Shown: in pieces, positions 1-64,000 of the stretch
How the letters are laid out: each line of letters opens with the position of its first letter
How positions within the stretch are numbered: position 1 is the first letter of the stretch
Assembly (NCBI GenBank): GCA_964526245.1
Contig: CAZGLZ010000006.1
Coordinates: 2,215 to 66,214, forward strand
Origin: an uncultured Chloracidobacterium sp.
Lineage (GTDB): Bacteria; Acidobacteriota; Blastocatellia; Pyrinomonadales; Pyrinomonadaceae
DNA: 64,000 bases
Direction of reading: 5' to 3'
The notes under the pieces: generated by a model
The model's database searches: none
What the model was told of the DNA's origin: nothing
The model's input: the letters and a program-made list of their open reading frames with translations, nothing else
Program-made: the position numbers and the translations under genes

Positions 1-3000
1 TTGGTCAAGGAACGGTTGCTTCATCCGGATGCTCCAAATATCTTTCGCGGCTATTATCTTTACAGGCATCAACTCGAAGCTGTAAGACTTGGGACCAATA
101 GCCGAGACTTTGTGGTCACATCCGGAACAGGATCCGGAAAGTCGCTTACTTACATCGCTACCATTTTCGACTACCTTCTTCGGCAACCCGATTCCGAAGG
201 GGTAACAGCAATCATCGTTTATCCGATGAACGCGCTAATTAATTCCCAAACAATTGAGTTCAAGAACTACACGGACAATTATGAGTCTGCCACGAGAAAA
301 TCGTTCCCGATAACCTATGGTCAGTATACTGGCCAAGAACGTGAGGAGGCGAGGGAACGAATGCGAAGCAATCCGCCTCAGATTCTGCTCACGAACTACA
401 TGATGTTGGAACTGCTCTTGACGCGCACCCAAGAGCGACCAATCCGAAACGCGATTTTTAAGAATCTAAGATTTTTGTGCTTTGATGAGCTGCATACATA
501 CAGAGGGCGTCAAGGATCGGACGTTTCGATGCTGATCCGACGAATACAGTCGCAGTGTAATAATCCTGTCACATGTATCGGCACATCAGCGACGATGGTT
601 TCTATCGAAAGCGAAAGCTCACAGAAGGAACAAGTTGCCGCTGTGGCATCAACTATTTTTGGAAGGACCTTTATTGCAGAGCAGGTGGTGAACGAAACAC
701 TTGCCCGCTCTTTAGCTGACGGTTCAGAAAAATTGAACTATGAGGATTTAGCAGCCTCGGTTAGTAGTGGGATTAACGCTGATGGCAGTGAAGAGTTGCT
801 TCGTAGCCATCCATTGGCCATTTGGCTTGAGGAAAGCGTCGCGCTTGTTGAAAGAGATTCTATACTAGTTCGACGCACGCCGATGACCGTAAGCGAAATA
901 GTCGATTTGCTCGTAAAGGTTACTTCGGTGTCGGAGATCCAGTGCCGAAAAGCACTAATGGACATGTTGGTTTGGATAAGTCGAATCAACCAGACGATAC
1001 AGAATTCTGGGTCGAGGTATACGATACTTCCATTTAAGCTTCACCAGTTTTTCGCGCAGACCGGTTCGGTTTATACGACGCTCGACTCCGATCGGGAGCA
1101 ACGCTTCATAACACTTGAGCCCGGATTGTACAAGGCAGATGAGCATCCAAGAAAACCAATCTACCCAAATGTTTTCAGCCGTGAATCCGGCCATCCTTTT
1201 ATTTGCGTTACGCGTGCTGGCGACCGTCTAGTGCCGCGGGAGTTTCGGATTAGTGCGGAGGATGAATCCGGTTCAGACGACGGATATATCATTGTCGGCG
1301 ATGACGTTTGGGATCCAGCGACAGATCTCGACTTCCTGCCCGACGCTTGGGTGCGAGTTCGTCAGACTGGGCGTGTTCCGGATACGAAGAAGGCACCATT
1401 TTTTCCCAAGAAGATATATTTTGACGAGTTCGGTAATTGCTCAGAATCAGATGAAACGCTGGGAAACTGGGGGTGGTTTATGAAAGCTCCGCTCCTGTTT
1501 GATCCAACAGCCGGAGTATTCTTCGATACGAGAACGAATGAAGGGACCAAACTTACAAAGCTCGGGAGCGAAGGTAGAAGTACCTCAACGACGATCACCG
1601 CGTTTTCGATTTTAAATCGTCTTAGTGACTCTGGTTACTCGCCTCGCGACCAAAAGCTCTTGAGTTTTACTGATAATAGACAGGACGCCGCACTTCAGTC
1701 AGGTCACTTTAACGACTTTGTTCAAGTAATTCGTTTGCGTTCGGCTATCTTTCACGCTCTCAAGCAGGTTCATGGTAATTCACTCGACTACTCGAATATC
1801 GGTCGGGCGATATTCGAGGCCCTGAAACTTGATTTCAGTGAATATGCCAATGCAATAGAAAGTCCGTTCCCGCACGTCCGGGCGAATATCGACGAGGTTT
1901 TCCAGAACTTTCTGTTTTACCGAGCACTCGCTGATCTTCGGCGTAGCTGGCGGATTGTACTTCCGAGTTTAGAACAGTGTGGATTGCTTTCGGTTGGTTA
2001 CAAGCATCTAGACGATGTAGCCGAAAACCATTCTGCCTGGTCTGATGTTCCGCTGGTTAGAAACCTGGACCCACGCCGACGAAAGGAGTTTCTGACCTTG
2101 ATCTTAGACTTTTTCCGATTTGAGCAGGCAATACACAGCGAATCTCTCCTTAACCGCGACCGACTTGGCGAGTTCGAGAAGCGATTTCGCGAACAATTGA
2201 AGTTGCCGTGGTCACTCGATGAGAGGGAAAGACTAATGGAACCGGCAGTAATTCGAATCGAGACTCTAAATCGAAGTAGACATTTTTATTCAAAGAGCAT
2301 TGGGCCAACTAGTTCGGTTGGGAAGTTCGTAAAGCATTACGCAAAGATGCACCCAGACCTAGACTCAAACGAAGTCCAGGGTGACGCTTACCGTAATTTC
2401 ATCGAGGCAGTTCTTGGAAAACTAGAAGCCGCCGACTATCTAATCCGAGAAACGGTCAGGAATACGGCAGATCAGCCGACTCCGGTATTCAGGCTAAAAC
2501 TAAGCCAGATTGAGTGGCGGCTCGGTGATGGGGAAACTGTGCGAGCGGATGTTGTAAAACGGAGATCTTATAAGGGTAGTGCCCCTAAACCGAACGCGTT
2601 CTTTCGAGAACTTTACGAAAGAGACTTCTCTTCTACTAAGCGTTTTGTAGCAGCAGAGCATACGGGGCAATTGGGAGTCGAACAACGTCGTGATCGCGAG
2701 GAACGGTTTCGGGCTGATTGGGACGATGAGAACAAAATCCTTCATGATTCGATAAGCGCATTATTTTGTTCGCCTACGATGGAGCTCGGGGTGGACATCG
2801 GTGGGCTTAGCGTAGTTCACCTTCGCAATGCCCCGCCGAATCCAGCGAACTATGCCCAGAGATCTGGGCGTGCAGGACGAAACGGGCAAGGGGCTCTAAT
2901 CTTCACGTATTGCTCGAGTTACTCTCCGCATGATCGACATTATTTTCTGGCTCAGCCCCAGCTCGTTGCTGGAATTGTCCGGGCGCCTCGCATCGATCTG

Positions 3001-4968
3001 ACCAATAGGGAACTGCTATTAACCCATTTGCATGCATTGGCAATTTCAGAGATCGGACTTCCGGGACTCGACGTAGTTCCGGGCCATGCACCGTCTCTCA
3101 TGTCTTTGATCGATCCGAACATTAAACATCTCCCGCTTTCTCAAGCGGTTCGGGCCGGACTGAATATAGGTCCCGAGACAAAGAATCGATTACGATTGAT
3201 TTTTGAACGATCTATTAATGGCATATTGAATCAGTTGGCGAGGCAGGATTGGTACGATGATGCGTGGATTGATCGTAACCTTGAAAACCTCGCAGATAAG
3301 CTTGACGAGAGTCTTGATCGATGGCGGGATCTCTACACATCCGCGAAAGAGTTGCTGAGCCGGGCGACACAACAGATCGAGACCGGGTTGCTTGTGGTCG
3401 GTTCTGACGATTACAAGAAGTACAAGAGATTGCAGGATCAAGCGAATCGACAGTTGAATCTACTAAGAAATGACCAGCAAGGATTCGGGGACTTGTCAGA
3501 ATTCTATCCTTTCCGGTATCTGGCTGCGGAGGGGTTTTTGCCTGGATACAATTTCACGCGACTACCGATGCGCGTGTTCGTTCCAAGCGGAACGTCGGGC
3601 GGAGAGTTCATTTCCCGCCCACGGAATCTCGCACTTCGCGAGTTTGGGCCGCTCAATGTGCTCTACCACAGTGGTAGCAAATACAAGATTGCACAGATGG
3701 TTGTCCAAGACGCCGAAGCGAAACTCGAAGAGGCAGTGGTAAGTAAGAAGTCCGGCTATTTTCTCACGAAGAATGAGTTGGCACTTGAGATTTGTCCGTT
3801 TTCAAACGAAAGTCTGCATGACAATGCAAACAAAATCCATTTTCACGATCTCCTGCCGTTGACGGAGTCACGAGCGGAGTCAATTGATCGAATCTCATGC
3901 GAAGAGGAAGAACGCGTTTCAAGGGGTTTTGAGATCAAGACTTACTTTTCAGTTGACGGTGGAGATATGTCCCGCGTAAGAAAGGCCCGGGTCCTATCGT
4001 CTGAAACACTTTTGTTAAACCTGCGTTACATTCCGTCTGCGCGTCTTCATCACTTGAACACAAAATGGCGTTCACAAAAGGCCGATGGATTTCCGATCGG
4101 CCTAATGTCGGGAGATTGGAGCAGTTCGGTCCCGGATCCGGATGAGGCCAGGAAAGAAGAATTTAGGCTCGTGCGACTTCATACTTCCAATGTCGCTGAC
4201 GCTCTCTACATCGAGCCTATCGCGGGTCTTGGCTTAAAAACGGACGGGGTAATCACACTGCAGTACGCGATCAAGCGTGCCATTGAGGAGGTCTTCCAAG
4301 TGGAGCCGAATGAGATCGGCGTAATGGCCGTTGGCGATTCCGATTCTCCGAATATTCTTCTTTTTGAAGCCGCCGAAGCCAATCTGGGTGTTTTGTCACA
4401 ATTTGTCGAAAGCCCACTCGTTTTCAGTCGAGTAGTTCAGGCCGCCGAGGGAATCTGCAGATTCGATGATGAAGGGTATCTTGCTCCGGCTTCGTACAAT
4501 GATCTTCTTAGCTATTACAACCAACGAGATCACTCCGTAATCGATCGCTTCTTGATCAAAGACGCGATCCAAAAGCTGAAAATAGCAAGGCTTGAAATTC
4601 AAGCCAACTCGCACTTCGGAAGTTATGACGAGCACTATGAATACATGATGGCGAATCTAGATCAGAGTTCTTCGACGGAGCGGAAGTTTATCGAATTCCT
4701 TTACAAATCGGGTCTCCGACTGCCAGACTTCGCCCAAAAACAAGTTGATGGAATTTATTGTCAGCCCGATTTCCATTATAACGCCGCCCCCCCTGTTTGG
4801 ATCTTCTGTGACGGAACTCCGCACGACGACCCTGAAATCCGGAAACGCGATCACGAACAGCGCCAACTCATCATTGGACGAGGTGAGCAGGTATGGTTTT
4901 GGCACTATAAAGAAGACTTAGCTGAAAAGGTGGCTCAACGCCCTGACATTTTTTCAAAGATCCGATGA
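1..4968 (+). CDS. DrmA-like SF2 DEAD/DEAH helicase with DUF1998-like segment and C-terminal Vsr/DUF559-like endonuclease domain; ORF is open to the window edge, so the 5' end may be missing
   Basis: Walker A TSGTGSGKS (nt ~118-144), motif II FDELH (nt 481-495), helicase-C SPTMELGVDIG...QRSGRAGR (nt ~2770-2880), DUF1998-like SCEEEERVSRGFEI (nt ~3895-3940), C-terminal QPDFHY...WIFCDGTPHDD...RKRD (nt ~4762-4860). ATGA overlap with the next gene. Confidence 0.8.
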   Translation: MVKERLLHPDAPNIFRGYYLYRHQLEAVRLGTNSRDFVVTSGTGSGKSLTYIATIFDYLLRQPDSEGVTAIIVYPMNALINSQTIEFKNYTDNYESATRKSFPITYGQYTGQEREEARERMRSNPPQILLTNYMMLELLLTRTQERPIRNAIFKNLRFLCFDELHTYRGRQGSDVSMLIRRIQSQCNNPVTCIGTSATMVSIESESSQKEQVAAVASTIFGRTFIAEQVVNETLARSLADGSEKLNYEDLAASVSSGINADGSEELLRSHPLAIWLEESVALVERDSILVRRTPMTVSEIVDLLVKVTSVSEIQCRKALMDMLVWISRINQTIQNSGSRYTILPFKLHQFFAQTGSVYTTLDSDREQRFITLEPGLYKADEHPRKPIYPNVFSRESGHPFICVTRAGDRLVPREFRISAEDESGSDDGYIIVGDDVWDPATDLDFLPDAWVRVRQTGRVPDTKKAPFFPKKIYFDEFGNCSESDETLGNWGWFMKAPLLFDPTAGVFFDTRTNEGTKLTKLGSEGRSTSTTITAFSILNRLSDSGYSPRDQKLLSFTDNRQDAALQSGHFNDFVQVIRLRSAIFHALKQVHGNSLDYSNIGRAIFEALKLDFSEYANAIESPFPHVRANIDEVFQNFLFYRALADLRRSWRIVLPSLEQCGLLSVGYKHLDDVAENHSAWSDVPLVRNLDPRRRKEFLTLILDFFRFEQAIHSESLLNRDRLGEFEKRFREQLKLPWSLDERERLMEPAVIRIETLNRSRHFYSKSIGPTSSVGKFVKHYAKMHPDLDSNEVQGDAYRNFIEAVLGKLEAADYLIRETVRNTADQPTPVFRLKLSQIEWRLGDGETVRADVVKRRSYKGSAPKPNAFFRELYERDFSSTKRFVAAEHTGQLGVEQRRDREERFRADWDDENKILHDSISALFCSPTMELGVDIGGLSVVHLRNAPPNPANYAQRSGRAGRNGQGALIFTYCSSYSPHDRHYFLAQPQLVAGIVRAPRIDLTNRELLLTHLHALAISEIGLPGLDVVPGHAPSLMSLIDPNIKHLPLSQAVRAGLNIGPETKNRLRLIFERSINGILNQLARQDWYDDAWIDRNLENLADKLDESLDRWRDLYTSAKELLSRATQQIETGLLVVGSDDYKKYKRLQDQANRQLNLLRNDQQGFGDLSEFYPFRYLAAEGFLPGYNFTRLPMRVFVPSGTSGGEFISRPRNLALREFGPLNVLYHSGSKYKIAQMVVQDAEAKLEEAVVSKKSGYFLTKNELALEICPFSNESLHDNANKIHFHDLLPLTESRAESIDRISCEEEERVSRGFEIKTYFSVDGGDMSRVRKARVLSSETLLLNLRYIPSARLHHLNTKWRSQKADGFPIGLMSGDWSSSVPDPDEARKEEFRLVRLHTSNVADALYIEPIAGLGLKTDGVITLQYAIKRAIEEVFQVEPNEIGVMAVGDSDSPNILLFEAAEANLGVLSQFVESPLVFSRVVQAAEGICRFDDEGYLAPASYNDLLSYYNQRDHSVIDRFLIKDAIQKLKIARLEIQANSHFGSYDEHYEYMMANLDQSSSTERKFIEFLYKSGLRLPDFAQKQVDGIYCQPDFHYNAAPPVWIFCDGTPHDDPEIRKRDHEQRQLIIGRGEQVWFWHYKEDLAEKVAQRPDIFSKIR

Positions 4969-7823
4969 TGCCGGCATCTCTCATTCAACCTGGAAAACTG
5001 ATAAACCTTCGCGGCCGCGACTGGGTCGTCATGCCGTCGGATGACCCTGAAAAGCTCCTTATTGTTAAGCCCCTTGGTGGCTCGGATGATGAGACAACGG
5101 GGGTGTACCTTCCGTTAGATGTTGACCATGATCGGCCTATCGATGCGAGATTTGACCCACCGTCGATTGCTGACATAGGAAGTATCGCTACGGCGAAACT
5201 CCTATACGATTCCGCCAGGCTTGCGTTTCGTAATGGTGCGGGTCCGTTCCGGTCTCTAGCAAAGCTTTCTTTCCGTCCACGTGCCTATCAGATAGTGCCG
5301 TTGATAATGGCCCTGCGGCAAGATAATGTTCGGCTTCTGATCGCCGATGACGTCGGCGTCGGTAAGACGGTTGAAGCTTTACTGATTGTCCGTGAACTTC
5401 TCGAACGAAGGAAGATCAAGCGATTTGCAGTTGTGTGCCTTCCACATCTTTGCGAACAATGGCAGTCTGAGATCCGCTCAAAACTTGACATCGAAGCGGT
5501 GATCATTAGGTCGAATACTCAGGCTCGATTAGATCGGCAAATTCAAGGTGATACAAGTGTTTATGACTACTATCCCTACCAGATCATTAGCATCGACTTC
5601 ATCAAGGCCGAAAATCGTAAGGATCTCTTCGTGGAGCAATGTCCGGGTTTAGTTGTCGTCGACGAGGCGCATACATGTGCTCGACCGTCCGGTGCTTCCG
5701 ATTCCCAACAGCAGCGTTTCGCGTTGTTGAGTCGCATTGCCAGGAAAGAGCGTCAGCATCTGGTATTGCTGACTGCGACCCCACACAGCGGTAAAGATGA
5801 CGAGTTTCGTTCGTTGCTCGGGCTTCTCGATCCGAAGTTTGAGGAACTGGATCTTCCGAGTTCGTCACAGCCTGAACGCCGAAGTCTTGCTAAACACTTC
5901 ATCCAGCGCAAGCGTGCCCATGTAGCAACCTATGTTGGTGAAGATACTCCTTTTCCCGAACGTGAGGCTTTCGAGTTGGCCTACGATCTAACGACACAGT
6001 ACGCCCACTTTTTTGACGAAATACTTGATTTCGCCCGAAAGATGGTTTCTGGCACTGCCGAAGGAAGAACAAAGCGGGTTCACTACTGGACCGCGCTTGC
6101 ACTTCTACGAGGCGTGATGTCTAGTCCCGCGGCTGGGGTAAAAATGCTGAACACGCGACTGGCTAATCTCGGCGAGGGTAGTGATTCGCCCGAGTCCGTG
6201 GTAGTCGAAGCTGGAAACCCCGTAGCCGATGTAGATTTTGGGTTTGACCCTGACGTTGAGCCAACTTCCGTAATTGAGAGCAGCATTTGGTCGGAGCCAC
6301 AACGCCGGGGGCTCAAGCGATTGGCCGATTCGCTTGATGGCCTGACCGGGCCTGAGCGGGATGGGAAGCTGAAAACGGCGGCCAAAACACTGAAAGGCTG
6401 GATCAACGAAGGATTTAACCCCGTCGTCTTTTGTCGTTACATTGAAACCGCAAAATACGTTGGCGAGCATCTTCGGGGCTTATTGCCAAATAACATTGAT
6501 GTTCAGACCGTAACGAGTGAGGATCCCGATGACGTGCGCAAGCAGCGAATAGCCGATATGGAGGGTTCCGGCCGGAGATTGCTCGTCGCTACCGATTGTT
6601 TGAGCGAAGGCATAAACCTGCAGGATCTTTTTACCGCAGTGATGCACTACGATCTGCCGTGGAATCCCAACCGGCTTGAGCAGCGTGAAGGTCGCGTGGA
6701 TCGTTTCGGTCAGCAGGCCCCGACTGTCAAGGCATGCCTGCTTTATGGGGCGGACAACCCTATCGATGCCGTCGTGCTTGAGGTGCTTTTGAGGAAAGTG
6801 CGGGAAATTAAGAAGGCGACCGGGTTCAACGTGCCGTTTCCCGAAGACTCACAAGGCATCCTCGACACAATCACCCAAGCTCTCCTGCTAAATCCGGATC
6901 GCAAGGTAAAGCGTAGCGTTGATCAGCTCACATTCGATTTCGGCGAGCTCCCCGAGGCCGAGGCGGAAAAGCAGAAGATTACGCACAAGATCGATCAGGC
7001 GGCGGAACGCGAAAAGGTTTCTCGTGCGATCTTTGCACAGCACGCAATTCATGCCGAGGAAATCGAGCAAGACTTGAAAGCCGTCGATGAAGCCATCGGC
7101 GATCCATCCGCGGTTCGGGACTTCGTTACTTCAACCCTGAACAATGTTTTCGGAGTCCAGATCATCGAAGAACGAGAAGGCTACGGCATTGTAACCGGGA
7201 ATCTTCCGGGACAGTTGCGAGACCTGTTGCCTGAGCCTCACCGAAGCAATGAGATTGCCAAGGTCAGCTTCGAGTCGCCGACTCCGGAATGGTATCACTA
7301 TCTCGGCCGCAATAATCGGTTCGTCGAACAACTATGTCAGATGTTGATGGCCAATACGCTCGCTCGGTACGAAAGGCGTGCCGCACGGGCTGCCGTAATC
7401 AAGACCACGCATGTTGAGACAAAAACAACGCTCCTCCTTTTCCGCTGTCGCAATGTGATTGAGGAAGGAAAAGGCGGCGGTCAGATCGTTGCTGAGGAGA
7501 TGCTGCTTTGGGGCTGGCGAGGCACACCAGATGCGAAAGAGTTTCTCGAACACGCCGAAGCAAAGGACCTTCTCACAAGCGCAAGAGCATCGAGCGATAT
7601 GTCTCCACAAGCTCGCGAGAGCTTTCTGGCGAACGAACTTGGTTTGCTTGATGCACTCGAAGACGATTTTGCTGTTATCGCCGAGGGCCAGTCGAAAAAG
7701 TTGGTTGAGGCACACGAACGTTTCAGTTCCCTGATGGACAGATCGAAGTTTCAGGTCGTTTATCCCGTGCTCCCGATGGATCTTCTCGGCATCTATGTTC
7801 TACTTCCGGAGGGTCCGAGATGA
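4965..7823 (+). CDS. SNF2-family helicase (DrmD-like)
   Basis: LLIADDVGVGKT (nt ~5332-5367), VVVDEAH (nt ~5652-5672), LLTATPHSG, helicase-C LLVATDCLSEGINLQ and NPNRLEQREGRVDRFGQ (nt ~6580-6714). ATGA overlaps at both ends. Confidence 0.85.
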   Translation: MMPASLIQPGKLINLRGRDWVVMPSDDPEKLLIVKPLGGSDDETTGVYLPLDVDHDRPIDARFDPPSIADIGSIATAKLLYDSARLAFRNGAGPFRSLAKLSFRPRAYQIVPLIMALRQDNVRLLIADDVGVGKTVEALLIVRELLERRKIKRFAVVCLPHLCEQWQSEIRSKLDIEAVIIRSNTQARLDRQIQGDTSVYDYYPYQIISIDFIKAENRKDLFVEQCPGLVVVDEAHTCARPSGASDSQQQRFALLSRIARKERQHLVLLTATPHSGKDDEFRSLLGLLDPKFEELDLPSSSQPERRSLAKHFIQRKRAHVATYVGEDTPFPEREAFELAYDLTTQYAHFFDEILDFARKMVSGTAEGRTKRVHYWTALALLRGVMSSPAAGVKMLNTRLANLGEGSDSPESVVVEAGNPVADVDFGFDPDVEPTSVIESSIWSEPQRRGLKRLADSLDGLTGPERDGKLKTAAKTLKGWINEGFNPVVFCRYIETAKYVGEHLRGLLPNNIDVQTVTSEDPDDVRKQRIADMEGSGRRLLVATDCLSEGINLQDLFTAVMHYDLPWNPNRLEQREGRVDRFGQQAPTVKACLLYGADNPIDAVVLEVLLRKVREIKKATGFNVPFPEDSQGILDTITQALLLNPDRKVKRSVDQLTFDFGELPEAEAEKQKITHKIDQAAEREKVSRAIFAQHAIHAEEIEQDLKAVDEAIGDPSAVRDFVTSTLNNVFGVQIIEEREGYGIVTGNLPGQLRDLLPEPHRSNEIAKVSFESPTPEWYHYLGRNNRFVEQLCQMLMANTLARYERRAARAAVIKTTHVETKTTLLLFRCRNVIEEGKGGGQIVAEEMLLWGWRGTPDAKEFLEHAEAKDLLTSARASSDMSPQARESFLANELGLLDALEDDFAVIAEGQSKKLVEAHERFSSLMDRSKFQVVYPVLPMDLLGIYVLLPEGPR

Positions 7824-10800
7824 ACTACCCGAGCATCCGGATAGAAGGTGCGATCCTTTCGCCCGATATACTTGAGCATCTTGTCGATGGTGCGAAAGGC
7901 CAGGGGCCAAAGGACTTCGGCTTTGAGTCGGGCACGAAGGTAAAAGATGAGATCGCTCGTGCATGGGCAGATGCTCAGGACTATTGGCGGATCTTCCAGC
8001 GGAAGCTCGCAACGGTAAAGGAAGGCACAGCCGCTACCACCGAAACGCGCCAGAACTGGATAATCCCGCTCCTTGGCCTTCTCAAGTATGAGGTCGAGTT
8101 TCAAAAAGCTGGTACTGAAATCCATGGCAGGAACTACGCGATTTCACATCGCATAACCAATCGCGCCAACACGCCGCTTCATATTGTCGGATACAACGAC
8201 CAGGCCGGGCTTGACCGAAAGTCGGCAGCGTCACGAATGTCCGCCCATGCCCTTGTCCAGCAATATCTTAATCTCTCCGATGAGCTTTACGGAATCGTCA
8301 CTAACGGGCGGGTAGTTCGCCTTCTCCGTGACAGTTCCCGACTGGTAAAACAGAGCTACCTTGAGTTCGACCTCGATCGTATCTTTACTGATGGCCTCTT
8401 CGCCGATTTCGCGATTCTATTTCGGCTGTTGCACGCCACGCGTTTGCCCTTAAAGGCAGAGGAAGCTGCCGAAAGCCTGATCGAAAAATACCACCAGGAT
8501 TCGCTCGATTCAGGCGCAAGAATTCGCGATGGACTTTCCGAGGCGGTTAAGGAAGCAATTCTGAATTTCGCCAATGGCTTTCTTTCCAATCCGGCAAACA
8601 CTCGGCTTTGCGAAGCGATCGAGGTGGGAATACTTACTCCCGATGATTACTATCGCAACCTTCTTCGCCTGATCTACCGGCTGCTCTTTCTGATGGTTAT
8701 AGAGGAGAGAGACCTGGTTTTTCCGTCGGATTCCGAAAACAGAGAAAGACTTCAGCACTTCCGAAGGATCTACCGAGACTATTACAGCGTTGGGAGACTC
8801 AGGCAGCTTGCCGAAAAGCGCTATCTCGCTGACAAGCGGCATCACGACCTATGGATGGCACTGGTATCCACCTTCAAGCTTTTCGAGGCAGATGGTCCCG
8901 GTGAGAAGCTAGGCATTAAGCCGCTTGCCGGCGATCTGTTTGGCCCGAGGGCGATCGAGGAGATCTTCGACGCTCGGCTCGGGAACGACGTACTTCTCGG
9001 CTGCCTGCGATCGCTCGGTTTATACGAGCACCCGGACACACGGCAGATGATCCGCGTAAATTACGGTGCTCTCAATGTTGAAGAATTCGGTTCCGTTTAC
9101 GAAGGTCTTCTCGAATACGAACCGGTGTTTGATCTATCCGGTTCAACTCCTCGCTTCGGCTTTGTCGAAGGCGACGAGCGTTCCCGTACCGGATCTCACT
9201 ACACACCTGACGAACTCGTCCAGCCCCTGATCAAGCACTCACTCGATTACCTGATCGAAGATTGTGTCCGTAGCCCGCACGTAAGTAAGGGCTCCTCCGA
9301 CAGCTCCCCTCCTTACGAAAGAGGGGTGGACGCCGAAGGCGGACGGGGTGGTTCTCCCACTACCGCAGAGCAACGCCTCCTAGATCTTCGCGTAGCAGAC
9401 ATAGCCTGCGGTTCCGGTCATATCTTGCTCGCCGCCGCGAGAAGAATTGCGACCGAGCTTGCCACCGTCCGCACCGGCGAAGAGCAGCCCTCGCCGACAG
9501 CTTACCGACAGGCACTCCGCGATGTTATCCGCAATTGCATTTACGGCGTTGACGTAAATCCCCTGGCAGTTGAGCTGTGTAAGGTCGCTCTTTGGCTTGA
9601 GGCTCACAATCCGGGCGAGCCGCTGAACTTTCTCGATCACCACATCAAATGCGGCAACGCGATCGTCGGTTTTGTCAGCAAGGAAGAAGTAGACCGTGGC
9701 GTTCCAGAAGAGGCGTTCGCCCGGATGCCGGACGACCACGCAGACTTTATCAAGGTGGTCAGAAAAAAGAACAAGGACGAGCGAAGAGAGCGGCAGCGTG
9801 TCTTGAACTTCACCGACGAGCGTCGCGGCGAAATCGCAAATGTGCTTGAGCGTTGGCGCGTGATTACAGCGATGCCGGAACGCTCGCCCGCTGAAATCGA
9901 TGTCAAGAAGGCGGCTTTCGAAAACTTCTCAACACAGGGTGCGGCTTATGAACTGGAAAAGCTCGCATCGGTGCCGGTAGCACAGTTTTTTATTCCGAAG
10001 GTGCCGGAGAATAGTTCTAAGCTGATGACCGACGCTGAGTTTCGCGACTACTGGTCCGGCGAGCGTAGACCGCAAAGCCAGTCTTTCGCGGCGGCCGAAG
10101 CCGTTGCGAGTGAGAAACGATTCTTTCATTGGTTTCTCGAGTTTCCTGGCGTGATGGAACGCGGCGGCTTCGATTGTATTCTTGGGAATCCGCCCTATCT
10201 TGGAAGCCAGGCATTGAGCGGCAATTTCGGCTATCCTTTCTGTCATTTTCTTAAATATGAATACGCACCGGCAGGTTTAAGCGACCTGATAGTTTATTTC
10301 CTCAGGCGTATATTTTGCCTTCTGCGCCCAAGCGGCTTCACTGCGTTCATCACGACAAATTCCATCAAAGATGGGGATAACAGACGCGACGGCCTGGATC
10401 AAGTCTTATCGACGGGCGGAACGATCAATATGGCGGTGCGTGCGATACGTTGGCCTGGTCGGGCAAATGTTGTTGTTTCGCAGTTGGCTATACACAAGGG
10501 GGACTGGATCGGTCCTCGACTACTCGACAACCGAGAAGTAGAAACAATTAATGCGTATTTTGAGGATAATCTACCGGAACCGGATCCAGTACCTTTGCAC
10601 CCCAACAAGAATAGAGTCTTTCAAGGGGTTATTTTCCTGGGCGAGGGATTCTTACTTTCCACCGAGGACGCAGATGCCTTGTTGAGATTAGATCCGAGAA
10701 ATCACGAGGTGATTTACCCGGTCATCAACAACAAAGAAATGAACGGTTCACCGGACCAAAGTTCGACTCGAAAAATTATAAACTTCCATAATTGGCCAAT

Positions 10801-11707
10801 AGAACGAGCTCAGACGTATTCAGAGCCCTTCAGAATTGTGGAAGAGAAGGTTCAACCGTTTCGAGCTACTCAAAATAGAGCGCGAAATCGGGACGTTTGG
10901 TGGGTCTACGCAGAGCATCGACCTGGATTGAATCGTGGGATTGCTCGTTTGCCATTTTGCTTCGCGGTCGGGCGCGTGACAAAACATCTGACCTTCTCGC
11001 GGGTGGCGACAAATTATGTTTTTTTGAACAACCTGTACATATTCACGACCTCACGATGGGACCTTTTTACTGTCGTCCAGAGTGCGATCCACGAAGTGTG
11101 GGCTCGGAATTATAGCATGACGTTGAAGCAGGATTTGCAGTATTCGCCATCGGACTGCTTCGAAACGTTCGCCTTTCCTGACGATCTTTGGAACGAAGAA
11201 AATGCCAAACTCGCTGAGATCGGCGAGCGTTATCACGAACACCGCAAACAGCTAATGCTGATGCTCTGGCTCGGCCTGACAAAGCTCTACAACCTTTTCC
11301 ATGATACGGAGCTATCCGTCGAAATGGTCGCCGATGTTAGCGGCAAAGACGAGGACATCGCCCGCGAAGGCTACGCTGTGCTCGTAGAACTCCGCCGCCT
11401 CCACGTCGAAATGGACAATGCCGTCCGCGACGCCTACGGCTGGCAGGACCTCGACCTCGGCCACGGCTTCCACCAGGTCGAAACCCTCCCCGAAAACGAC
11501 CGCACCCGCTACACCATCAGCCCCACCGCCCGCAAAGAAGTCCTAAAGCGTCTCCTCGCCCTAAACCACACCCGCGCCGCCGAGGAAGCAGCTCATGCCG
11601 CCGCCGCAAAACCGTTCAAAAAGAAAGGTGGCAAGAAATCGAAATCAGACCCGGCAACAGACGGCGACAACCCGCTTTTAGCGGCGGGACCGTTGTTTGA
11701 ACAATGA
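7820..11707 (+). CDS. Large gamma-class N6-adenine DNA methyltransferase (Eco57I/PglX/DrmMI-like), 1295 aa
   Basis: SAM-binding motif VADIACGSGHILL (nt ~9389-9425) and catalytic ILGNPPYLG (nt ~10181-10205). Start overlaps the SNF2 stop (ATGA). Confidence 0.85.
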   Translation: MNYPSIRIEGAILSPDILEHLVDGAKGQGPKDFGFESGTKVKDEIARAWADAQDYWRIFQRKLATVKEGTAATTETRQNWIIPLLGLLKYEVEFQKAGTEIHGRNYAISHRITNRANTPLHIVGYNDQAGLDRKSAASRMSAHALVQQYLNLSDELYGIVTNGRVVRLLRDSSRLVKQSYLEFDLDRIFTDGLFADFAILFRLLHATRLPLKAEEAAESLIEKYHQDSLDSGARIRDGLSEAVKEAILNFANGFLSNPANTRLCEAIEVGILTPDDYYRNLLRLIYRLLFLMVIEERDLVFPSDSENRERLQHFRRIYRDYYSVGRLRQLAEKRYLADKRHHDLWMALVSTFKLFEADGPGEKLGIKPLAGDLFGPRAIEEIFDARLGNDVLLGCLRSLGLYEHPDTRQMIRVNYGALNVEEFGSVYEGLLEYEPVFDLSGSTPRFGFVEGDERSRTGSHYTPDELVQPLIKHSLDYLIEDCVRSPHVSKGSSDSSPPYERGVDAEGGRGGSPTTAEQRLLDLRVADIACGSGHILLAAARRIATELATVRTGEEQPSPTAYRQALRDVIRNCIYGVDVNPLAVELCKVALWLEAHNPGEPLNFLDHHIKCGNAIVGFVSKEEVDRGVPEEAFARMPDDHADFIKVVRKKNKDERRERQRVLNFTDERRGEIANVLERWRVITAMPERSPAEIDVKKAAFENFSTQGAAYELEKLASVPVAQFFIPKVPENSSKLMTDAEFRDYWSGERRPQSQSFAAAEAVASEKRFFHWFLEFPGVMERGGFDCILGNPPYLGSQALSGNFGYPFCHFLKYEYAPAGLSDLIVYFLRRIFCLLRPSGFTAFITTNSIKDGDNRRDGLDQVLSTGGTINMAVRAIRWPGRANVVVSQLAIHKGDWIGPRLLDNREVETINAYFEDNLPEPDPVPLHPNKNRVFQGVIFLGEGFLLSTEDADALLRLDPRNHEVIYPVINNKEMNGSPDQSSTRKIINFHNWPIERAQTYSEPFRIVEEKVQPFRATQNRARNRDVWWVYAEHRPGLNRGIARLPFCFAVGRVTKHLTFSRVATNYVFLNNLYIFTTSRWDLFTVVQSAIHEVWARNYSMTLKQDLQYSPSDCFETFAFPDDLWNEENAKLAEIGERYHEHRKQLMLMLWLGLTKLYNLFHDTELSVEMVADVSGKDEDIAREGYAVLVELRRLHVEMDNAVRDAYGWQDLDLGHGFHQVETLPENDRTRYTISPTARKEVLKRLLALNHTRAAEEAAHAAAAKPFKKKGGKKSKSDPATDGDNPLLAAGPLFEQ
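9275..9365. repeat. Short palindrome-rich REP/MITE-like segment lying in frame inside the methylase ORF
   Basis: Hairpin cccctc(9306-9311)/gagggg(9321-9326) and gtgg(9348-9351)/ccac(9357-9360). The +1 frame reads PLLTKEGWTPKADGVVLP. The methylase frame reads SSPPYERGVDAEGGRGGSPTT, just upstream of motif I. Confidence 0.35.
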
Positions 11708-11717
11708 GATTAGTATG
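11468..11717 (+). repeat. Direct repeat copy A: functional 3' end of the methylase plus spacer up to the next ATG
   Basis: Shares the identical 21-mer gaaaacgaccgcacccgctac (11492-11512) with 14873-14893. Flanking similarity runs through gccctaaaccac and the GPLF-encoding tail. Confidence 0.75.
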
Positions 11718-12416
11718 AAGATAGCTGCGATTAATCACGAAACTTGGTACAAGGAACACATAAGCGTTTTCGAGGTGCCAATACTTGAATCCTACATCGA
11801 CTCTGTTGAAAAACAGGTTCAAATTGGATTTGACACATGGAAGGACAGATTGAAATCCTCAGGGCACTTTGGCGATCCTGATACGGAATATTATCAGGAG
11901 ATCAGTGCCGTTGACGGTCTTGATGATTCAACCTTTCATCTTCCCTCCATATTCGATGAGTACTTTCCTCAGCTTCAACGACAGAGTGCCCTGATCGTCC
12001 TTTATTCTTTTCTAGAACGTGAGCTACTACATCTATGCGAGCTTTGTCGTAAATCAAACAACGCTCCGCTCAAAGCAAAAGACCTTTGTAGGGACGGTAG
12101 CGACATTGCCCGCTGCCAGATGTATCTCGAAAAAGTGATAGGTTTAGGAGTTACAAGAGACGATGCAAAATGGCAGGAAATCGACCACGGAATACGAATC
12201 GTCCGCAATCAAATAGTTCACCACGAAGGCAAAGTGCCGGATACCAACTCCAGAGACTTTAACAAGCTTGAAAACCACGTTAAGCAGCAAAACAATTCGG
12301 TTTCAATAGACAAAATATCTTCATCTATCGTTCTCAACAATGGCTACCTTAAATACACACTCGATACGTTCAACGAGTTCTTTAAGACTTTGGATGATGC
12401 CTTGTCAAACCCTTGA
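11715..12416 (+). CDS. HEPN-domain protein (Rx4H), hypothetical RNase
   Basis: IRIVRNQIVHHEG with RNQIVH at nt 12204-12221. Predicted all-helical protein. ATG at 11715 is the point where homology to repeat copy B ends. The ORF track start at 11697 is TTG. Confidence 0.55.
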   Translation: MKIAAINHETWYKEHISVFEVPILESYIDSVEKQVQIGFDTWKDRLKSSGHFGDPDTEYYQEISAVDGLDDSTFHLPSIFDEYFPQLQRQSALIVLYSFLERELLHLCELCRKSNNAPLKAKDLCRDGSDIARCQMYLEKVIGLGVTRDDAKWQEIDHGIRIVRNQIVHHEGKVPDTNSRDFNKLENHVKQQNNSVSIDKISSSIVLNNGYLKYTLDTFNEFFKTLDDALSNP

Positions 12417-12418
12417 AA

Positions 12419-12455
12419 AACGTCGCAACGCTTTAGGTTTGCGGCGTTATTCTTC
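12419..12455 (+). terminator. Hairpin after the HEPN gene, possible intrinsic terminator
   Basis: aacgtcgcaa (12419-12428) pairs with ttgcggcgtt (12439-12448) with one G-U pair, followed by attcttcc. Confidence 0.4.
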
Positions 12456-12599
12456 CTTGAGTTCAGGTCAGCACCGTGCGGACCGCGAAGGCCACAAACG
12501 GAGGGCACTTTGATCAGGGTCGGGCAAACATGGGGCCGTCGTTTTAGGTAATTATACGGTGCCGAAGGATAACATGCTTAAGTAGGAGGGAGTTCAACT

Positions 12600-12935
12600 G
12601 TGGAACAGATTCATAATGATGACAATCGTAAATTGACGTCATCCGAAGAAAAGCTCGCTGGGATTGCGGATCGAGGCGAAGGAGAACGACGGGACGAATG
12701 GCACCTTGATCCACCGGACTCCTGCGACTATTGTCACCGAAGCCTCTCAAATTCGATCTTCTTCGTCGATGGTAAGGTGAAGGGCAGTTTTCAGTGGGGA
12801 AATATGTGTGCAGAATGTTTCTTTACCTACGGCGACGCGATTCGGTGGGGAGCGGGCCAACTCTACCAACAGGTCGGGTCGAATGAGTGGCTAATGGTCG
12901 GTGGCTTCCCGACGGACGAGCCGGAACCGTTTTAA
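12600..12935 (+). CDS. Small Cys4 (zinc-ribbon-like) protein, hypothetical
   Basis: GTG start preceded by a strong SD taggaggga (12581-12589). CDYC...(about 30 aa)...CAEC pattern. Confidence 0.5.
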   Translation: MEQIHNDDNRKLTSSEEKLAGIADRGEGERRDEWHLDPPDSCDYCHRSLSNSIFFVDGKVKGSFQWGNMCAECFFTYGDAIRWGAGQLYQQVGSNEWLMVGGFPTDEPEPF

Positions 12936-12985
12936 CCCATATAGATCCTCGCCCGGAAGCCCGAGAGATTTTCATTAACTACTCT

Positions 12986-14539
12986 ATGTCTGAACCTGTA
13001 ATTGACCCAATTGATTTTCCACAGTCTGAACTTGTTATCGGGCTCGTCGCCCCAGTTGGTACCGACACGCGGTTTATTGTCGATACGATTTCCCAGCGTC
13101 TCGATCGATTCAATTACACGCGTGAACCTTTGAAGTTAAGCGAGTATCTGAAGACCCTAGACTTGGGTGTTCAGATCGATGAAAATACAGCTTTCCGACG
13201 CGTCGTCACGCTCATGGATGCCGGCGACGCATTGCGAAAAAAAGTTGGCGGCGGAGGTGAGAATATTGACGGTTCGGGGGACGCTCTTGCTCGAATTGCC
13301 GTTTCTGAGATTCACAAACGGAGGCCAATCGATACAGCGTCAAACGAAAAGAACGAATCACGCATCGCAAGACCCAAAACAGCTTATATTCTTGACTCGC
13401 TTAAGCATCCAGACGAAATTGTTTTGTTGCGACGAATTTATGGAGATGGGTTCCTCTTGATTAGTATCTCTTCCTCTCGACAGACCAGGAAAGAGAATTT
13501 GGAAAGACGCGGTATGTCAGGTGACGAAGCCGATACCTTAATCAGCCGTGATGAGAATGAGAGCGACCCTTTGGGACAGAAAACTCGAGACGCATTTCAC
13601 TTAGCTGACGCATTTATCGACGCCAATAATCTTGAAACTAGTCGTTCGCAGATTGAGAGAATACTCGACATTCTGTTCGGTGCTCGGTATAAAACGCCAA
13701 CGTTTGCGGAATACGCAATGTTCCTTGCTTTTGCATCAGCCTTTCGATCAGCAGATCTTTCAAGGCAGGTTGGCGCGGCAATTGCATCCAAAACAAATGA
13801 AATTCTTGCGGTCGGTTGTAATGACGTCCCTCGGTTCGGAGGAGGCTTATACTCTAGTGACGACGCCGAAGATCACCGGGACCATAAGCTCGGCGTTGAC
13901 CCGAATGTTCAGAAGCGGAACGAGATCTTCAGCAACATCGCGCAAATGCTGAAGGATAAATATCCAATGGCAGTTGACGGAAAGTCTGTGGAGGAGTTGA
14001 CGCAGGCGGTGAAAAGGGATTTGAAGGCAAGCGTTTTGTCGAGTCTTACTGAGTTTGGACGAACGGTTCATGCCGAAATGGATGCGATTGTAAGTTGTGC
14101 TAGGAGCGGAATCAGTGTTCGCGGGGGTACGCTATATACAACAACATTTCCGTGCCATAATTGTGCCCGTCATATCATTGCTGCTGGTATCGATACTGTT
14201 GTCTACGTTGAACCGTATCCTAAGAGCCAGGCTGGAGAATTGCATGAGGATTCGATAGACTTGGAAACGCAGTCTGCGAATAAGGTAACTTTTAAGCCAT
14301 TTGTTGGAATCGGATCTCGGCGCTTCATGGACTTGTTTTCGATGGGAATGAGTTCAGGCTATCCAATTGAAAGAAAGTCCAACGAATCCGGTGAAAAATT
14401 AGATTGGACGCCTGAGGCCGGTCGCCTAAGGGTTCCAATGTTACCCACGTCATATATCGAACGCGAACGCCTATCAATACAGAAACTGGACAAACTTGAG
14501 GAGGAAAGTGATGTCGATAAAGAAACGGAAGGACACTGA
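12986..14539 (+). CDS. AvcD/DcdV-like anti-phage deoxycytidylate/dCTP deaminase (N-terminal P-loop-kinase-like domain plus C-terminal CMP/dCMP zinc deaminase)
   Basis: Deaminase zinc motifs HAEMDAI (nt ~14069) and PCHNCARHI (nt ~14150). N-terminal LVIGLVAPVGTD glycine-rich loop. Size ~517 aa from ATG 12986; an alternative GTG at 12887 gives 550 aa. Confidence 0.7.
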   Translation: MSEPVIDPIDFPQSELVIGLVAPVGTDTRFIVDTISQRLDRFNYTREPLKLSEYLKTLDLGVQIDENTAFRRVVTLMDAGDALRKKVGGGGENIDGSGDALARIAVSEIHKRRPIDTASNEKNESRIARPKTAYILDSLKHPDEIVLLRRIYGDGFLLISISSSRQTRKENLERRGMSGDEADTLISRDENESDPLGQKTRDAFHLADAFIDANNLETSRSQIERILDILFGARYKTPTFAEYAMFLAFASAFRSADLSRQVGAAIASKTNEILAVGCNDVPRFGGGLYSSDDAEDHRDHKLGVDPNVQKRNEIFSNIAQMLKDKYPMAVDGKSVEELTQAVKRDLKASVLSSLTEFGRTVHAEMDAIVSCARSGISVRGGTLYTTTFPCHNCARHIIAAGIDTVVYVEPYPKSQAGELHEDSIDLETQSANKVTFKPFVGIGSRRFMDLFSMGMSSGYPIERKSNESGEKLDWTPEAGRLRVPMLPTSYIERERLSIQKLDKLEEESDVDKETEGH

Positions 14540-14717
14540 GGAGAACCGTGCTTTTTGGGCATTTGTTGAAGAGACTTCAAGAAGTGTTGAGGAACATTTT
14601 CCCGCTTGGAAACGAGGCGATGGGTTTCAGGAGCCTTCCGAAGGTATAAATGGCAACAGCTCACAAATTCTTTCTTCGGCAAATAAAGATCCTCAGACGG
14701 GCATGAAATGTGATTAG
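14511..14717 (+). CDS. Small hypothetical protein (68 aa) overlapping the deaminase 3' end
   Basis: ATG 14511 preceded by gaggagg (14498-14504). Overlaps the last 29 nt of the deaminase ORF. Confidence 0.35.
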   Translation: MSIKKRKDTEENRAFWAFVEETSRSVEEHFPAWKRGDGFQEPSEGINGNSSQILSSANKDPQTGMKCD

Positions 14718-14779
14718 TTCGTATTGGGTTTTAACCATTTAAGATTGTGATGTACTCTCTCCGATCGTCGAATCTTTGT

Positions 14780-15101
14780 CGCTGGTTTAACTTATTCCAA
14801 TCTCAAGATCTGCGACGCTGTTGGATCGGCCCGAGCCTTTGCTTTTGTTTCCAGGAGGCTCAAGCCCTCCGTGAAAACGACCGCACCCGCTACTCCATCA
14901 GCTCCAATGTCCCCCCAAAAGTCCTAAAACACCTCCCAGCCCTAAACCACCGACGCGCCGCCGAAGAAGCCGCCACCGGCAAAACCAAGAAGCCAAAAGC
15001 CAAGAAATCAAAAACAAAGAGCCAAACCCCGAAACCAGGCACCGACGACGACCCGCCCCCCCCCTCCTAGCCTCCGGTCCTTTGTTTAAGCATGATGAAT
15101 A
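14780..15101 (+). pseudogene. Decayed 3' remnant of a second DrmMI-like methylase (direct repeat copy B)
   Basis: Reads FQEAQALRENDRTRYSIS..VLKHLPALNHRRAAEEAA against FHQVETLPENDRTRYTIS..VLKRLLALNHTRAAEEAA in the intact gene. Upstream CDAVGS and the tail SGPLFKHDE* lie in other frames, indicating frameshifts. There is no upstream ORF body. Confidence 0.7.
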
Positions 15102-15103
15102 GT

Positions 15104-15739
15104 ATGTGGTGTAACAATTTGAGACAAAGCAATTTGAGCGTTGCGAACTATAACAACCTCCATCCCGAAGGACAGAGGTTAATTCGCAGTTGGTTTGACC
15201 GCTCCTGGCAATCGTACGAAGGGAATGACGATGCTTTCGAAGCATTCATTTTTTTGTGGATTTCGTTCAATGGTTGGGCGACGTGTATTACCGGTCTATT
15301 TCGAGACGCAAGTATTATCGATTCTGTCGCTAACAACCAGGTAATTGCGACTGAGTTCATCCGGTTAGTCCGCAACGACCGTGAGTTCGCTGAAAACGTC
15401 AGAGAACTTTGCGACATGCTGCCGATTTTTGATCCGCGAAGACTGCCGAATAGAAACTGGGGATTGTTTTCGCCTGATCAAGAAGGTCGCCGGCGGCAAA
15501 TACAACAATATCTGCAAACTGGGACGAAATCTTTTAACCCCCCGTGCTGGAAAGATCACGTAGACGCCGGTGGTCGAATGCCCACGGATTGGCCGCATGT
15601 CTTAAAGGCGATCTACCAGATCCGCTGTAACCTCTTCCACGGGCAGAAAACCGCTTTTCAAGAACTTGATAGGAGACTGGTCGATCTCGCCTTCAAGATT
15701 CTTCACCGGTTCGTGTCCGACGGTGGCTACCTTAACTAA
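15104..15739 (+). CDS. Second, unrelated HEPN-like protein (Rx4H)
   Basis: IYQIRCNLFHGQK with RCNLFH at nt 15623-15640. Occupies the same position relative to the methylase tail remnant as the first HEPN gene. Confidence 0.5.
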   Translation: MWCNNLRQSNLSVANYNNLHPEGQRLIRSWFDRSWQSYEGNDDAFEAFIFLWISFNGWATCITGLFRDASIIDSVANNQVIATEFIRLVRNDREFAENVRELCDMLPIFDPRRLPNRNWGLFSPDQEGRRRQIQQYLQTGTKSFNPPCWKDHVDAGGRMPTDWPHVLKAIYQIRCNLFHGQKTAFQELDRRLVDLAFKILHRFVSDGGYLN

Positions 15740-15811
15740 AGGATAACCGATACTGAGGCATGGCAAACTCGTCGAATCAGCAAAGCTTTGTCGGTGATAT
15801 GAAGAACTTTC

Positions 15812-17821
15812 ATGATTGAAATTGGTGACATACTGAACGGGATTCGCGAAGAGATTCGTGCAACGCCGGACTATGTCGCGTTTACGATAAAACGGAGTAT
15901 CCGCGAGGGCTCAATCTGGAAGATCATTCTGTCCTCGGATGAAAAGAGCCTAAATGAACTAGATGAAGCACTGGAAGGGGCACTCGTCTGGTGGCCAGGC
16001 AATCCGCCCGGAACGGCCGAGGTCCTTTCGGTAGTTTCGGAAGAGTCGCAACTGAACCTCCGATTTGCGACCCAAACGCCCCCTGAGAACGGAAAGATTC
16101 TCCGCGTTTACCTACCGCAGTATCTAAATAAGCTCGAAGAACTTTGGTCGGATGACATTTGGGCAAATCGGTGCTCCGAATGGCTTAAACGGGTAAGGGC
16201 CACGAACGCGAAAGATGACGTTATTTCCCTGAAGACCTCCAGCTTTCGGTGGCTCCGAGCGTGTCAGAAGAGGGCGTTTGCCCTTCCTGCTTTCAAGGTG
16301 AGTTTCCTGCATGGCCCCCCAGGCACGGGAAAGACGCGAACACTTGGGGCGTTGGTGGCTCAGTTTCTAAGTACGTTCCAAAACGCGCGTGTTCTTTTGC
16401 TTTCGACGACGAATGTCGCAGTCGATGAAGCGATCACTGCTGTCGATTCGGCGTTGCTCGAAGCGCCCGCGTTGAATGGCGGCCCGCGAATTCGGATGAA
16501 CGAGTGCAAGCGGATTGGGAACCAATTTGTTGCTACAAAATACAAGGGACGCCAACACTTGCTTCCAAAGCAGGAACCCGAAATCCTCGAGCAACTAATC
16601 CTCTTAGAGGCCTCACGGCCACGCGAAGAAGATGTCCAAGCCTACGCCACTTGGAAGGAAAGGACCGAAACTTTACGCGCTCAAATGCGTTCCAAGGCAA
16701 TCAACACATTCAGGCATTCGCGGCTTATCGCGATGACGACAACGCTTGCGGTTTATAGCTTCGATGACCTTCGCGAGCACTACCCGGCTGATCTGATCGT
16801 ATTCGATGAATCGAGCCAAGTTGGGCTTGCCCACGCTCTGGCACTTGCCCCGCTCGGAAAGCGGGCTCTTTTTACAGGGGATCCCAATCAGCTTGCCCCG
16901 ATATGTCGGTCGAAGGTGCAGGATTCTGCGGAGTGGCTTGGTCAATCCATGTTCTCCCTCCAAAATGACTTTGAGGAGGCAACGTGTTTCCTTGACGAAC
17001 AGTCCCGAATGACAGAGCCGATCTGTCATGTTGTAAGCAAAACGTTTTATCAAGGAAGGCTAAAGGTGGCTTCGGGCTGCGACACGAAATGGAAACTAGC
17101 GCGGGACGTTTCGTCCTCGCATGCCGAGAAAAATGCCGTAAGCATCCACCGTGTCAAAAAAGAGGGCCAGTATTCTAAGAAGTACGGCGGCTATATAAGG
17201 TATGAATCGGCAGAGCTGATCTCCGCTCTTGTTGGTCGGCTATCAAGTGAACAAGATGCAGCCGATATTCTTGTCTTGACCCCATTTCGCGCTCAGCGTC
17301 GGTTGATAAAAACTTTCTTAAAGAATGGAACGATTAGGGGTGTCAGAGTCAGTACCGTGCACCGTGCCCAGGGAAGCGAATGTCACACGGTTATTTTTGA
17401 CCCCGTCTCAGGAAGCAATAATTTTCTAAATACTGAAGATGCACCTCGGCTAATTAACGTAGCACTGAGTCGAGCAAAGGCCAGACTTGTCGTATTCCTG
17501 TCACCTGACGACTTGGTGAACCCTACACTACAGAAGTTCAATGCGGTAGCTGCGATTCTACCCGGCATTATGCAGAATGACGGCTCGAGGGTGCCGAGAA
17601 TTCAGCAGCATCGCCATATTTCAAGAATACTCGACGAGAACTTTCCGCAGAACGCAATCAACAAAGAAATAACAATACCTTCGAAGAATGGCCTGATGTT
17701 TGGGCGAATTTTGGAGGTTTCCTCCGATGGCGAGAGCTTCAAAATGCAAGTGTACGAAACCGGGGAAGTTAAGAAATTTATCACAGAATTTGTTCGGAAA
17801 AATGCGAAAGGACGTATATAA
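15812..17821 (+). CDS. Superfamily 1 Upf1/DNA2-like helicase (AAA_11/AAA_12 type, COG1112-like)
   Basis: FLHGPPGTGKT, LLLSTTNVAVDE, LIVFDESSQ, FTGDPNQL, VSTVHRAQGSE, NVALSRAK. The first ~150 aa and last ~80 aa are unassigned. Confidence 0.85.
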   Translation: MIEIGDILNGIREEIRATPDYVAFTIKRSIREGSIWKIILSSDEKSLNELDEALEGALVWWPGNPPGTAEVLSVVSEESQLNLRFATQTPPENGKILRVYLPQYLNKLEELWSDDIWANRCSEWLKRVRATNAKDDVISLKTSSFRWLRACQKRAFALPAFKVSFLHGPPGTGKTRTLGALVAQFLSTFQNARVLLLSTTNVAVDEAITAVDSALLEAPALNGGPRIRMNECKRIGNQFVATKYKGRQHLLPKQEPEILEQLILLEASRPREEDVQAYATWKERTETLRAQMRSKAINTFRHSRLIAMTTTLAVYSFDDLREHYPADLIVFDESSQVGLAHALALAPLGKRALFTGDPNQLAPICRSKVQDSAEWLGQSMFSLQNDFEEATCFLDEQSRMTEPICHVVSKTFYQGRLKVASGCDTKWKLARDVSSSHAEKNAVSIHRVKKEGQYSKKYGGYIRYESAELISALVGRLSSEQDAADILVLTPFRAQRRLIKTFLKNGTIRGVRVSTVHRAQGSECHTVIFDPVSGSNNFLNTEDAPRLINVALSRAKARLVVFLSPDDLVNPTLQKFNAVAAILPGIMQNDGSRVPRIQQHRHISRILDENFPQNAINKEITIPSKNGLMFGRILEVSSDGESFKMQVYETGEVKKFITEFVRKNAKGRI

Positions 17822-18189
17822 CAATAAAACACAATCATCGCTATCCGGTAAAACATCTTTCAGTTCGCGTACCGTGGCACGACAACGCATGGAATGGCAC
17901 CGTTTGTATCGATCCGAAATCGAATAGTGCCTGTCTCGCGCTAAAGAGCTGCTCTCTGACCCGCGATGACGAAAAGGAACAGAGTCTTTGCGGAAAGAAA
18001 ATTGAGAATTTGGGACAAAGCGATTTTCCGGCTTGCCTAAAAGAAAGCGGCGCCATGATGGCCAATTTCGCTTTTAATAAGAGCGTAAACCATCCCTACG
18101 TGCTCACCTCGGACATGGCAGCTTACATCTTTCCGGTTTTAGGGAACATTGGTAGTGCCTCTAAGAAGACCATACCTTCAAGCAGTTAG
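17773..18189 (+). pseudogene. Start-less open frame encoding ..HLSVRVPWHDNAWNGTVCIDPKSNSACLALKSC..; likely an N-terminal remnant of a larger gene
   Basis: Read by hand. Frame is open from 17773 to the stop at 18187-18189 with no ATG/GTG/TTG before the conserved-looking RVPWHDNAWNG block. Absent from the ORF track. Confidence 0.3.
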
Positions 18190-18241
18190 CAGGTCGTCGA
18201 GATCAATCTAAGCTAATCCGATCGCAACCGGTCCTGCTTCG

Positions 18242-18496
18242 TCATGAAAGATCGAGTTCGGAATCATCGTCGATAAGGAGATCCGTGCTTACGCCGGCAA
18301 GCCGAGCATACTTCAGAAGCAGTGGATACGAAGGTTCGCGAGTTCCTCGTTCAAATGCCGAGATCGTACTGCGAACCACTTCCTCTTCAACCCCGAGCCT
18401 TTCGATCAACCCGTCTTGAGAAAGTCCGAGCGACAGTCGGATCTGCCTTAGCTTCCTGGCCAAATGCTTCGGTTTCGGCCGAGAGCGTGTTCCCAT
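18242..18496 (-). CDS. XRE-family helix-turn-helix transcriptional regulator
   Basis: LRQIRLSLGLSQDGLIERLGV....ISAFERGTREPS is the typical HTH_3 pattern. Confidence 0.8.
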   Translation of the reverse strand: MGTRSRPKPKHLARKLRQIRLSLGLSQDGLIERLGVEEEVVRSTISAFERGTREPSYPLLLKYARLAGVSTDLLIDDDSELDLS

Positions 18497-18518
18497 TAGA
18501 AGTTACCTCCTAATGGGA
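18491..18518. promoter_or_regulatory. Perfect 9-bp inverted repeat spanning the XRE start codon and SD
   Basis: tcccattag (18491-18499) and ctaatggga (18510-18518), 10-nt spacer containing the SD (aggaggt on the minus strand). Confidence 0.35.
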
Positions 18519-18753
18519 ATTTGGTGATTCGAATGCCCTTGCGAGTAGAGCCATTTGACTCTATACTCTTGCCGTCAGGTCGCTGAGCCGCAGAGATGCA
18601 AATCGACCCAGCATAAGCTGTCAGAAACGAGCCCTCCGGTTGATGGGCATACCGACAAACATATTACGCCAACTTTCGAGGGATGGAAATCTCGCGAGGC
18701 ACTGGTTTCAGATAACCGAAAAGCACTCAACTTTTCGTCTTGGTGAATAAAAA

Positions 18754-19272
18754 ATGCTAGGTATTGAATTTTTGTCGCCGTTGTATTTGATCGTGCTTGC
18801 GCTTTACTTCCTAACGTCATCGATCAAGATGTTTGATATTCGAATGACTCAAGCTAAGAACGGAGCGTGGGGAGAAGACGCTCGACAGGAAGCGCAGAGC
18901 CTGACACTGCCCGGATGGGTCGGCGCAGTCTTTTACCTTGATTTCCTTCTTGGTGGGCTCCTCCTCCTTTTTAATTGGAAGGCCACTCTTGTCGTTTGGA
19001 TTGTCCGCTTTGTCCTCAAAGTCCTTCCGGTACTAGAAACGGTCGGAAATCTGCTTATGTTTCCGTTTCGGCCCAAACCATTAGACCGGGAAAGAGAAGC
19101 TAGAGATCTCGAGCGAGTCCTTCGAGATCTAGCGGAACGAGAGACCAGAGGGGATACCTTTGCGGAGGTACATCGAAGAATGGCGGACATGCTGGCTCAA
19201 GAGGCTGATAGGGAACGAGATGCGAAAAGGGGTGGAACAGCTCGGAATTTCAACCGAGAAAAGGAGAATTAA
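18754..19272 (+). CDS. Membrane protein (about 3 TM) with highly charged C-terminal tail, hypothetical
   Basis: Hydrophobic stretches LSPLYLIVLALYFL, WVGAVFYLDFLLGGLLLLF and LVVWIVRFVLKVL, then a D/E/R-rich tail. Confidence 0.5.
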   Translation: MLGIEFLSPLYLIVLALYFLTSSIKMFDIRMTQAKNGAWGEDARQEAQSLTLPGWVGAVFYLDFLLGGLLLLFNWKATLVVWIVRFVLKVLPVLETVGNLLMFPFRPKPLDREREARDLERVLRDLAERETRGDTFAEVHRRMADMLAQEADRERDAKRGGTARNFNREKEN

Positions 19273-19334
19273 GTTGCCATTACTGTTTCCTCCGCGGTGG
19301 TTAGGACTATGCTAGCGAAAATATGCGTTCGGTA

Positions 19335-19362
19335 TTGACATTTTATGAAATTTGAGTAGTCT
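19335..19362 (+). promoter_or_regulatory. Sigma70-like promoter candidate
   Basis: TTGACA (19335-19340), 16-nt spacer, TAGTCT (19357-19362). Confidence 0.25.
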
Positions 19363-19372
19363 GAAATATGAG

Positions 19373-19433
19373 ACGCCTGCTTCGAAAACGAGTTCCTCTA
19401 TGGAATAACTTCGAGGCAGGCGTTTATTGTTTT
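19373..19433 (+). terminator. Long hairpin with U-rich tail
   Basis: 14-bp stem 19373-19386 / 19410-19423 (one G-U pair) followed by ttattgtttt. Confidence 0.45.
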
Positions 19434-19434
19434 G

Positions 19435-19473
19435 GCCCGTGTATATCAGCAGATGTACACGGGCTTTTTGTTT
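19435..19473 (+). terminator. Canonical rho-independent terminator
   Basis: gcccgtgta (19435-19443) / tacacgggc (19456-19464) followed by tttttgttt. Confidence 0.65.
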
Positions 19474-19527
19474 GCCCAGAAGCTCAAAAGGAATCGCTTC
19501 TGCAGATGAAGAAAAGAGATACGAGAT

Positions 19528-20754
19528 ATGAAGAAGCAAAGGAAAACAGTCTACGTAGATATGGACAACGTCCTGGTGGATTTCCCGTCCGGCATAGCTA
19601 GGCTAAGCGACGAAGATCGCATCGAATATGAGGGACGATATGACGACTGCCCCGGAATCTTCGCCTTGATGGAACCGGTTCCGGGAGCGGTCGAAGGTTT
19701 CCGGAGCGTTGCCGAACGTTTCGACACGTACATTCTGTCGACCGCCCCATGGGCTAACTCCTCGGCGTGGATGCACAAGGCCGAATGGGTGCACAAGCAC
19801 TTCGGAACCGTCGAAGGAACACCCGCATACAAGCGACTGATCATCAGCCATCACAAGAATCTCAACCGCGGCCACTATCTGATCGATGATCGGACAAAGA
19901 ACGGAGCCTCGGAGTTCGAAGGCGAACATATTCTGTTTGGATCCGAACAGTTTCCCGACTGGAAAACGGTCGTCGAATATTTGATTCAGGCCGAAAGGCC
20001 GGTCGCCGAGAATCGCGACAGATTCTTCCAACCTTTCCCGGAACATCATAATGGGACTTATAAGGTGGTTCCGATCGAAAACCTTATTCCCACAAAAACT
20101 AACCCGGACAAGTCTGTTGAGAACGCTCTCACGCACATCCGCGGACTCGACTCAGGTAACGATGGAGAACACCCTCGTAAACCACTCGACGTACTGGATA
20201 ACGGCGACGGAAGATACTCCATAGTCGACGGAAACGCTACGCATGCAGCCGCACAAATTCTTGAGTGGAGAGAACTGCCGGTGCGTGTAATGGAAAACAC
20301 TCCCGTATTGGACAGGGCCATCCAGATCGCCGCACAGGTCCATGCGGGACAGACCGATAAAGCCGGTGCTCCTTACCTTCTACATCCGATTCGGTTGATG
20401 ATGAAGATGAAATCCGACGCCGCCAAGATCGTCGCAGTGCTGCACGATGTCATTGAGGACTGTTGGCCGAAAGGTAGCTGGACATTCGAACGGCTCAGAA
20501 GCGAGGGTTTTTCCGAAGCCGTCGTTGAAGCACTCAAATGCGTTACAAAGCTGCATGAGAATGAGGACTACGATGAGTTCATTGACCGGTCAATGAGTAA
20601 CGCGATTGCACGCGAAGTAAAACTGGCCGATCTCGAAGACAACATGAACATGCTACGAATGAGCGAGTTGCGACCGAAGGATCTTGAACGGCTCGCAAAG
20701 TACCACCGCTCGTGGCACAGACTATCCGCTGCCGGCGAAGGAGTAAATCTATGA
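19528..20754 (+). CDS. Three-domain fusion: NT5C-type 5'(3')-deoxyribonucleotidase (HAD), ParB/Srx-like domain, and RelA/SpoT-type HD (small alarmone hydrolase-like) domain
   Basis: VYVDMDNVLVDF (DxDxV HAD motif) and the LIDDR region. YSIVDGNATHAAAQILEWRELPVRV is ParB-N-like. AAQVHAGQTDKAGAPYLLHP...VAVLHDVIED...KLADLEDNM is the HD_4 pattern. Confidence 0.7.
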   Translation: MKKQRKTVYVDMDNVLVDFPSGIARLSDEDRIEYEGRYDDCPGIFALMEPVPGAVEGFRSVAERFDTYILSTAPWANSSAWMHKAEWVHKHFGTVEGTPAYKRLIISHHKNLNRGHYLIDDRTKNGASEFEGEHILFGSEQFPDWKTVVEYLIQAERPVAENRDRFFQPFPEHHNGTYKVVPIENLIPTKTNPDKSVENALTHIRGLDSGNDGEHPRKPLDVLDNGDGRYSIVDGNATHAAAQILEWRELPVRVMENTPVLDRAIQIAAQVHAGQTDKAGAPYLLHPIRLMMKMKSDAAKIVAVLHDVIEDCWPKGSWTFERLRSEGFSEAVVEALKCVTKLHENEDYDEFIDRSMSNAIAREVKLADLEDNMNMLRMSELRPKDLERLAKYHRSWHRLSAAGEGVNL

Positions 20755-21551
20755 CAATGCCAATAGATCTAATACTTGTTCGCCACGGACACAGCGAAGG
20801 GAATCTGGCCGTGAGTAGGTCCAAGAAAGGAGACGATAGTCTGTATACTCCCGATTTTCGAGAACGTCCGGGACATCGTTGGAGGCTGACGGCCGAGGGA
20901 CAAGAGCAAGCAGCAACCGCCGGCAAATGGATACTCGACAACATAGGAGTTCAGTTCGATCGATACTACGCGTCACCCTACGTGCGAACTCAGGAAACGG
21001 CCGCTTTGCTCGATCTTCCCGGTGCCGAGTGGCGGCTCGACCAGCGACTTCGCGAACGCGACTGGGGCGAGATAGGATCGGTTCCGATACCGGAACAGGC
21101 CAGTCTCTATCCTCGAAACATAGTCCTACAGAAAACAGATGCCCTTTACTGGCGGCCACCTGGTGGTGAGTCGATAGCGGATGCTCGCATGCGTGTCCGG
21201 ACCTTCTTCGACACGCTGCACCGCGAGTGCGAAGGCCAATCCGTCGTCGTCGTAACGCACGGCGACATTATCTCAGCCGTGAGAGGAGCTATCGAATATC
21301 TAAGCGATGAGGAATGGCTGGCGTTCGACCGTGACGAATCGAAGCGGATCCTGAATTGCCATATCTATCACTATTCCCGACGCGACCCGTCCACCGGCGA
21401 GGTCGGGAAATATCTGAGCTGGCGGCGTGCTGTCTGCCCTACCGACACCGGTATTGACACGGGCTGGGAAACGATCACCCGCAAGAGATTCAGTAACGCA
21501 GAGCTGCTCGAACGCGTTAGCCGCGTCGAGCCAACCGTGGAGGTGCGATGA
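20751..21551 (+). CDS. Histidine phosphatase superfamily (phosphoglycerate-mutase-like) protein
   Basis: LILVRHGHSEGN (RHG motif) and VVVVTHGDII. ATG 20751 forms an ATGA overlap with the upstream stop. Confidence 0.8.
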   Translation: MTMPIDLILVRHGHSEGNLAVSRSKKGDDSLYTPDFRERPGHRWRLTAEGQEQAATAGKWILDNIGVQFDRYYASPYVRTQETAALLDLPGAEWRLDQRLRERDWGEIGSVPIPEQASLYPRNIVLQKTDALYWRPPGGESIADARMRVRTFFDTLHRECEGQSVVVVTHGDIISAVRGAIEYLSDEEWLAFDRDESKRILNCHIYHYSRRDPSTGEVGKYLSWRRAVCPTDTGIDTGWETITRKRFSNAELLERVSRVEPTVEVR

Positions 21552-22870
21552 TCATCCCCGACCCAATAAAGAAGACGGTCAAGATACCGATAAGGATCGT
21601 CGATGGCCAGGTCCGTTACTTCTACGGCGGCGAGCTCCCGAAGCTCAAAAACGTAGTTGGCGACCTCGTCATTCCCGCCTTTGCTCTCCTTGATCAAGAA
21701 CAGGCAAAAGAACTTTCCCACGAAGACGTCTCCGAAATGCTGCCTGCCGGTTCGGAGTTGATGATCAACGTTAGGGTCGATACCTACTCCGAAGGGGTAC
21801 TGACGGAATTGCGGGATAGCTCGGCAGACCTTCCTGGTTTTGCCCCAAAGGAAGGTTTTGTAAGGTTTTGTTTAGACGAACCTTTATATCTGTGGCATCG
21901 CGGGACCAAAACGAGTCAGCTTAACCCGTGCAAAGGCCATTTTGTCGACTTGGATGGAGAGGCAACAAGCCTTAATCACGCATACACGATCGCTTCTAAG
22001 AAATTCGAGACGAAGAGGACGTCGAACACCGGGAACGTCTTCAAGCATGTTTATTACAAAAGCAAGCACGGATGGGAACCGCTTGAGTGGCTTCGCGAAA
22101 GGCTCGACGCACAATTTGAACAAAGGTACCTCAGGTCCGAAAATGCAGAGATCGGACCGCCCGAAGGTGCTCGCGGTTTGTTTCCAAAAGTCGAAGAATT
22201 TCCCGATGTGGAAGTTGAGAAAGTCCCGGAAACGGAAACCGAACCACACATCAATCAACGCTTTCCTGATGATTCCACCATTAAGACGTTTGACGAATAT
22301 ATGGCTGAAGGATGCTATCACTATGATCAAACATACTGGCGATACAACATAAGCGGCGAGCTCAGAACGATCCCCCTTCGAATTCGCATGAAGGATTTTC
22401 GGTTGTCAAAAAGTCAGAAAAGGGTTCTGAGAATTAACGCGGATCTTGACCTCCAAAAGCTGCCATTGAATGTGACGAAGGATGGTGAAGAATGCAAGTT
22501 GTTTAAGCTCCACAACGTCCGGTTCGGGGAACATGCCCCGAAAAAGGTAAACCTCCCCCTGGGAGAACGGAATAGGAAATTCTGTGTTTTAGACGACGGC
22601 AAGCTTATCGCAGCGAGCTTTTTTGAAATGGGGGCCAACGCCTCACACGGCTATTACTGCATTTTCGACCCCTCCATCGAATGGCGAAGCCTCGGCATTT
22701 TCACAATGCTTAAAGAGATCGAATATGCCAGAGAACAAGCAAACGAGTTTTATTACCTCGGCTATGCTTTTGATAAGCCGACTCTCTATGATTACAAAAA
22801 ACGCTTCCACGGACTCGAGAGCTACGACTGGAAAACCGGAGAATGGGTCGACTTCAAAAGATCAGTCTAG
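21548..22870 (+). CDS. Protein with unassigned N-terminal ~260 aa and C-terminal Bpt/ATE-type aminoacyl-tRNA-protein transferase domain
   Basis: FRLSKSQKRVLR and YCIFDPSIEWRSLGIFTMLKEIEYAREQANEFYYLGYAFDKPTLYDYKKRFHGLESYDWKTGEWV match the conserved Bpt/ATE_C pattern (SxG..., YxYLGYxI..., xYKxxFxPxE). ATGA overlap with the upstream gene. Confidence 0.6.
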   Translation: MIIPDPIKKTVKIPIRIVDGQVRYFYGGELPKLKNVVGDLVIPAFALLDQEQAKELSHEDVSEMLPAGSELMINVRVDTYSEGVLTELRDSSADLPGFAPKEGFVRFCLDEPLYLWHRGTKTSQLNPCKGHFVDLDGEATSLNHAYTIASKKFETKRTSNTGNVFKHVYYKSKHGWEPLEWLRERLDAQFEQRYLRSENAEIGPPEGARGLFPKVEEFPDVEVEKVPETETEPHINQRFPDDSTIKTFDEYMAEGCYHYDQTYWRYNISGELRTIPLRIRMKDFRLSKSQKRVLRINADLDLQKLPLNVTKDGEECKLFKLHNVRFGEHAPKKVNLPLGERNRKFCVLDDGKLIAASFFEMGANASHGYYCIFDPSIEWRSLGIFTMLKEIEYAREQANEFYYLGYAFDKPTLYDYKKRFHGLESYDWKTGEWVDFKRSV

Positions 22871-22920
22871 CGATCAATCCGGTAGTTCATGCAAAGACAT
22901 CCTTACTCGGCGACTCTGTG

Positions 22921-22948
22921 CTCCGCCTGAGGAGGGTTCAGGCGGGAG
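22921..22948. terminator. Hairpin between convergent genes (no clear U-tract)
   Basis: ctccgcctga / tcaggcgggag with one bulge and a 7-nt loop. Confidence 0.3.
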
Positions 22949-22953
22949 AGAGT

Positions 22954-25900
22954 CTATCGGACAAACGCATTCGGCAGCGGTCTATCGCCGGTGGTGCCGA
23001 ATTGAAGGATGAGCGGCCCTCCCGTTGATCTCAACGCGAACCAGTTCGAGTTCGATGGCCTGAAGACCGCTGCGTCGATCTTCCCGTCGCCATCATAATC
23101 GCCCGGTGCCGGAAGATCGCCATTGGCTCCCCACGGGAAAGCGTAGAAACTCGAGTCCTCGCTGCGAAGCACGTACCATTCACCGGTCGAAGGCCGGAAG
23201 TATGCCAGGTCGGCCTTGCCGTCGCCGGTGTAATCGCCCGGCACGGTCAGGTCGGTCGCCGAGCCGAACGCGAATGCACGGTTGGCTCCGTCGCTCGATC
23301 TCAGATACCACCACTCGCCGCCGCCCGAGCCGCCCGTTGGACGGAAGATCGCCACGTCGGCCTTGCCGTCGCCGTCGTAATCGGCCGGGACGGGCCTGTC
23401 GCCCGCAGTTCCGAACGGCGTCGCCGCAACCTGCCCATCCGACGAACGCAGCGTGAACCACGTGTTCGTCGAAGGCCTGTAAACCGTCGCGTCCGACTTC
23501 CCGTCCCCGTCAAAATCCGCCGGCGAAGGCACGTCGCCCGCCGCCCCGAACGGGAACGCAAAGAACGTCGAATCCTCCGACCTCAACACGAACCACTCGC
23601 CCGAGGCCGGCCGCCAGAAAGCAAGGTCCGTCTTCCCGTCGCCCGTGAAATCCGCCGGCACGATCGTGTCCGTCGCCTCACCAAAAGCAAACGCCCGATT
23701 CCCACCATCCGACGACCTCAAATACCACCACTCCGATCCACTTCCACCAACCGGCCGAAACACCGAGATGTCCGTCTTTCCATCACCATCAAAATCAATC
23801 CCCGCTTTGGGTCTCACCAAAAATACATACGCGTTTATTCCTCCCAACATCGGCGATGATGCAAGAGCAGAGCCAGCTTTTGTATCTCGCTTGCCGTTTC
23901 CCGAAGGATCATCGGCAATGGGGTTGACCGAGGTCGCATCAGTTCCGTCCGTTGCGTAGAAATAGATAATATGGATGCCTGGCCTCAAATTAGAGGTGAT
24001 CGCCTTCGCGGTTAGTGTGGTCGCCGTGCTGGCGGTGTTCGAAGCTCTTGTCCACATTCCGTTAGTGGAATTCAGCTGGAAGTAAATATTCCGAGGCTGA
24101 GGCGCGGTCGGAGAGTATGTTGAAGAGGCAAATAACTCGAAATGCGGGTTCGGATGATTCGCTATGTTTCCAGGGAGGGGCGTGATGCTGGTATTCAGAG
24201 GAATCGAGTTTGTGGGAACAGGGGTAATAACGGTTAAATTGTCGCTCCCTTGATTAGTAACATAGACCCTATTAGTAATTGGATTTACCGCGACTGAAGA
24301 TGGGTTATCAGCCGAAGGAATAAATGTCCTTGAGTTATTCGTTCCATCGATCGCGGAAACCGTCCCTGCGACAGCTAATGAGAAATTCGCTACATAGATC
24401 TTATTATTTGATAGGTTAACAGCGACCGCCAGTGGATTCACACCTCCTTGAATGTTTGATGTTGAATTGTTCGTCCCGTTGATTACGGTCACGTTACCAC
24501 CCGAGTTTGCGACATAGATCCTATTGGACAAAGGGTTAACCGCCACACCGTCTGGAGAGGTACCTACTGGAATTGTCGTAACTGCCTTACTGGCTCCATC
24601 GATAAGCGTAACTGTGTTGCTGTCCCGATTGGTCACATAGATCCTGTTTGTCGAGTCATTAACAGCAATGCCCTCGGGGCCGTTGCCCACGGCAATCGAA
24701 GTCGTCGAATTCGTATAACCGTTAATAACGGTGACGTTATTGCTATTCCGGTTGGTCACATAGATCTCGTTGGTCACGGAATTGACTGCGATAGCATTGG
24801 GCCCGATTCCTGCTGGAACGTTGGTCGCCGAGTTGCTTGAACCGTCGATTACTGTCACGTTGTTGCTGTTATTATTCGCCACATAAATTTTATTCGTCAC
24901 TGGATTGACAACTATTGCTTCAGGAAAAGATCCGGCAGCAACCGTTGTTGTAGAATTGTCCGTCCCGTCAATCACAGTAACGTTGTTACTTTTATTGGCT
25001 ACATAAATTAAGTTGGTTATAGGATTGACTGCGATCGCCACCGGGCCAGTACCGTTTATTACGGAAGTTGACGAATTGTTCGCACCATCGATCACAGTGA
25101 CGCTTCCTGAGCCTGTTCCGCCGGAGCAAGCAGATCCGCAATTTGCGACATAGATTTTGTTTGTTACGGGATTGATCGCGACGGCTGATGGTCTTGAACC
25201 TGTAGTGACAAAAGCTGTCGTATTATACGAGCCGTCAATCACAGTCACACTAGCACTATCTCTGTTCGCTGAATATATCTTGTTTGTATTCGGATTTACA
25301 GCTAGATCGATCGGCGACGAACCTGCAGTTACCGTCGATTGGGAATTGTCGATACCATTGATTACTGACACACTCGCCCCGCCGAAGTTGGCCACATAGA
25401 CTTTATTCGTAAACGAGTTAATTGCCACAGAGGTTGGCGAGGAACCAGACGGAACCGTACCCGTGGAGTTATCAACCCCGTTTATCACAGTGACATTGTT
25501 GCTCGATTGATTGGCTACGTAGATCTTATTTGTCACGGAATTAACGGCTAACGCAACTGGTTGTGATCCCGTCGTTATTGATGCAACTGAGTTATCCACG
25601 CCGTTTATAACCTTAACGACGCTCTCACCCTGAATTGAGACATAAATCATGTTTGTCACAAAGTTGATCGCTATTCCCCGTGGATTAAAACCAATATTGA
25701 ATGTATTTGTCGCATTACTGGTGCCGTCAATAACGGTTACGCTGCCACTGAAATTGTTGACGACGTATATCAAGTTGGTAACTGGATTGACTGCGATCGC
25801 TGCGGGCCCCATGCCGACCGCTACTGTTGTAGTGGTATGGTCGTCTCCGTTTATAACGGTTACACTATTGCTCCCGAGACTGGTGTTGGCCACATAGATC

Positions 25901-26346
25901 TTATTGGTCACCGAATTTATCGCCAGGGCGCTAGGTTCGGCCCCTACTGAAATCGTCATGGTCGAATTGTCCGCTCCATCGATAACGGTGACACTTGCAC
26001 CACCTTCATTCGCAACATAAATCCGATTCGTTGTTGGGTTGATCGCCAGCGAATTGGGACCAACGCCCGTAGCAATCGATGTTGTAGAGTTGTTTGTACC
26101 GTCTATAACCGACACGTTGTTCGCCGATCTGTTTGCGACATAAATCCGGTTTGTCAGCGGATTGACAGCAACGGCAGCAGGGCCACCACCAACTGGAATA
26201 TCTCCAATTGAGGTGTCGGCCTGCACGATCGTTTCGATAAAGTGGAAGTTGATGATCTGGCCAGTCATCACTAAAACCAGAAGCAAGACAAATCGAGACG
26301 TCTTTTTAAGCAATCCCGACGCGCTCGAAGGCTTAACCAATTTCAT
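22954..26346 (-). CDS. Secreted surface protein: about 16 YVTN-type beta-propeller repeats plus 6 C-terminal FG-GAP/VCBS-like repeats
   Basis: N-terminal signal/TM LLLVLVMTGQIINF. Repeated N[KR]IYVAN..S..VTVIDG..NS. C-terminal DFDGDGKTDISVFRP-type repeats. Confidence 0.8.
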   Translation of the reverse strand: MKLVKPSSASGLLKKTSRFVLLLVLVMTGQIINFHFIETIVQADTSIGDIPVGGGPAAVAVNPLTNRIYVANRSANNVSVIDGTNNSTTSIATGVGPNSLAINPTTNRIYVANEGGASVTVIDGADNSTMTISVGAEPSALAINSVTNKIYVANTSLGSNSVTVINGDDHTTTTVAVGMGPAAIAVNPVTNLIYVVNNFSGSVTVIDGTSNATNTFNIGFNPRGIAINFVTNMIYVSIQGESVVKVINGVDNSVASITTGSQPVALAVNSVTNKIYVANQSSNNVTVINGVDNSTGTVPSGSSPTSVAINSFTNKVYVANFGGASVSVINGIDNSQSTVTAGSSPIDLAVNPNTNKIYSANRDSASVTVIDGSYNTTAFVTTGSRPSAVAINPVTNKIYVANCGSACSGGTGSGSVTVIDGANNSSTSVINGTGPVAIAVNPITNLIYVANKSNNVTVIDGTDNSTTTVAAGSFPEAIVVNPVTNKIYVANNNSNNVTVIDGSSNSATNVPAGIGPNAIAVNSVTNEIYVTNRNSNNVTVINGYTNSTTSIAVGNGPEGIAVNDSTNRIYVTNRDSNTVTLIDGASKAVTTIPVGTSPDGVAVNPLSNRIYVANSGGNVTVINGTNNSTSNIQGGVNPLAVAVNLSNNKIYVANFSLAVAGTVSAIDGTNNSRTFIPSADNPSSVAVNPITNRVYVTNQGSDNLTVITPVPTNSIPLNTSITPLPGNIANHPNPHFELFASSTYSPTAPQPRNIYFQLNSTNGMWTRASNTASTATTLTAKAITSNLRPGIHIIYFYATDGTDATSVNPIADDPSGNGKRDTKAGSALASSPMLGGINAYVFLVRPKAGIDFDGDGKTDISVFRPVGGSGSEWWYLRSSDGGNRAFAFGEATDTIVPADFTGDGKTDLAFWRPASGEWFVLRSEDSTFFAFPFGAAGDVPSPADFDGDGKSDATVYRPSTNTWFTLRSSDGQVAATPFGTAGDRPVPADYDGDGKADVAIFRPTGGSGGGEWWYLRSSDGANRAFAFGSATDLTVPGDYTGDGKADLAYFRPSTGEWYVLRSEDSSFYAFPWGANGDLPAPGDYDGDGKIDAAVFRPSNSNWFALRSTGGPLILQFGTTGDRPLPNAFVR
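24225..26190 (-). repeat. Coding tandem repeat, about 129-bp period (YVTN blades)
   Basis: 16 recognisable IYV[AT]N...VTVI[DN]G units in the translation. Confidence 0.7.
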
Positions 26347-26488
26347 ATATTCGTCTTTCTTTCTAAACTTCTCGCAATGGTAAGGTCATATGCGCGGTTT
26401 TGCAAGAGCTTTTAAAAGTAGAAACCTCCGAACATTGCGCGGTCTTTTGACGAGGTAGGGTCGAAACGAAGAAGGTAGGGCGTCCACA

Positions 26489-27880
26489 ATGAGAAATATT
26501 TTCTATGACTACGAGACATCCGGTTTTAGCCGTTCATTTGACCAAGTTTTTAGTTTCGGTGCAGTTGTTACCGATGAAAATTTCAATTTAATTGAAGATC
26601 CAATCGAGCTCCATTGCAGACCTCGGCCAGATATTTTGCCAAGCCCCAAGGCAATGTTGGTCAATAGGCTCGATTTAGAAATGTTGGCAAGTAACGGTCT
26701 AACTGAGTATGAGTTTGCTCGCCGGATTCACGACGTCTTTACCAAAGAAACGAACACTTGCATATTTGGTTATAACAGCAAGAAATTTGACGATAGCTTT
26801 ACTGAGTTTCTCTTTTACCGAAACTTACTTCCGCCGTATGAATGGCGGTTTCGGAACGGAAACTCATCAGCGGATTTGATTGAACTATTCCGATTTGCTC
26901 ACAGCTTCGGGCGATTAGGTGGGTTATCTTGTCTCGATGAAAACAACCGTCTCTCGTTCAAGCTGGAAGACCTCGCGAAACGAAATTTAACGAACATTTC
27001 AATCGCGCACGACGCACTGAGTGATGCAATGACAACCCAAAGACTTTGTAAGGAGCTAAAGAGCAGTTCGACTAAGTTATTTGAATTCGGTTTAGGAATG
27101 AGGAGCTTTAATCGTGCAAGCGAAGAGTTAGTGAAGCGCAAACAGTTTTTTCATAGTGACGTGTGCTATGGAGCGGAGAAGAACAATTTGGCACTGCTCA
27201 CCTTAATCGCCAAACATCCTCTTATCCCGAAACGGGTAATCGCCTGGCGCCTCGACAAGGATCCGCGCGAAGTTATCGTTCTCTCGATTGACGACTTAAA
27301 GGCTGACCGCAATCTACGCTTCGACGCAGGTTTTGTTGAACTGAAAGTCAATCGTGGTCCGATGATCGTCGCCTACAATGAAGCATTTAATTCGCAGCTT
27401 ATCGGCTTTGATCACGCCGAAGTCAATTTCCAACTTGTAACGGAAAACTTGGAGTCCCTTCGAGAAATTGCGTCTCAAGTATACAGCTCCAGTTATTCCC
27501 CGTCCGAAGACGTCGATAATGCACTCTATGATTCGAGCTTCTTTAATGAATTCGACGCGAACCAACGATATATTAGCGATTTTCATGAGGCTCCAAATAG
27601 CTTTAACTTGGGTAAATTTACGAATTCACGGTTTACCAAACTTGGATTGCGAATACGTGCTCGGAATATGCCCGAGCATCTCACCGAGACCCAAAAAGTT
27701 CGTTTCAAACAGTTCGTGGCTGATCGCTTATCGTCCGAGAATAGCCTCGGTTGGCGAACGGCAAAAGAATTTTATGAGGAAATCGCCGAAATCAAAGAGC
27801 GCGAGAATATTGCGAGCGACGACCTTGAGATCATCGATAAACTTTGTGATTACGCCAAAACCATCCTTCCACAGTCATAG
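26489..27880 (+). CDS. sbcB: Exodeoxyribonuclease I
   Basis: FYDYETSG (Exo I), FGYNSKKFDD, AHDALSDA (DEDDh), and C-terminal DVDNALYDSSFF and RIRARNMPEHL blocks that parallel E. coli SbcB. Confidence 0.85.
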   Translation: MRNIFYDYETSGFSRSFDQVFSFGAVVTDENFNLIEDPIELHCRPRPDILPSPKAMLVNRLDLEMLASNGLTEYEFARRIHDVFTKETNTCIFGYNSKKFDDSFTEFLFYRNLLPPYEWRFRNGNSSADLIELFRFAHSFGRLGGLSCLDENNRLSFKLEDLAKRNLTNISIAHDALSDAMTTQRLCKELKSSSTKLFEFGLGMRSFNRASEELVKRKQFFHSDVCYGAEKNNLALLTLIAKHPLIPKRVIAWRLDKDPREVIVLSIDDLKADRNLRFDAGFVELKVNRGPMIVAYNEAFNSQLIGFDHAEVNFQLVTENLESLREIASQVYSSSYSPSEDVDNALYDSSFFNEFDANQRYISDFHEAPNSFNLGKFTNSRFTKLGLRIRARNMPEHLTETQKVRFKQFVADRLSSENSLGWRTAKEFYEEIAEIKERENIASDDLEIIDKLCDYAKTILPQS

Positions 27881-28043
27881 CCCTTTCATTAGTATGGAAT
27901 CCTAGATGCGGCGATATGCCGCCGGAGGCCGACAAAACATTGGGTCTCAGACGGTTCTCGGGTGGTTTTGGGCCGTTGTTCGGACGACGCGGACAGTTGT
28001 ACGGAGGTCGCGGGCAGGTCTTTCTCGTCCCGGTGAGTGAGTA

Positions 28044-28526
28044 TCATGCAACTCGCGTCACCCGGATGATCTTTTCGCTGAGCTTTTCGCTCTTCACGGT
28101 TATTCCCAATCTCTGAGCCATTCGGTAAATGTTGAAAGGCGGCCGTTTGGTCTTAGGCATTGGAAGCTCCGCCGATTCGCCAACAGCGAGCGTTGCAAGT
28201 TCAGGATAGTGAGGTCGCCGATACTTGGCCCGCGGCTCGATGCCCACCTCTTTCATCGACCACTCGATCCGATCGCGTGAGACACCAAGCCGACGTTCTA
28301 TCTGCCTTATGTTTAAATCCTCTTCGATGAAGAGCCTGAAAAGCACGTCCTTCGGTATAGGGTTTGTTCGTGGCGGCCTGCCCTTTCTGATAGCGACGTG
28401 CGGCCGCAGACGTTTGAGGACGCCTTCGACGGAGTAGCCGAATCGCTTGGCGATCTCAGTCAACGAAAGCTCGTCCGTCTCATAAATGCGGGCCAATTCG
28501 GAATTGCTGAGCTTTACCCTTCGCAC
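28044..28526 (-). CDS. Hypothetical DNA-binding protein with two HTH-like repeats
   Basis: LSLTEIAKRFGYSVEGVLKRL and LNIRQIERRLGVSRDRIEWSM. Confidence 0.4.
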   Translation of the reverse strand: MRRVKLSNSELARIYETDELSLTEIAKRFGYSVEGVLKRLRPHVAIRKGRPPRTNPIPKDVLFRLFIEEDLNIRQIERRLGVSRDRIEWSMKEVGIEPRAKYRRPHYPELATLAVGESAELPMPKTKRPPFNIYRMAQRLGITVKSEKLSEKIIRVTRVA

Positions 28527-28610
28527 CCGGGCATCTTACCAAACCGCAGTTCCCTTTTTTAGCATGTAGACTTTTGTCTACATTCTTACTTGGGCTTCTC
28601 ACTCAAATCT

Positions 28611-29501
28611 CTACCACAATCGCTCGGCCGTCACGGTTTCAATACGGCTCTCCATCATGTCCGAAAGATCGGAAAGAAAATTGAGATTTGTCCGAGACTC
28701 GACGGAGTTAATGCTATTAACGAAATCCAAGGAGAGATTGGCATTTCTTGGAACTTCCTGATCGAAAACAAAGGTCAAATAGTTTGCGTTCCCCGGTCTG
28801 TCTTCCGGGTATCGAAATGGCCTCGCCAGTATGCAGTAGAATGCGGATGGGATCGCGATCCGTGTGCCATTTGGTCGTGAGATGAATTCAGGATCCGCAT
28901 CAAAGATCGGCCCTACCAAAACCCAAACATGGTTCATCTCGTATGTTCCCGAAGTTGCCTTCGGATAAACGTCGAGGATCTTTTCTTCGAGCTTTTTCCA
29001 AACACCCTGATTCAGATCCTTATGCTGTGGAGAGATGTTACTCATAAGGAAGGTATCCATTTGCGACAGCTTGCCAAACTGTTTATTGATCGCTGAATTC
29101 GGAGCTAAGTGCCCACGATCATAATCGTTACCGAATGTCTCGGGACCGATGCGATTGGCTTCAGCCAATCTGTGGTCATCGACGAAGTTTGGAAACCGAG
29201 AATAGTCCACGTCTCGTTTCGATCTTGAGACCTGATATGCCACCCAAAGAGGCTGATTGTACTTTCTTGAAAAACCTGCTGCATATCCGTGATTGATCAG
29301 TATCGTCACCGGGTTGCTCGCGTCTTGGTTCTTGGGAACTCCGTGAATCGTGAACAATGCGAGGAGGTGCTCGAAGGGTACGGAAGATGGATGAATTGAT
29401 GAAGCGTCGTTCTGTCCATCTTGGCCGTTTGCCTTGGCCGACATCGCTAGGACTATCGCGAGTGAAATTACGGTTATCGATCGGCGAAATTTCTCGGGCA
29501 T
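28611..29501 (-). CDS. Secreted DNA/RNA non-specific endonuclease (NUC/EndoG family)
   Basis: Signal peptide ITVISLAIVLAMSAKA; catalytic DRGHLAPN motif. Confidence 0.8.
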   Translation of the reverse strand: MPEKFRRSITVISLAIVLAMSAKANGQDGQNDASSIHPSSVPFEHLLALFTIHGVPKNQDASNPVTILINHGYAAGFSRKYNQPLWVAYQVSRSKRDVDYSRFPNFVDDHRLAEANRIGPETFGNDYDRGHLAPNSAINKQFGKLSQMDTFLMSNISPQHKDLNQGVWKKLEEKILDVYPKATSGTYEMNHVWVLVGPIFDADPEFISRPNGTRIAIPSAFYCILARPFRYPEDRPGNANYLTFVFDQEVPRNANLSLDFVNSINSVESRTNLNFLSDLSDMMESRIETVTAERLW

Positions 29502-29602
29502 TTCATTTCTCCATTCGTGTTGCGGGCCTACTTTAACAATGGGGTTTCAATCCCGAGGGACTTAACTCCAGATTTCCACCCCGCGTGTGATTGATCATCC
29601 TA

Positions 29603-31645
29603 CTAGATTTGCGGCCGCGGTCTGAGAACCGGTCTTGGTCTTGGCGCTCCGTGAGCGGCTGTGGTTTCCGACTCGGTCCAGATCGCCTGTAATTCTTTGA
29701 GCTTTTCAAACGTCTCTATCGCTGTTCTGATCTGTTTTTTGGTCGGCTCGTAGCTCAGTCCTCTGTAGAGTCCTGTCTCGTCCTCCTCTAGTTCCATGAG
29801 CCAGTCTTTGTAACTCTGATCACCATCTTCGGGAAATTCATATGCCGTCAGCGTTTCATTTGTCATTCGTTCAAACGAAGCCAGCATTCCCCTCAGTCGT
29901 ATCCATCGGTGGTTATCCCAATTCATTCTTGAGCCGTCAGCCATGACTCGTTCGTATTCCGCTGAATCTATGTCGAATCGCTCAATTATCTTGTCGGCAC
30001 TCGCCTCGCCCTGCCCGGCGAGAAACTTCACCAGATCCCGTTCCATATTCAGGTTCAGCCCGCCCTGCTTAGATGTCAGAGGAATACGAGTTATTCGGTC
30101 CCGATACCCGGGTAGGCAACTCTGTGTTGCATCATTCCAATTTTGCATCGTCGAGATCAAGGTCCCTACAAAGCCGGAGAGCTTCCCAAGGCTGCCTCTA
30201 TCAGAAAAGCCGTTCTTGACTGAGACAATTTCATCAAATCGATTCCACCGATCCATTAGCTCAGGTTTGTTGCTTTCGGGCATAGTCGGAACAAGATCCT
30301 TTATGTCCGTATCATCTGGAACCGCGGTCAGGTCTAAGCTAAAAGTTGGCCTTCGCGGCAACGGAGAATCGAAAAAATGTAGAGGAAAATTACTGCATAC
30401 GCCCCCGTCCGAAAACCAGCAGCGCTCCATCTCACGACGATCTTTATTCTTGGTAAAGTTCTGCCAATGAAGCGGCACGATGCTGAGAAGAACTGGAAAG
30501 CTAAGGCTCATTCGAGTAGCAACGATCACGGGCAGATCCGCGGGATCCGGCATTGGATAGTACCCGGCCTCTCTTCTTGCTTTACGCGTTCCCTCTGGAT
30601 CTTTCTTACTATCATCACCTGGATCGCTTTCCCTCGGATGCGCTATCATCCACTCGACCACACTCGCCGGAAAAAGCGCGTCAAATTCGTCTTTCCTGAA
30701 ATAGAAGGGATGGTTTTCTTTAAGGTCCGCATCGTACCGAAATGGTAAACGGTACGGCCGGCCGTGCGTCAGGTTCGTGGTCATCATCTCGAGATTGATC
30801 GCACGATCCGCTAACTGGTCTTCTAAATTCGCCGCCTTCGACTCGCTAACATCGGATTGTTCAGCAAAGTTTTCAATCGCAGTAACGTCTTTCTCATCAA
30901 CTTCATCGTCACGATGCCTGGGGTTCCACAAATCGCCAAAGGTTAGAGGCCTTTCCCCTTCTATCCCTGCAACCTCGTTTAGGTATCTGTAAAGCCACTC
31001 TGTCAGTGGTTCGACATCGACCGAGTCCTTGGCCTTCGGATCCTTGATGCCACTACAAAGCCCGTACTTGTCTGTCGGAAGCCTTGTAACAAACTGATAT
31101 AGAATCGCTGCAATCATACCGATCAGTGCTCCAACAATGGCCAGAGCAATCGCGATCGCAATCCAGACCCACGTTATTGTCGCTGCAGACCAGAAAAAGC
31201 TGATAAGGGCCAAAGAAACTCCCGGTAAACTGCCAAGAAATCCAGCCCAGTAATAATGACGCACGGCTTTCTTTAACACTTCCCATAACGCTCTCTTCTT
31301 TGTCTTATGCCCAATAGAACCCATAAGAACTTCAAAGATCCGACGGGTGCGTGGATTCGGTAAGAAAAGCGACGAGAGCTTCGTCCTATTTGTCTTGCCG
31401 GAAACTGTAGATAGCTCATCTCCAAGACCCTCTAGCATCTCAAAGCCTTTCTCACTACCGGTTCGCACACGCCTGTATTCCGCCGCCGCAGTTGCCGCTG
31501 CCGCGATACCGCCGGCCGAGGTTCCCCCCACATTCTTGAATGTGAAATGCTGCGAAAGCTTCGCAATCGCCTTTGGATAAACAACACCGCTGGTGATACC
31601 ACCCTTCATAACGATGTCGCATGTGCGTTCGGGTTTAGTGGGCAT
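29603..31645 (-). CDS. Patatin-like phospholipase with an internal two-TM insertion and a long C-terminal extension
   Basis: MKGGITSGVVYP (oxyanion Gly loop), GGTSAGG (GxSxG), FSDGGVCSNFP (DGG). Hydrophobic WAGFLGSLPGVSLALISFFW and WVWIAIAIALAIVGALIGMIAAILY lie between the catalytic Ser and Asp. Confidence 0.8.
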   Translation of the reverse strand: MPTKPERTCDIVMKGGITSGVVYPKAIAKLSQHFTFKNVGGTSAGGIAAAATAAAEYRRVRTGSEKGFEMLEGLGDELSTVSGKTNRTKLSSLFLPNPRTRRIFEVLMGSIGHKTKKRALWEVLKKAVRHYYWAGFLGSLPGVSLALISFFWSAATITWVWIAIAIALAIVGALIGMIAAILYQFVTRLPTDKYGLCSGIKDPKAKDSVDVEPLTEWLYRYLNEVAGIEGERPLTFGDLWNPRHRDDEVDEKDVTAIENFAEQSDVSESKAANLEDQLADRAINLEMMTTNLTHGRPYRLPFRYDADLKENHPFYFRKDEFDALFPASVVEWMIAHPRESDPGDDSKKDPEGTRKARREAGYYPMPDPADLPVIVATRMSLSFPVLLSIVPLHWQNFTKNKDRREMERCWFSDGGVCSNFPLHFFDSPLPRRPTFSLDLTAVPDDTDIKDLVPTMPESNKPELMDRWNRFDEIVSVKNGFSDRGSLGKLSGFVGTLISTMQNWNDATQSCLPGYRDRITRIPLTSKQGGLNLNMERDLVKFLAGQGEASADKIIERFDIDSAEYERVMADGSRMNWDNHRWIRLRGMLASFERMTNETLTAYEFPEDGDQSYKDWLMELEEDETGLYRGLSYEPTKKQIRTAIETFEKLKELQAIWTESETTAAHGAPRPRPVLRPRPQI

Positions 31646-31859
31646 AGGTCACTCTGGAGAATGTGAAAGACTTGTGAAATTTCGCTGCCGTTTCGGTTTG
31701 CTCTTCAAGCCGCGAAATCAATGGGTGCTCTACTTCACCTCACATTATGTACCGGGTGTCAATACCTAATATGAGTTATGCCTGGCAAATGGGTAAACCA
31801 GGTACGATTTCGCGGAACTCTTGGGATTTGATGGGGTGGTCCCCGATGCGGCGAAGGAG

Positions 31860-32150
31860 TTGGTTGTGTTTCCGCGAACCCGCGACAAGACGGAAAATGT
31901 CGATGCTTCGTTCAGGCGCGTTCACGACTTCGACCTGCTTGTTTATTGGCATCGTAGATAAACGAACGGCCTCGTGAATCGGCGATGACGTTTCCGGCCG
32001 CGTCATAGCTCCAGCCCTGGCCCGCGGCCATTCGGTTGTCCGATGTGTTGAGGTCCGGATTGAGCATCTTCTTGTCCGTCTCGCAAACGACCGCCGTGCT
32101 TCCATCCATCCAGTCGCTGGCGGTGTTCTTCTCGACGCTCAGTAAATGCG
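31860..32150 (-). pseudogene. Frameshifted RHS-repeat fragment
   Basis: VVCETDKKMLNPDLNTSDNRMAAGQGWSYDAAGNVIADSRGRSFIYDANKQ parallels VVCEAIRPIVNPSANAANNRLSSTGWQYDAAGN..FTYDAENKQ of the full-length gene. It continues in another frame and then ends. Confidence 0.55.
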
Positions 32151-32153
32151 CCT

Positions 32154-32639
32154 TCAGAACCAATTTACGCCCGAACCAGATAATGGATCCAATCGTCTCT
32201 TTCGGGCTTCTTCAAGGCCAATCTTCTTTATTTGGTCAAACCATCGTCGGTAGCTAACAAACGCAGTCTTTACCGTTTTGTCAGAAATGGCATTATCGCC
32301 TTCTTCGCGTAATGCGACTCCGTTCGCGTGTTCCCAGTCGCCATAAAATAGATAAGAAATGTAAAACAAAGCACACACTTCAACTGTCGCATTAGGGAAG
32401 ACCTGTGACACCCTTATGTTTGTCGCACCGCCGAACAGCCCATCTGATTTATTGCCTTCCTGTTCCAAAAGACAGCTTATGCCTTTTAGGATGTTCTCCG
32501 GGTTGCTTTCATCAATCTCAAAATCGACCTCGATACTGGGATCCACTTGTGCGAACCAATATTTGCAAGCATCCGCCCTCGCATCCATTACACAAATGCC
32601 TAAAGTCACGAGCAAGATTATAATCGATTTTGTGTACAT
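32154..32639 (-). CDS. Small secreted protein downstream of an orphan RHS tip (immunity candidate)
   Basis: Signal peptide MYTKSIIILLVTLGICVMDARA. Starts 11 nt after the toxin stop. Confidence 0.45.
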   Translation of the reverse strand: MYTKSIIILLVTLGICVMDARADACKYWFAQVDPSIEVDFEIDESNPENILKGISCLLEQEGNKSDGLFGGATNIRVSQVFPNATVEVCALFYISYLFYGDWEHANGVALREEGDNAISDKTVKTAFVSYRRWFDQIKKIGLEEARKRRLDPLSGSGVNWF

Positions 32640-32650
32640 AAAACTTAACC

Positions 32651-34531
32651 TCAGTTTTTTGGTTTTGGTCGCTGCGTCCAGACCGTCAGCTTAACACTTT
32701 CATTTCTTTTCGGATTCCAGGCCGTACCTGGACCAGGCCCGTACGAAACGCTTGGTTTTAGGGGTTCAAGCCCCCCTTTACTTGTTACGGTTGATCGATC
32801 CTGATTAAGAGTTGCGCTGTGTACGGTTCCATTCGGTGTCCCATCGGTTGTGTAAATAACTACATCACCTGCTTGAACTTCCTCGTTTCCAGTAACTTGC
32901 CGATAACCATCCGCTTTCAACAATTTTGGCACTTCACTATTGTCAATCCATACCTGGCCACTGGCAAAGGAAACACCGTGGCAATCGGTTGAATTGTCCA
33001 AACCTTGTTGCAGAAACGCTTGCAGGTCACTGTTGTCCCCTTCCAACGGTCTACCGTTGCCACCCACAATGGTTACCGTCGCTGGCTCGAGCGCTCTTGA
33101 TGCCCTGATCTCGGTTTTCTTATCGTCGCCTTTAACGTAACCAACCTCAGCCTTGTAACTTATTGTGTAGTAGGCCTTCTTGCCGTTAATTCTAACTTGT
33201 TTGCCATCGGATCCTATAAGTGGCTTCCTTCTTTGATAGGTTATCGTCTCCTCACCAGTTTTGTGGAAAATTACATTACCATCCGCGTCTCTCTCGATTT
33301 CCCCTGTCGGATCAATATATCTAAGCGGATTGTTCAATACGTACACATATAGGTTCCAAGTTGCCGGATTCTCCGCACGTGTAGCGTTCAGAAAATTATC
33401 AGGGGTCGAAAATCTGCCGTAACCGTTTGCAAAATACCTTGCCTGCGCAAAGTCTAGATTCGTCTCATCATCTCTCTCATACCCTGTAAACTGTTTGCGA
33501 ATGGTGTCGGAGTCGTAGGCGGTGCGGGCGATCTCTTCGCCGTAGGGCATGAAGTCTCGGCGGGAGATGGTTGTGCCGTTTTGGTCGGTGAGGATCCGCG
33601 GGCTGCCGAGGTGGTCGGCGGTGGTGTAGCTGACCTTTGGGGATTCGGTTTCGGCGACGGTTGAGTACTCGCCGATGAGCTTCCCGCCGGCGTCATAGAC
33701 GAACACCGTCACCTCGCCGGTCGAGGGCACGTGCTTCTTCACCCGCTTGCCGTCGCCGTCGTATTCGTACTCGCCGACGGTCGAGACAGGGTTGCCGTTC
33801 AGGTCGAGCGTTTCCACCATCACCTGCTTGTTCTCGCCGTCATACGTAAAGCGTCGGCTTTGCGGGTCGCGGACCGTGTTGCCAGCCGTGTCGAAAACAT
33901 AACCATCCGACGAACTCAGCCGATTGTCCGAGGCATTTGCCGACGGGTTCATAACCTTTCGCAGCTCGGCACAAAGTTCCGTCCCGCTCGCACAAAGCTT
34001 CTCGAATCCCTCAAATGTCGTATTCCCCTCCACGAATCTGCGGTTGCCGTAGCGGTCGAACGTGAAATCCTGCCGCCAAGACGGGTTCGGGCTCCCGTCG
34101 ATGTACTCCGCCGCGTCGTCCAGCCGGTTCAAAGAGTCGTAGGTGTAATTCTGCACAGCGGTGAAGCCGTTATGCGTAGTCCCGCCGATCGTAACGCTCG
34201 GAACCGTGATCGTTTGAGAGAGCACATTGCCATTGTTTGCGGTCGTGCCATAGCTGTAATCGAGCTTGAGGAGGTTCGTAGCGTTCGGTGTTACACCAAG
34301 CCCGATCTGGGTGGGCTGTAAACGGGAATTAAATTGCGTCGATTCCCAGCGGCCGTTGCCGAGCTGCATTGAGGTGACGGCACCGGCGGGGTTGTAGGTG
34401 AAGTTCTTCGCGTAGTTCCAGAGGCCGGCCTGTTCGGTGCAGTCGGCGTCGGTGCCCGCCGCGGTGTCCATGCACCGGGCACTCTGCACCATCGAAAGAT
34501 CGCCGCTTGCGTCGAGCACGTTCTTCACCAC
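32651..34531 (-). CDS. Orphan RHS C-terminal cassette (core repeats plus about 215-aa variable toxin tip)
   Basis: Homologous to the full-length RHS from about aa 1110 (NSRLQPTQIGLG, YTYDSLNRL, DRYGNR, RRDFMPYGEE). Core end NNPLRYIDPTGE. No N-terminal region or signal peptide. Confidence 0.7.
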   Translation of the reverse strand: MVKNVLDASGDLSMVQSARCMDTAAGTDADCTEQAGLWNYAKNFTYNPAGAVTSMQLGNGRWESTQFNSRLQPTQIGLGVTPNATNLLKLDYSYGTTANNGNVLSQTITVPSVTIGGTTHNGFTAVQNYTYDSLNRLDDAAEYIDGSPNPSWRQDFTFDRYGNRRFVEGNTTFEGFEKLCASGTELCAELRKVMNPSANASDNRLSSSDGYVFDTAGNTVRDPQSRRFTYDGENKQVMVETLDLNGNPVSTVGEYEYDGDGKRVKKHVPSTGEVTVFVYDAGGKLIGEYSTVAETESPKVSYTTADHLGSPRILTDQNGTTISRRDFMPYGEEIARTAYDSDTIRKQFTGYERDDETNLDFAQARYFANGYGRFSTPDNFLNATRAENPATWNLYVYVLNNPLRYIDPTGEIERDADGNVIFHKTGEETITYQRRKPLIGSDGKQVRINGKKAYYTISYKAEVGYVKGDDKKTEIRASRALEPATVTIVGGNGRPLEGDNSDLQAFLQQGLDNSTDCHGVSFASGQVWIDNSEVPKLLKADGYRQVTGNEEVQAGDVVIYTTDGTPNGTVHSATLNQDRSTVTSKGGLEPLKPSVSYGPGPGTAWNPKRNESVKLTVWTQRPKPKN

Positions 34532-34651
34532 CCGGCCCTATGCAAGTAACCGTATCGAGTGCAACCCGCAGCGTGTAGGTATAGGCAGTCGCGTATTCGT
34601 AACCGCCCGTCGTCCAATTGTGGGCGGTCACATCCACACAGGACCACTAAA

Positions 34652-35341
34652 CTACCCGGCATCCCATTCCCTGAGTAGCCTGTTAAACGCCTGATCCAAA
34701 AGCTTCGCCTGCTTGCTGTTCCTGCCAAGTCTGTCCTTTACGGATTCGACTTGATTCTGAGACTCCTTATCCTTTGGAGTGGGGAAGTCAAAGAGAAAAT
34801 ACCAAAACGAAATCGCCTTCTGATCTGACAAGCCATCGAGGATGCTCTGAGCGAGAACTGGATTTTTCGTTATCAAGTCTATAGCCGGACCGTTAAACAA
34901 GTCGACAGGACTTCCGTCCCTGTAGCGTCCGTCCAATCCAATGCTAATCACCTTTTCGAGGCGTTGTTTATCTGAAACCTCGCCACAGCTAAAGAAATAC
35001 GGGAAATGTTCTGGATATTTGGCGTATAGAGCACCGCCACCTTTCTCATCGTCAAATCCATACAGGTTGTCGAAGTCCTTGAACGACGAGGGAAACGCTT
35101 CCACAAAGTCCTTACACTTTTTGTCGTTGAAGGAACTGATGAGTACCGCTGCCCGGTTTGACCCATCTTCGTAACTTCGTTGCGGCAGCGGGGTTGGAGT
35201 GCTTCCCAAATCTGCAGGAACGCCATTTGAGAAGCCCTTGTTTCCTCCATTGCATGCACTAGCGAAAGTGAATGTAGCCAAAAGCAAAACTAGCGCAACA
35301 GTTCTAATTGCTAATCCGGTTTCGAATAATGAACTTAACAT
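34652..35341 (-). CDS. Lipoprotein downstream of an orphan RHS tip (immunity candidate)
   Basis: LLLATFTFASAC lipobox-like signal. The start is ambiguous (35395 or 35341) and overlaps the toxin 3' end. Confidence 0.4.
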   Translation of the reverse strand: MLSSLFETGLAIRTVALVLLLATFTFASACNGGNKGFSNGVPADLGSTPTPLPQRSYEDGSNRAAVLISSFNDKKCKDFVEAFPSSFKDFDNLYGFDDEKGGGALYAKYPEHFPYFFSCGEVSDKQRLEKVISIGLDGRYRDGSPVDLFNGPAIDLITKNPVLAQSILDGLSDQKAISFWYFLFDFPTPKDKESQNQVESVKDRLGRNSKQAKLLDQAFNRLLREWDAG

Positions 35342-36893
35342 TGCTTGCTCCCCTTTCTTTAATGAATGCTTTGAGCTCCTTAGTTTTCGACTCACTCGTA
35401 CCGGCCTTAATTCTGCCTTCCTTCACGCTTCCTCCCGGCATAATACAGCCCTCGGTCCACCCGCCATCGTAACCCCTGTGAAAGAGAATTGCCCGATCCT
35501 TCGGAACGAACTCATTCGAAATCACGAACGTATTCTTGTGCTTTTTACCCGAGTGATCGCTAAGGTCAAAAAGGCCTGCCTTAACTCGTTTGTCCTGGTT
35601 ACGCTCCGTGGTATCTGGTCCCGCAGGTTCCAGCATCACTCCTTGGACATCCTTCTCCCCGCCGCCAACCGTTTTGAACGTGCCACTTGTATAATCGCTC
35701 CCTTCCTCATTTCGGTCGTAGATGATAAGTCCTTTAACCTCGATCGATGCGGCCTTGAGTTCAGCAACCGTTTGAGCGTCGAGTTTGCCGCCCCAATTGA
35801 CGTTCGGCTTTTTTTTGTTCGGCACTTGTCCGGGGCCCAGTAGATATATTTTTTTGTCCCCTACTTCATCAGTGCCGAGCCAATTCCCCTCACGGTCATA
35901 AAAATCCCCGGTGACAGCAATCATTCCAGTCGGATCAGTTAAGATCAGCGGGCGGTTCATTGTGTAGGCGTAACGATTGAAAGTCTGAGGATCGGCGGAT
36001 TTGCCGCTGGCGAGGAGCGGATCGACGGCGGTAAAGCGGCCGTGGTTGTTGTAGTAATAGCGAGCCTCGGCAAAGTCGAGCCCCGTTTCCTCGTCGCGCT
36101 CGTAGCCGGTGAATTTCTGCCGCACCCCATCGCCGACGCCGTATTTGTCGCCGGGCGTGCGGTGCGTCTCCGCCATCGCCGCGATCTCTTCGCCAAAGGG
36201 CATAAAGTCCCGCCGCGAAACGACCTCGCCCTGCTTGTTGGTCAGCACCCGCGGACTGCCAAGTGGGTCCGTCGCCGTGTAGTTGACGGTCGGAGCGGCC
36301 GGCGGCCCATCCGCTGAATACTCCCCGATCAACTTGCCTAAACCGTCATAGACGAATACAACATACTCCGTCGCGGCTTCCTTTTTGATCCGCTTCCCGA
36401 GCCCGTCGTATTTGTACTCGCCCACCACCTGGTTTGCGCTGTTCCTGACCTCAACCTGCTTGTTGTCACCGTTGAAGGTAAATTGCCGGCCGTGTATGTC
36501 CCTGATCAGATTGCCAACGGCATCAAACTCATAATCGGTCGTGTTCGAGAACTTGTTCGTGTTCACATCAACCGCCGGGAGCGTCACCTCGTTGATCGCC
36601 TTCGCCTGTGAACCGACCGTTTCGGCATGCGAGGTCCTGTTCCCGTAGCGGTCATACCCGAACGTCTGAATCCAGGTCTGACCGCCGTTTACCGTCTCCT
36701 TCGCCTCGGTGATCCGATCCAAAGAATCGTATTTGTAGCTTTGAACAAACGGATTTGCCAGCCCGTTGAAAGTAATGGTCTGTTTGGCAATGTTCCCTGC
36801 ATTCTTCGTCACGTCAACATTCCCGCCGGTATCAAACTCGCCGTATTCGTAGGTCAGGTGCATCAAACCGCCATTCGTCGGCGAATTGCCCAT
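35304..36893 (-). CDS. Orphan RHS C-terminal cassette with distinct toxin tip
   Basis: YKYDSLDRI, DRYGNR, RRDFMPFGEE. Core end MNRPLILTDPTGM. About 205-aa tip containing LFHRGYDGGWTEGCIMPGG. Confidence 0.7.
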   Translation of the reverse strand: MGNSPTNGGLMHLTYEYGEFDTGGNVDVTKNAGNIAKQTITFNGLANPFVQSYKYDSLDRITEAKETVNGGQTWIQTFGYDRYGNRTSHAETVGSQAKAINEVTLPAVDVNTNKFSNTTDYEFDAVGNLIRDIHGRQFTFNGDNKQVEVRNSANQVVGEYKYDGLGKRIKKEAATEYVVFVYDGLGKLIGEYSADGPPAAPTVNYTATDPLGSPRVLTNKQGEVVSRRDFMPFGEEIAAMAETHRTPGDKYGVGDGVRQKFTGYERDEETGLDFAEARYYYNNHGRFTAVDPLLASGKSADPQTFNRYAYTMNRPLILTDPTGMIAVTGDFYDREGNWLGTDEVGDKKIYLLGPGQVPNKKKPNVNWGGKLDAQTVAELKAASIEVKGLIIYDRNEEGSDYTSGTFKTVGGGEKDVQGVMLEPAGPDTTERNQDKRVKAGLFDLSDHSGKKHKNTFVISNEFVPKDRAILFHRGYDGGWTEGCIMPGGSVKEGRIKAGTSESKTKELKAFIKERGASNVKFIIRNRISN

Positions 36894-36979
36894 CTTGAGT
36901 TCCAGAGCCTGATTTTAATCCCAACGTCGAAACCCGCTAGATTTTGGCATTGATGCAGGAATTGCCTTCGATTGTTATC

Positions 36980-37432
36980 CTATTTCTTGTCGTCACCTTC
37001 GAGCGGCTTCAAGTCGTCGATCTCATTTGGCACGACATTTTCATAGACCCGATAAACCAACGACGACTCGGAAAGAAGCCTCCTTAGATCTTCTTTGTTC
37101 TGTTCGGACGCGTCTGCGAAAAATAAAGATCCGAATCCTTCATAACCATTACGGTCAATCCCAAATGTGGCTTTTACTCCATTTCGCGGCCAATACCCCC
37201 CGCCTGGATGCGGCTGGTTCAAGACGTTCTCGTAGAACTCTTTCCGATCCGCTTTAGAGGAGTCCTTCTTAAAAAAGAACAACATTTCAACCTTGCTGTC
37301 TAGATTGAAAATTTCTCTTACTTCTTTTGACTGTCCCGAAGTCTCCCTCGTTTGACACGATTGAGACTGAGCCAACAACAGCGAGATAGCGATGGCCAAA
37401 ACTGTTACCTTGAATGTCATAATCCCGTCCAC
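36980..37432 (-). CDS. Small secreted protein (immunity candidate)
   Basis: Signal peptide VTVLAIAISLLLAQSQS. Starts 12 nt after the upstream toxin stop. Confidence 0.45.
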   Translation of the reverse strand: MDGIMTFKVTVLAIAISLLLAQSQSCQTRETSGQSKEVREIFNLDSKVEMLFFFKKDSSKADRKEFYENVLNQPHPGGGYWPRNGVKATFGIDRNGYEGFGSLFFADASEQNKEDLRRLLSESSLVYRVYENVVPNEIDDLKPLEGDDKK

Positions 37433-37444
37433 CTCTGCTAAAAA

Positions 37445-38422
37445 CTACTGAATAATACGATGGGGTTGTAGTGGCTTAGTTAGATTCTCGACCGGTGGAG
37501 TTTCACGCTCTTCAACATGCTTTTTCGTAATGATAGTCTTCCCATCGGACCCTACGGTATAGCTGTATGCAGCGTAAGACGGGAAGGGCCGACCTTCAGC
37601 AGAAACTCCCGTCACTTGACCATCACCAGTAATTCGCAAAGTAACGCTGCCGTCGATAGTCCCTGCAGGTGCGAGCCGGCCAACAACCGGGAGGGTTTGA
37701 AAACCATTTTTTCCGTCAGCAATGGAGACCGTAACGTCAACACCAGCACCGAAGTCCTCTTCGCCCTGAACTTTTTGCATATTGGAAAGCTCTACACCGG
37801 TCTCGGCGGAACCGGTAGCAGAAACGTCAACGCCCACATTTGAACTATACCCGGAGGTTGTAGGGAGATCGATCCTTCCATTATCGGTTAGGTTTACTGA
37901 GGCCCGCGCATGGCTAGGCCAAATTGTGGTCGTGCTTTCCCAATAAACCTTTTCCGTATCGGTGGAGATAATTACTTGTACCATTACTCTCGCGGTTAGG
38001 TTCGCGTTATCACCACTGAATCCCCGATTGTCACCATTTCCCCTAAGATTAGCCGAACCAACGGTCTTCGAGGAAATAAATGCCTCATAACAAATTCCCA
38101 CTTGACCTTGTTTCAATCCAGATGGCGCGGCGCACAATCCCTCTGGGTCAACGAATGTCATCGGGTTATTCATTACATAAATATATCGATTAAAAGACTG
38201 CGGATCGCTTGATTTCCCTGAAGCCGACAACGGATCAACGGCGGTGAATCGTCCGAAGTTATTTGCATACATCCTTGCTTCGGCAAAGTCGAGGTTTGTT
38301 TCGTTGTCTTTCTGGTAGCCGGTGAATTTTTGTCTTATGTCGTCTTCACTGGATGAATATTTGAGTCCCGTGTCGCCTGTTCTATTTCCGACTCCGGCGT
38401 AGAGTTCTTCGCCGAAGGGCAT
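37445..38422 (-). CDS. Minimal orphan RHS tip (last about 90 aa of core plus about 225-aa toxin)
   Basis: Begins inside the conserved RRDFMPFGEE block, with a stop codon immediately upstream of GQVSSRRDF. Core end NNPMTFVDPEGL. Confidence 0.6.
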   Translation of the reverse strand: MPFGEELYAGVGNRTGDTGLKYSSSEDDIRQKFTGYQKDNETNLDFAEARMYANNFGRFTAVDPLSASGKSSDPQSFNRYIYVMNNPMTFVDPEGLCAAPSGLKQGQVGICYEAFISSKTVGSANLRGNGDNRGFSGDNANLTARVMVQVIISTDTEKVYWESTTTIWPSHARASVNLTDNGRIDLPTTSGYSSNVGVDVSATGSAETGVELSNMQKVQGEEDFGAGVDVTVSIADGKNGFQTLPVVGRLAPAGTIDGSVTLRITGDGQVTGVSAEGRPFPSYAAYSYTVGSDGKTIITKKHVEERETPPVENLTKPLQPHRIIQ

Positions 38423-38594
38423 GAAGTCTCGGCGGGAGCTGACCTGTCCACTTCCTCTCAGTTCTCAGCGACTGTTTACCTTCCATTTCAAGAATTTTTC
38501 CTTACCGTCTCGGCCTACGAGTGGAATCTTGTAAACACCAACGCGCTTAACCTAAGTAGTTACTTCATAGATGACATCGATTTCTCCCACTTCA

Positions 38595-38948
38595 CTATCT
38601 GCTAGACGTACTTTCAATGCTGTCGTGAATCGTTGCCCACGCAATATTTCTCAACTCCTCAAGTTTGGTTGGCACAGTTTCCGGGCGTTTCGGAACCAGA
38701 ACGTAGACCTCAATCGGAAATGTCTCTAACCGCTCGATCTGATTCTCCCTTCCAACATATCGGTTTGTAAGAAATACCCATTCAGTCACAATTTCTGAAG
38801 GCCGCTGGTCAAATACCGTTACCGGGCGGTCGAGTCGGACACGCAGAACAGGAGTTCCATCCATCTCCAAGTGGTTGACATCGAGAAGTTTACGTGGAAC
38901 TTCAAAATCAATCGTATCGGTTGACGATAAGAAAAGCCCTTTAATCAT
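38595..38948 (-). CDS. Immunity candidate for the full-length RHS toxin
   Basis: ATGA start/stop overlap with the RHS gene (38945-38948). 117 aa, no signal peptide. Confidence 0.55.
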   Translation of the reverse strand: MIKGLFLSSTDTIDFEVPRKLLDVNHLEMDGTPVLRVRLDRPVTVFDQRPSEIVTEWVFLTNRYVGRENQIERLETFPIEVYVLVPKRPETVPTKLEELRNIAWATIHDSIESTSSR

Positions 38949-41900
38949 AACGGTTTCAGTAGCTTGGTATTTACTTTGTTCATCACATTTGCAGGATTAA
39001 TTCGATATTCAATTATACCACCCTGGTTACCATGAAGAGGTTTTGCTACGGTAATCTCCCTGATATTTGAGGTCCGGACATCCCCCTCAACCAAATACTC
39101 TCCCGTGTTCCAGTCGGGCAACCCTGCCGCGTCTCGATAATTTGGTACGGTTCGTGGATCTATAGGGGTCCAGTAATCACTATCCATCCGGGATCCTCCC
39201 CCCCACACTCTATATACTCGTTGTAAAGGGTCTCGGTCTTGCGAAGTGGTAGTTGTTGTTGTCGACGTCTGACCGGCTGGAGCAGGCCCTGGTGCTTGTA
39301 CTGTAACTGGGGCGGCAAGAATTATCGCCGCCGGAGCAAGTGCTGCCACTACAACCGCTCGCCCTACATTGCTGAGGATTGTCCGACCGACGCTCGGGGC
39401 CGCACCAGGCGGCGGAGCAGTTACAGGAGCCGGAGCTCCTGGAGCGACTACTGGCGGCGGCGGTGGTCCTACAAACCCGGCTGCTGGCCCTTGTGGTACG
39501 TACTTGGCGCACTCGTCGGTTACTTTGCCACCACAACCCGGAACGCTGGTCTTTTCATTCTCGACCTTAATCGGACCGGTTTTATCTTCTCCATCTTCAT
39601 CGGTGTAACACTCTGGGTCTTCCGGAGGGCAGGCAATCAATCCCGACGGATCGACGTAGCGAAGAGGACTATTCAATGAATAGGTGTATCTATTGAACGT
39701 TTGCGGAGCGATTCTCCTCGCTGAGGCCATCAAGGGATCAGGGCTTGTAAACCGTCCGAGATTGAAACTATGAAATCGGGCCTGAGCAAAATCAAGATCG
39801 GTTTCATTATCTCTTTCATACGAGGTGAATTTTTGGCGGATTGAGTCTGCTCCATAGTTTTGGCGGGCGATCTCTTCGCCGTAGGGCATGAAGTCGCGAC
39901 GGGAGGCGACTTGGCCGAATTGGTCGGTCGTGATCCTGGGGCTGCCGAGGTGGTCGGTTGTCAAATAGCTGGTTTTGGCGGTTGCGGTCGGTTCGACGAC
40001 GGTTGAATACTCGGCAACCAGTTTATTGGAAGCATCATACGCGAAGATGGTTGTTTCGCCCGTGCCGGGGACAACCTTCTTGATCCGAAGCCCGTCGCCG
40101 TTGTAAAAGTACTCGCCGACGATCTGGTTCTGCGGGTCCTTTACCTTGACCTGCTTATTCTCGGCGTCGTAGGTGAACTGACGGCCCTCGGCATCGACGG
40201 TCGTATTCCCGGCGGCGTCATACTGCCACCCGGTCGAACTCAGTCGATTATTCGCCGCGTTTGCCGAAGGATTGACGATCGGCCGTATCGCCTCGCAGAC
40301 GACCGGGTTGCCGGATTCGGTGCACTCTTTTGGAAGAGTTGTAGTATTCGCCTCGTCGAAATTACGATTGCCGTAGCGGTCAAAAGTATAGGTCTGCTGC
40401 CACGACGGCGTTGGATTGCCGTCTATGTTCTCAGTCGCGGATTTCAAACGGTTCAGCGAATCGTAAGTGTAATTTTGTACCGCAGTGAAGCCCGGCGTCT
40501 GCCCGACCGTCGGGACCGTGATCGTCTGGCTCAGGACGTTACCGTTGTTGTTCGTACTGCCGTAATCGTAATTTAGTTTAAGCAAGCCCTGGTTTGTCGC
40601 CGAGCTTCCGAGGCCGATCTGCGTGGGTTGCAGACGGCTGTTGAATGCCGTGTTCTCAAACCTGCCGTTGCCGAGCTTCATGCTCGAAACCGCACCGGCC
40701 GCAGTGTAAACAAAATTGCTCGCGTAAGGCCGCCAGATGTCGGTCGAACTATTCCGGCTGTGAACCTGTGCAAGATTCCCATCCGCATCCAAAGTGCTCT
40801 TAACCTTCCGGCCCGAAGGGTACGTCTGCTCGATCAAAGCCCCGCTCAGGTTGTAAACATAACCGGTCGTGTAGTCCTGTCCGTCGGTCGTCTGTTTGTG
40901 GGCCTTTATCCTGCCGAGAATGTCGAACTCTGTGTACTCCGTCGTCGAAATACTGCTTTCGACCTTCGTCAGCCGGCCGATGGCGGGTGCGACCGTCCCG
41001 TAGGTATAGTTCACGGTCGGGGTCGTGTATCCCGTCTCGCCCGAATAGCTTCGCTGAGTAACCCTGTTGAGAGCGTCGTAAGAATAGGTCGTTGTGATAC
41101 TCCGAGCGTCAGTTTTGCTCGTTAAATTGCCGTTCGGATCGTATTGATAGCTGATGGTGCCGCTTTCCGGGTTTGCGGCCGAAAGCAGGCGCGAGAGGCT
41201 GCTGTAGCTGAATGTCCTTGTCTGAACCCCCTGGGAAACTGTCGTCAGGTTATTGAGCGTGTCGTAGCCATAGGCGGTCCTAAAGCCATGGGCGACGGTT
41301 GTGTTCGGGAACGCAACGCTCTCCGAACCCGCCTCGCTCGCCGCAAGCACTTCCCAAACCTCTTCCAATTGCCCAAGAGCATTCGTCTTGCTGATCCGGC
41401 GCTTCCCGGCCTGATCCGTAACCAACACGCGATCACCATCAACATTTGTCAATACGGATCCGGTCGAGTTTTCGTTCGCCCCCAATGGAGCCGGAAGTGA
41501 TGACCCAACGAATGTTTTTATCTCGGTTTGAAGTCCTGAACTATTCTTCGAACTTCGTGTCCATCCCATGGTCTCTTCGTTCGATGCGTTAGAAGAATTT
41601 GAAGCTCGGAACGGATTCGAAACGACTTGGACGCTGCAGGTTTGAGTAGAATCAAAACCACACTGAGTAGATGTCATGTATTTCGTTTCAACTTTGATCC
41701 CGTGCTGCTCGTTATACGGATCCTCGTTACTCGCGTTTTCGATTACGCGACTCAGCCGAACCCGCCCAAGCCTGTCGAAGTGTTGGACTGATATTGACCG
41801 GCCATCGCCAACTGTTTCCAAATCACTCCGAGTCACGATCCTGCGCTCAGAATGGCTGTATTCCGTAGTCGTCCATTGTTCCAGCGGAGTTCCGGGCGCT

Positions 41901-44140
41901 GTGATCGTTTTGGTGTTCCGACCGAGAATATCGTACTCACTTTCGACGGAAACACCATTATCTTCGTCCGTTACACGCACCGGAAGACCCGTGTGGAAGT
42001 CGTATTGTGTTGAACTTGTGAGCGCAATGGATGTCCCTGAAGCCGAAATTGTCTGGGTCGGGTAGAGTCCTGTGACGCCACCGATCGAGCCGTAGACGAA
42101 TTGAGTCACCGTTCCATTTGCGTCGGTCGTCGATTCGACGTTCCCGCGAGTATCGTAGGTCGTGCTAGTTGCTATCCATTGGTTAGTGTGGTTATCCCAA
42201 GAACTCACCGATGTTAAATTGCCCAAAGTTGGGGCGGCTCCATAAACCTGCCCGTCATAACTGTACCGGCTAATGCTAGACCCCACCGAAGTTTCCTTTA
42301 ACGAATTCAGGAACAAATTACCAGTCTTCGCATAAACATCCGTCGAGTTCCAAGTAGCAGGAGAGTTATGGTAATTGTTCGATACCGTCCGAACAGGTTG
42401 CTCGCCCGGGGGCACGTCAATCGGGACACCATTCGAGTCGCGGCCCACCAATTCCGGGTCGAACCAATCGTATTCGGACACCTGCGTCACATTGCCGTTG
42501 AAATCGTATTGAAAAGCGCGAGCGGACATTTTCGTCGCGTTTCCGCTCGCGTCGAGAAGGCTCGTAAATTCCTTCGTTACCACGGGGTTGAAAGTTAGCT
42601 TGACAAATCCATTTGTGTATTCATACGCACCATCAAAAACTATTCGGCCCCACTGACGCTCGATTCGAGTTCGATTCGGATGATCCTCTCGAACAACAAG
42701 TCCATTTAAACCATTCAGGGATCCCGAAATTTTTGTAATCGTACTGACCGCACCACTTGGACCCGTCACGGTTGAGGTATGTGGGGATATAAGGTAATCC
42801 CATGTATCGGTCATTCCATCGTAATTCAAACGCTTTTCGGAGATAGTGTTGGCGGCCGCGTCAATTTCACCGCCCACCCCTGTGCCGCCAACAGTATGGG
42901 CATCATCGAGGTAATACTCGTATTCATACACCGCCCCGAGTGGGGTAGTCATTGAACTAAGTTCACCCCAACCTAGCGACGGATTCGGATGGGTAGTCGG
43001 CGACGCTCCACAGCCGCCAACGTAGGTGGCACCGGCTCCTGCGACATCCGCGTTGTAAGAGAAAGCATAGGTTGCCTGCGGTTCACCTGAAGCGGGGGCC
43101 GGGAATTTAATCTCCCGAACCACCGGTAAATCTATCTGGCCTGGTAGTGAATCCTCTTGGTAAACACATCCATTATTTGGTCCAATATCCGGGTAGTCGA
43201 CGTTATGAAACTTTCCGGAAACTGTAGTGGTCCCGTAAACGATTTCGACCGTTTGCCATGTGCCGCCAACGGACTGATAAGATACCCCACTCTTCCCTGT
43301 TACTGCATTACTGCCGACTCTGATTTCCCGACCACTGTGCTCGTCCTGATACCGTGTTTCCTGACCATCGTTAAATATCTTGATCTTGTTTCCGTTTGCG
43401 TCACTAATTCTTTGGAAAGTTTGAAACTGCTGTACCTTTGTGCCGTCCGGGAAGAATGCCTCCCACCGAAGATCCGGATGACTCGCTGGGTAGATCGTTA
43501 CTCTGGTATAACTGCCGTCGGCAGTATAGTAGCTCATCGCCGCCCCCGTAGAATCAGGCGTGTCTTTGTAATAGCCTCTAAAGAAATCGTCAGTCCCCCA
43601 AAATGGAGCCATTCCAAGAGGCCTGATCTCGTGTTTGGAGCCATCTGGCATCACCAAATGTGCGCGAGTCCAGTTATAGTCTCTTAACAAGATCTCATCA
43701 TCAGGAGCTGCAAAATTCAGATCTTTCTGATAGTCCCAAGTGTCTCCAGCATCCCAGTCGATGCTGTACCCTCCGCCAATCCGCCAACCGCCGTATGTGC
43801 TCACATACGGCACTGAAACCACATAAGGAACGCAACCGTCACCAGGGACGCACCGCACCCGCTCCTCTAATCGCGTATCCCAGAGCTTGGAGTTATACTG
43901 TGCGAAGATCGTGAACCCCAGTTTCCCGCCCGCCATCTTGGGAAGTGAAGCCAACGGAATCGAAATACTGACATTTCCATTTTCGAGATTTACATTTTCG
44001 ATTCCAGACGAATCGAAAGGCGCAATATGGCTAGTTCCCCTGTCGGGCCTCGAGATCGACTGGGATCTAGGTACATCAGCAAACGAAATTACTAGAACGA
44101 TTCCCACTGCAACTTTGGACAAACTCTTTAGCATACTCAC
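38945..44140 (-). CDS. Full-length RHS/YD-repeat polymorphic toxin with Sec signal peptide
   Basis: MSMLKSLSKVAVGIVLVISFADVP signal, many YD repeats (YxYDxxGN/R), core end NSPLRYVDPSGL, then a 230-aa C-terminal tip with a Pro-rich linker. Confidence 0.9.
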   Translation of the reverse strand: MSMLKSLSKVAVGIVLVISFADVPRSQSISRPDRGTSHIAPFDSSGIENVNLENGNVSISIPLASLPKMAGGKLGFTIFAQYNSKLWDTRLEERVRCVPGDGCVPYVVSVPYVSTYGGWRIGGGYSIDWDAGDTWDYQKDLNFAAPDDEILLRDYNWTRAHLVMPDGSKHEIRPLGMAPFWGTDDFFRGYYKDTPDSTGAAMSYYTADGSYTRVTIYPASHPDLRWEAFFPDGTKVQQFQTFQRISDANGNKIKIFNDGQETRYQDEHSGREIRVGSNAVTGKSGVSYQSVGGTWQTVEIVYGTTTVSGKFHNVDYPDIGPNNGCVYQEDSLPGQIDLPVVREIKFPAPASGEPQATYAFSYNADVAGAGATYVGGCGASPTTHPNPSLGWGELSSMTTPLGAVYEYEYYLDDAHTVGGTGVGGEIDAAANTISEKRLNYDGMTDTWDYLISPHTSTVTGPSGAVSTITKISGSLNGLNGLVVREDHPNRTRIERQWGRIVFDGAYEYTNGFVKLTFNPVVTKEFTSLLDASGNATKMSARAFQYDFNGNVTQVSEYDWFDPELVGRDSNGVPIDVPPGEQPVRTVSNNYHNSPATWNSTDVYAKTGNLFLNSLKETSVGSSISRYSYDGQVYGAAPTLGNLTSVSSWDNHTNQWIATSTTYDTRGNVESTTDANGTVTQFVYGSIGGVTGLYPTQTISASGTSIALTSSTQYDFHTGLPVRVTDEDNGVSVESEYDILGRNTKTITAPGTPLEQWTTTEYSHSERRIVTRSDLETVGDGRSISVQHFDRLGRVRLSRVIENASNEDPYNEQHGIKVETKYMTSTQCGFDSTQTCSVQVVSNPFRASNSSNASNEETMGWTRSSKNSSGLQTEIKTFVGSSLPAPLGANENSTGSVLTNVDGDRVLVTDQAGKRRISKTNALGQLEEVWEVLAASEAGSESVAFPNTTVAHGFRTAYGYDTLNNLTTVSQGVQTRTFSYSSLSRLLSAANPESGTISYQYDPNGNLTSKTDARSITTTYSYDALNRVTQRSYSGETGYTTPTVNYTYGTVAPAIGRLTKVESSISTTEYTEFDILGRIKAHKQTTDGQDYTTGYVYNLSGALIEQTYPSGRKVKSTLDADGNLAQVHSRNSSTDIWRPYASNFVYTAAGAVSSMKLGNGRFENTAFNSRLQPTQIGLGSSATNQGLLKLNYDYGSTNNNGNVLSQTITVPTVGQTPGFTAVQNYTYDSLNRLKSATENIDGNPTPSWQQTYTFDRYGNRNFDEANTTTLPKECTESGNPVVCEAIRPIVNPSANAANNRLSSTGWQYDAAGNTTVDAEGRQFTYDAENKQVKVKDPQNQIVGEYFYNGDGLRIKKVVPGTGETTIFAYDASNKLVAEYSTVVEPTATAKTSYLTTDHLGSPRITTDQFGQVASRRDFMPYGEEIARQNYGADSIRQKFTSYERDNETDLDFAQARFHSFNLGRFTSPDPLMASARRIAPQTFNRYTYSLNSPLRYVDPSGLIACPPEDPECYTDEDGEDKTGPIKVENEKTSVPGCGGKVTDECAKYVPQGPAAGFVGPPPPPVVAPGAPAPVTAPPPGAAPSVGRTILSNVGRAVVVAALAPAAIILAAPVTVQAPGPAPAGQTSTTTTTTSQDRDPLQRVYRVWGGGSRMDSDYWTPIDPRTVPNYRDAAGLPDWNTGEYLVEGDVRTSNIREITVAKPLHGNQGGIIEYRINPANVMNKVNTKLLKPL

Positions 44141-44201
44141 TCTCTTTCGAAATCAGTTTACTCGGGTAAGGAAGGAACGTATCCGTTTACGATACATTTC
44201 C

Positions 44202-45419
44202 TTATCGTCGATAAAACGACGGGACCGGAACATCTTCACTCGCTCCCCACTGAACCTGTCGGAGTTCATCCTGTTGGCCGAGTTTGCTTGATTGGCGGAT
44301 GTACCAGGTACCGTTGGAGTCGCGCCAGACGGCGATGTCAACGATGCCGTCGCCGTCGTAGTCGTTGTGAACGGCGACGTCGCCTCCGTTCTCCCAAGAA
44401 ACGGTATGAACGCTCTCCGATGACTGTGGCGATCCGGAGCCGGTGACGATGTTCGGGAAAGCCGAAAGGATCTTCCAATCGGCCCCGCTTCTGACCGCAT
44501 AGTTAGCCTTGCCATCGCCATCGTAGTCGGCAGGTACGGGTGTGCCGCCGGTGCTAAAGCTGGTGGTCGCGACGGTCAGATCCGAGCTGCGATAGGTGTA
44601 AAACGTCGTGTTCGAGCCACGGTAAACGGCGATGTCGGCCTTGCCGTCGCCGTCAAAGTCGCCCGGTGCAGGCGTGTCGCTCGAGAGCCCGAACTGGACC
44701 TGATAGCTCGAGCTGTCCGAGCTTTTGGTGATGTACCAGGTGCCGTTCGATGGCCGGTAAAGTGCGGCATCCGAGCGGCCGTCGCCGTCGTAGTCACCAA
44801 CTGCCGGCAGGTCGGCGGCTTGGCCAAAGGCGAGGGTCGTCGAGGTGCTGTCGGATGAGCGGTAGATCCACCACTCGCCGGTCGATCCTCTATAGATCGA
44901 GAAGTCCGTCTTGCCGTCGCCGTCAAAGTCGCCCGGGACCGGCTTGTCTCCGGTACCGCCCCATTGGAACGAGGTCTGCTGCGAACCCGGCCCACCGAGC
45001 ACCCACCAGACGCCGGTCGAAGGCCGCCAGACGGCAAGATCCGCCGGCGGTGCGGCATTGGCGTTCGCATCCTCGACCGCAAGCAGCCGCGAACCCGCGT
45101 AGATGTACTCCTTCGAGAGCTGCGGTGTCGGCGTCGGGCTCGGGCTCGTAACATATGGGTTGATCGCCGAAAGAAGCGAGCGGTCACGCGGCTTCATCGC
45201 GTTCTGCCGCCGGGCGTCCTCTTCCATGTACTTGAGCGTGGCACCGGCAACTCCGGCCACGAGCAGAAGCACAACGGGGACAAGCCAGAGACGCTGCCGT
45301 AAATAGCGGATCACAGAACGTGTCGCTCCGGCTGCGGCTTCGTGTGTAACGGTCGGCTCGGCTGTCGGTGCTTCCATCGCCATCTGCTTCGCCCGTTTTG
45401 AACTCTTCGATCTTGACAT
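44202..45419 (-). CDS. Membrane-anchored FG-GAP/VCBS-repeat protein
   Basis: TM LWLVPVVLLLVAGVAGATL. Five GD[FY]DGDG[KR].D..[IVL][YW]R repeats. Start chosen at MSRSKSSKR (ATG 45419); the ORF track start is 45623. Confidence 0.7.
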   Translation of the reverse strand: MSRSKSSKRAKQMAMEAPTAEPTVTHEAAAGATRSVIRYLRQRLWLVPVVLLLVAGVAGATLKYMEEDARRQNAMKPRDRSLLSAINPYVTSPSPTPTPQLSKEYIYAGSRLLAVEDANANAAPPADLAVWRPSTGVWWVLGGPGSQQTSFQWGGTGDKPVPGDFDGDGKTDFSIYRGSTGEWWIYRSSDSTSTTLAFGQAADLPAVGDYDGDGRSDAALYRPSNGTWYITKSSDSSSYQVQFGLSSDTPAPGDFDGDGKADIAVYRGSNTTFYTYRSSDLTVATTSFSTGGTPVPADYDGDGKANYAVRSGADWKILSAFPNIVTGSGSPQSSESVHTVSWENGGDVAVHNDYDGDGIVDIAVWRDSNGTWYIRQSSKLGQQDELRQVQWGASEDVPVPSFYRR

Positions 45420-46037
45420 CAGGTGAACCTCTCTCATGTGGAAGGCCAGACCGAGCCCTTCGGCAAAGGCCGGATGGCCGCCCAGCGGCGGTCGTATGTT
45501 GATTTTTGGGGACTTCTGGGTGTAGTATGCGCTTGTCTGGGGGCATACTACGGAACCCTCGGGTCCCGTTCTATGAACCAAGAGAGCCGGTCGGTAACGC
45601 CAATTACCGGCCGGCTCATTCATTTATGGTCGAACTTCTCTCGTGCTTTCGCTGCTCGCTCGTCTCTCCGAACGACTTTCTCTTACGGATGCCTCGCACC
45701 CCGACTGCTCAGAGCCGAGCGGCTGTACCATCGAAAAGGCACACTCCGACTCGAGAATCCCGGTGGAAGATCCATTTTGAAATCGTGAACCTGGGAAGAA
45801 ATGTAAAGCCATCTAGCTGAAAATGCGGGATACCCCAGCTAAGCATCCGGAATCTCTCCGGACGATCGCCGCACCTAGGCACGGCCAGAAAAACGAAAAT
45901 AGCTTGTCGAGAAAACTACCACGTACCCCGTTCAAGTGTCAATAACTTTTTTTCCGATGGGGAGCTAGCACATCATATGTCCGGCAGGAGTAACCGATAA
46001 AATGTCCGTCGCCTGTTTTCGATTCTCGTGTCATTTC

Positions 46038-46679
46038 TCAATCATTGCCGAACTTGAATCCGACCTCATACGCAAGCTCATCGACGTCGATCTTCAGTCT
46101 TTCGGCAAACCCAATCAGCATTACTTCTCGTTCTTCCCTTGGGGCGTTCGGGTACTCTGTGAGCCAGAGCATAAACGCCTCGGCCCCGCTTTGTACAAGG
46201 CTCTTTCTCTCCGTGTAGCCCCTACCGAAATCCAAACCATCTCTTTCATTCCAACCCCTATCTCTGCCTTTCGTCTTTAAGGTGAAAATTATCGCAGCAA
46301 TGTCCCCATCGGCGACTTTTTGCATTAGTCGCGACTCTGCAAGATCTACTAGGCGATCATTGGCACGAACCAGCTTAATCCTCTCCCGGAACCGAATGTT
46401 CACCGGCGTTAGACTCTTGATCCAGCGGTAGTAGGTCTGCCGCGATATTCCGGCATACTCACAGCTTGCACTCACATTGCCGCACGTCCGCTCATAAGCC
46501 TCGATGAAACGCCGCCTTGTATCAAATTTCACACGGGCCGAGTATAACGCATCCGGTTTCTTCTTTTTTTTCTCCTCGATCTGTAACATTTGTAACTCCG
46601 AAAATGGCTTCGTCGATCTTTCAATATCGTCGACGCTTGGCGATCGCTCAGAACTCGTTATGAGTAATCGAAAAGTCAT
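46038..46679 (-). CDS. HTH protein resembling phage small terminase subunits
   Basis: CEYAGISRQTYYRWIK (HTH) followed by LAESRLMQKVADGDIAAIIFTLKTKGRDRGW, a pattern I associate with TerS-type proteins. Confidence 0.45.
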   Translation of the reverse strand: MTFRLLITSSERSPSVDDIERSTKPFSELQMLQIEEKKKKKPDALYSARVKFDTRRRFIEAYERTCGNVSASCEYAGISRQTYYRWIKSLTPVNIRFRERIKLVRANDRLVDLAESRLMQKVADGDIAAIIFTLKTKGRDRGWNERDGLDFGRGYTERKSLVQSGAEAFMLWLTEYPNAPREEREVMLIGFAERLKIDVDELAYEVGFKFGND

Positions 46680-46704
46680 TCGGACGTCGCTGAAGTCCTA
46701 TTGT

Positions 46705-48789
46705 TCAATCTAATTCCTCACAGACGATACATATCCCAACCTCGCCGGGATGACACGCTTCGCCGCACTTGATGCAGGGCTTCCAAGGGACAATATGGCC
46801 GTTTCCGTTCGTGCCAAGATTGCCACGAAGATTGCCAGATTCTAAATTTTGGCAATCTTCGGCAGAGTGTCCGTAATTTCGGGCTTTTTCATCGGCGACT
46901 ACACAAAGGTTGCCAACTTCTACTTTTTGGCAATCTTCGTGGCAATCTTCGAGAAGCTCCCATCGCCATCCGCCGCTGAATGTCGCGTCCTTAACGCTAC
47001 GAGCAACTTTCGATTTCGCTCGGTCGAGCGTTCGCTTTTTGATTCCCTCTTGCATTGCGGCTGCCATAAGGTCCGCCGAACCAACCGCGCCGTTTGCGAG
47101 CGTCTCTTTGAGAAATTTAACCGCTTTACCGCGGGCTCCACGCTCTTCGCCGGTAGCACTCTCCCGAAAGGCGAGCATCCTCTCGGCTGTTAGATCACAC
47201 TCACCGGTCCATTCAAAGCGATCGCCGCGAATTTCAAAACCGAGCGGGGTGCGGTCAACAGGTGCGAGGTTGTTCTTTGTTTGTACAAATGCTCGCCGAT
47301 CTTCGTCGTTTGGATCGCAACCGACAAGCATTGCTGTTCTCGCCCCAGCCCTCCAGCCGACTCCGTTTAGTCCAGCCGCTCTCGCCTCGCCGAGCCCCTT
47401 AGACTTACCAATGTGACGGATACCGACGACAGAGCAATCATAGGCTTCTGCCAGATCATTGAGCGCATTCGTTACAGTCTTGATCTGGTTGTCTTTGTTG
47501 AGGTCAATATTACCAACCCTTGCAAAAAGTGGGTCGATCACAACGAGCGATGGTCTAATATCGGCCAGCTTGTGCGAAAGGCGAATAGTGCCATCCTCGT
47601 CTAGGGCGAAGCATTCCTTTATGATTGCTACTCTTTCGCAGTCCGCGCCAACCATCTCCAATCGCGGCTTAACCACGAACGCAAGAGCGTCTTCGGCTAG
47701 TATCAGAAGCACTTTATGACCGGCTCGCGTGAGTTCCCCGGTCTTGTCTAGCATTAGCCACGTTTTACCAATGCCTTCAATCCCATCAATAAGACTAAAA
47801 GCTCCATACGCGAGATATGGCTCCCAAAGCCAACGCACGTCCTGCGCTTCTATATCGGAAGCCCAAACGGATTGAAGCGGGGCGAGCTTTTGGTTCTCTG
47901 CCGGGGGTGATTCTGGCGTTTCGCTCACGCTCGCTGTTTCCGCCCGCCAAGTATCGGCAGCTTCCGCGATTGCGACAAGTGACTCGGCAATCTCTCCATT
48001 GGTCTCGCCCGCCGTTCTTCGTTCGTCTATCCAATCGGAAACATCCTTGCCATGCTTGTCCGGCAGAGGCTCGCCTTCGTATAGATCTATGATTTTTATT
48101 GACTTTGCGGCCTGTGCAATTATTCTGGCCGATTCCTCCGCCTGCTTTTTCCCAGACTTATCGTGATCGGCAAGAAGAACAGAGCGGGTGCCGTCGATGT
48201 ACGAGTTAAAGCCCTGGCTCCAGGTTTTAAAGCTGGTCGCCGTAAAGCCGAGCGACCGCAGATTATCGGCATCCTTTTCGCCTTCGGTATACCAAATCTC
48301 ATCGGTACCGAGGCTAACTGCACTAAGCAATTCCGGTAGCCGGTACGGCACACGGACGACCCCTTCCAAGTTGTAAATGTATCCGCCTTTGCCATCCGGT
48401 CTTCGTTGCCGGAAACCTTTTGGCGAGTACCGAACGTTTTCGTACACGAGCTTCCCCTTACGGTCCGTGTACTCGTAAATTTCCGTGATCGTTTTGGATG
48501 TCGAGCCAGAGCCATTGCCGGTGTGCACCACCCGCGAGGCATATGGAGTGAGCGGCAGTTTCCTCAGAGTATTCGTATTTGTAAAAAGGTCTTTCATTTC
48601 AAGCCCGATCGCACTCAAAATCGCCTCGACAGGGCAGCCGGCAAAACATTTCAGGAGCACACGTCCTCCGTCGCCTTCTGCTATCGAAAGACTTTGCTTC
48701 CCATCATCATGCGCGGGACAAAGGGCGACAAAGCTCTTGCCCGTTTTCTTTAGTCCTTCAAGCCGTGAGACGATCTCATCAAATGTCAT
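46705..48789 (-). CDS. Bifunctional primase / RecA-fold replicative helicase (P4 alpha-like)
   Basis: CPAHDDGKQSLSI zinc motif, Toprim YTEGEKDADNL and LLADHDKSGKK, Walker A DGIEGIGKTW. Confidence 0.75.
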   Translation of the reverse strand: MTFDEIVSRLEGLKKTGKSFVALCPAHDDGKQSLSIAEGDGGRVLLKCFAGCPVEAILSAIGLEMKDLFTNTNTLRKLPLTPYASRVVHTGNGSGSTSKTITEIYEYTDRKGKLVYENVRYSPKGFRQRRPDGKGGYIYNLEGVVRVPYRLPELLSAVSLGTDEIWYTEGEKDADNLRSLGFTATSFKTWSQGFNSYIDGTRSVLLADHDKSGKKQAEESARIIAQAAKSIKIIDLYEGEPLPDKHGKDVSDWIDERRTAGETNGEIAESLVAIAEAADTWRAETASVSETPESPPAENQKLAPLQSVWASDIEAQDVRWLWEPYLAYGAFSLIDGIEGIGKTWLMLDKTGELTRAGHKVLLILAEDALAFVVKPRLEMVGADCERVAIIKECFALDEDGTIRLSHKLADIRPSLVVIDPLFARVGNIDLNKDNQIKTVTNALNDLAEAYDCSVVGIRHIGKSKGLGEARAAGLNGVGWRAGARTAMLVGCDPNDEDRRAFVQTKNNLAPVDRTPLGFEIRGDRFEWTGECDLTAERMLAFRESATGEERGARGKAVKFLKETLANGAVGSADLMAAAMQEGIKKRTLDRAKSKVARSVKDATFSGGWRWELLEDCHEDCQKVEVGNLCVVADEKARNYGHSAEDCQNLESGNLRGNLGTNGNGHIVPWKPCIKCGEACHPGEVGICIVCEELD

Positions 48790-48893
48790 CGGGTCGTCCT
48801 CCCCCCTTTCGTCGGCACCGTGGGAATCCGCCCTTCACGGAGTACATATTCGACACACTGCTGGCACATAGGATTTTCTTTTGCTTTGAATGG

Positions 48894-49103
48894 TCAGCAA
48901 TCATTTTGCTTAAATTCTCGCGGTTTTGACTCCAGCGGTTTTCGTTCACAATTCCGCAGGAATTCATCGAGATGCTCTTGCGCCATAATGATTCGCCGCC
49001 CGATCTTGAAGTGACCAATAAGGTTCTTGGCGAGTGCTCGGTCGATCGTGATCGTGCTCACTCCGCAATATTCCGCGGCTTCAACTCGATTAAACTTCTT
49101 CAT
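48894..49103 (-). CDS. Excisionase-family HTH protein
   Basis: VEAAEYCGVSTITIDRALAKNLIGHFKIGRRIIM. Confidence 0.65.
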   Translation of the reverse strand: MKKFNRVEAAEYCGVSTITIDRALAKNLIGHFKIGRRIIMAQEHLDEFLRNCERKPLESKPREFKQNDC

Positions 49104-49212
49104 TCAGATATGCCTCCTCGAAAAGAAATGACGTCACCGGATTTCTTCCGATGACGCCAGTTTCTACTGGTTTGCGTTAGAATGGAACAACCCAAAACCT
49201 TCAGAAAGGTTT

Positions 49213-49893
49213 TCAGTCTTCAAAATATCTGCATTTCATAATTCGATCTATTTGCTCGAGCTTATCTTCGATTAATGATACCCTCTCAGCCCTCTGTCCA
49301 TTGAAAGAACCAATCAGTTGGTCAAACGATAAATTGAACCTTTTCAACCTGTGTCTCAAGGCCTTTTCCAAATTCGTGATGCGTTGGGAACTAAACAACT
49401 CCTTTGCAAGATTAATCTTAGACAATTCCTCGCCACGCTCTTGGATCTTCGAAAGTGCATCAAAGCACTGCTCCGCAAAAATGCGTTTTTCAATTACGCG
49501 AGTGGCGGAGCCCTCCGATCGAGGCCGTCCTCCGCCTTTATTAGGAAGTCGCTTTCGAAGTCTGGCATCAGTTCGCTTCAGTATCTCCTGAATCACAAAC
49601 TTGCGAGATTTTGCGCCGGCATCATCCCCGATACAGTACATTTGAAACACCGCCCATTCGTGCAAAGTAAATTGATTTGCAACCTCCCAAAGTTCATTTG
49701 CAAGATACCTGTGGAGGTACTCGATTCGGGCCGCTTTCTCGTCAACATGATCGGAGGCAGCGTTGTAGTGTGCGGAATGCTCAACCTCACTTACATTAAC
49801 AATGCCTCCAAAACTACCGTGCACGACCTCAACTTCAACGAGAAAAGAGATTCTGTGTCGAATCGGTGGCGCTCCTTCTTCAACCTTGTTCAT
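49213..49893 (-). CDS. Hypothetical protein of the integrative element
   Basis: 226-aa ORF abutting the integrase stop. No motif recognised. Confidence 0.4.
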   Translation of the reverse strand: MNKVEEGAPPIRHRISFLVEVEVVHGSFGGIVNVSEVEHSAHYNAASDHVDEKAARIEYLHRYLANELWEVANQFTLHEWAVFQMYCIGDDAGAKSRKFVIQEILKRTDARLRKRLPNKGGGRPRSEGSATRVIEKRIFAEQCFDALSKIQERGEELSKINLAKELFSSQRITNLEKALRHRLKRFNLSFDQLIGSFNGQRAERVSLIEDKLEQIDRIMKCRYFED

Positions 49894-51140
49894 TAGTGCT
49901 TCTCTCTAACTATCGCTATCCCGATTGCCGACATCGCATCGGCTCTCGATTCGTTGAGATACCGATCGAGGCTCTTCGCGGATTCCGAGACGCTTTCGTT
50001 AGTTTGGTTTAGGTACCTCAGGAAAGTAGACATCTGAGAATGTCCTGTGATCTTCATTACTTCAGTTACCGGCACACCGGCCCGGATGAAGCGGGTCGTT
50101 GCAGTGTGGCGAAGGTCGTGAAAACGTAGATCTTGAATCTCAGCAGCGTTGCAAAGCGATTTCCAACCATTCTTTATTGTCGAGACGATCCCAAAAACAA
50201 GCTCATCCTGACTCTGTGGGGATCGATGCCAAAGTTGGGTAAGCTCCGCTTTCACACGCTGGGTTATACCAACAACTCGCATCCTCTCGGTTTTTGCATT
50301 TTCCGCCCGCACGGTAATCTTGCCAGTTTCCAGATCGACATCATTCCATCGCAGTTTGAACAATTCGCCACGCCTCATTGCCGTGTCAACAGCAACGACT
50401 ATCAATGGCCTAAGATGCTCTCGGCGATCTACACACGCAGCCAAAAGTCGCACTTCTTCTTCCCGCGAAAGAATTCGGTCTCGCATAACCTCTGCCGCGC
50501 TCGAGATCAGTTTGGTTCCGCGTTCAAAAGGCGTCACATTGATCAAGCCCTCACCCTTTGCGAAATTCAACAGTGCCCGCAGTAGCTCAAGTTCTCGATT
50601 TACCGATGCGATCTTCCTCGGTCGCCGCAAAACACGCTTGGGAGCCGCCGCCCGTTCTGAACGACCACGCTTGTCGGGAATGTTTACCAATATTTCCACG
50701 GGTTCCGCCAGTCTAGACACTTTGTATGTTTCGATGTCGCTCGGTCGAAGGCTTTTAACTTTTCGGTCGCCTAACCGTGCAACCAGATTTCGCAGCGCAG
50801 AGACTGCCGGGCCAAGCGATCGCCTTCCGGCGACCTTGATTCCGTTTTGGTATGTGGCCGGGACGAGCTTCAGGGACTCGTACTTTTCAGCAAGTTGTCG
50901 GATCGTAATTTGATCAGATTCAAGAGCGAGTTGACCGCTCTGCGAGAGCTCATTCCGCATCTCCTTGATCAGCTCGTTTGCGTGCCTTCGGTTCTTCGCT
51001 CGCCGGAGCTTTTCCTTCCGCTTTCCAGTAAGTTCATCGCGATACTGTATGCGGGCGTAGATCAGGCCGTTAATCTCTTTGATACTGCCATCTCGATGCC
51101 GCTTTTGACCTCGCCAGGGTTCAGTCGTTTGTCGTGCCAT
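49893..51140 (-). CDS. Tyrosine recombinase/integrase
   Basis: AVDTAMRRGEL (Arg), FHDLRHTATTRF (HxxR), ITGHSQMSTFLRYLN (His, Tyr). Confidence 0.9.
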   Translation of the reverse strand: MARQTTEPWRGQKRHRDGSIKEINGLIYARIQYRDELTGKRKEKLRRAKNRRHANELIKEMRNELSQSGQLALESDQITIRQLAEKYESLKLVPATYQNGIKVAGRRSLGPAVSALRNLVARLGDRKVKSLRPSDIETYKVSRLAEPVEILVNIPDKRGRSERAAAPKRVLRRPRKIASVNRELELLRALLNFAKGEGLINVTPFERGTKLISSAAEVMRDRILSREEEVRLLAACVDRREHLRPLIVVAVDTAMRRGELFKLRWNDVDLETGKITVRAENAKTERMRVVGITQRVKAELTQLWHRSPQSQDELVFGIVSTIKNGWKSLCNAAEIQDLRFHDLRHTATTRFIRAGVPVTEVMKITGHSQMSTFLRYLNQTNESVSESAKSLDRYLNESRADAMSAIGIAIVREKH

Positions 51141-51291
51141 TTTCCTCTTTATTTTCCTCTATATCTATGACAGTATCAGAAAATCACAGAGTGTTCAAGA
51201 TAATTTTAGATGAGACAACTACGCGTAAATCCAATGATTGCAGATAAATACAGACAGTTCAGGAGGGTGAGGGATAATGGCCGAGAAGCGA

Positions 51292-51336
<45 letters not shown>

Positions 51337-51349
51337 AGTTTTGACGCAA

Positions 51350-51379
51350 AAGAACGGGCCTCAGTGCCCGTTCTTTTTT
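51350..51379 (+). terminator. Rho-independent terminator after the tRNA remnant
   Basis: aagaacgggc (51350-51359) / gcccgttctt (51366-51375) followed by tttt. Confidence 0.7.
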
Positions 51380-51756
51380 GGTCGGAAGATGCTCAAGCGA
51401 ATGCGGAATGCCCGTGTCAGAGGCCCGACCGTAAAGGAGGGCTCGCTCCAAATTCGGAATTCGGAATCTCCGTTTTGAGTCCCGGCTTCAGCCGGCCGCC
51501 GATGCGCAGGCCCGCACTAAAGTAAGGGCGGTTCATCCGACCGAGCGTTCGCCCAGCCGCTGCCTCACACGACCAAACGATAAAGCCCACCCTTAACCCC
51601 CAACCGAATTTCTCTTGCCATCCCATACCCCCAAAGCCTAAAATTGCACAGCGAATCGGGAAAGATCGCAACACCGCAGGCTTGAGGCGGTTTCTATCGT
51701 AATTTGAATGACAACAAGGCACATTGGAACGAGCTCAAGAGGGAGTGTGGTAAATC

Positions 51757-52341
51757 ATGAAAGATCTACTTTTGCTGTTTATGATCTTCGCCGTTGGGGC
51801 AATGAACATCACATGCCAGGGGACGCCGGAGAATAAAGGAGGCGATACTGCGAGAGAGACCGACGACGAAATGGCGTCACATTGCACCGGAACAGAGCAA
51901 CTGAGATTCGACATGGAAGACCATGCCGTGTGTGAGAAAAAACAGTTGCCCGCGATCATTTGGAAGCAGATCGTGGAGTCGGACGCATCGACAGTGCTGA
52001 AAGCTCAGTTGTCAGAGAGTAGAGACCCGGGCGAGTGGGTAGATTCCGGGCAGATAGATATTAATCTTGATGGTAAATTGGATTATGTTGTCGTCGCCGT
52101 TGCTCCGCCGCTAGCGGGGCCAAGCGTAACGCCATTCTGGGTCTTTCTGTCCGGTCCATCGGGTTACGAATGTGTTTTGAGCACAACAGCTTTATCCCTT
52201 GAGTTCTCGTCTCAACCGTCGAACGGCTTTCGCGATATCAAAGCATCATGGGTCTCGGGGAACGAGTACACAACCTCCACTTTTCAATTTGAAAAAGGAA
52301 AATACCGATTGAAGAACTCTGAAACAAGAAAGATCGAATAA
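51757..52341 (+). CDS. Secreted hypothetical protein
   Basis: Signal peptide MKDLLLLFMIFAVGAMN. Confidence 0.45.
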   Translation: MKDLLLLFMIFAVGAMNITCQGTPENKGGDTARETDDEMASHCTGTEQLRFDMEDHAVCEKKQLPAIIWKQIVESDASTVLKAQLSESRDPGEWVDSGQIDINLDGKLDYVVVAVAPPLAGPSVTPFWVFLSGPSGYECVLSTTALSLEFSSQPSNGFRDIKASWVSGNEYTTSTFQFEKGKYRLKNSETRKIE

Positions 52342-52446
52342 CGCAGAAACTTTGAACGGAGGCAACCGCATGTGGCCTGAGTTCGATCTCACTTTGTTGT
52401 CGGACGGCGGTATGGTAACTTACCCGGAAATTCAGTAGCGGAGGAT

Positions 52447-52992
52447 TTGATCGTGGCACTAGGCGGGAAGGTTGCGCTCATTCCAATGATGACCATCGAT
52501 ATGGGGTCTGGAGAACGGAAGTTTGATATCGCTTGTCATCAAGCGACATGTTACTGGCTTTACGAAGAGGCCAAAGGGACCTCGCCGACGGGAGCTAATT
52601 ATCAGGCCGGGGTCTTGGGCGATGTAACGACAATGCGGGCGATCGCCGGCCTCGGCCAACCGGTGACCAATGCAGCGGCGTTGAATCGATTGCCGAGTGG
52701 AACGGTACTAATATTCACGGAAAACGGGGGCACGGCGGAGCACTCGTGCGTGATAGCCAGCAACGGCGACATCGGCGGCTATAATCAAACGCCTTGGTTC
52801 TTCGGTGGGCTGCCTAACATGTTCTCGATGCATCCGAGGTCGGCTGTGAAGTGGTCGGGGACCATGGTCAAGCCTTACCAAAAGGCCCCGCATAATCTGG
52901 TTGCAGTAAGCGAGGCGGCGGCCGTCCAATACGCGCAGGCTGACTTTCGATACTATCGCAAGCGGCTATTCTTCTTTCGTTTTCGGACATGA
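52447..52992 (+). CDS. Hypothetical protein with a Cys...His pattern suggestive of a papain-like/NlpC-P60-like fold
   Basis: DIACHQATCYW ... GTVLIFTENGGTAEHSCVI. Start uncertain. Confidence 0.35.
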   Translation: MIVALGGKVALIPMMTIDMGSGERKFDIACHQATCYWLYEEAKGTSPTGANYQAGVLGDVTTMRAIAGLGQPVTNAAALNRLPSGTVLIFTENGGTAEHSCVIASNGDIGGYNQTPWFFGGLPNMFSMHPRSAVKWSGTMVKPYQKAPHNLVAVSEAAAVQYAQADFRYYRKRLFFFRFRT

Positions 52993-53098
52993 CGGGTTCA
53001 GGCCTGCGATATTGCGATTCTTGCTTTGATTTAAAGCTGAAGCTTCAAACCGCAATCTGAATCCCGAACTCCGCAACTCCGCAACTCTGCAACTTCCG

Positions 53099-55531
<2,433 letters not shown>

Positions 55532-55682
55532 TTAGAGATAAGTGTTTTTTGTTCTATTTTCGATCTAAAAGTTCGTGCGAGACACTACGCTTAAGATGCG
55601 GTAAATAAGAGAGGTTTCAGGCCTCTTAAACAATATCTAATTATACCATTTCGAAAGGGGTTAGTGTAGCGGCGAGCGGGCC

Positions 55683-56798
55683 TCAAACGGCCGATCTGGC
55701 GGCATTTTCGGCACCGCCTGCGGCGATCCTGAAAATTGCGGCCGAAGCCCCGAATTCATTGACAAATGCGGCCTTTGAGGTCGTAATGAAGGTCTGCGTT
55801 CGGCCCTCCAAAAATTCGAGCAGGCTGCCGATCCGCTTGAAGTCGAGCTCGGCATCGATATCGTCAAGCAGGAAGAGCGGATATTCGCCCCGCGTGGCAC
55901 GGAAAACCTCCAGGTTTGCAAGCAGCAGAACGAGCATTGCGCTCCGCTGCTGGCCCGAGGAGCCGTATTTCCGGATGTCGTGCCCGTCGAATGTTATCTC
56001 GAGCTCATCACGGTGCGGGCCGATCAGCGCCCTGCCGGCGACGACCTCGGCCTGAACACGCATCCGCAGCCGCTCAGCGAGCAATGCCTCATAGTCGGAA
56101 AGGTCGCCCTTGCCCTCAAGCGATGAAACATAGCGGAGCTGCACGTCCTCATTGCCGAAGAGCCGCTTTTCGAGCGCCGAATTGAGCCTTTCGACGATCC
56201 GCACCCGGCCGCGATGAACACGCCCGGCGAGCGAAACGAGCTGTTCATTCCAAGGCTCGAGCAGCTCGGCTGCCTTTTCTAGCGGGTCGCCGCGTTCCGC
56301 GATCGCCTGTATCAATGCGTTTTTCTGTTTCAGGGTCCGGGCAAGGTCGCGAAAAGCCTGAACAAAAGGCGGGTGCACGGCTATGATGCTTTCATCAAGA
56401 AAGCGCCGGCGTGCTTCGGGCTGGCCGCGGACAACATCAAGTGACTCGGCGGTGAAGACAAAAGAATGCATCTCTTCGGCATAACGAGAATGCGATTCGC
56501 GCTTGCCGTTGATCGAAAAACTCTTTATATTTTTCTCTAAAGTGACCTGTAGGTCACGAGCAATACCTTCGGACTGGCGCACACGCCCACGTATGATCGC
56601 CAGTTCTTCCCCAAAACGAATGGTTTCCTGTAGTTTCGCGGTCCGGAAGGATCGGGTCGTGGAAAGAAGGTTTATCGCCTCGAGCCAGTTCGTTTTGCCT
56701 TGGCCGTTGTCGCCAATCAGGACATTTAGTCCATTCCCCCAATTGATCTTTCCGGCTAGGTTGCGAAAGGCCCGGGCCTCGAGATTCTCGAGCAGCAT
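55683..56798 (-). CDS. recF: DNA replication/repair protein RecF
   Basis: LENLEARAFRNL...NVLIGDNGQGKTNWLEAI (Walker A), SSGQQR signature, LLLDDIDAELD (Walker B). Confidence 0.93.
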   Translation of the reverse strand: MLLENLEARAFRNLAGKINWGNGLNVLIGDNGQGKTNWLEAINLLSTTRSFRTAKLQETIRFGEELAIIRGRVRQSEGIARDLQVTLEKNIKSFSINGKRESHSRYAEEMHSFVFTAESLDVVRGQPEARRRFLDESIIAVHPPFVQAFRDLARTLKQKNALIQAIAERGDPLEKAAELLEPWNEQLVSLAGRVHRGRVRIVERLNSALEKRLFGNEDVQLRYVSSLEGKGDLSDYEALLAERLRMRVQAEVVAGRALIGPHRDELEITFDGHDIRKYGSSGQQRSAMLVLLLANLEVFRATRGEYPLFLLDDIDAELDFKRIGSLLEFLEGRTQTFITTSKAAFVNEFGASAAIFRIAAGGAENAARSAV

Positions 56799-56952
56799 AG
56801 GCGAATTCTAGCATGCCGGCCGCCGTTCGGGCTTCCCGGCCCCGCACGGAAAAATAATTTTGAGTTTCTGGAAGCTGAAGCCATTGGGTTTTTGTTTAAA
56901 ATAGGAACGTTAAACGTTCTTAAACTTCTAAAAACACTTTGGGCTCTCAAAA

Positions 56953-57462
56953 ATGCGTCTTACCTCGATTCTAATGACCTTGCTCCTTGTTGCTGCCGGT
57001 GCCGCGGCACAGCAGCAGTTGCGCATTGGAAATCCGGCACCTGAGTTCACGGCTCAGTCGCTTGAGGGCAGCGTGATCGACTCTAAGGCCCTGGAGGGCA
57101 AGGTCATCGTGATGACCTTCTGGTCGACCCGCTGTGCCGTATGCCACAGCGAGATCCCGAAGCTCAATCAGCTCGTCGAGCGTTACCGCGGAAAGGATGT
57201 GGTCTTTCTAGCGTTGACGATGGAAAACAACGTTCGCATCGAGCCGTATCTGAAAAAGAACCCGTTCACCTTCGACATCATTCCTAATAGCTTCGGCGTT
57301 CTGCTTAAATTTGCTGATATGGACGCCGGCGGACGCGTGAACATGGGTTACCCGGCGCATTTTCTGATCAGCCGGTCGGGCAAGATCGCCCACCGCACCG
57401 ATGGGTTCGACAAGGCCTCGAATCTTGACGCCCAGATACAAAGAATTCTTGCTTCTGAATAG
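56953..57462 (+). CDS. TlpA/redoxin-family thiol-disulfide oxidoreductase (secreted)
   Basis: Signal peptide; FWSTRCAVCHSEIPKL CxxC motif. Confidence 0.8.
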   Translation: MRLTSILMTLLLVAAGAAAQQQLRIGNPAPEFTAQSLEGSVIDSKALEGKVIVMTFWSTRCAVCHSEIPKLNQLVERYRGKDVVFLALTMENNVRIEPYLKKNPFTFDIIPNSFGVLLKFADMDAGGRVNMGYPAHFLISRSGKIAHRTDGFDKASNLDAQIQRILASE

Positions 57463-57493
57463 GGAGCGTCAAGTTCTCTCTTTACTCCTTAGA

Positions 57494-57527
57494 GTCCGGC
57501 TGTTGGGGAACAGCCGGACCTTTTTTT
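57494..57527 (+). terminator. Rho-independent terminator
   Basis: gtccggctgtt / aacagccggac, gggg loop, then ttttttt. Confidence 0.8.
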
Positions 57528-57624
57528 GTTCGGCGTCTGGCCGCCAGCTGGCGTTTTGCGGTCGTATTTTGGTTTGTCCGGCCGCGGGATTTACGCTATA
57601 GTCTCTTTTCGCCCCGCAGTAGCC

Positions 57625-57710
57625 GGAGGGGTAGCCTAATTGGTAAGGCAGTAGTCTTGAAAACTACCGCGGGAAACCGCTTGCAGGTTCGAGTCCTGTC
57701 CCCTCCGCCA
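57625..57710 (+). tRNA. tRNA-Ser (anticodon TGA)
   Basis: Acceptor GGAGGGG/CCCCTCC. Anticodon stem GTAGT/ACTAC with loop CTTGAAA. Long variable arm CGCGG-GAAA-CCGC. T-arm GCAGG-TTCGAGT-CCTGT. Encoded CCA. Confidence 0.9.
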
Positions 57711-57817
57711 TCTCCTTCCGATCTGATAAAAAGCGAAAATTGTTGACCCGAGAGGAGAATTAGGGTAAGTTTGCAAATGAATGATGATTCATTCAGTCGC
57801 TTGCCCCTGCTGCGGGC

Positions 57818-58453
57818 ATGCATTTCTTTCGCCTAATGTCACGAATCCCTAAGAACGCAGCGGCGGCCCGTGCAGCCGTTTCAGATAAGCGCAACGCAAT
57901 TCACCGTGCGGCGGTCGAGGTCTTTGCCGCAAAGGGGTATTTCAACTCGAAGGTCGCTGACATCGCATCGGCAGCCGGAGTTGCGGACGGCACGGTCTAT
58001 CTTTATTTCAAGAGCAAGGAAGAGATCCTGCACTACATTTTTGATCGGGCGATGGAGGAATTCATCGGTGACGGGCTCCGCGAACTGGCCGAGATCGAAG
58101 CTCCCGCCGATAAACTCCGACGAGTTGCGGAGCTTCACCTCGAAAGGCTCGGGGCGGACCGCGACCTTGCCGTGGTCTTTCAGGTCGAACTTCGCGGCTC
58201 GACCAAATTCATGAGTGAGTTTTCGCGTGCGGGCTTTGCGAAGTATCTGGACATAATCAAGAAAACCATCGACGAAGGCCAAAAGGCCGGCAGCTTTCGG
58301 AAGGACATCAAGCCAATCGTCGCAGCAAAGATCTTTTACGGCGCTCTGGATGAAATGGTTACGAACTGGATACTTTCAGATCGCTCTTACCCGCTTCGCC
58401 CGATGGCAAACGAAGTAATGAAGATATTTCTCGGAGGTATTGCGGCCAAGTGA
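57818..58453 (+). CDS. TetR/AcrR-family transcriptional regulator
   Basis: IHRAAVEVFAAKGYFNSKVADIASAAGVADGTVYLYFKSKEEIL. An alternative start at 57836 is possible. Confidence 0.85.
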   Translation: MHFFRLMSRIPKNAAAARAAVSDKRNAIHRAAVEVFAAKGYFNSKVADIASAAGVADGTVYLYFKSKEEILHYIFDRAMEEFIGDGLRELAEIEAPADKLRRVAELHLERLGADRDLAVVFQVELRGSTKFMSEFSRAGFAKYLDIIKKTIDEGQKAGSFRKDIKPIVAAKIFYGALDEMVTNWILSDRSYPLRPMANEVMKIFLGGIAAK

Positions 58454-60315
58454 CCATTTCGCTCGAAACCGGCATTCACTCACCGCGGCGGAACACCGGT
58501 CGCGGTCTGCCGCATTTTCCTGATGAGCCCCGAACGCTGAGTGGGCTCTTTGAATATGCGGCCGAGAAAAAGGCACGTCCGGACGCGCTGCGTTATCGAA
58601 CGCCGGATGGCTGGGTCGCGATCTCGTCGGGCGAAATGCTTGAGCAGGCAGGCAACATCGCTCTCGGGCTCTATTCGCTGGGCCTAAGAAAGGGCGACCG
58701 GGCGGCGATACTTGCCGCCAATTCCCCGTGGTGGACGCTAGCCGATGCGGGCTGCCAGTTTGCGGGCGTCATCGACGTCCCGATCTACACGACACTCGCT
58801 CCGGCTTCGATCGAGTACATCCTCAATGATTCGGGCGCCAGGGCGATCTTCATTGATACCGCCGAGGCGTTCGAACGGATCGCCGACGTTTTGCCGAATT
58901 GCCCGCAGCTTGAGCACGTCGTTTTCTTTGACGCGGCGGCTGCCGAGCGGCACTCCGCGATCGACCTCGCCCTGCTCGAGAAAAGCGGTGCCGAGATACG
59001 CGTTGACGAACCCGGGTTGTTGCAGAAGCTTGAAGCTGAGGCCGACCCCGACGACGTGGCGACGCTTATTTACACCAGCGGGACAACGGGCGAACCGAAG
59101 GGAGTGATGCTGACGCATGCCTGCATCCTTTCGAACGTCATTGACGCGGGTGAGAAGTATTCGTTCACGTCGGCGGATTCGTGCCTTTCGGTGCTTCCGC
59201 TCTCTCACATCTTCGAACGCTCGGCGATGTACCTCTACATCTTCAACGGGATGTGCGTCAATTTCGCCGAGTCTATCGAGAAAGTGCCGGAAAACCTCGC
59301 CGAGGTTCGGCCGACGATACTTGTCGGCGTTCCGCGGATCTTCGAGAAAGTTTATGCTCGCGGTAAGCTCAAGGCATCCGAGAGCGGCGGTTTGAAAGAA
59401 AAGATCTTTGACTGGGCGATCGCGACCGCAAAGGAATACGCCCTTTTGAACGAGCAGGACGCGAACATGCCGCTTTCGCTTAAGCTGAAGCACTCGCTAG
59501 CCGATCGGTTGGTCTTTTCCAAACTTAGAGAGTTCTTCGGCGGGCAGCTTCGCTTCTGCATTACAGGCGGTGCCGCTTTAGCCGATGATATTTTCCTCAT
59601 TTTTACGGGTGCGGGCATTCCGATCATGCAGGGCTATGGCCTGACCGAAACTTCGCCGGTCATTTCGTCAAACAACCCTTTCGATATCCGGCTTGGCACG
59701 GTCGGAAAGCCGATCCGCAATGTGCAGGTCCGAATCGCCGAAGATGGTGAGATCGAGACGACCGGCCCGGGCGTAATGCTCGGCTATTACAAGAAAGAGC
59801 AAGCGACCCGCGAGGCCTTTACCGAGGACGGTTGGTTCCGGACGGGCGACATCGGCGAGATAGACGAGGATGGCTTTCTTCGGATAACGGACCGCAAGAA
59901 AGAACTTTTCAAGACCTCCGGCGGCAAGTACATCGCGCCGTCGCCGATCGAACAGATGCTAAAGGCGTCAAAATTCGTGAGTCAGGCTGTTCTCGTTGGT
60001 AACGAGCGAAAATTTGCGGCGGCATTGATCGTGCCCAATTTCGATATGCTCGTGTCTTACGCAAAGCACAAGGGTCTTGAGATCTCTGGCCCGGAGGAGT
60101 TTGTCTCGCACCCACGGATCCTTGACCTGTTCGAAAGGCAGATCGCTGCCGCGACCGAAGGCCTAGCTCGATTTGAAACGGTTAAACGGTTTGCTTTGCT
60201 GACCGAAGAGCTTACGGTAGAGGGCGGCGAAATGACGCCGACGCTCAAGGTAAAACGCCGGGTCATCGATGAAAAATACGCCGAAATCATAGAAAAGCTA
60301 TATGAGGAAGATTAA
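58450..60315 (+). CDS. AMP-dependent long-chain-fatty-acid--CoA ligase (FadD-like)
   Basis: IYTSGTTGEPKGVMLTH AMP-binding motif, GYGLTETS, TGDIGEIDEDGFLRITDRKK. Overlaps the TetR stop. Confidence 0.88.
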   Translation: MTISLETGIHSPRRNTGRGLPHFPDEPRTLSGLFEYAAEKKARPDALRYRTPDGWVAISSGEMLEQAGNIALGLYSLGLRKGDRAAILAANSPWWTLADAGCQFAGVIDVPIYTTLAPASIEYILNDSGARAIFIDTAEAFERIADVLPNCPQLEHVVFFDAAAAERHSAIDLALLEKSGAEIRVDEPGLLQKLEAEADPDDVATLIYTSGTTGEPKGVMLTHACILSNVIDAGEKYSFTSADSCLSVLPLSHIFERSAMYLYIFNGMCVNFAESIEKVPENLAEVRPTILVGVPRIFEKVYARGKLKASESGGLKEKIFDWAIATAKEYALLNEQDANMPLSLKLKHSLADRLVFSKLREFFGGQLRFCITGGAALADDIFLIFTGAGIPIMQGYGLTETSPVISSNNPFDIRLGTVGKPIRNVQVRIAEDGEIETTGPGVMLGYYKKEQATREAFTEDGWFRTGDIGEIDEDGFLRITDRKKELFKTSGGKYIAPSPIEQMLKASKFVSQAVLVGNERKFAAALIVPNFDMLVSYAKHKGLEISGPEEFVSHPRILDLFERQIAAATEGLARFETVKRFALLTEELTVEGGEMTPTLKVKRRVIDEKYAEIIEKLYEED

Positions 60316-60321
60316 CCTCCG

Positions 60322-61275
60322 CTAGAATGGGCGGATCGGGATACGATTCGGCACGCCCGTTACGAATTCCAGCAGATAATCCGTAAATTTCTTTCCTGCT
60401 TTGTCGACCTCGACGATGTCGAATGGCTGCAGCATAACATCTTTCTGCTCGCCTTTCTTGATCGAATCGTAATTGGCGACGATCACCTCGGGCTCGGTGC
60501 TTCCTTGCTGCCGGCGATAGATCTTGATGTTCTTAGTTTTTGCCTCGCGGGTGATGCCGCTGGCCATCGCGACCGCCTGCGTTAGCGGCAGCCCGCCTTC
60601 CGGAATGCTCAACTCGCCCGGTTTGATCACTTCACCGGTAACGTAAACCGGTGATGCTTTCTGTACAATGATGATATCGCCGGGAAGGATCTCAGGATTT
60701 GATTCTTCGCGTCCCTGGCGGAGGCTTGCAAGGCTATACATCCGCGAGGGCACCTCGGCACCGGAGGTGCTCCAATTCTCTGTTGCCTCGGAACACATCG
60801 GCGGGCGCGTACGAAAGACCTGGATCATCCCGCCGCTCTTTTCCGTTTCGCCGCCGGCAAAGGAAATAAGTTCTAGAAGATAGGCACGTCGAGTTAGATT
60901 TACCTGTTGCTGCTGCCGGACCTCGCCATAGATGCTGACAGGCGGACGGCTGTTCCGCTGCGTTACGCGGAGACTGAGCTGCGGCGTACGCAAATAGCGC
61001 GTAAGAAGCTTTACGACATCGCCCCGGAGGTCGCGTTCCGTTTTGCACCTGGCAACGATCGGATCCTCGAAAAAAGGCACCTCGATCTTACCGTCCTCAT
61101 CGACCGTGGCCACGAAATCGAACTGCGGTTCGCCGAGCACCTTGCCGGTTATCTCGTCGCCGGGCCCGATTAGATAACCCTGCGGGCCTTCCGCAGGCTC
61201 CGGGGTCTGGGCCACGGCGGCAAGGCCAAGCGTTAGTATCGGTAAGAGCGAAAGGGCAAATTTCTTGAACATCAT
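60322..61275 (-). CDS. Polysaccharide export protein (Wza-like Poly_export plus SLBB)
   Basis: Signal peptide; YLIGPGDEI motif; PGDIIIV and FDIVEV SLBB-like elements. Confidence 0.75.
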   Translation of the reverse strand: MMFKKFALSLLPILTLGLAAVAQTPEPAEGPQGYLIGPGDEITGKVLGEPQFDFVATVDEDGKIEVPFFEDPIVARCKTERDLRGDVVKLLTRYLRTPQLSLRVTQRNSRPPVSIYGEVRQQQQVNLTRRAYLLELISFAGGETEKSGGMIQVFRTRPPMCSEATENWSTSGAEVPSRMYSLASLRQGREESNPEILPGDIIIVQKASPVYVTGEVIKPGELSIPEGGLPLTQAVAMASGITREAKTKNIKIYRRQQGSTEPEVIVANYDSIKKGEQKDVMLQPFDIVEVDKAGKKFTDYLLEFVTGVPNRIPIRPF

Positions 61276-61429
61276 ACTTCTCCGGCCGTTTTCACCGACC
61301 CTCAGACTATCTTATAACCCGATTCGATTCAATTTTCCGCGTCTAACGTTGCCTTTTGTTGAGTTAACCGCGCCATAACAAACCCTTCCTCGGCGCTTGC
61401 ACGTTAAGGCTATTCGCTTCAAAGTATTA

Positions 61430-63427
61430 ATGTTTTCCCCGAATTGTCGGTTTCTTAACGTGAAAGAGAACTATCGCGAAAGATTGTGGTATCTCCGGCG
61501 GCCAACGCAGGTGGCGGCGGACCTCGTAGTCATGACGGTCGCGTTCTTTCTTGCGTATCTGCCGGCGATCAATATTCAGCTCGGCGAGTTCTACTTCAAT
61601 ACGGCACTTAGCCAACTTCCGCTAGTTATTCTTGTTCAGTTCTCTTCGCTTTTCCTTACCGGAGCCTATTCGATCCTCTGGCGATATATCAGCATCGAGG
61701 ACCTCAAGGTCTTTCTGTGGGCGGCGGCGATCTCAGGTGCCGTTCTCGTACTCTTCCGTTTTTCACTGAGTTTTGCCGAGTTCCCGCTCTGGCAGGTGCC
61801 GATCTCGGTGATAATGATCGACACGGTGCTGGCCTTCGGCGGCTTGCTGGCGCTTCGGATCAGTCGCCGGTTCATTTATGAGCTCGGCGAGAAGCGAACG
61901 TTGCTTGTTCCGCACCGCCGGATGAAGCGGACGCCCTCGCTCGTGGTCGGTGCAGGAAGAACCGGTGCCGCACTCGCGAAGGAGGTCGTCGGCCGTGCCG
62001 ATTCGCGGCTTCTGCTTCGCGGTTTTGTTGACGATGACCGCCGCAAACAGGGCGGTAGTGTTAGCGGCATAAAGATACTCGGGACTACGCACGACCTGCC
62101 GAGGCTCGTTGAAGAGCTTGACGTTGAAGAGGTCGTTATCGCGATCGACCAAGGTAACGGTAAGGACCTTCGTAGGATACTCGAGATCTGCCGCTCGATC
62201 CCGGTCAAGGCCCAGATGATCCCGAATCTCAATGAGATCGCCCAGGGCAAGATATCGATAAACCGCATTCGTGACGTCGAGATCGAGGACCTTCTTGGCC
62301 GCGACCCCGTAAAGCTTGACGAAAGCAACCTCCACGAATTTCTCTCCGGCAAGGTCGTAATGGTGACCGGTGCCGGCGGCTCGATCGGTTCGGAGCTTGT
62401 CCGCCAGATCGCCCGCTTTAAGCCCCAAGAGGTGCTGCTGGTCGAAAGGGCCGAGTTCAATCTTTTCACCATCGAACGCGAAGCTCGGATCGACCTGCCC
62501 GAGCTTCGGACGCGGCCGCTGCTTGCCGATGCGGGCGACGAAGCGCGGATGCGCGAGCTTTTCGAGCGGCACCGGCCCGCGGTCGTCTTCCATGCCGCGG
62601 CGCACAAGCACGTGCCGATGATGGAAGCGAACCCGATCGAGGCCGTGACGAACAACATCTTCGCCACGCTTAATGTTGCCTCGCTGGCCGGCGTTTTCGG
62701 AGCAAGCCATTTCGTGCTTATTTCGACCGACAAGGCGGTAAACCCGACCTCGGTAATGGGCGCTTCTAAGCGCGTCGCGGAGATCGTCGTTCAGGACCTC
62801 AGCCGCAATTACAAAACGCGGTACACCTCGGTTCGTTTTGGCAATGTGCTCGGCTCGGCGGGTTCGGTCGTACCGATCTTTCGTGAACAGATCCGTCGCG
62901 GCGAGCCGATCACGGTAACGCATCCGGATATGACGCGTTACTTCATGACCATCCCTGAGGCATCGCAACTCGTACTTCAGGCCGGCGCGCTCGGCGAGGG
63001 CGGCGAGATATTTATCCTCGACATGGGCCAACCGGTCCGCATCGTTGACCTCGCGGAGGAAATGATCCGGCTCTCCGGCCTTATTCCGTATGAGGATATC
63101 GACATCGTCTTTACGGGAACGCGAAAGGGCGAAAAGCTTTTTGAGGAACTCGAGATCACGGGCGAGAATCTGCTCAAGACGCGGCACCCGAAGATCTTCA
63201 TCGGCAAGATCGCGGCTTACTCGAAGGAGCAAGTTGCGGAGATCGTCGAGCGCTTTCGGCGTTCGGTCGAGCTGAGGAACGAGTCCGAGATTCGAAGCGT
63301 GCTTTCTGACGTCCTGCCCGAGGCATCGCTGAGCGGAACCAACGCAGCCGAGTTGGAACCCGAGGGCGACGCCGAAACCGGCAAGGCATTTGCTCAACCC
63401 GGTAAGCTCGGGCTGGCCGGGAAGTGA
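61430..63427 (+). CDS. Membrane-bound polysaccharide biosynthesis protein, CapD/WbpM/PglF-like NDP-sugar 4,6-dehydratase/epimerase
   Basis: N-terminal TM segments, [25 protein letters not shown] Rossmann motif, [19 protein letters not shown] 61430 chosen; a TTG at 61397 is also possible. Confidence 0.85.
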
Positions 63428-63437
63428 CCCTGCAATT

Positions 63438-64000
63438 ATGTCGATCCTTGTTACCGGCGGGGCCGGCTACATCGGAAGCGTGACGGTCGAAGCCCTCAGG
63501 GGACGCGGACAAAAGGTCGTCGTCATTGATAACCTCGTTTACGGCCACCGCAATGCGGTCGATGCTTCAGTGCCGTTCTACGAAGGCGACATCGGCGATA
63601 AGGAACTCGTCTCTCGAATGATCGCCGAACATTCCGTTACAGCCTGCATACATTTTTCCGCATACGCCTACGTCGGCGAATCCGTTCAGCAGCCGCAGAA
63701 ATATTTTCAGAACAACGTCCGCCAAACGCTCGACCTGCTTGATGTCCTTCTCGAGCATGATGTAAAGCAGTTCATCTTCTCGTCGACCTGTGCCACCTTT
63801 GGCGAGCCGCAATATACGCCGATAGACGAGCAACACCCACAGAAGCCGACCAACCCTTACGGCTGGTCAAAGCTGATGATTGAACGTGTGCTTGAGGCTT
63901 ACTCGACGGCCTATGGGCTTCGTTGCGTAGTTCTTCGCTACTTCAACGCATCGGGCGCGACCGCAACGCGAGGCGAAGATCATTTTCCTGAAACGCACCT
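63438..64000 (+). CDS. galE: UDP-glucose 4-epimerase, 5' part (runs off the window)
   Basis: Hand translation: [33 protein letters not shown]...FSSTCATFG...NPYGWSKLM...LRYFNASGA. Confidence 0.75.

Follow-up and report, generated by a model that had tools for sequence, protein, structure and literature searches.

A possible sensor-effector conflict module built around a long ATE-like protein in an acidobacterial defence island

The enzymatic immunity protein Aph1 of Bacteroides caccae (PDB 7SMG) neutralises (p)ppApp-synthetase toxins; ppApp was hydrolysed by all 13 of the 13 family members tested, and a six-residue signature of specificity has been described (PMC10083569). Some small alarmone hydrolases reverse the pyrophosphorylation of tRNA CCA ends by toxSAS toxins (bioRxiv 10.1101/2021.04.30.441581), and the N-terminal domains of Shedu proteins have been described as diverse sensor or regulatory domains (bioRxiv 10.1101/2023.08.10.552793). 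Here we compare these systems with a three-gene cassette found in the window, the whole stretch of 64,000 nucleotides of acidobacterial DNA that was analysed. The original prediction described a translationally coupled operon that matched no published system. Both of the ATGA overlaps on which this relied can be read in the sequence (ATG 20751-20753 with TGA 20752-20754 between ORF1 and ORF2, ATG 21548-21550 with TGA 21549-21551 between ORF2 and ORF3), the PADLOC models gave 0 matches to the three proteins, and a literature search turned up nothing that connects arginyltransferases with phage defence. The proposed domains (NT5C/HAD, ParB-like, HD, RHG histidine phosphatase and Bpt/ATE) likewise agree with matches in Pfam, PDB and PHROG. 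The coding features are as follows.

19528-20754, plus strand: ORF1, 408 aa
19528..20022, plus strand: ORF1 residues 1-165, NT5C-type HAD 5'(3')-deoxyribonucleotidase domain with a DMDNV motif
20023..20301, plus strand: ORF1 residues 166-258, divergent ParB/Noc N-terminal-like domain in which DGNATH replaces GERRxR
20302..20754, plus strand: ORF1 residues 259-408, Aph1-type HD (p)ppApp hydrolase domain (PDB 7smg, E 3.7e-34)
20751-21551, plus strand: ORF2, 266 aa counted from ATG, histidine phosphatase (His_Phos_1; Pfam 106 bits, 2.6e-30) of a distinct 265-aa subfamily
21548-22870, plus strand: ORF3, 440 aa
21548..22135, plus strand: ORF3 residues 1-196, unannotated N-terminal domain (about 195 aa), conserved as a separate domain in a profile search
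22136..22240, plus strand: ORF3 residues about 197-231, linker of low model confidence, variable in length and sequence in the alignment
22241..22870, plus strand: ORF3 residues about 232-440, ATE/Bpt-like aminoacyl-tRNA transferase domain (ATE_C; GNAT-type fold)

The NT5C domain of ORF1 scores 53.3 bits in Pfam against a cut-off of 24.8 (4.2e-14), matches cytosolic and mitochondrial deoxyribonucleotidases in the PDB at about 1e-8, and is 58–62% identical to the enzymes of T4-type, KVP40-like Vibrio phages. The ParB-like domain gives weak matches, to PHROG ParB-like families (1e-4 to 1e-3) and to the Noc N-terminal domain (7nfu, E 0.04). The HD domain, originally taken for a SpoT-type hydrolase, is an HD hydrolase of the (p)ppApp-specific Aph1 type and not a generic SpoT: besides the 7smg match, of the six residues in the Aph1 signature it retains five (D277, R354, R377, K391 and Y392), the sixth, D116 of Aph1, being replaced by N374. 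It aligns over the whole of Aph1, keeps the HD motif and, as with many Aph1 homologues, does not lie beside a synthetase toxin; it also matches phrog_990 (8.8e-43). It differs from Aph1 in this Asp-to-Asn change, in its fusion to the NT5C and ParB-like domains and in its co-translation with a histidine phosphatase and an ATE-like protein, and its activity as a hydrolase is predicted from sequence. Two-domain NT5C-HD proteins of about 300 aa are common in bacteria (555 matches); ORF1 departs from them in its ParB-like insert, which is rare (three or four proteins found), and in its coupling to an ATE-like gene. Fusions of this kind link the cassette partners with one another: beside the hundreds of NT5C-HD proteins, the ParB-like domain is joined to HD alone in P0287 (40% identity to the ORF1 domain, E 5e-24) and to a histidine phosphatase in P0118 (36% identity, E 3e-18).

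ORF2 has 617 homologues and is 96% identical to the copy at locus L001. Residues R11, H12, G13, R79, E102 and H170 are invariant in its subfamily, and the start at 20751 is supported by an N-terminal MxMP conserved in 27 homologues. Outside the cassette, members of the subfamily are mostly solitary and have no conserved partner, so the phosphatase may function independently.

The C-terminal domain of ORF3 exceeds the Pfam threshold for ATE_C (60.9 bits versus 25; 2.4e-16) and matches an NCBIfam arginyltransferase model at 1e-22, under that model's cut-off; it scores below all NCBIfam arginyltransferase cut-offs. Its nearest relatives are short acidobacterial Bpt-like proteins, and it retains every column that is invariant in them. 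A Foldseek search with the domain model places ATE1 first (8tzv, 9.3e-12), followed by MprF, FemX and the aminoacyl-tRNA-dependent peptide synthases Sbb17/Sba18, and the catalytic motifs of the domain are intact. Unlike Bpt and ATE1, ORF3 lacks the Cys-rich N-terminal motif, carries the extra N-terminal domain (hereafter N-domain) and linker, and is encoded in an operon with nucleotide phosphatases in conflict islands. Within the linker region, residues 188-229 have a pLDDT below 50, and the linker is longer in 546-aa variants. The N-domain had been overlooked in the original prediction.

The representative clusters returned by a profile search with the N-domain number 800, most of them standalone proteins some 200 aa long, and the domain has no match in Pfam, PADLOC, PHROG, PDB sequences or Foldseek. 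Its conserved residues (R118, K121, S141, N143, Y146, E154, R157, GNVF 162-165 and R183) include a family-wide set that is mostly basic or polar (R118, K121, N143, Y146, E154, R157 and R183). Four contexts outside the ATE-like fusion were examined, three standalone and one fused. All three standalone genes form the 3' end of DISARM-like operons that encode a DrmMI methylase and SNF2/DruE-like helicases, and in two cases the gene overlaps the one before it. In the fourth, the N-domain is joined to a Shedu SduA_C nuclease (hhalign probability 97.9%) on the Calothrix plasmid AP025019.1, where a further DrmMI/SNF2 module lies a few kb away. The layout of ORF3 resembles that of Shedu (SduA) type 1 proteins, which combine a variable N-terminal sensor with a C-terminal effector, and both are associated with restriction-modification-like loci; membership of the Shedu family was rejected, since the effector of ORF3 is an aminoacyl-tRNA transferase domain and not a DUF4263 PD-(D/E)xK nuclease. 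The tie to class 1-like DISARM (DrmD, DrmMI and helicases) is similarly partial: the standalone homologues are the last genes of DISARM-like operons, whereas the N-domain has no place among the recognised Drm components, and the cassette, with a predicted promoter of its own, forms a transcription unit apart that occurs without DISARM at most loci. The occurrence of the N-domain in both DISARM-tethered proteins and a Shedu nuclease is the strongest link to defence, and because the N-domain of ORF3 also occurs in these known antiphage loci, the cassette, in which nucleotide phosphatases accompany the transferase, is a credible candidate for a new conflict module.

We tentatively read the locus as a conflict module of the sensor-effector kind, in which an aminoacyl-tRNA transferase is the effector and nucleotide phosphohydrolases are accessories, a modular unit, probably antiphage or anti-toxin, with its own promoter and a terminator-containing leader. 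ORF3 would be its invariant two-part core. The N-domain is probably sensory or regulatory and may bind a phosphate-rich ligand, either a nucleotide or a nucleic acid; as its model has no structural match, this role is suggested by the architecture. The ATE domain would move an amino acid from aminoacyl-tRNA to an acceptor, both presumptive; an N-degron would result if, as analogy with Bpt/ATE1 makes likeliest, the acceptor is a protein N-terminus. The partners translated with ORF3 would be nucleotide phosphohydrolases that can stand in for one another, namely the Aph1-type hydrolase and the histidine phosphatase, joined here by NT5C and the ParB-like domain. Their proposed targets are (d)NMPs and 3'-(pyro)phosphorylated adenosine nucleotides, the substrates of the histidine phosphatase and NT5C being putative. 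They could either clear a nucleotide cue that controls ORF3, acting as an off-switch, or shield the cell from (p)ppApp-making toxins. Any defence phenotype of the cassette is likewise putative.

The surroundings of the cassette are those of a defence island, as originally proposed. In the window, a DISARM-like module (8 kb upstream), a dCTP-deaminase defence gene and an SF1 helicase precede it, and further accessory genes follow, namely a patatin gene, a non-specific endonuclease and RHS/YD fragments. The GC3 of the cassette is island-like at 0.57-0.60, compared with 0.69-0.76 for genes at 53-60 kb. The cassette was found in about 10 distinct acidobacterial contexts, at least six of them unrelated to each other, and about six of the ten have an integrase or RM, DISARM/Zorya-like, TA or RHS genes no more than 10 kb away; the integrase directly adjoins the cassette in L007, RHS/YD polymorphic-toxin fragments lie near it in L133 and L092 as in the window, and no obvious defence neighbours were found at L009 and L138. 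Gene order is conserved at multiple acidobacterial loci, in part by shared descent, as the cassette occurs only in a single acidobacterial lineage. The three-gene operon of the original prediction is syntenic elsewhere, but its composition is not fixed: the long ATE-like gene is the sole constant member, and its partners (histidine phosphatase, Aph1-HD, NT5C and ParB-like domain) are swapped, fused or lost. The NT5C-ParB-HD, histidine phosphatase, ATE arrangement is limited to the window and L010; HD, histidine phosphatase, ATE occurs in L001, L005, L009, L091 and L138; an HD remnant precedes the same pair in L007 and L133; and ATE is followed by NT5C in L092 and preceded by it in L135. Gene 1 in most loci encodes a 150-aa Aph1-type HD protein, of which a remnant of 48 aa is left in L007, L133 and L134, and which is absent from L092 and L135.

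This variability bears on a rival explanation that we consider unlikely, in which the cassette is a counter-toxin or tRNA 3'-end repair unit that reverses the chemistry of RSH-type toxins, whether these come from phages, secretion systems or TA modules. The Aph1-HD would act on (p)ppApp, and possibly also on pyrophosphorylated tRNA CCA ends, by taking off the 3'-pyrophosphate, the histidine phosphatase and NT5C would remove leftover 2'/3'/5' monophosphates, and the ATE-like protein would act on or check the aminoacylated tRNA 3' end. The ORF1 HD is a close relative of Aph1, whose homologues hydrolyse ppApp (PMC10083569), the reversal of toxSAS tRNA modification offers a precedent (bioRxiv 10.1101/2021.04.30.441581), genes 1 and 3 would both handle the 3'-terminal adenosine of tRNA or a mimicking nucleotide, and RHS/YD polymorphic-toxin fragments lie near the cassette at three loci. 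As in toxSAS/small alarmone hydrolase modules (FaRel-ATfaRel), a hydrolase of the small alarmone hydrolase type comes first in a tightly overlapping operon, with predicted chemistry around adenosine 3'-pyrophosphates and tRNA 3' ends. Unlike those modules, however, the cassette has no RSH synthetase toxin, places a phosphatase and a transferase downstream, and dispenses with the hydrolase in some loci, the ATE-like gene being the constant one. No RSH synthetase or other signal-producing enzyme was detected among the scanned window ORFs, nor an RSH toxin gene among the scanned neighbours; the transferase has no obvious role in repair, and this reading leaves unexplained why the N-domain turns up in settings of the DISARM-like and Shedu kinds.

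The region between the cassette and the upstream genes, and the one downstream, contain the following features.

18242..18496, minus strand: divergent Xre-type HTH regulator (Pfam HTH_3, 2e-10; PADLOC HTH_VI, capH and control-protein models)
19335..19362, plus strand: promoter-like element, TTGACA (19335-19340), 16-nt spacer, TAGTCT (19357-19362)
19368..19475, plus strand: conserved leader, comprising an invariant ATGAGACGC, a long hairpin and a terminator-like hairpin with a T-run
19368-19376, plus strand: ATGAGACGC, the start of the leader
about 19371-19425, plus strand: long hairpin of the leader, a predicted fold
19434-19465, plus strand: intrinsic-terminator-like hairpin, T-run after the stem, from the terminator scan
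about 22923-22945, no strand assigned: downstream hairpin, predicted 9-bp stem, between convergent ORF3 and an NHL/FG-GAP gene

A single ATGAGACGC stands upstream of the cassette in the window and at L001, L005, L007, L009, L010 and L133; the L138 copy differs by one synonymous-type change. At an equal distance upstream of this element, 8 cassette loci have a TTGACw / TAtTCT pair; a generic sigma-70 scan did not list this pair, so its role as a promoter is proposed from conservation. The two-hairpin fold is predicted at every locus, the sequence of the first hairpin varying by locus type, and comparison with Rfam gave sub-threshold matches only (trpB motif, 30.6 bits versus 59). Of the terminators said to lie upstream of the operon, one strong terminator-like hairpin is present, but inside the cassette's own leader; because the leader accompanies the cassette at other loci, the hairpin is not simply the end of the preceding gene. 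The hairpin said to bound the operon downstream also exists, but has no T-run, is missing from the terminator scan and folds no better than shuffled sequences (z -1.08).

A terminator-bearing leader is typical of metabolic attenuation, and ordinary physiology is a second rival, one that again seems improbable on balance. ORF3 would be the lineage's Bpt-type N-degron transferase with an added substrate-recognition domain, co-regulated under stress or starvation with phosphatases that turn over alarmones and nucleotides, and its location in islands would be incidental. Full-length ATE-like relatives are solitary and directly upstream of metH in three genomes (L002, L004 and L137), among the core-type neighbours enolase, phosphoglycerate mutase, thymidine kinase and peptidases; this housekeeping-like setting tempers the defence reading. 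The cassette of L091 occupies the same metH site, the window, L001 and L005 have a chromosomal neighbourhood in common (ExoI 95% and the HTH regulator 89% identical), and the closest relatives of the C-terminal domain are, as noted, short Bpt-like proteins. Physiology does not account for the N-domain in DISARM-like operons and a Shedu nuclease, nor for the spread of the cassette over six or more unrelated contexts, several of which have RM systems, an integrase or TA genes close by; the shuffling of partners, the island-like GC3, the missing Cys motif and the scores under the NCBIfam arginyltransferase cut-offs also argue against it.

A small-molecule pathway is very unlikely. The ATE-like domain would aminoacylate a nucleoside or nucleotide at the expense of aminoacyl-tRNA, the phosphatases would trim a phosphorylated nucleotide precursor, and the resulting aminoacyl-nucleoside would serve as a signal or antimetabolite; the Foldseek matches after ATE1 use non-protein acceptors in aminoacyl-tRNA-dependent reactions, every partner is a nucleotide phosphohydrolase, and ATE-NT5C and ATE-histidine phosphatase pairings recur in independent arrangements. 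Yet the cassette has no further conserved neighbours for biosynthesis, export or self-resistance, the ATE domain is nearest in sequence to protein-modifying Bpt/ATE enzymes, and solo ATE-like genes occur without any phosphatase. The captured phage counter-defence cassette raised as an alternative in the original prediction, or one for auxiliary metabolism, is the least probable of all and as a whole is not supported: the NT5C and HD domains do have close phage relatives (320 phage records match ORF1), the histidine phosphatase matches phrog_12933 and an integrase adjoins the cassette in L007, but the phosphatase has only two distant full-length relatives in IMG/VR and two partial ones in GenBank phages, the ATE-like protein has none in IMG/VR or PHROGs and the N-domain none in these or in GenBank phages, the whole cassette was not found in the phage collections searched, and no phage structural or replication genes flank it at any locus examined.

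Within the conflict module that we favour, the divergent HTH regulator is probably a neighbour and not a core part. It lies upstream of the cassette in four loci (the window, L001, L005 and L010) and is absent from L007, L009, L091, L133 and L138; the window and L001 copies are 89% identical at the DNA level.

The three open reading frames of the cassette lie on the forward strand and are joined by ATGA overlaps, as originally predicted, both of which can be seen in the raw sequence (20751–20754 and 21548–21551).

Cassette genes
19528–20754, +, ORF1, 408 aa, fusion of NT5C, ParB-like and HD domains
20751–21551, +, ORF2, 266 aa, histidine phosphatase; the start at 20751 is backed by an MxMP N-terminus kept in 27 homologues
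21548–22870, +, ORF3, 440 aa, long ATE/Bpt-like protein

The domain calls that had been made from the sequence alone (NT5C, HD/SpoT-hydrolase-like, histidine phosphatase and ATE) are borne out by domain scans, and each domain is present once in the window, with no second copies. PADLOC models match 0/3 of the proteins, in agreement with the claim that the cassette belongs to no known system, and a scan of ORF1–ORF3 against PADLOC-DB v2 returned nothing at E 0.1 or below. The enzyme domains are new members of known families. Undescribed in PADLOC or the literature searched are their combination, the long form of the ATE-like protein and the family to which the N-terminal domain of ORF3 belongs; in that literature we found nothing on ATE/Bpt in phage defence or on NT5C-SAH fusions. 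The GC3 of the three genes (0.57–0.60) is like that of the island genes and unlike that of the genes at 53–60 kb (0.69–0.76). The best matches are in metagenome-assembled genomes of Chloracidobacterium/Pyrinomonadaceae-like type and indicate an acidobacterial source.

The constant element of the cassette is ORF3, the C-terminal half of which is predicted to be ATE-like. The Pfam model ATE_C matches it with 60.9 bits against a cut-off of 25, ATE_N reaches 14.7 bits, under its cut-off of 27, and in the alignment the cysteine-containing ATE_N segment is replaced by GWRHFG/YHYD, with no conserved cysteine. Since this Cys-rich motif is missing and all seven NCBIfam arginyltransferase models stay below cut-off (7/7; best NF002346, 80.8 bits versus 170), the domain is labeled ATE-like only and is not certified as an arginyl- or leucyltransferase. 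In an alignment with acidobacterial Bpt-like proteins of the short type (~245 aa), every column that is invariant among them is retained in this domain. With the AlphaFold model of ORF3 (pLDDT 77) as the query, Foldseek ranks ATE1 first (8tzv, E 9.3e-12), followed by MprF, FemX and Sbb17/Sba18, which are other aminoacyl-tRNA-dependent transferases.

The N-terminal ~195 residues of ORF3 are a separate domain (hereafter the N-domain), unmatched in Pfam, PADLOC, PHROGs, PDB sequences and Foldseek (PDB and BFVD); its modeled structure is of moderate confidence, with a core pLDDT of 84–94, and nothing in the PDB or BFVD falls below E 0.5. A profile search among 1.84 billion representative proteins recovered 800 clusters at 50% identity, mostly standalone proteins of about 200 aa. 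Residues conserved family-wide are R118, K121, S141, N143, Y146, E154, R157, GNVF 162–165 and R183, mostly basic or polar, a set that would suit a phosphate-rich ligand. Motif guesses (an ADP-ribosyltransferase-like 'HRGT', 2H phosphoesterase, RSH synthetase, PD-(D/E)xK) were dropped as unsupported.

The three standalone genes that were looked up (3/3) are last or near-last in DISARM-like operons, at L139, L140–142 and L143, together with a DrmMI methylase and SNF2/DruE-like helicases, and in two of the three the gene overlaps the preceding one; four standalone N-domain proteins matched no model of PADLOC-DB v2 at E up to 0.01. A BLAST search of plasmids and phages for further contexts yielded one, on a Calothrix plasmid, where a 395-aa protein combines an N-domain homologue (hhalign probability 97.9%, E 3e-13) with the SduA_C nuclease domain of Shedu (Pfam, 2.4e-22), and another DrmMI/SNF2 module lies a few kb away. 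A metagenome scan, the patterns of which were over-specific, gave just six close fused relatives.

N-domain genes outside the cassette
L139, 8001–8615, standalone
L140, 8001–8612, standalone
L143, 8001–8612, standalone
L144, 11977–13164, N-domain–Shedu fusion, Calothrix plasmid AP025019.1

The N-terminal domains of Shedu proteins have been described as diverse sensors of infection or stress, some of novel fold and without a known function, and Shedu genes are often found inside restriction-modification loci (bioRxiv 10.1101/2023.08.10.552793). ORF3 is not itself a Shedu protein, as it lacks the SduA_C (DUF4263) nuclease and shares only the N-domain with one Shedu-type protein. Because the N-domain occurs in DISARM-like operons and in the Shedu fusion, ORF3 appears to be built like a defence protein, with an enzymatic effector attached to a shared domain for sensing or regulation; these contexts, a small sample of four, are the strongest evidence we have.

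The two genes that precede ORF3 encode phosphohydrolases. In ORF1, the NT5C model scores 53.3 bits in Pfam against a cut-off of 24.8, the HAD motif DxDx[TV] is present as D11-M-D13-N-V, and PDB deoxyribonucleotidases are matched at E about 1e-8. The HD domain carries the LHD, EDN and HP motifs and aligns end to end with Aph1, a (p)ppApp-specific hydrolase of Bacteroides caccae (PDB 7SMG; phmmer E 3.7e-34, residues 258–399 on Aph1 5–141); its Pfam HD_4 score, 23.8 bits, is under the cut-off of 27.2. Aph1 hydrolyses ppApp, as do the 12 homologues tested, protects enzymatically, as an immunity protein, from (p)ppApp-synthetase toxins, has homologues in very diverse genomic contexts, and is marked by a specificity signature of six residues, D24, R96, D116, R119, K133 and Y134 (PMC10083569). 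Five of these six are kept in ORF1 (D277, R354, R377, K391 and Y392), with N374 in the place of D116.

The middle domain of ORF1 (~95 aa) is best described, on the profile matches available, as a divergent ParB/Noc N-terminal-like domain (PHROG ParB-like, 1e-4; Noc 7nfu, E 0.04): in the Pfam scan of ORF1 the ParB_N model was unmatched, and DGNATH stands in place of the GERRxR NTP-binding motif, the arginines of which are absent. Proteins with just NT5C and HD, about 300 aa long, are common (555 matches); few carry the ParB-like insert that brings ORF1 to 408 aa. This ParB-like domain is also attached to the C-terminus of P0118, a histidine phosphatase of the ORF2 subfamily (36% identity, E 3e-18; ParB_N is matched there at E 0.0014), and to an HD domain alone in P0287 (40% identity); its fusion to both HisPhos and HD links ORF1 and ORF2 functionally. 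P0116, P0121 and P0125 are, like P0118, ORF2-subfamily phosphatases of about 400 aa with a C-terminal ParB-like domain.

ORF2 matches His_Phos_1 in Pfam with 106 bits against a cut-off of 21.7, and 27 homologues all share its catalytic residues (R11, H12, G13, R79, E102 and H170). The protein reaches no NCBIfam equivalog cut-off; the tight subfamily of 265 aa in which it falls is represented in Patescibacteria, Planctomycetota, Actinobacteria, Gammaproteobacteria and Acidobacteria. No neighbour is constant for this subfamily in 41 GTDB loci spread over many other phyla, so pairing with HD or ATE genes is not a general feature of it. Distant full-length members (33–38% identity) are carried by two IMG/VR viral contigs of 178 kb and 129 kb (L093, 8001–8762; L094, 8001–8771).

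Synteny with other genomes had been proposed as a check on the operon, and the cassette does recur elsewhere; the recurrence is confined to one acidobacterial lineage, and the partners differ between arrangements, so that the ORF3-type gene is the sole invariant member.

Gene arrangements
Window, L010: NT5C-ParB-HD, HisPhos, ATE
L001, L005/6, L009, L138, L091: HD (150 aa), HisPhos, ATE
L007, L133/4: HD remnant (last 48 codons), HisPhos, ATE
L092: ATE (546 aa), then NT5C
L135: NT5C, then ATE
L002/L136, L004/L137: solo ATE, directly upstream of metH

A rough neighbour-joining tree, computed without support values, places the solo genes among those with partners, a pattern suggestive of partner loss. 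A full cassette occupies the metH site in L091. The regions with solo genes span 9171–11344 in L002, 10001–14917 in L004 and 196–5151 in L137, and an operonic tie to methionine or one-carbon metabolism is possible. In L004 and L137 the solo gene abuts the gene for B12-dependent methionine synthase, metH; in L002 it is preceded by a thymidine kinase gene.

Cassette neighbours
Window: DISARM-like module and dCTP deaminase
L001: EH_Signature/SNF2, Zorya-like
L005: DUF4011 helicase and Panacea toxin-antitoxin pair
L010: type I restriction-modification system
L092: type III restriction-modification system and RHS
L007: integrase
L133: Hsp70-like protein, kinase-AAA protein and RHS fragment
L138: RhuM
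L009, L091: housekeeping-like genes

The cassette lies in a common chromosomal neighbourhood in the window, L001 and L005 (ExoI at 95% identity and an HTH gene at 78–89%, at the DNA level), and the cargo inserted around it differs among the three. In the window, the defence-island setting that had been recognized by the original prediction stands, with a DISARM-like module, a dCTP-deaminase gene and an SF1 helicase upstream of the cassette.

Window features upstream of the cassette
1–12416, DISARM-like module, including the four genes that follow
Cut at the window start, DruE-like helicase
4965–7823, DrmD/DpdE-like SNF2 helicase
7820–11707, DrmMI methylase (PADLOC, 5.7e-215)
11697–12416, 239-aa tail gene, overlapping the DrmMI gene, weak HEPN-like match
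12887–14539, dCTP-deaminase defence gene, 550 aa, cytidine/dCMP-deaminase domain (PADLOC, 1.1e-166)
15092–15739, 215-aa ORF preceding the SF1 helicase, unmatched in Pfam, PADLOC and PHROGs
15812–17821, SF1 helicase, MkoA/MkoC-like (Mokosh-type), 1.3e-51
Upstream of the cassette, Xre-type HTH gene

The tail position of such DISARM-like operons is occupied elsewhere by a standalone N-domain protein; the 239-aa tail gene of the window was considered as an N-domain homologue and ruled out (hhalign probability 0.1%). With the dCTP-deaminase gene, a defence gene of the nucleotide-depletion kind lies within a few kb of the NT5C-containing operon.

The cassette is also accompanied by a conserved leader, located at 19335–19475 in the window and at 8520 in L001, 6452 in L005, 6947 in L007, 6426 in L009, 5820 in L010, 4947 in L133 and 1638 in L138. 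All of its elements are 5' of the first cassette gene: a promoter-like TTGACw, a spacer of about 16–17 nt and TAtTCT (in 8/8 of the cassette loci with enough upstream sequence); an invariant ATGAGACGC, replaced by ATGAGACGT in L138; and a long hairpin, the sequence of which varies with locus type, followed by one or two intrinsic-terminator-like hairpins with T-runs. The upstream terminator that had been taken as a boundary of the operon is thus present as a terminator-like hairpin, and it belongs to the cassette leader, because eight loci share this arrangement before the first gene. Conditional read-through (attenuation) is suggested, and the leader is a candidate attenuator or small RNA. 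Rfam gave nothing above threshold, with sub-threshold generic two-hairpin matches only, and the single compensatory pair, among four close sequences, is too little to prove a structure. If a transcript started at the AUG of ATGAGACGC, it would encode Met-Arg-Arg... from a possible leaderless start, and the variant in L138 is synonymous; a leader-peptide mechanism is speculation.

Only ORF3 is constant, so any explanation must centre on it. The locus is real and unusual, and we regard the cassette as a candidate sensor-effector module of the defence island, one whose putative effector is without precedent, a reading that we favour tentatively. The cue sensed by the N-domain would probably be a nucleotide or nucleic acid. 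The ATE-like domain would use aminoacyl-tRNA to add an amino acid to an acceptor, the simplest being a protein N-terminus, where an N-degron would result. The interchangeable phosphohydrolases may have adenosine 3'-(pyro)phosphates and (d)NMPs as substrates, which would remove the cue or else render (p)ppApp harmless. Rather doubtful is the more specific proposal that this is the first immune or conflict system with an aminoacyl-tRNA-dependent transferase as effector, its ATE/Bpt-like domain switched on by a new sensor family detecting a nucleotide or nucleic-acid infection cue and acting through N-degron tagging of proteins or aminoacylation of nucleotides, with the Aph1-like hydrolase, the histidine phosphatase and NT5C erasing the cue.

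The main rival, which we consider unlikely, is a counter-toxin or tRNA-end repair cassette. An immunity role has been demonstrated for Aph1 (PMC10083569), and some small alarmone hydrolases reverse the pyrophosphorylation of tRNA CCA ends (bioRxiv 10.1101/2021.04.30.441581), but the HD gene of the cassette is dispensable. Unlike toxSAS-SAH modules, where an RSH synthetase toxin is adjacent, the cassette is without one in the scanned neighbours: RelA_SpoT was found neither among the window ORFs of 1–19272 and 22954–38422 (maximum E 1e-3 to 1e-4, which a divergent toxSAS could escape) nor in the precomputed Pfam lists of cassette loci. Were the cassette a defence or counter-toxin module, aminoacyl-tRNA-dependent transfer, in the form of N-degron-type tagging, would join the chemistries of bacterial immunity, and alarmone-like adenosine nucleotides would be tied to a transferase effector. 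We give a similarly low likelihood to a housekeeping operon for N-degron formation and alarmone turnover, to which the linkage of solo ATE-like genes to metH lends support; the locus would then define, for Acidobacteria, a Bpt of unusual long form, and an operon for (p)ppApp or nucleotide turnover under attenuator control. Ranked lower are a small-molecule aminoacyl-nucleoside pathway, which is improbable, and the captured phage counter-defence cassette of the original prediction, which is very improbable: individual modules are common to phages (the NT5C domain has 58–62% identity with 5'(3')-deoxyribonucleotidases encoded by KVP40-like phages of the T4 type, and the NT5C and HD parts of ORF1 and, weakly, ORF2 have phage relatives), but neither the ATE-like protein nor the N-domain was found in IMG/VR or PHROGs, nor the N-domain in GenBank phages, and there are no phage structural genes at any cassette locus. 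As a whole, the original interpretation is partly supported. The N-domain family is a second, broader lead, and apart from the cassette it offers a testable candidate for a new sensor or accessory part in restriction-like systems, which are widespread.

Downstream of the cassette lie genes for an NHL/FG-GAP repeat protein, ExoI, a non-specific endonuclease, a patatin-like protein and YD-shell/RHS fragments; the endonuclease, the patatin-like protein, a YD-shell/RHS fragment and a 1731-aa ORF occupy 28611–34531 and 38945–44140. Small ORFs downstream of the YD-shell/RHS C-terminal fragment are possible orphan toxin-immunity pairs. RHS fragments flank the cassette in L133 and L092 as well, and the 1731-aa ORF has the same length as a gene annotated as RHS-repeat in L092.

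Follow-up and report, generated by a model that had tools for sequence, protein, structure and literature searches.

The window, a 64,000-nucleotide stretch of DNA from an uncultured Chloracidobacterium sp., carries a gene for a two-part protein (the fusion) in which a novel N-terminal domain (N-dom) precedes an aminoacyl-tRNA transferase core of the type found in Bpt (Leu-tRNA-protein transferase) and ATE1 (Arg-tRNA-protein transferase). The fusion and the genes around it are arranged as follows:

18242 to 18496, minus strand: XRE-type HTH regulator of 84 aa, divergent from the cassette.
18754 to 19272, plus strand: predicted membrane protein of 172 aa with hydrophobic segments, in a variable slot.
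19434 to 19465, plus strand: terminator-like hairpin, a 14-bp stem followed by a T run, which divides the 172-aa gene from the three-gene operon.
19528 to 20754, plus strand: NT5C nucleotidase fused to an Aph1-family HD domain (Pfam NT5C, E = 4e-14, and HD_4).
20757 to 21551, plus strand: histidine phosphatase (His_Phos_1) of 264 aa with RHG and THG motifs (Pfam E = 3e-30).
21548 to 22141, plus strand: N-dom of the fusion (aa 1–198), alpha+beta in the AlphaFold (AF2) model, with a lineage-specific swap H117/N160.
22142 to 22279, plus strand: acidic disordered linker of the fusion (aa 199–244), length-variable, pLDDT about 30, pI 4.2.
22280 to 22870, plus strand: Bpt/ATE-type aminoacyl-tRNA transferase core of the fusion (aa 245–440) and stop codon.

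The fusion ORF (21548 to 22870, plus strand) encodes 440 aa, runs from ATG 21548 to TGA 22868–22870 and has no rival long ORF. Its start overlaps the stop of the histidine phosphatase gene in an ATGA (21548–21551) with GAGGTG ahead of the overlap, in agreement with the translational coupling to phosphatases claimed in the first-pass annotation. The motifs quoted there were all recovered: FRLSKSQKRVLR at aa 284–295, YCIFDP....SLG at 370–383, FYYLGYAF......YDYKKRFHGLE at 401–424, GEW at 431–433, and CYHYDQ at 256–261. The same annotation had treated the N-terminal ~260 aa as one half of the protein. An unrelated domain does lie there, but it spans aa 1–198 and is followed by the linker (199–244), which varies in length and cannot be aligned among the fusions; the core begins at aa 245.

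Comparison of the partner genes with those of related loci defined the extent of the cassette. DNA synteny with one relative (L001) spans 18110–18515 at 88.7%, covering the XRE region, and XRE homologues that match Pfam HTH_3/HTH_31 precede the fusion in L001, L175, and L178. The 172-aa protein has no family match and no homologue in any other fusion locus, and its gene probably lies outside the cassette. In the first gene of the operon, the NT5C 5'(3')-nucleotidase domain occupies about aa 1–160 (DMDNV motif) and the HD domain aa 258–399 (HDVIED motif). Human 5'(3')-deoxyribonucleotidases in the PDB match this protein at about 1e-8, while the (p)ppApp hydrolase Aph1 (PDB 7SMG), which has the HDxxED motif in common with it, matches the HD domain over 142 residues with 121.7 bits (E = 3.7e-34). 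Five of the six signature residues of Aph1 (D24, R96, D116, R119, K133, and Y134; PMC10083569) are kept as D277, R354, R377, K391, and Y392; D116 is replaced by Asn (N374). In Aph1 it was the double mutant D24R/R119A, not D116, that broadened specificity (PMC10083569). The role of Aph1 itself is to give immunity to a phage-associated (p)ppApp synthetase toxin (PMC10083569). Unlike Aph1, the HD domain of the window is fused to NT5C and has a histidine phosphatase and an aminoacyl-tRNA transferase as linked partners, and no (p)ppApp synthetase or Tis1-like gene lies nearby. HD-only orthologues without NT5C are present in L001 and L004.

Direct reading places the start of the histidine phosphatase at ATG 20757, two bases past the NT5C-HD stop, and not at GTG 20712 of the ORF list; this start is supported because the 96% identity to the L001 orthologue begins at M16 of the GTG 20712 reading. 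In six of eight contexts of the 440-aa type, its gene immediately precedes that of the fusion. The phosphatases to which the fusion had been described as coupled can be named more closely: a predicted (p)ppApp hydrolase of the Aph1 family that is joined to NT5C, and a His_Phos_1 enzyme. No tRNA genes or Rfam elements were found near the cassette.

The homology of the core to Bpt/ATE is far above chance. Pfam ATE_C matches aa 343–425 (E = 2.4e-16), NCBIfam arginyltransferase models align to aa 245–437, and ATE1 entries of the PDB are matched at about 4e-6 by sequence and 1e-21 by profile. A Foldseek search with the AF2 model returned ATE1 structures as the best matches (E = 2e-10, probability 1.00), followed by the aminoacyl-tRNA transferases Sba18, FemX, and MprF. 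The GNAT-type ATE_C fold, found by both Pfam and Foldseek, is common to the fusion, Bpt, and ATE1. All three also have the catalytic Tyr-Lys, a basic helix with a presumed role in tRNA binding, and the motifs SLG and YYLGY. Scores against the NCBIfam arginyltransferase equivalog are 50–81 bits for the fusion (best 80.8), below the cut-offs of 170–358, while the true Bpt proteins P0091 and P0092 score 291 and 374 bits. With these matches, and with an N-terminal domain that has none, the proposal that a novel N-terminal half is joined to a Bpt/ATE homologue is borne out.

An alignment with klAte1, in which the roles of R80, the donor pocket, and the Tyr-Lys pair have been described (PMC9351520), revealed which functional residues are preserved. 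Y416-K417 correspond to Y303-K304 of klAte1 (the equivalent of K305 in FemX) and are unchanged in all fusions and short forms. Further key residues of the core are D374 and the basic tRNA-helix residues K288/R295. T386, E390, and Y402 align with the donor-pocket residues S273, E277, and Y289, and so resemble the Arg pocket of ATE1 and not the hydrophobic pocket of Bpt (PMC9351520). The Glu/Tyr pair (E390, Y402) hints at a basic donor amino acid, as judged from the klAte1 alignment alone. In contrast, Y257 occupies the position of R80, an essential residue of klAte1 that recognises acidic N-termini (PMC9351520). Every 440-aa fusion has Tyr or Phe here and every 546-aa fusion has Ile, but canonical Bpt (P0091/P0092) and 76 of 76 short forms (~230 aa) have Arg. 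With no counterpart of R80, the fusion is unlikely to use a classical Asp/Glu N-degron acceptor.

The fusion also differs from Bpt and ATE1 in lacking the N-terminal Cys4 cluster that forms the metal site (Zn/Fe-S; C23, C26, C95, and C96 in klAte1). The first ~45 residues of the Bpt model are missing, the CC position has no Cys, and an unrelated 198-aa domain and the disordered linker stand ahead of the core. The reported loss of the Cys-rich ATE_N region therefore holds for the cysteines and only in part for the region, since the C-terminal half of ATE_N persists in the core. More distant members of the superfamily, namely FemX, MprF/aaPGS, and Sba18/Sbb17, have the same fold (Foldseek E 3e-5 to 2e-4) and show that the class of acceptor can change within it. 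They are far less similar than ATE1, and none has the N-dom or phosphohydrolase partners.

The closest sequence relatives of the core are short Cys-less Bpt-like proteins of about 220–250 aa from Pyrinomonadaceae/Blastocatellia (e.g., P0039 and P0055). Such a short transferase is near-universal in Pyrinomonadaceae-type Acidobacteriota. The short forms resemble the fusion in their Cys-less architecture, in the Glu/Tyr donor pocket, and in falling under the NCBIfam cut-offs. Unlike the fusion, they keep the R80-equivalent Arg, have no N-dom, and occupy a conserved core neighbourhood of MsrPQ, MsrB, and AhpC genes (MsrQ-MsrP-Bpt). In this comparison, drawn across loci of the protein family, it is the short form that has the appearance of a housekeeping orthologue, rather than the fusion. 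With 27 clusters, compared with at least 2,594 for the short forms, the fusions are about 100-fold rarer, and they account for 4 among the best 80 of 339 species loci. Their cores are 40–47% identical to these closest short relatives. In the sequences compared for the tree, identity between fusions and short forms is 42–44%, and the short forms have a mean identity of 58% among themselves. In the phylogeny, the fusions form a clade of their own, with neighbour-joining bootstrap values of 97% for the 440-aa type, 100% for the 546-aa type, and 85% for both together. They do not group with housekeeping Bpt, and the N-terminal extension is rare rather than common. Together with the loss of the reading Arg in every fusion, this bears out the suggestion that the protein is not the ordinary housekeeping enzyme.

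The N-dom yielded a confident AF2 model (pLDDT 85.8, pTM 0.75). Foldseek searches with it against the PDB and BFVD gave no match (best E 0.2, TM < 0.25), and neither did profile searches against the PDB or searches of Pfam, PADLOC, NCBIfam, and PHROGs. The first-pass statement that this half has no recognised motif thus stands in both structure and profile. Assignments of the N-dom to the ADP-ribosyltransferases (from its L-R-G-T, S-x-N, and E motifs), the 2H phosphoesterases, or the HEPN domains were rejected, as Foldseek returned nothing and the order of secondary structures does not fit. A divergent ATE_N is ruled out by the ATE_N remnant already present at aa 245–300.

The N-dom belongs to a family of 1,053 representative clusters (50% identity), nearly all of them stand-alone proteins of ~200 aa. 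The domain of the window matches the family profile over its whole length of ~195 aa (hmmsearch E = 2e-78) and keeps all family-invariant residues R118, K121, S141, N143, S150, E154, R157, G162, N163, and R183. The His of the R-x-S-H-T-G-N motif is present in 217 of 232 stand-alone members, and its place is taken by Asn160 in 29 of 29 fusions, always paired with His117 at a position that is hydrophobic in stand-alone members. Because the family-invariant His160 is Asn in all fusions, their N-dom may have lost the activity of the stand-alone proteins. The His117/Asn160 pair was also considered as a "migrating histidine" reflecting independent covariation; all cases come from a single lineage and so lend this no independent support.

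Stand-alone N-dom genes directly follow a pair encoding a PLD-helicase and a PglX-like methylase in 11 loci; in others they follow hsdM-hsdS or GmrSD, or precede a GajA/GajB-like pair. The N-dom is nearly missing from viral contigs (1 locus in 2.9 million contigs). Annotated plasmid and phage records gave one weak match, on a Calothrix plasmid, with neighbours all annotated as hypothetical. Ten of the longer N-dom proteins were scanned for domains in their C-terminal extensions, and no Pfam domain was found. A stand-alone gene in L007 adjoins a PTPase gene. A general link between the N-dom and phosphatases was rejected, as no His_Phos, HD, NT5C, or PTP homologue occurs in 74 other stand-alone loci. 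Since the stand-alone loci lack Aph, His_Phos, and NT5C genes, the nucleotide link belongs to the fusion and not to the N-dom itself.

Within the window, the cassette lies downstream of a helicase/SNF2/MmeI-type methylase system and an anti-phage dCTP deaminase. The fusion had been placed inside a defence island; the island is indeed there, but the fusion is no fixed part of it, as the neighbours change among relatives. The conserved unit consists of the XRE regulator, the Aph-type HD protein, the histidine phosphatase, and the fusion. In relatives it adjoins Zorya, type I restriction-modification (RM) with Hhe, Hhe alone, or type III RM. Four loci from more distant relatives (L002, L004, L006, and L014) have the fusion immediately ahead of metH in a core-gene setting, with no defence genes. 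Phosphohydrolases recur across both fusion subtypes and differing gene orders (HD in 6 contexts, His_Phos in 6, and NT5C in 3), and 8 of the 10 informative contexts have at least one next to the fusion. Within 10 kb, 5 of 11 contexts contain defence or RM genes and a further one contains an integrase. The distribution of the cassette is patchy, and the subclade of the window is found in variable islands.

We tentatively favour, with slightly less than even confidence, the explanation that the fusion is a neofunctionalised accessory paralogue of the Cys-less Bpt/ATE-like transferase, transferring a basic residue to an acceptor chosen by the N-dom in a setting of conflict or toxin stress. The fusion would still draw on aminoacyl-tRNA for the amino acid that it transfers, probably a basic one such as Arg. 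Its acceptor would be a new one picked by the N-dom in place of an Asp/Glu N-terminus, with degradation, inactivation, or signalling as candidate outcomes. The cassette would act where adenosine 3'-(pyro)phosphorylated species accumulate as part of the conflict, either (p)ppApp from invading toxins or tRNA pyrophosphorylated at A76, and the partner hydrolases would clear them. Small alarmone hydrolases can remove pyrophosphate from the tRNA CCA end (bioRxiv 10.1101/2021.04.30.441581). The role of the fusion is probably conflict-related; counting against this, the placement beside metH in the four distant loci fits a physiological role too, the cassette is absent from PADLOC, and the N-dom is nearly missing from viral contigs.

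The same metH placement, kept in four divergent relatives, would suit an enzyme of ordinary protein turnover, and the catalytic residues are intact as well. The fusion would then be the Bpt orthologue of its lineage with a clade-specific extension, feeding proteins with Asp/Glu N-termini to ClpS/ClpAP. We consider this very improbable, given the loss in all fusions of an Arg that all short forms keep, the distinct and much rarer clade, the conserved core synteny of the short form itself, and the variable islands that harbour the subclade of the window. That lost Arg, which reads protein N-termini, would fit a changed class of acceptor: an amino acid might be placed on the amine of a nucleoside or nucleotide bound by the N-dom, making or destroying a signal or antiviral nucleoside, with the phosphohydrolases preparing or recycling the acceptor. 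Linked to the fusion are genes for three nucleotide phosphohydrolases, and superfamily enzymes that aminoacylate small molecules or nucleotide-linked substrates (Sba18/Sbb17 and FemX) appear among the Foldseek matches. Such a non-protein acceptor is nonetheless quite improbable, as the cassette contains no further biosynthetic, export, or self-resistance genes, Foldseek found no recognisable nucleotide-binding fold in the N-dom, and the stand-alone N-dom has no phosphohydrolase neighbours.

Two further explanations are both unlikely in our view. RM loci, where stand-alone N-dom proteins are found, are known to hold tRNA-directed backup effectors such as PrrC. In a surveillance or repair system for tRNA acceptor ends, the Bpt core and N-dom would mainly bind the tRNA 3' end while the Aph-type HD, NT5C, and His_Phos enzymes clear toxSAS-like A76 (pyro)phosphates, protein tagging being beside the point. 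All three partners can attack nucleotide phosphoryl groups, Aph1 is an adenosine 3'-pyrophosphohydrolase (PMC10083569), small alarmone hydrolases restore aminoacylation of CCA-pyrophosphorylated tRNA (bioRxiv 10.1101/2021.04.30.441581), and Bpt/ATE enzymes bind the acceptor end of tRNA (PMC9351520). A mere binder, however, would not need the strictly conserved transfer residues (Y416-K417 and the donor pocket). Moreover, the cassette has no ligase, kinase, or CCA-adding enzyme, no toxSAS gene lies nearby, and the N-dom is not notably basic and showed no detectable RNA-binding fold by Foldseek or profile. The anti-phage effector proposed in the first-pass annotation would respond to infection by attaching a destabilising residue to a protein, from either phage or host, and so mark it for degradation. 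It draws on the divergent XRE regulator, on N-dom relatives embedded in defence loci, and on the five different defence or RM systems that the cassette adjoins in relatives. Yet neither ClpS/ClpA nor any other N-recognin is encoded in the cassette, half of its contexts are of a non-defence kind, and the cassette is not in PADLOC (the fusion, His_Phos, and NT5C-HD proteins match 0 families each in PADLOC-DB 2.0). A full-text literature search found no paper that ties Bpt/ATE or other aminoacyl-tRNA-protein transferases to phage defence or toxin conflicts.

A bolder form of the accessory-paralogue explanation, which we regard as doubtful, would make the XRE, Aph-type HD (with or without NT5C), His_Phos, and N-dom–Bpt proteins a new conflict system. 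A non-canonical acceptor, for example a toxin, a phage protein, or a nucleotide-linked amine, would be aminoacylated (probably arginylated), and the hydrolases would dismantle the adenosine 3'-(pyro)phosphate products of the attack. Separately, the stand-alone N-dom would be an unrecognised component, or a single-gene system, of restriction-type islands.

To our knowledge, bacterial aminoacyl-tRNA-protein transferases are known only as housekeeping N-degron enzymes. The locus resembles a natural experiment in which their chemistry has been re-aimed: the reading Arg is gone, a new module has been added, and the gene is wired to (p)ppApp-type hydrolases. It also brings to light a large N-dom family (more than 1,000 clusters) with a confident model and no detectable structural relatives. 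The family recurs in loci of the PglX/PLD-helicase, type I RM, Gabija-like, and GmrSD kinds, and it could join the catalogue of defence genes as a candidate. If the acceptor of the fusion were found, it would represent a new use of charged tRNA outside translation.

The ORF at 21548–22870 (+) is a clean frame of 440 codons, and every motif quoted in the first-pass annotation was found in its product, here called the fusion, which has the following layout.

aa 1–198: N-dom, a conserved N-terminal domain
aa 199–244: linker, acidic (pI 4.2), disordered (pLDDT ~30) and variable in length
aa 245–440: Bpt core

The Bpt/ATE homology proposed for the C-terminal part was borne out by Pfam, NCBIfam, PDB sequence and profile searches, and Foldseek. 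Pfam ATE_C matched residues 343–425 (E=2.4e-16), and positions ~49–246 of all seven NCBIfam arginyltransferase models (7/7) aligned to residues ~245–437, with scores of 50–81 bits that lie below the model cut-offs of 170–358. ATE1 chains in the PDB were matched by the fusion sequence and also by the profile (E=1e-21). An AlphaFold2 model built from 18 full-length homologues (pLDDT 71) gave Foldseek matches to ATE1 of human, K. lactis, and yeast (E=2e-10 to 1e-5), followed by the aminoacyl-tRNA transferases Sba18/Sbb17, A-PGS/MprF, and FemX.

To assign roles to core residues, we relied on the K. lactis Ate1 crystal structure (PMC9351520), with positions mapped by a phmmer alignment, a profile alignment, and an hmmalign table covering 102 sequences. 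Residues Tyr-416 and Lys-417 correspond to the catalytic Tyr-303 and Lys-304 of Ate1 and are invariant across all aligned sequences. The putative donor pocket, Gly-368, Thr-386, Glu-390, and Tyr-402, corresponds to Ser-255, Ser-273, Glu-277, and Tyr-289 in Ate1, whereas Leu-specific Bpt carries Ala, Ala, Gln, and Leu; the presence of Glu and Tyr favours a basic donor, for instance Arg. Ate1 Arg-80 is thought to read Asp/Glu N-termini, and the R80E mutation kills activity (PMC9351520). Its position is occupied by Tyr-257 in the fusion, by Tyr or Phe in every 440-aa fusion, by Ile in every fusion of a second, 546-aa type, and by Arg in 76/76 short paralogues and two canonical Bpts. The fusion lacks the Cys4 metal site, as the first-pass annotation had noted of the Cys-rich region, and so do the short forms. 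Judged by these residues, the fusion has probably kept its tRNA-dependent amino-acid transfer, and the classical acidic N-terminus is probably not its acceptor.

The closest kin of the core are these short forms, Cys-less proteins of ~220–250 aa (40–47% identity) from MAGs labelled Pyrinomonadaceae, Chloracidobacterium sp. or Blastocatellia. They make up at least 2,594 clusters (E<=1e-30) versus 27 fusion clusters; a scan of 185,579 species genomes gave 339 loci encoding a relative, and 4 of the best 80 were fusions. In a neighbour-joining tree over 213 aligned columns, the 440-type (97%), the 546-type (100%), and all fusions jointly (85%) formed clades. Fusion and short sequences share 42–44% identity, versus an average of 58% among short forms. 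The short forms share a conserved MsrQ-MsrP-Bpt neighbourhood, in which MsrB, AhpC, and YggX-like genes also occur; it looks like the housekeeping locus, and the contexts of the fusions are unrelated to it. Among informative Pyrinomonadaceae loci (L017–L093), 30/52 have the short gene directly 3' of MsrQ (cytochrome b561-like) and MsrP (molybdopterin oxidoreductase), with MsrB, a peroxiredoxin, and an Fe(2+)-trafficking protein nearby; this neighbourhood hints that N-terminal aminoacylation may be connected with oxidative damage to proteins. The 546-type fusions (536–552 aa) carry an extra middle domain of ~100 aa between N-dom and the Bpt core, and a pairing of N-dom with this middle domain that lacks the transferase is seen in P0028 (322 aa); the proteins and loci concerned are P0028, P0060, P0022–P0027, L032, and L178.

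That the N-terminal half shows no recognised motif held up in every database searched. Modelled alone from 19 diverse homologues (pLDDT 85.8, pTM 0.75), N-dom had no Foldseek match in the PDB (best E 0.2) or BFVD; its profile matched no PDB sequence, and Pfam, NCBIfam, PADLOC, and PHROGs hold no model for it. When 1.84 billion representatives were searched with the N-dom profile, 1,053 clusters matched, and 401 of these reached E<=1e-30. Almost all members measure 180–230 aa and have the domain from residue 1 onward, and the extensions of longer ones lack any Pfam domain. The invariance of the polar residues Arg-118, Lys-121, Ser-141, Asn-143, Ser-150, Glu-154, Arg-157, Asn-163, and Arg-183 suggests a ligand-binding or active site. 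The His of an R-x-S-H-T-G-N motif is present in 217/232 stand-alone members; in all fusions (29/29) Asn replaces it, and a His is found at position 117 instead.

Stand-alone N-dom genes were surveyed in 74 metagenome loci and several assembly loci. In 11 loci the gene is directly 3' of a PglX/type-IIG-like methylase on the same strand, several of them with a PLD-helicase (PADLOC PDLC02193, 1,479 bits) just 5' of the methylase. Others follow hsdM-hsdS or GmrSD, precede an OLD-type ATPase and UvrD helicase (Gabija-like), or adjoin PDC-S68 and DUF2130 genes. This recurrence beside defence genes, together with only one locus in 2.9 million viral contigs and one weak plasmid match, identifies N-dom as an uncatalogued family associated with defence islands. 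No linked phosphohydrolase was found for stand-alone genes in the 74 loci.

The fusion itself is translationally coupled to a histidine phosphatase, as first proposed, through an ATGA overlap (21548–21551) preceded by GAGGTG; the initiator ATG of the phosphatase, at 20757, lies two bases beyond the stop codon of the gene before it. DNA synteny with L001, the closest genome at 86% protein identity, covers two blocks.

18110–18515, minus strand: 84-aa XRE regulator
20626–23675: HD gene end, histidine phosphatase, fusion, and start of the convergent FG-GAP gene

The partners in this cassette were tallied over 11 distinct contexts of the fusion, as follows.

HD hydrolase: 6/11, plus a fragment in a seventh
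Histidine phosphatase: 6/11
XRE regulator: 4/11
NT5C nucleotidase: 3/11 (HD-fused in the window; a separate downstream gene in both 546-type loci)

By sequence, the HD domain is assigned to the Aph1 family of (p)ppApp hydrolases (PDB 7SMG, 121.7 bits, E=3.7e-34; 5/6 Aph-specific residues kept), and the NT5C part matches 5'(3')-deoxyribonucleotidases. A 14-bp terminator-like hairpin (19434–19465) lies between the three-gene operon and a 172-aa membrane-protein gene that is not conserved among fusion contexts. The large NHL/FG-GAP beta-propeller gene (22954–26346, −), convergent with the fusion and syntenic in L001, has a paralogous fragment ~20 kb off (44202–45623, −). The window has a single tRNA gene, tRNA-Ser(TGA) at 57625–57710, far from the cassette.

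The upstream 18 kb of the window is clearly defensive.

Within 1–12416: DEAD/MZB helicase (DruE/DrmA-like), 1,655 aa; best PADLOC match DruE, 268 bits
Within 1–12416: SNF2 protein (DpdE/DrmD-like), 952 aa; DpdE model, 599 bits
Within 1–12416: Eco57I/MmeI-type methylase, 1,295 aa; MmeI TRD
Within 1–12416, overlapping: HEPN-motif protein, 239 aa; R-N-Q-I-V-H (HEPN Rx4H)
12887–14539: anti-phage dCTP deaminase; NCBIfam NF041025, 476.7 bits (cut-off 400); PADLOC dCTPase, E=1e-166
Within 15092–17821: unannotated 215-aa protein; R-C-N-L-F-H (Rx4H, HEPN-like) motif
Within 15092–17821, after the 215-aa protein: SF1 helicase, 669 aa; like the Mokosh MkoA C-terminal helicase, 174 bits

The first four genes form a restriction-like system with no clean fit to one named system, and its slot after the methylase is filled by a stand-alone N-dom in other genomes. 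The last two may form a two-gene defence module. In relatives, the same side holds Zorya (L001), type III RM (L032), an integrase (L176), type I RM with an Hhe-like protein (L175) or an Hhe-like protein (L178). Four more distant relatives (L002, L004/L015, L006/L016, L014) have metH directly 3' of the fusion, among core genes, and in L177 the fusion sits amid lipid genes, pta, and clpB. Because the neighbours differ across relatives, the cassette is an independent unit that often flanks variable islands; the first-pass placement inside a defence island is thus right for the upstream surroundings, but the cassette belongs to no one system. The stretch 26489–31645 of the window, which encodes exonuclease I (sbcB), an HTH/sigma-r4-like protein of 160 aa, and a patatin-like phospholipase, is syntenic with L175, where a SocA_Panacea antitoxin-domain gene replaces the FG-GAP gene right 3' of the fusion.

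In full-text literature searches, no paper came up in which Bpt/ATE enzymes were tied to conflict systems or to defence against phages. N-dom as a family, its fusion to the Bpt core, and the cassette all appear undescribed; the fusion's chemistry is most likely still that of a known enzyme class. Tas1/Apk-type toxins are a source of (p)ppApp, with Aph1 as an immunity enzyme (PMC10083569); toxSAS enzymes pyrophosphorylate tRNA A76, damage that can be reversed by small alarmone hydrolases (bioRxiv 10.1101/2021.04.30.441581). A pyrophosphate source at tRNA A76 would link the partner hydrolases to the tRNA 3' end bound by the Bpt core. The best-supported interpretation is that the fusion is a neofunctionalised accessory transferase, whose acceptor would be set by N-dom and which would act alongside enzymes that hydrolyse adenosine 3'-(pyro)phosphates, possibly in protein tagging, tRNA-end surveillance, or small-molecule aminoacylation.
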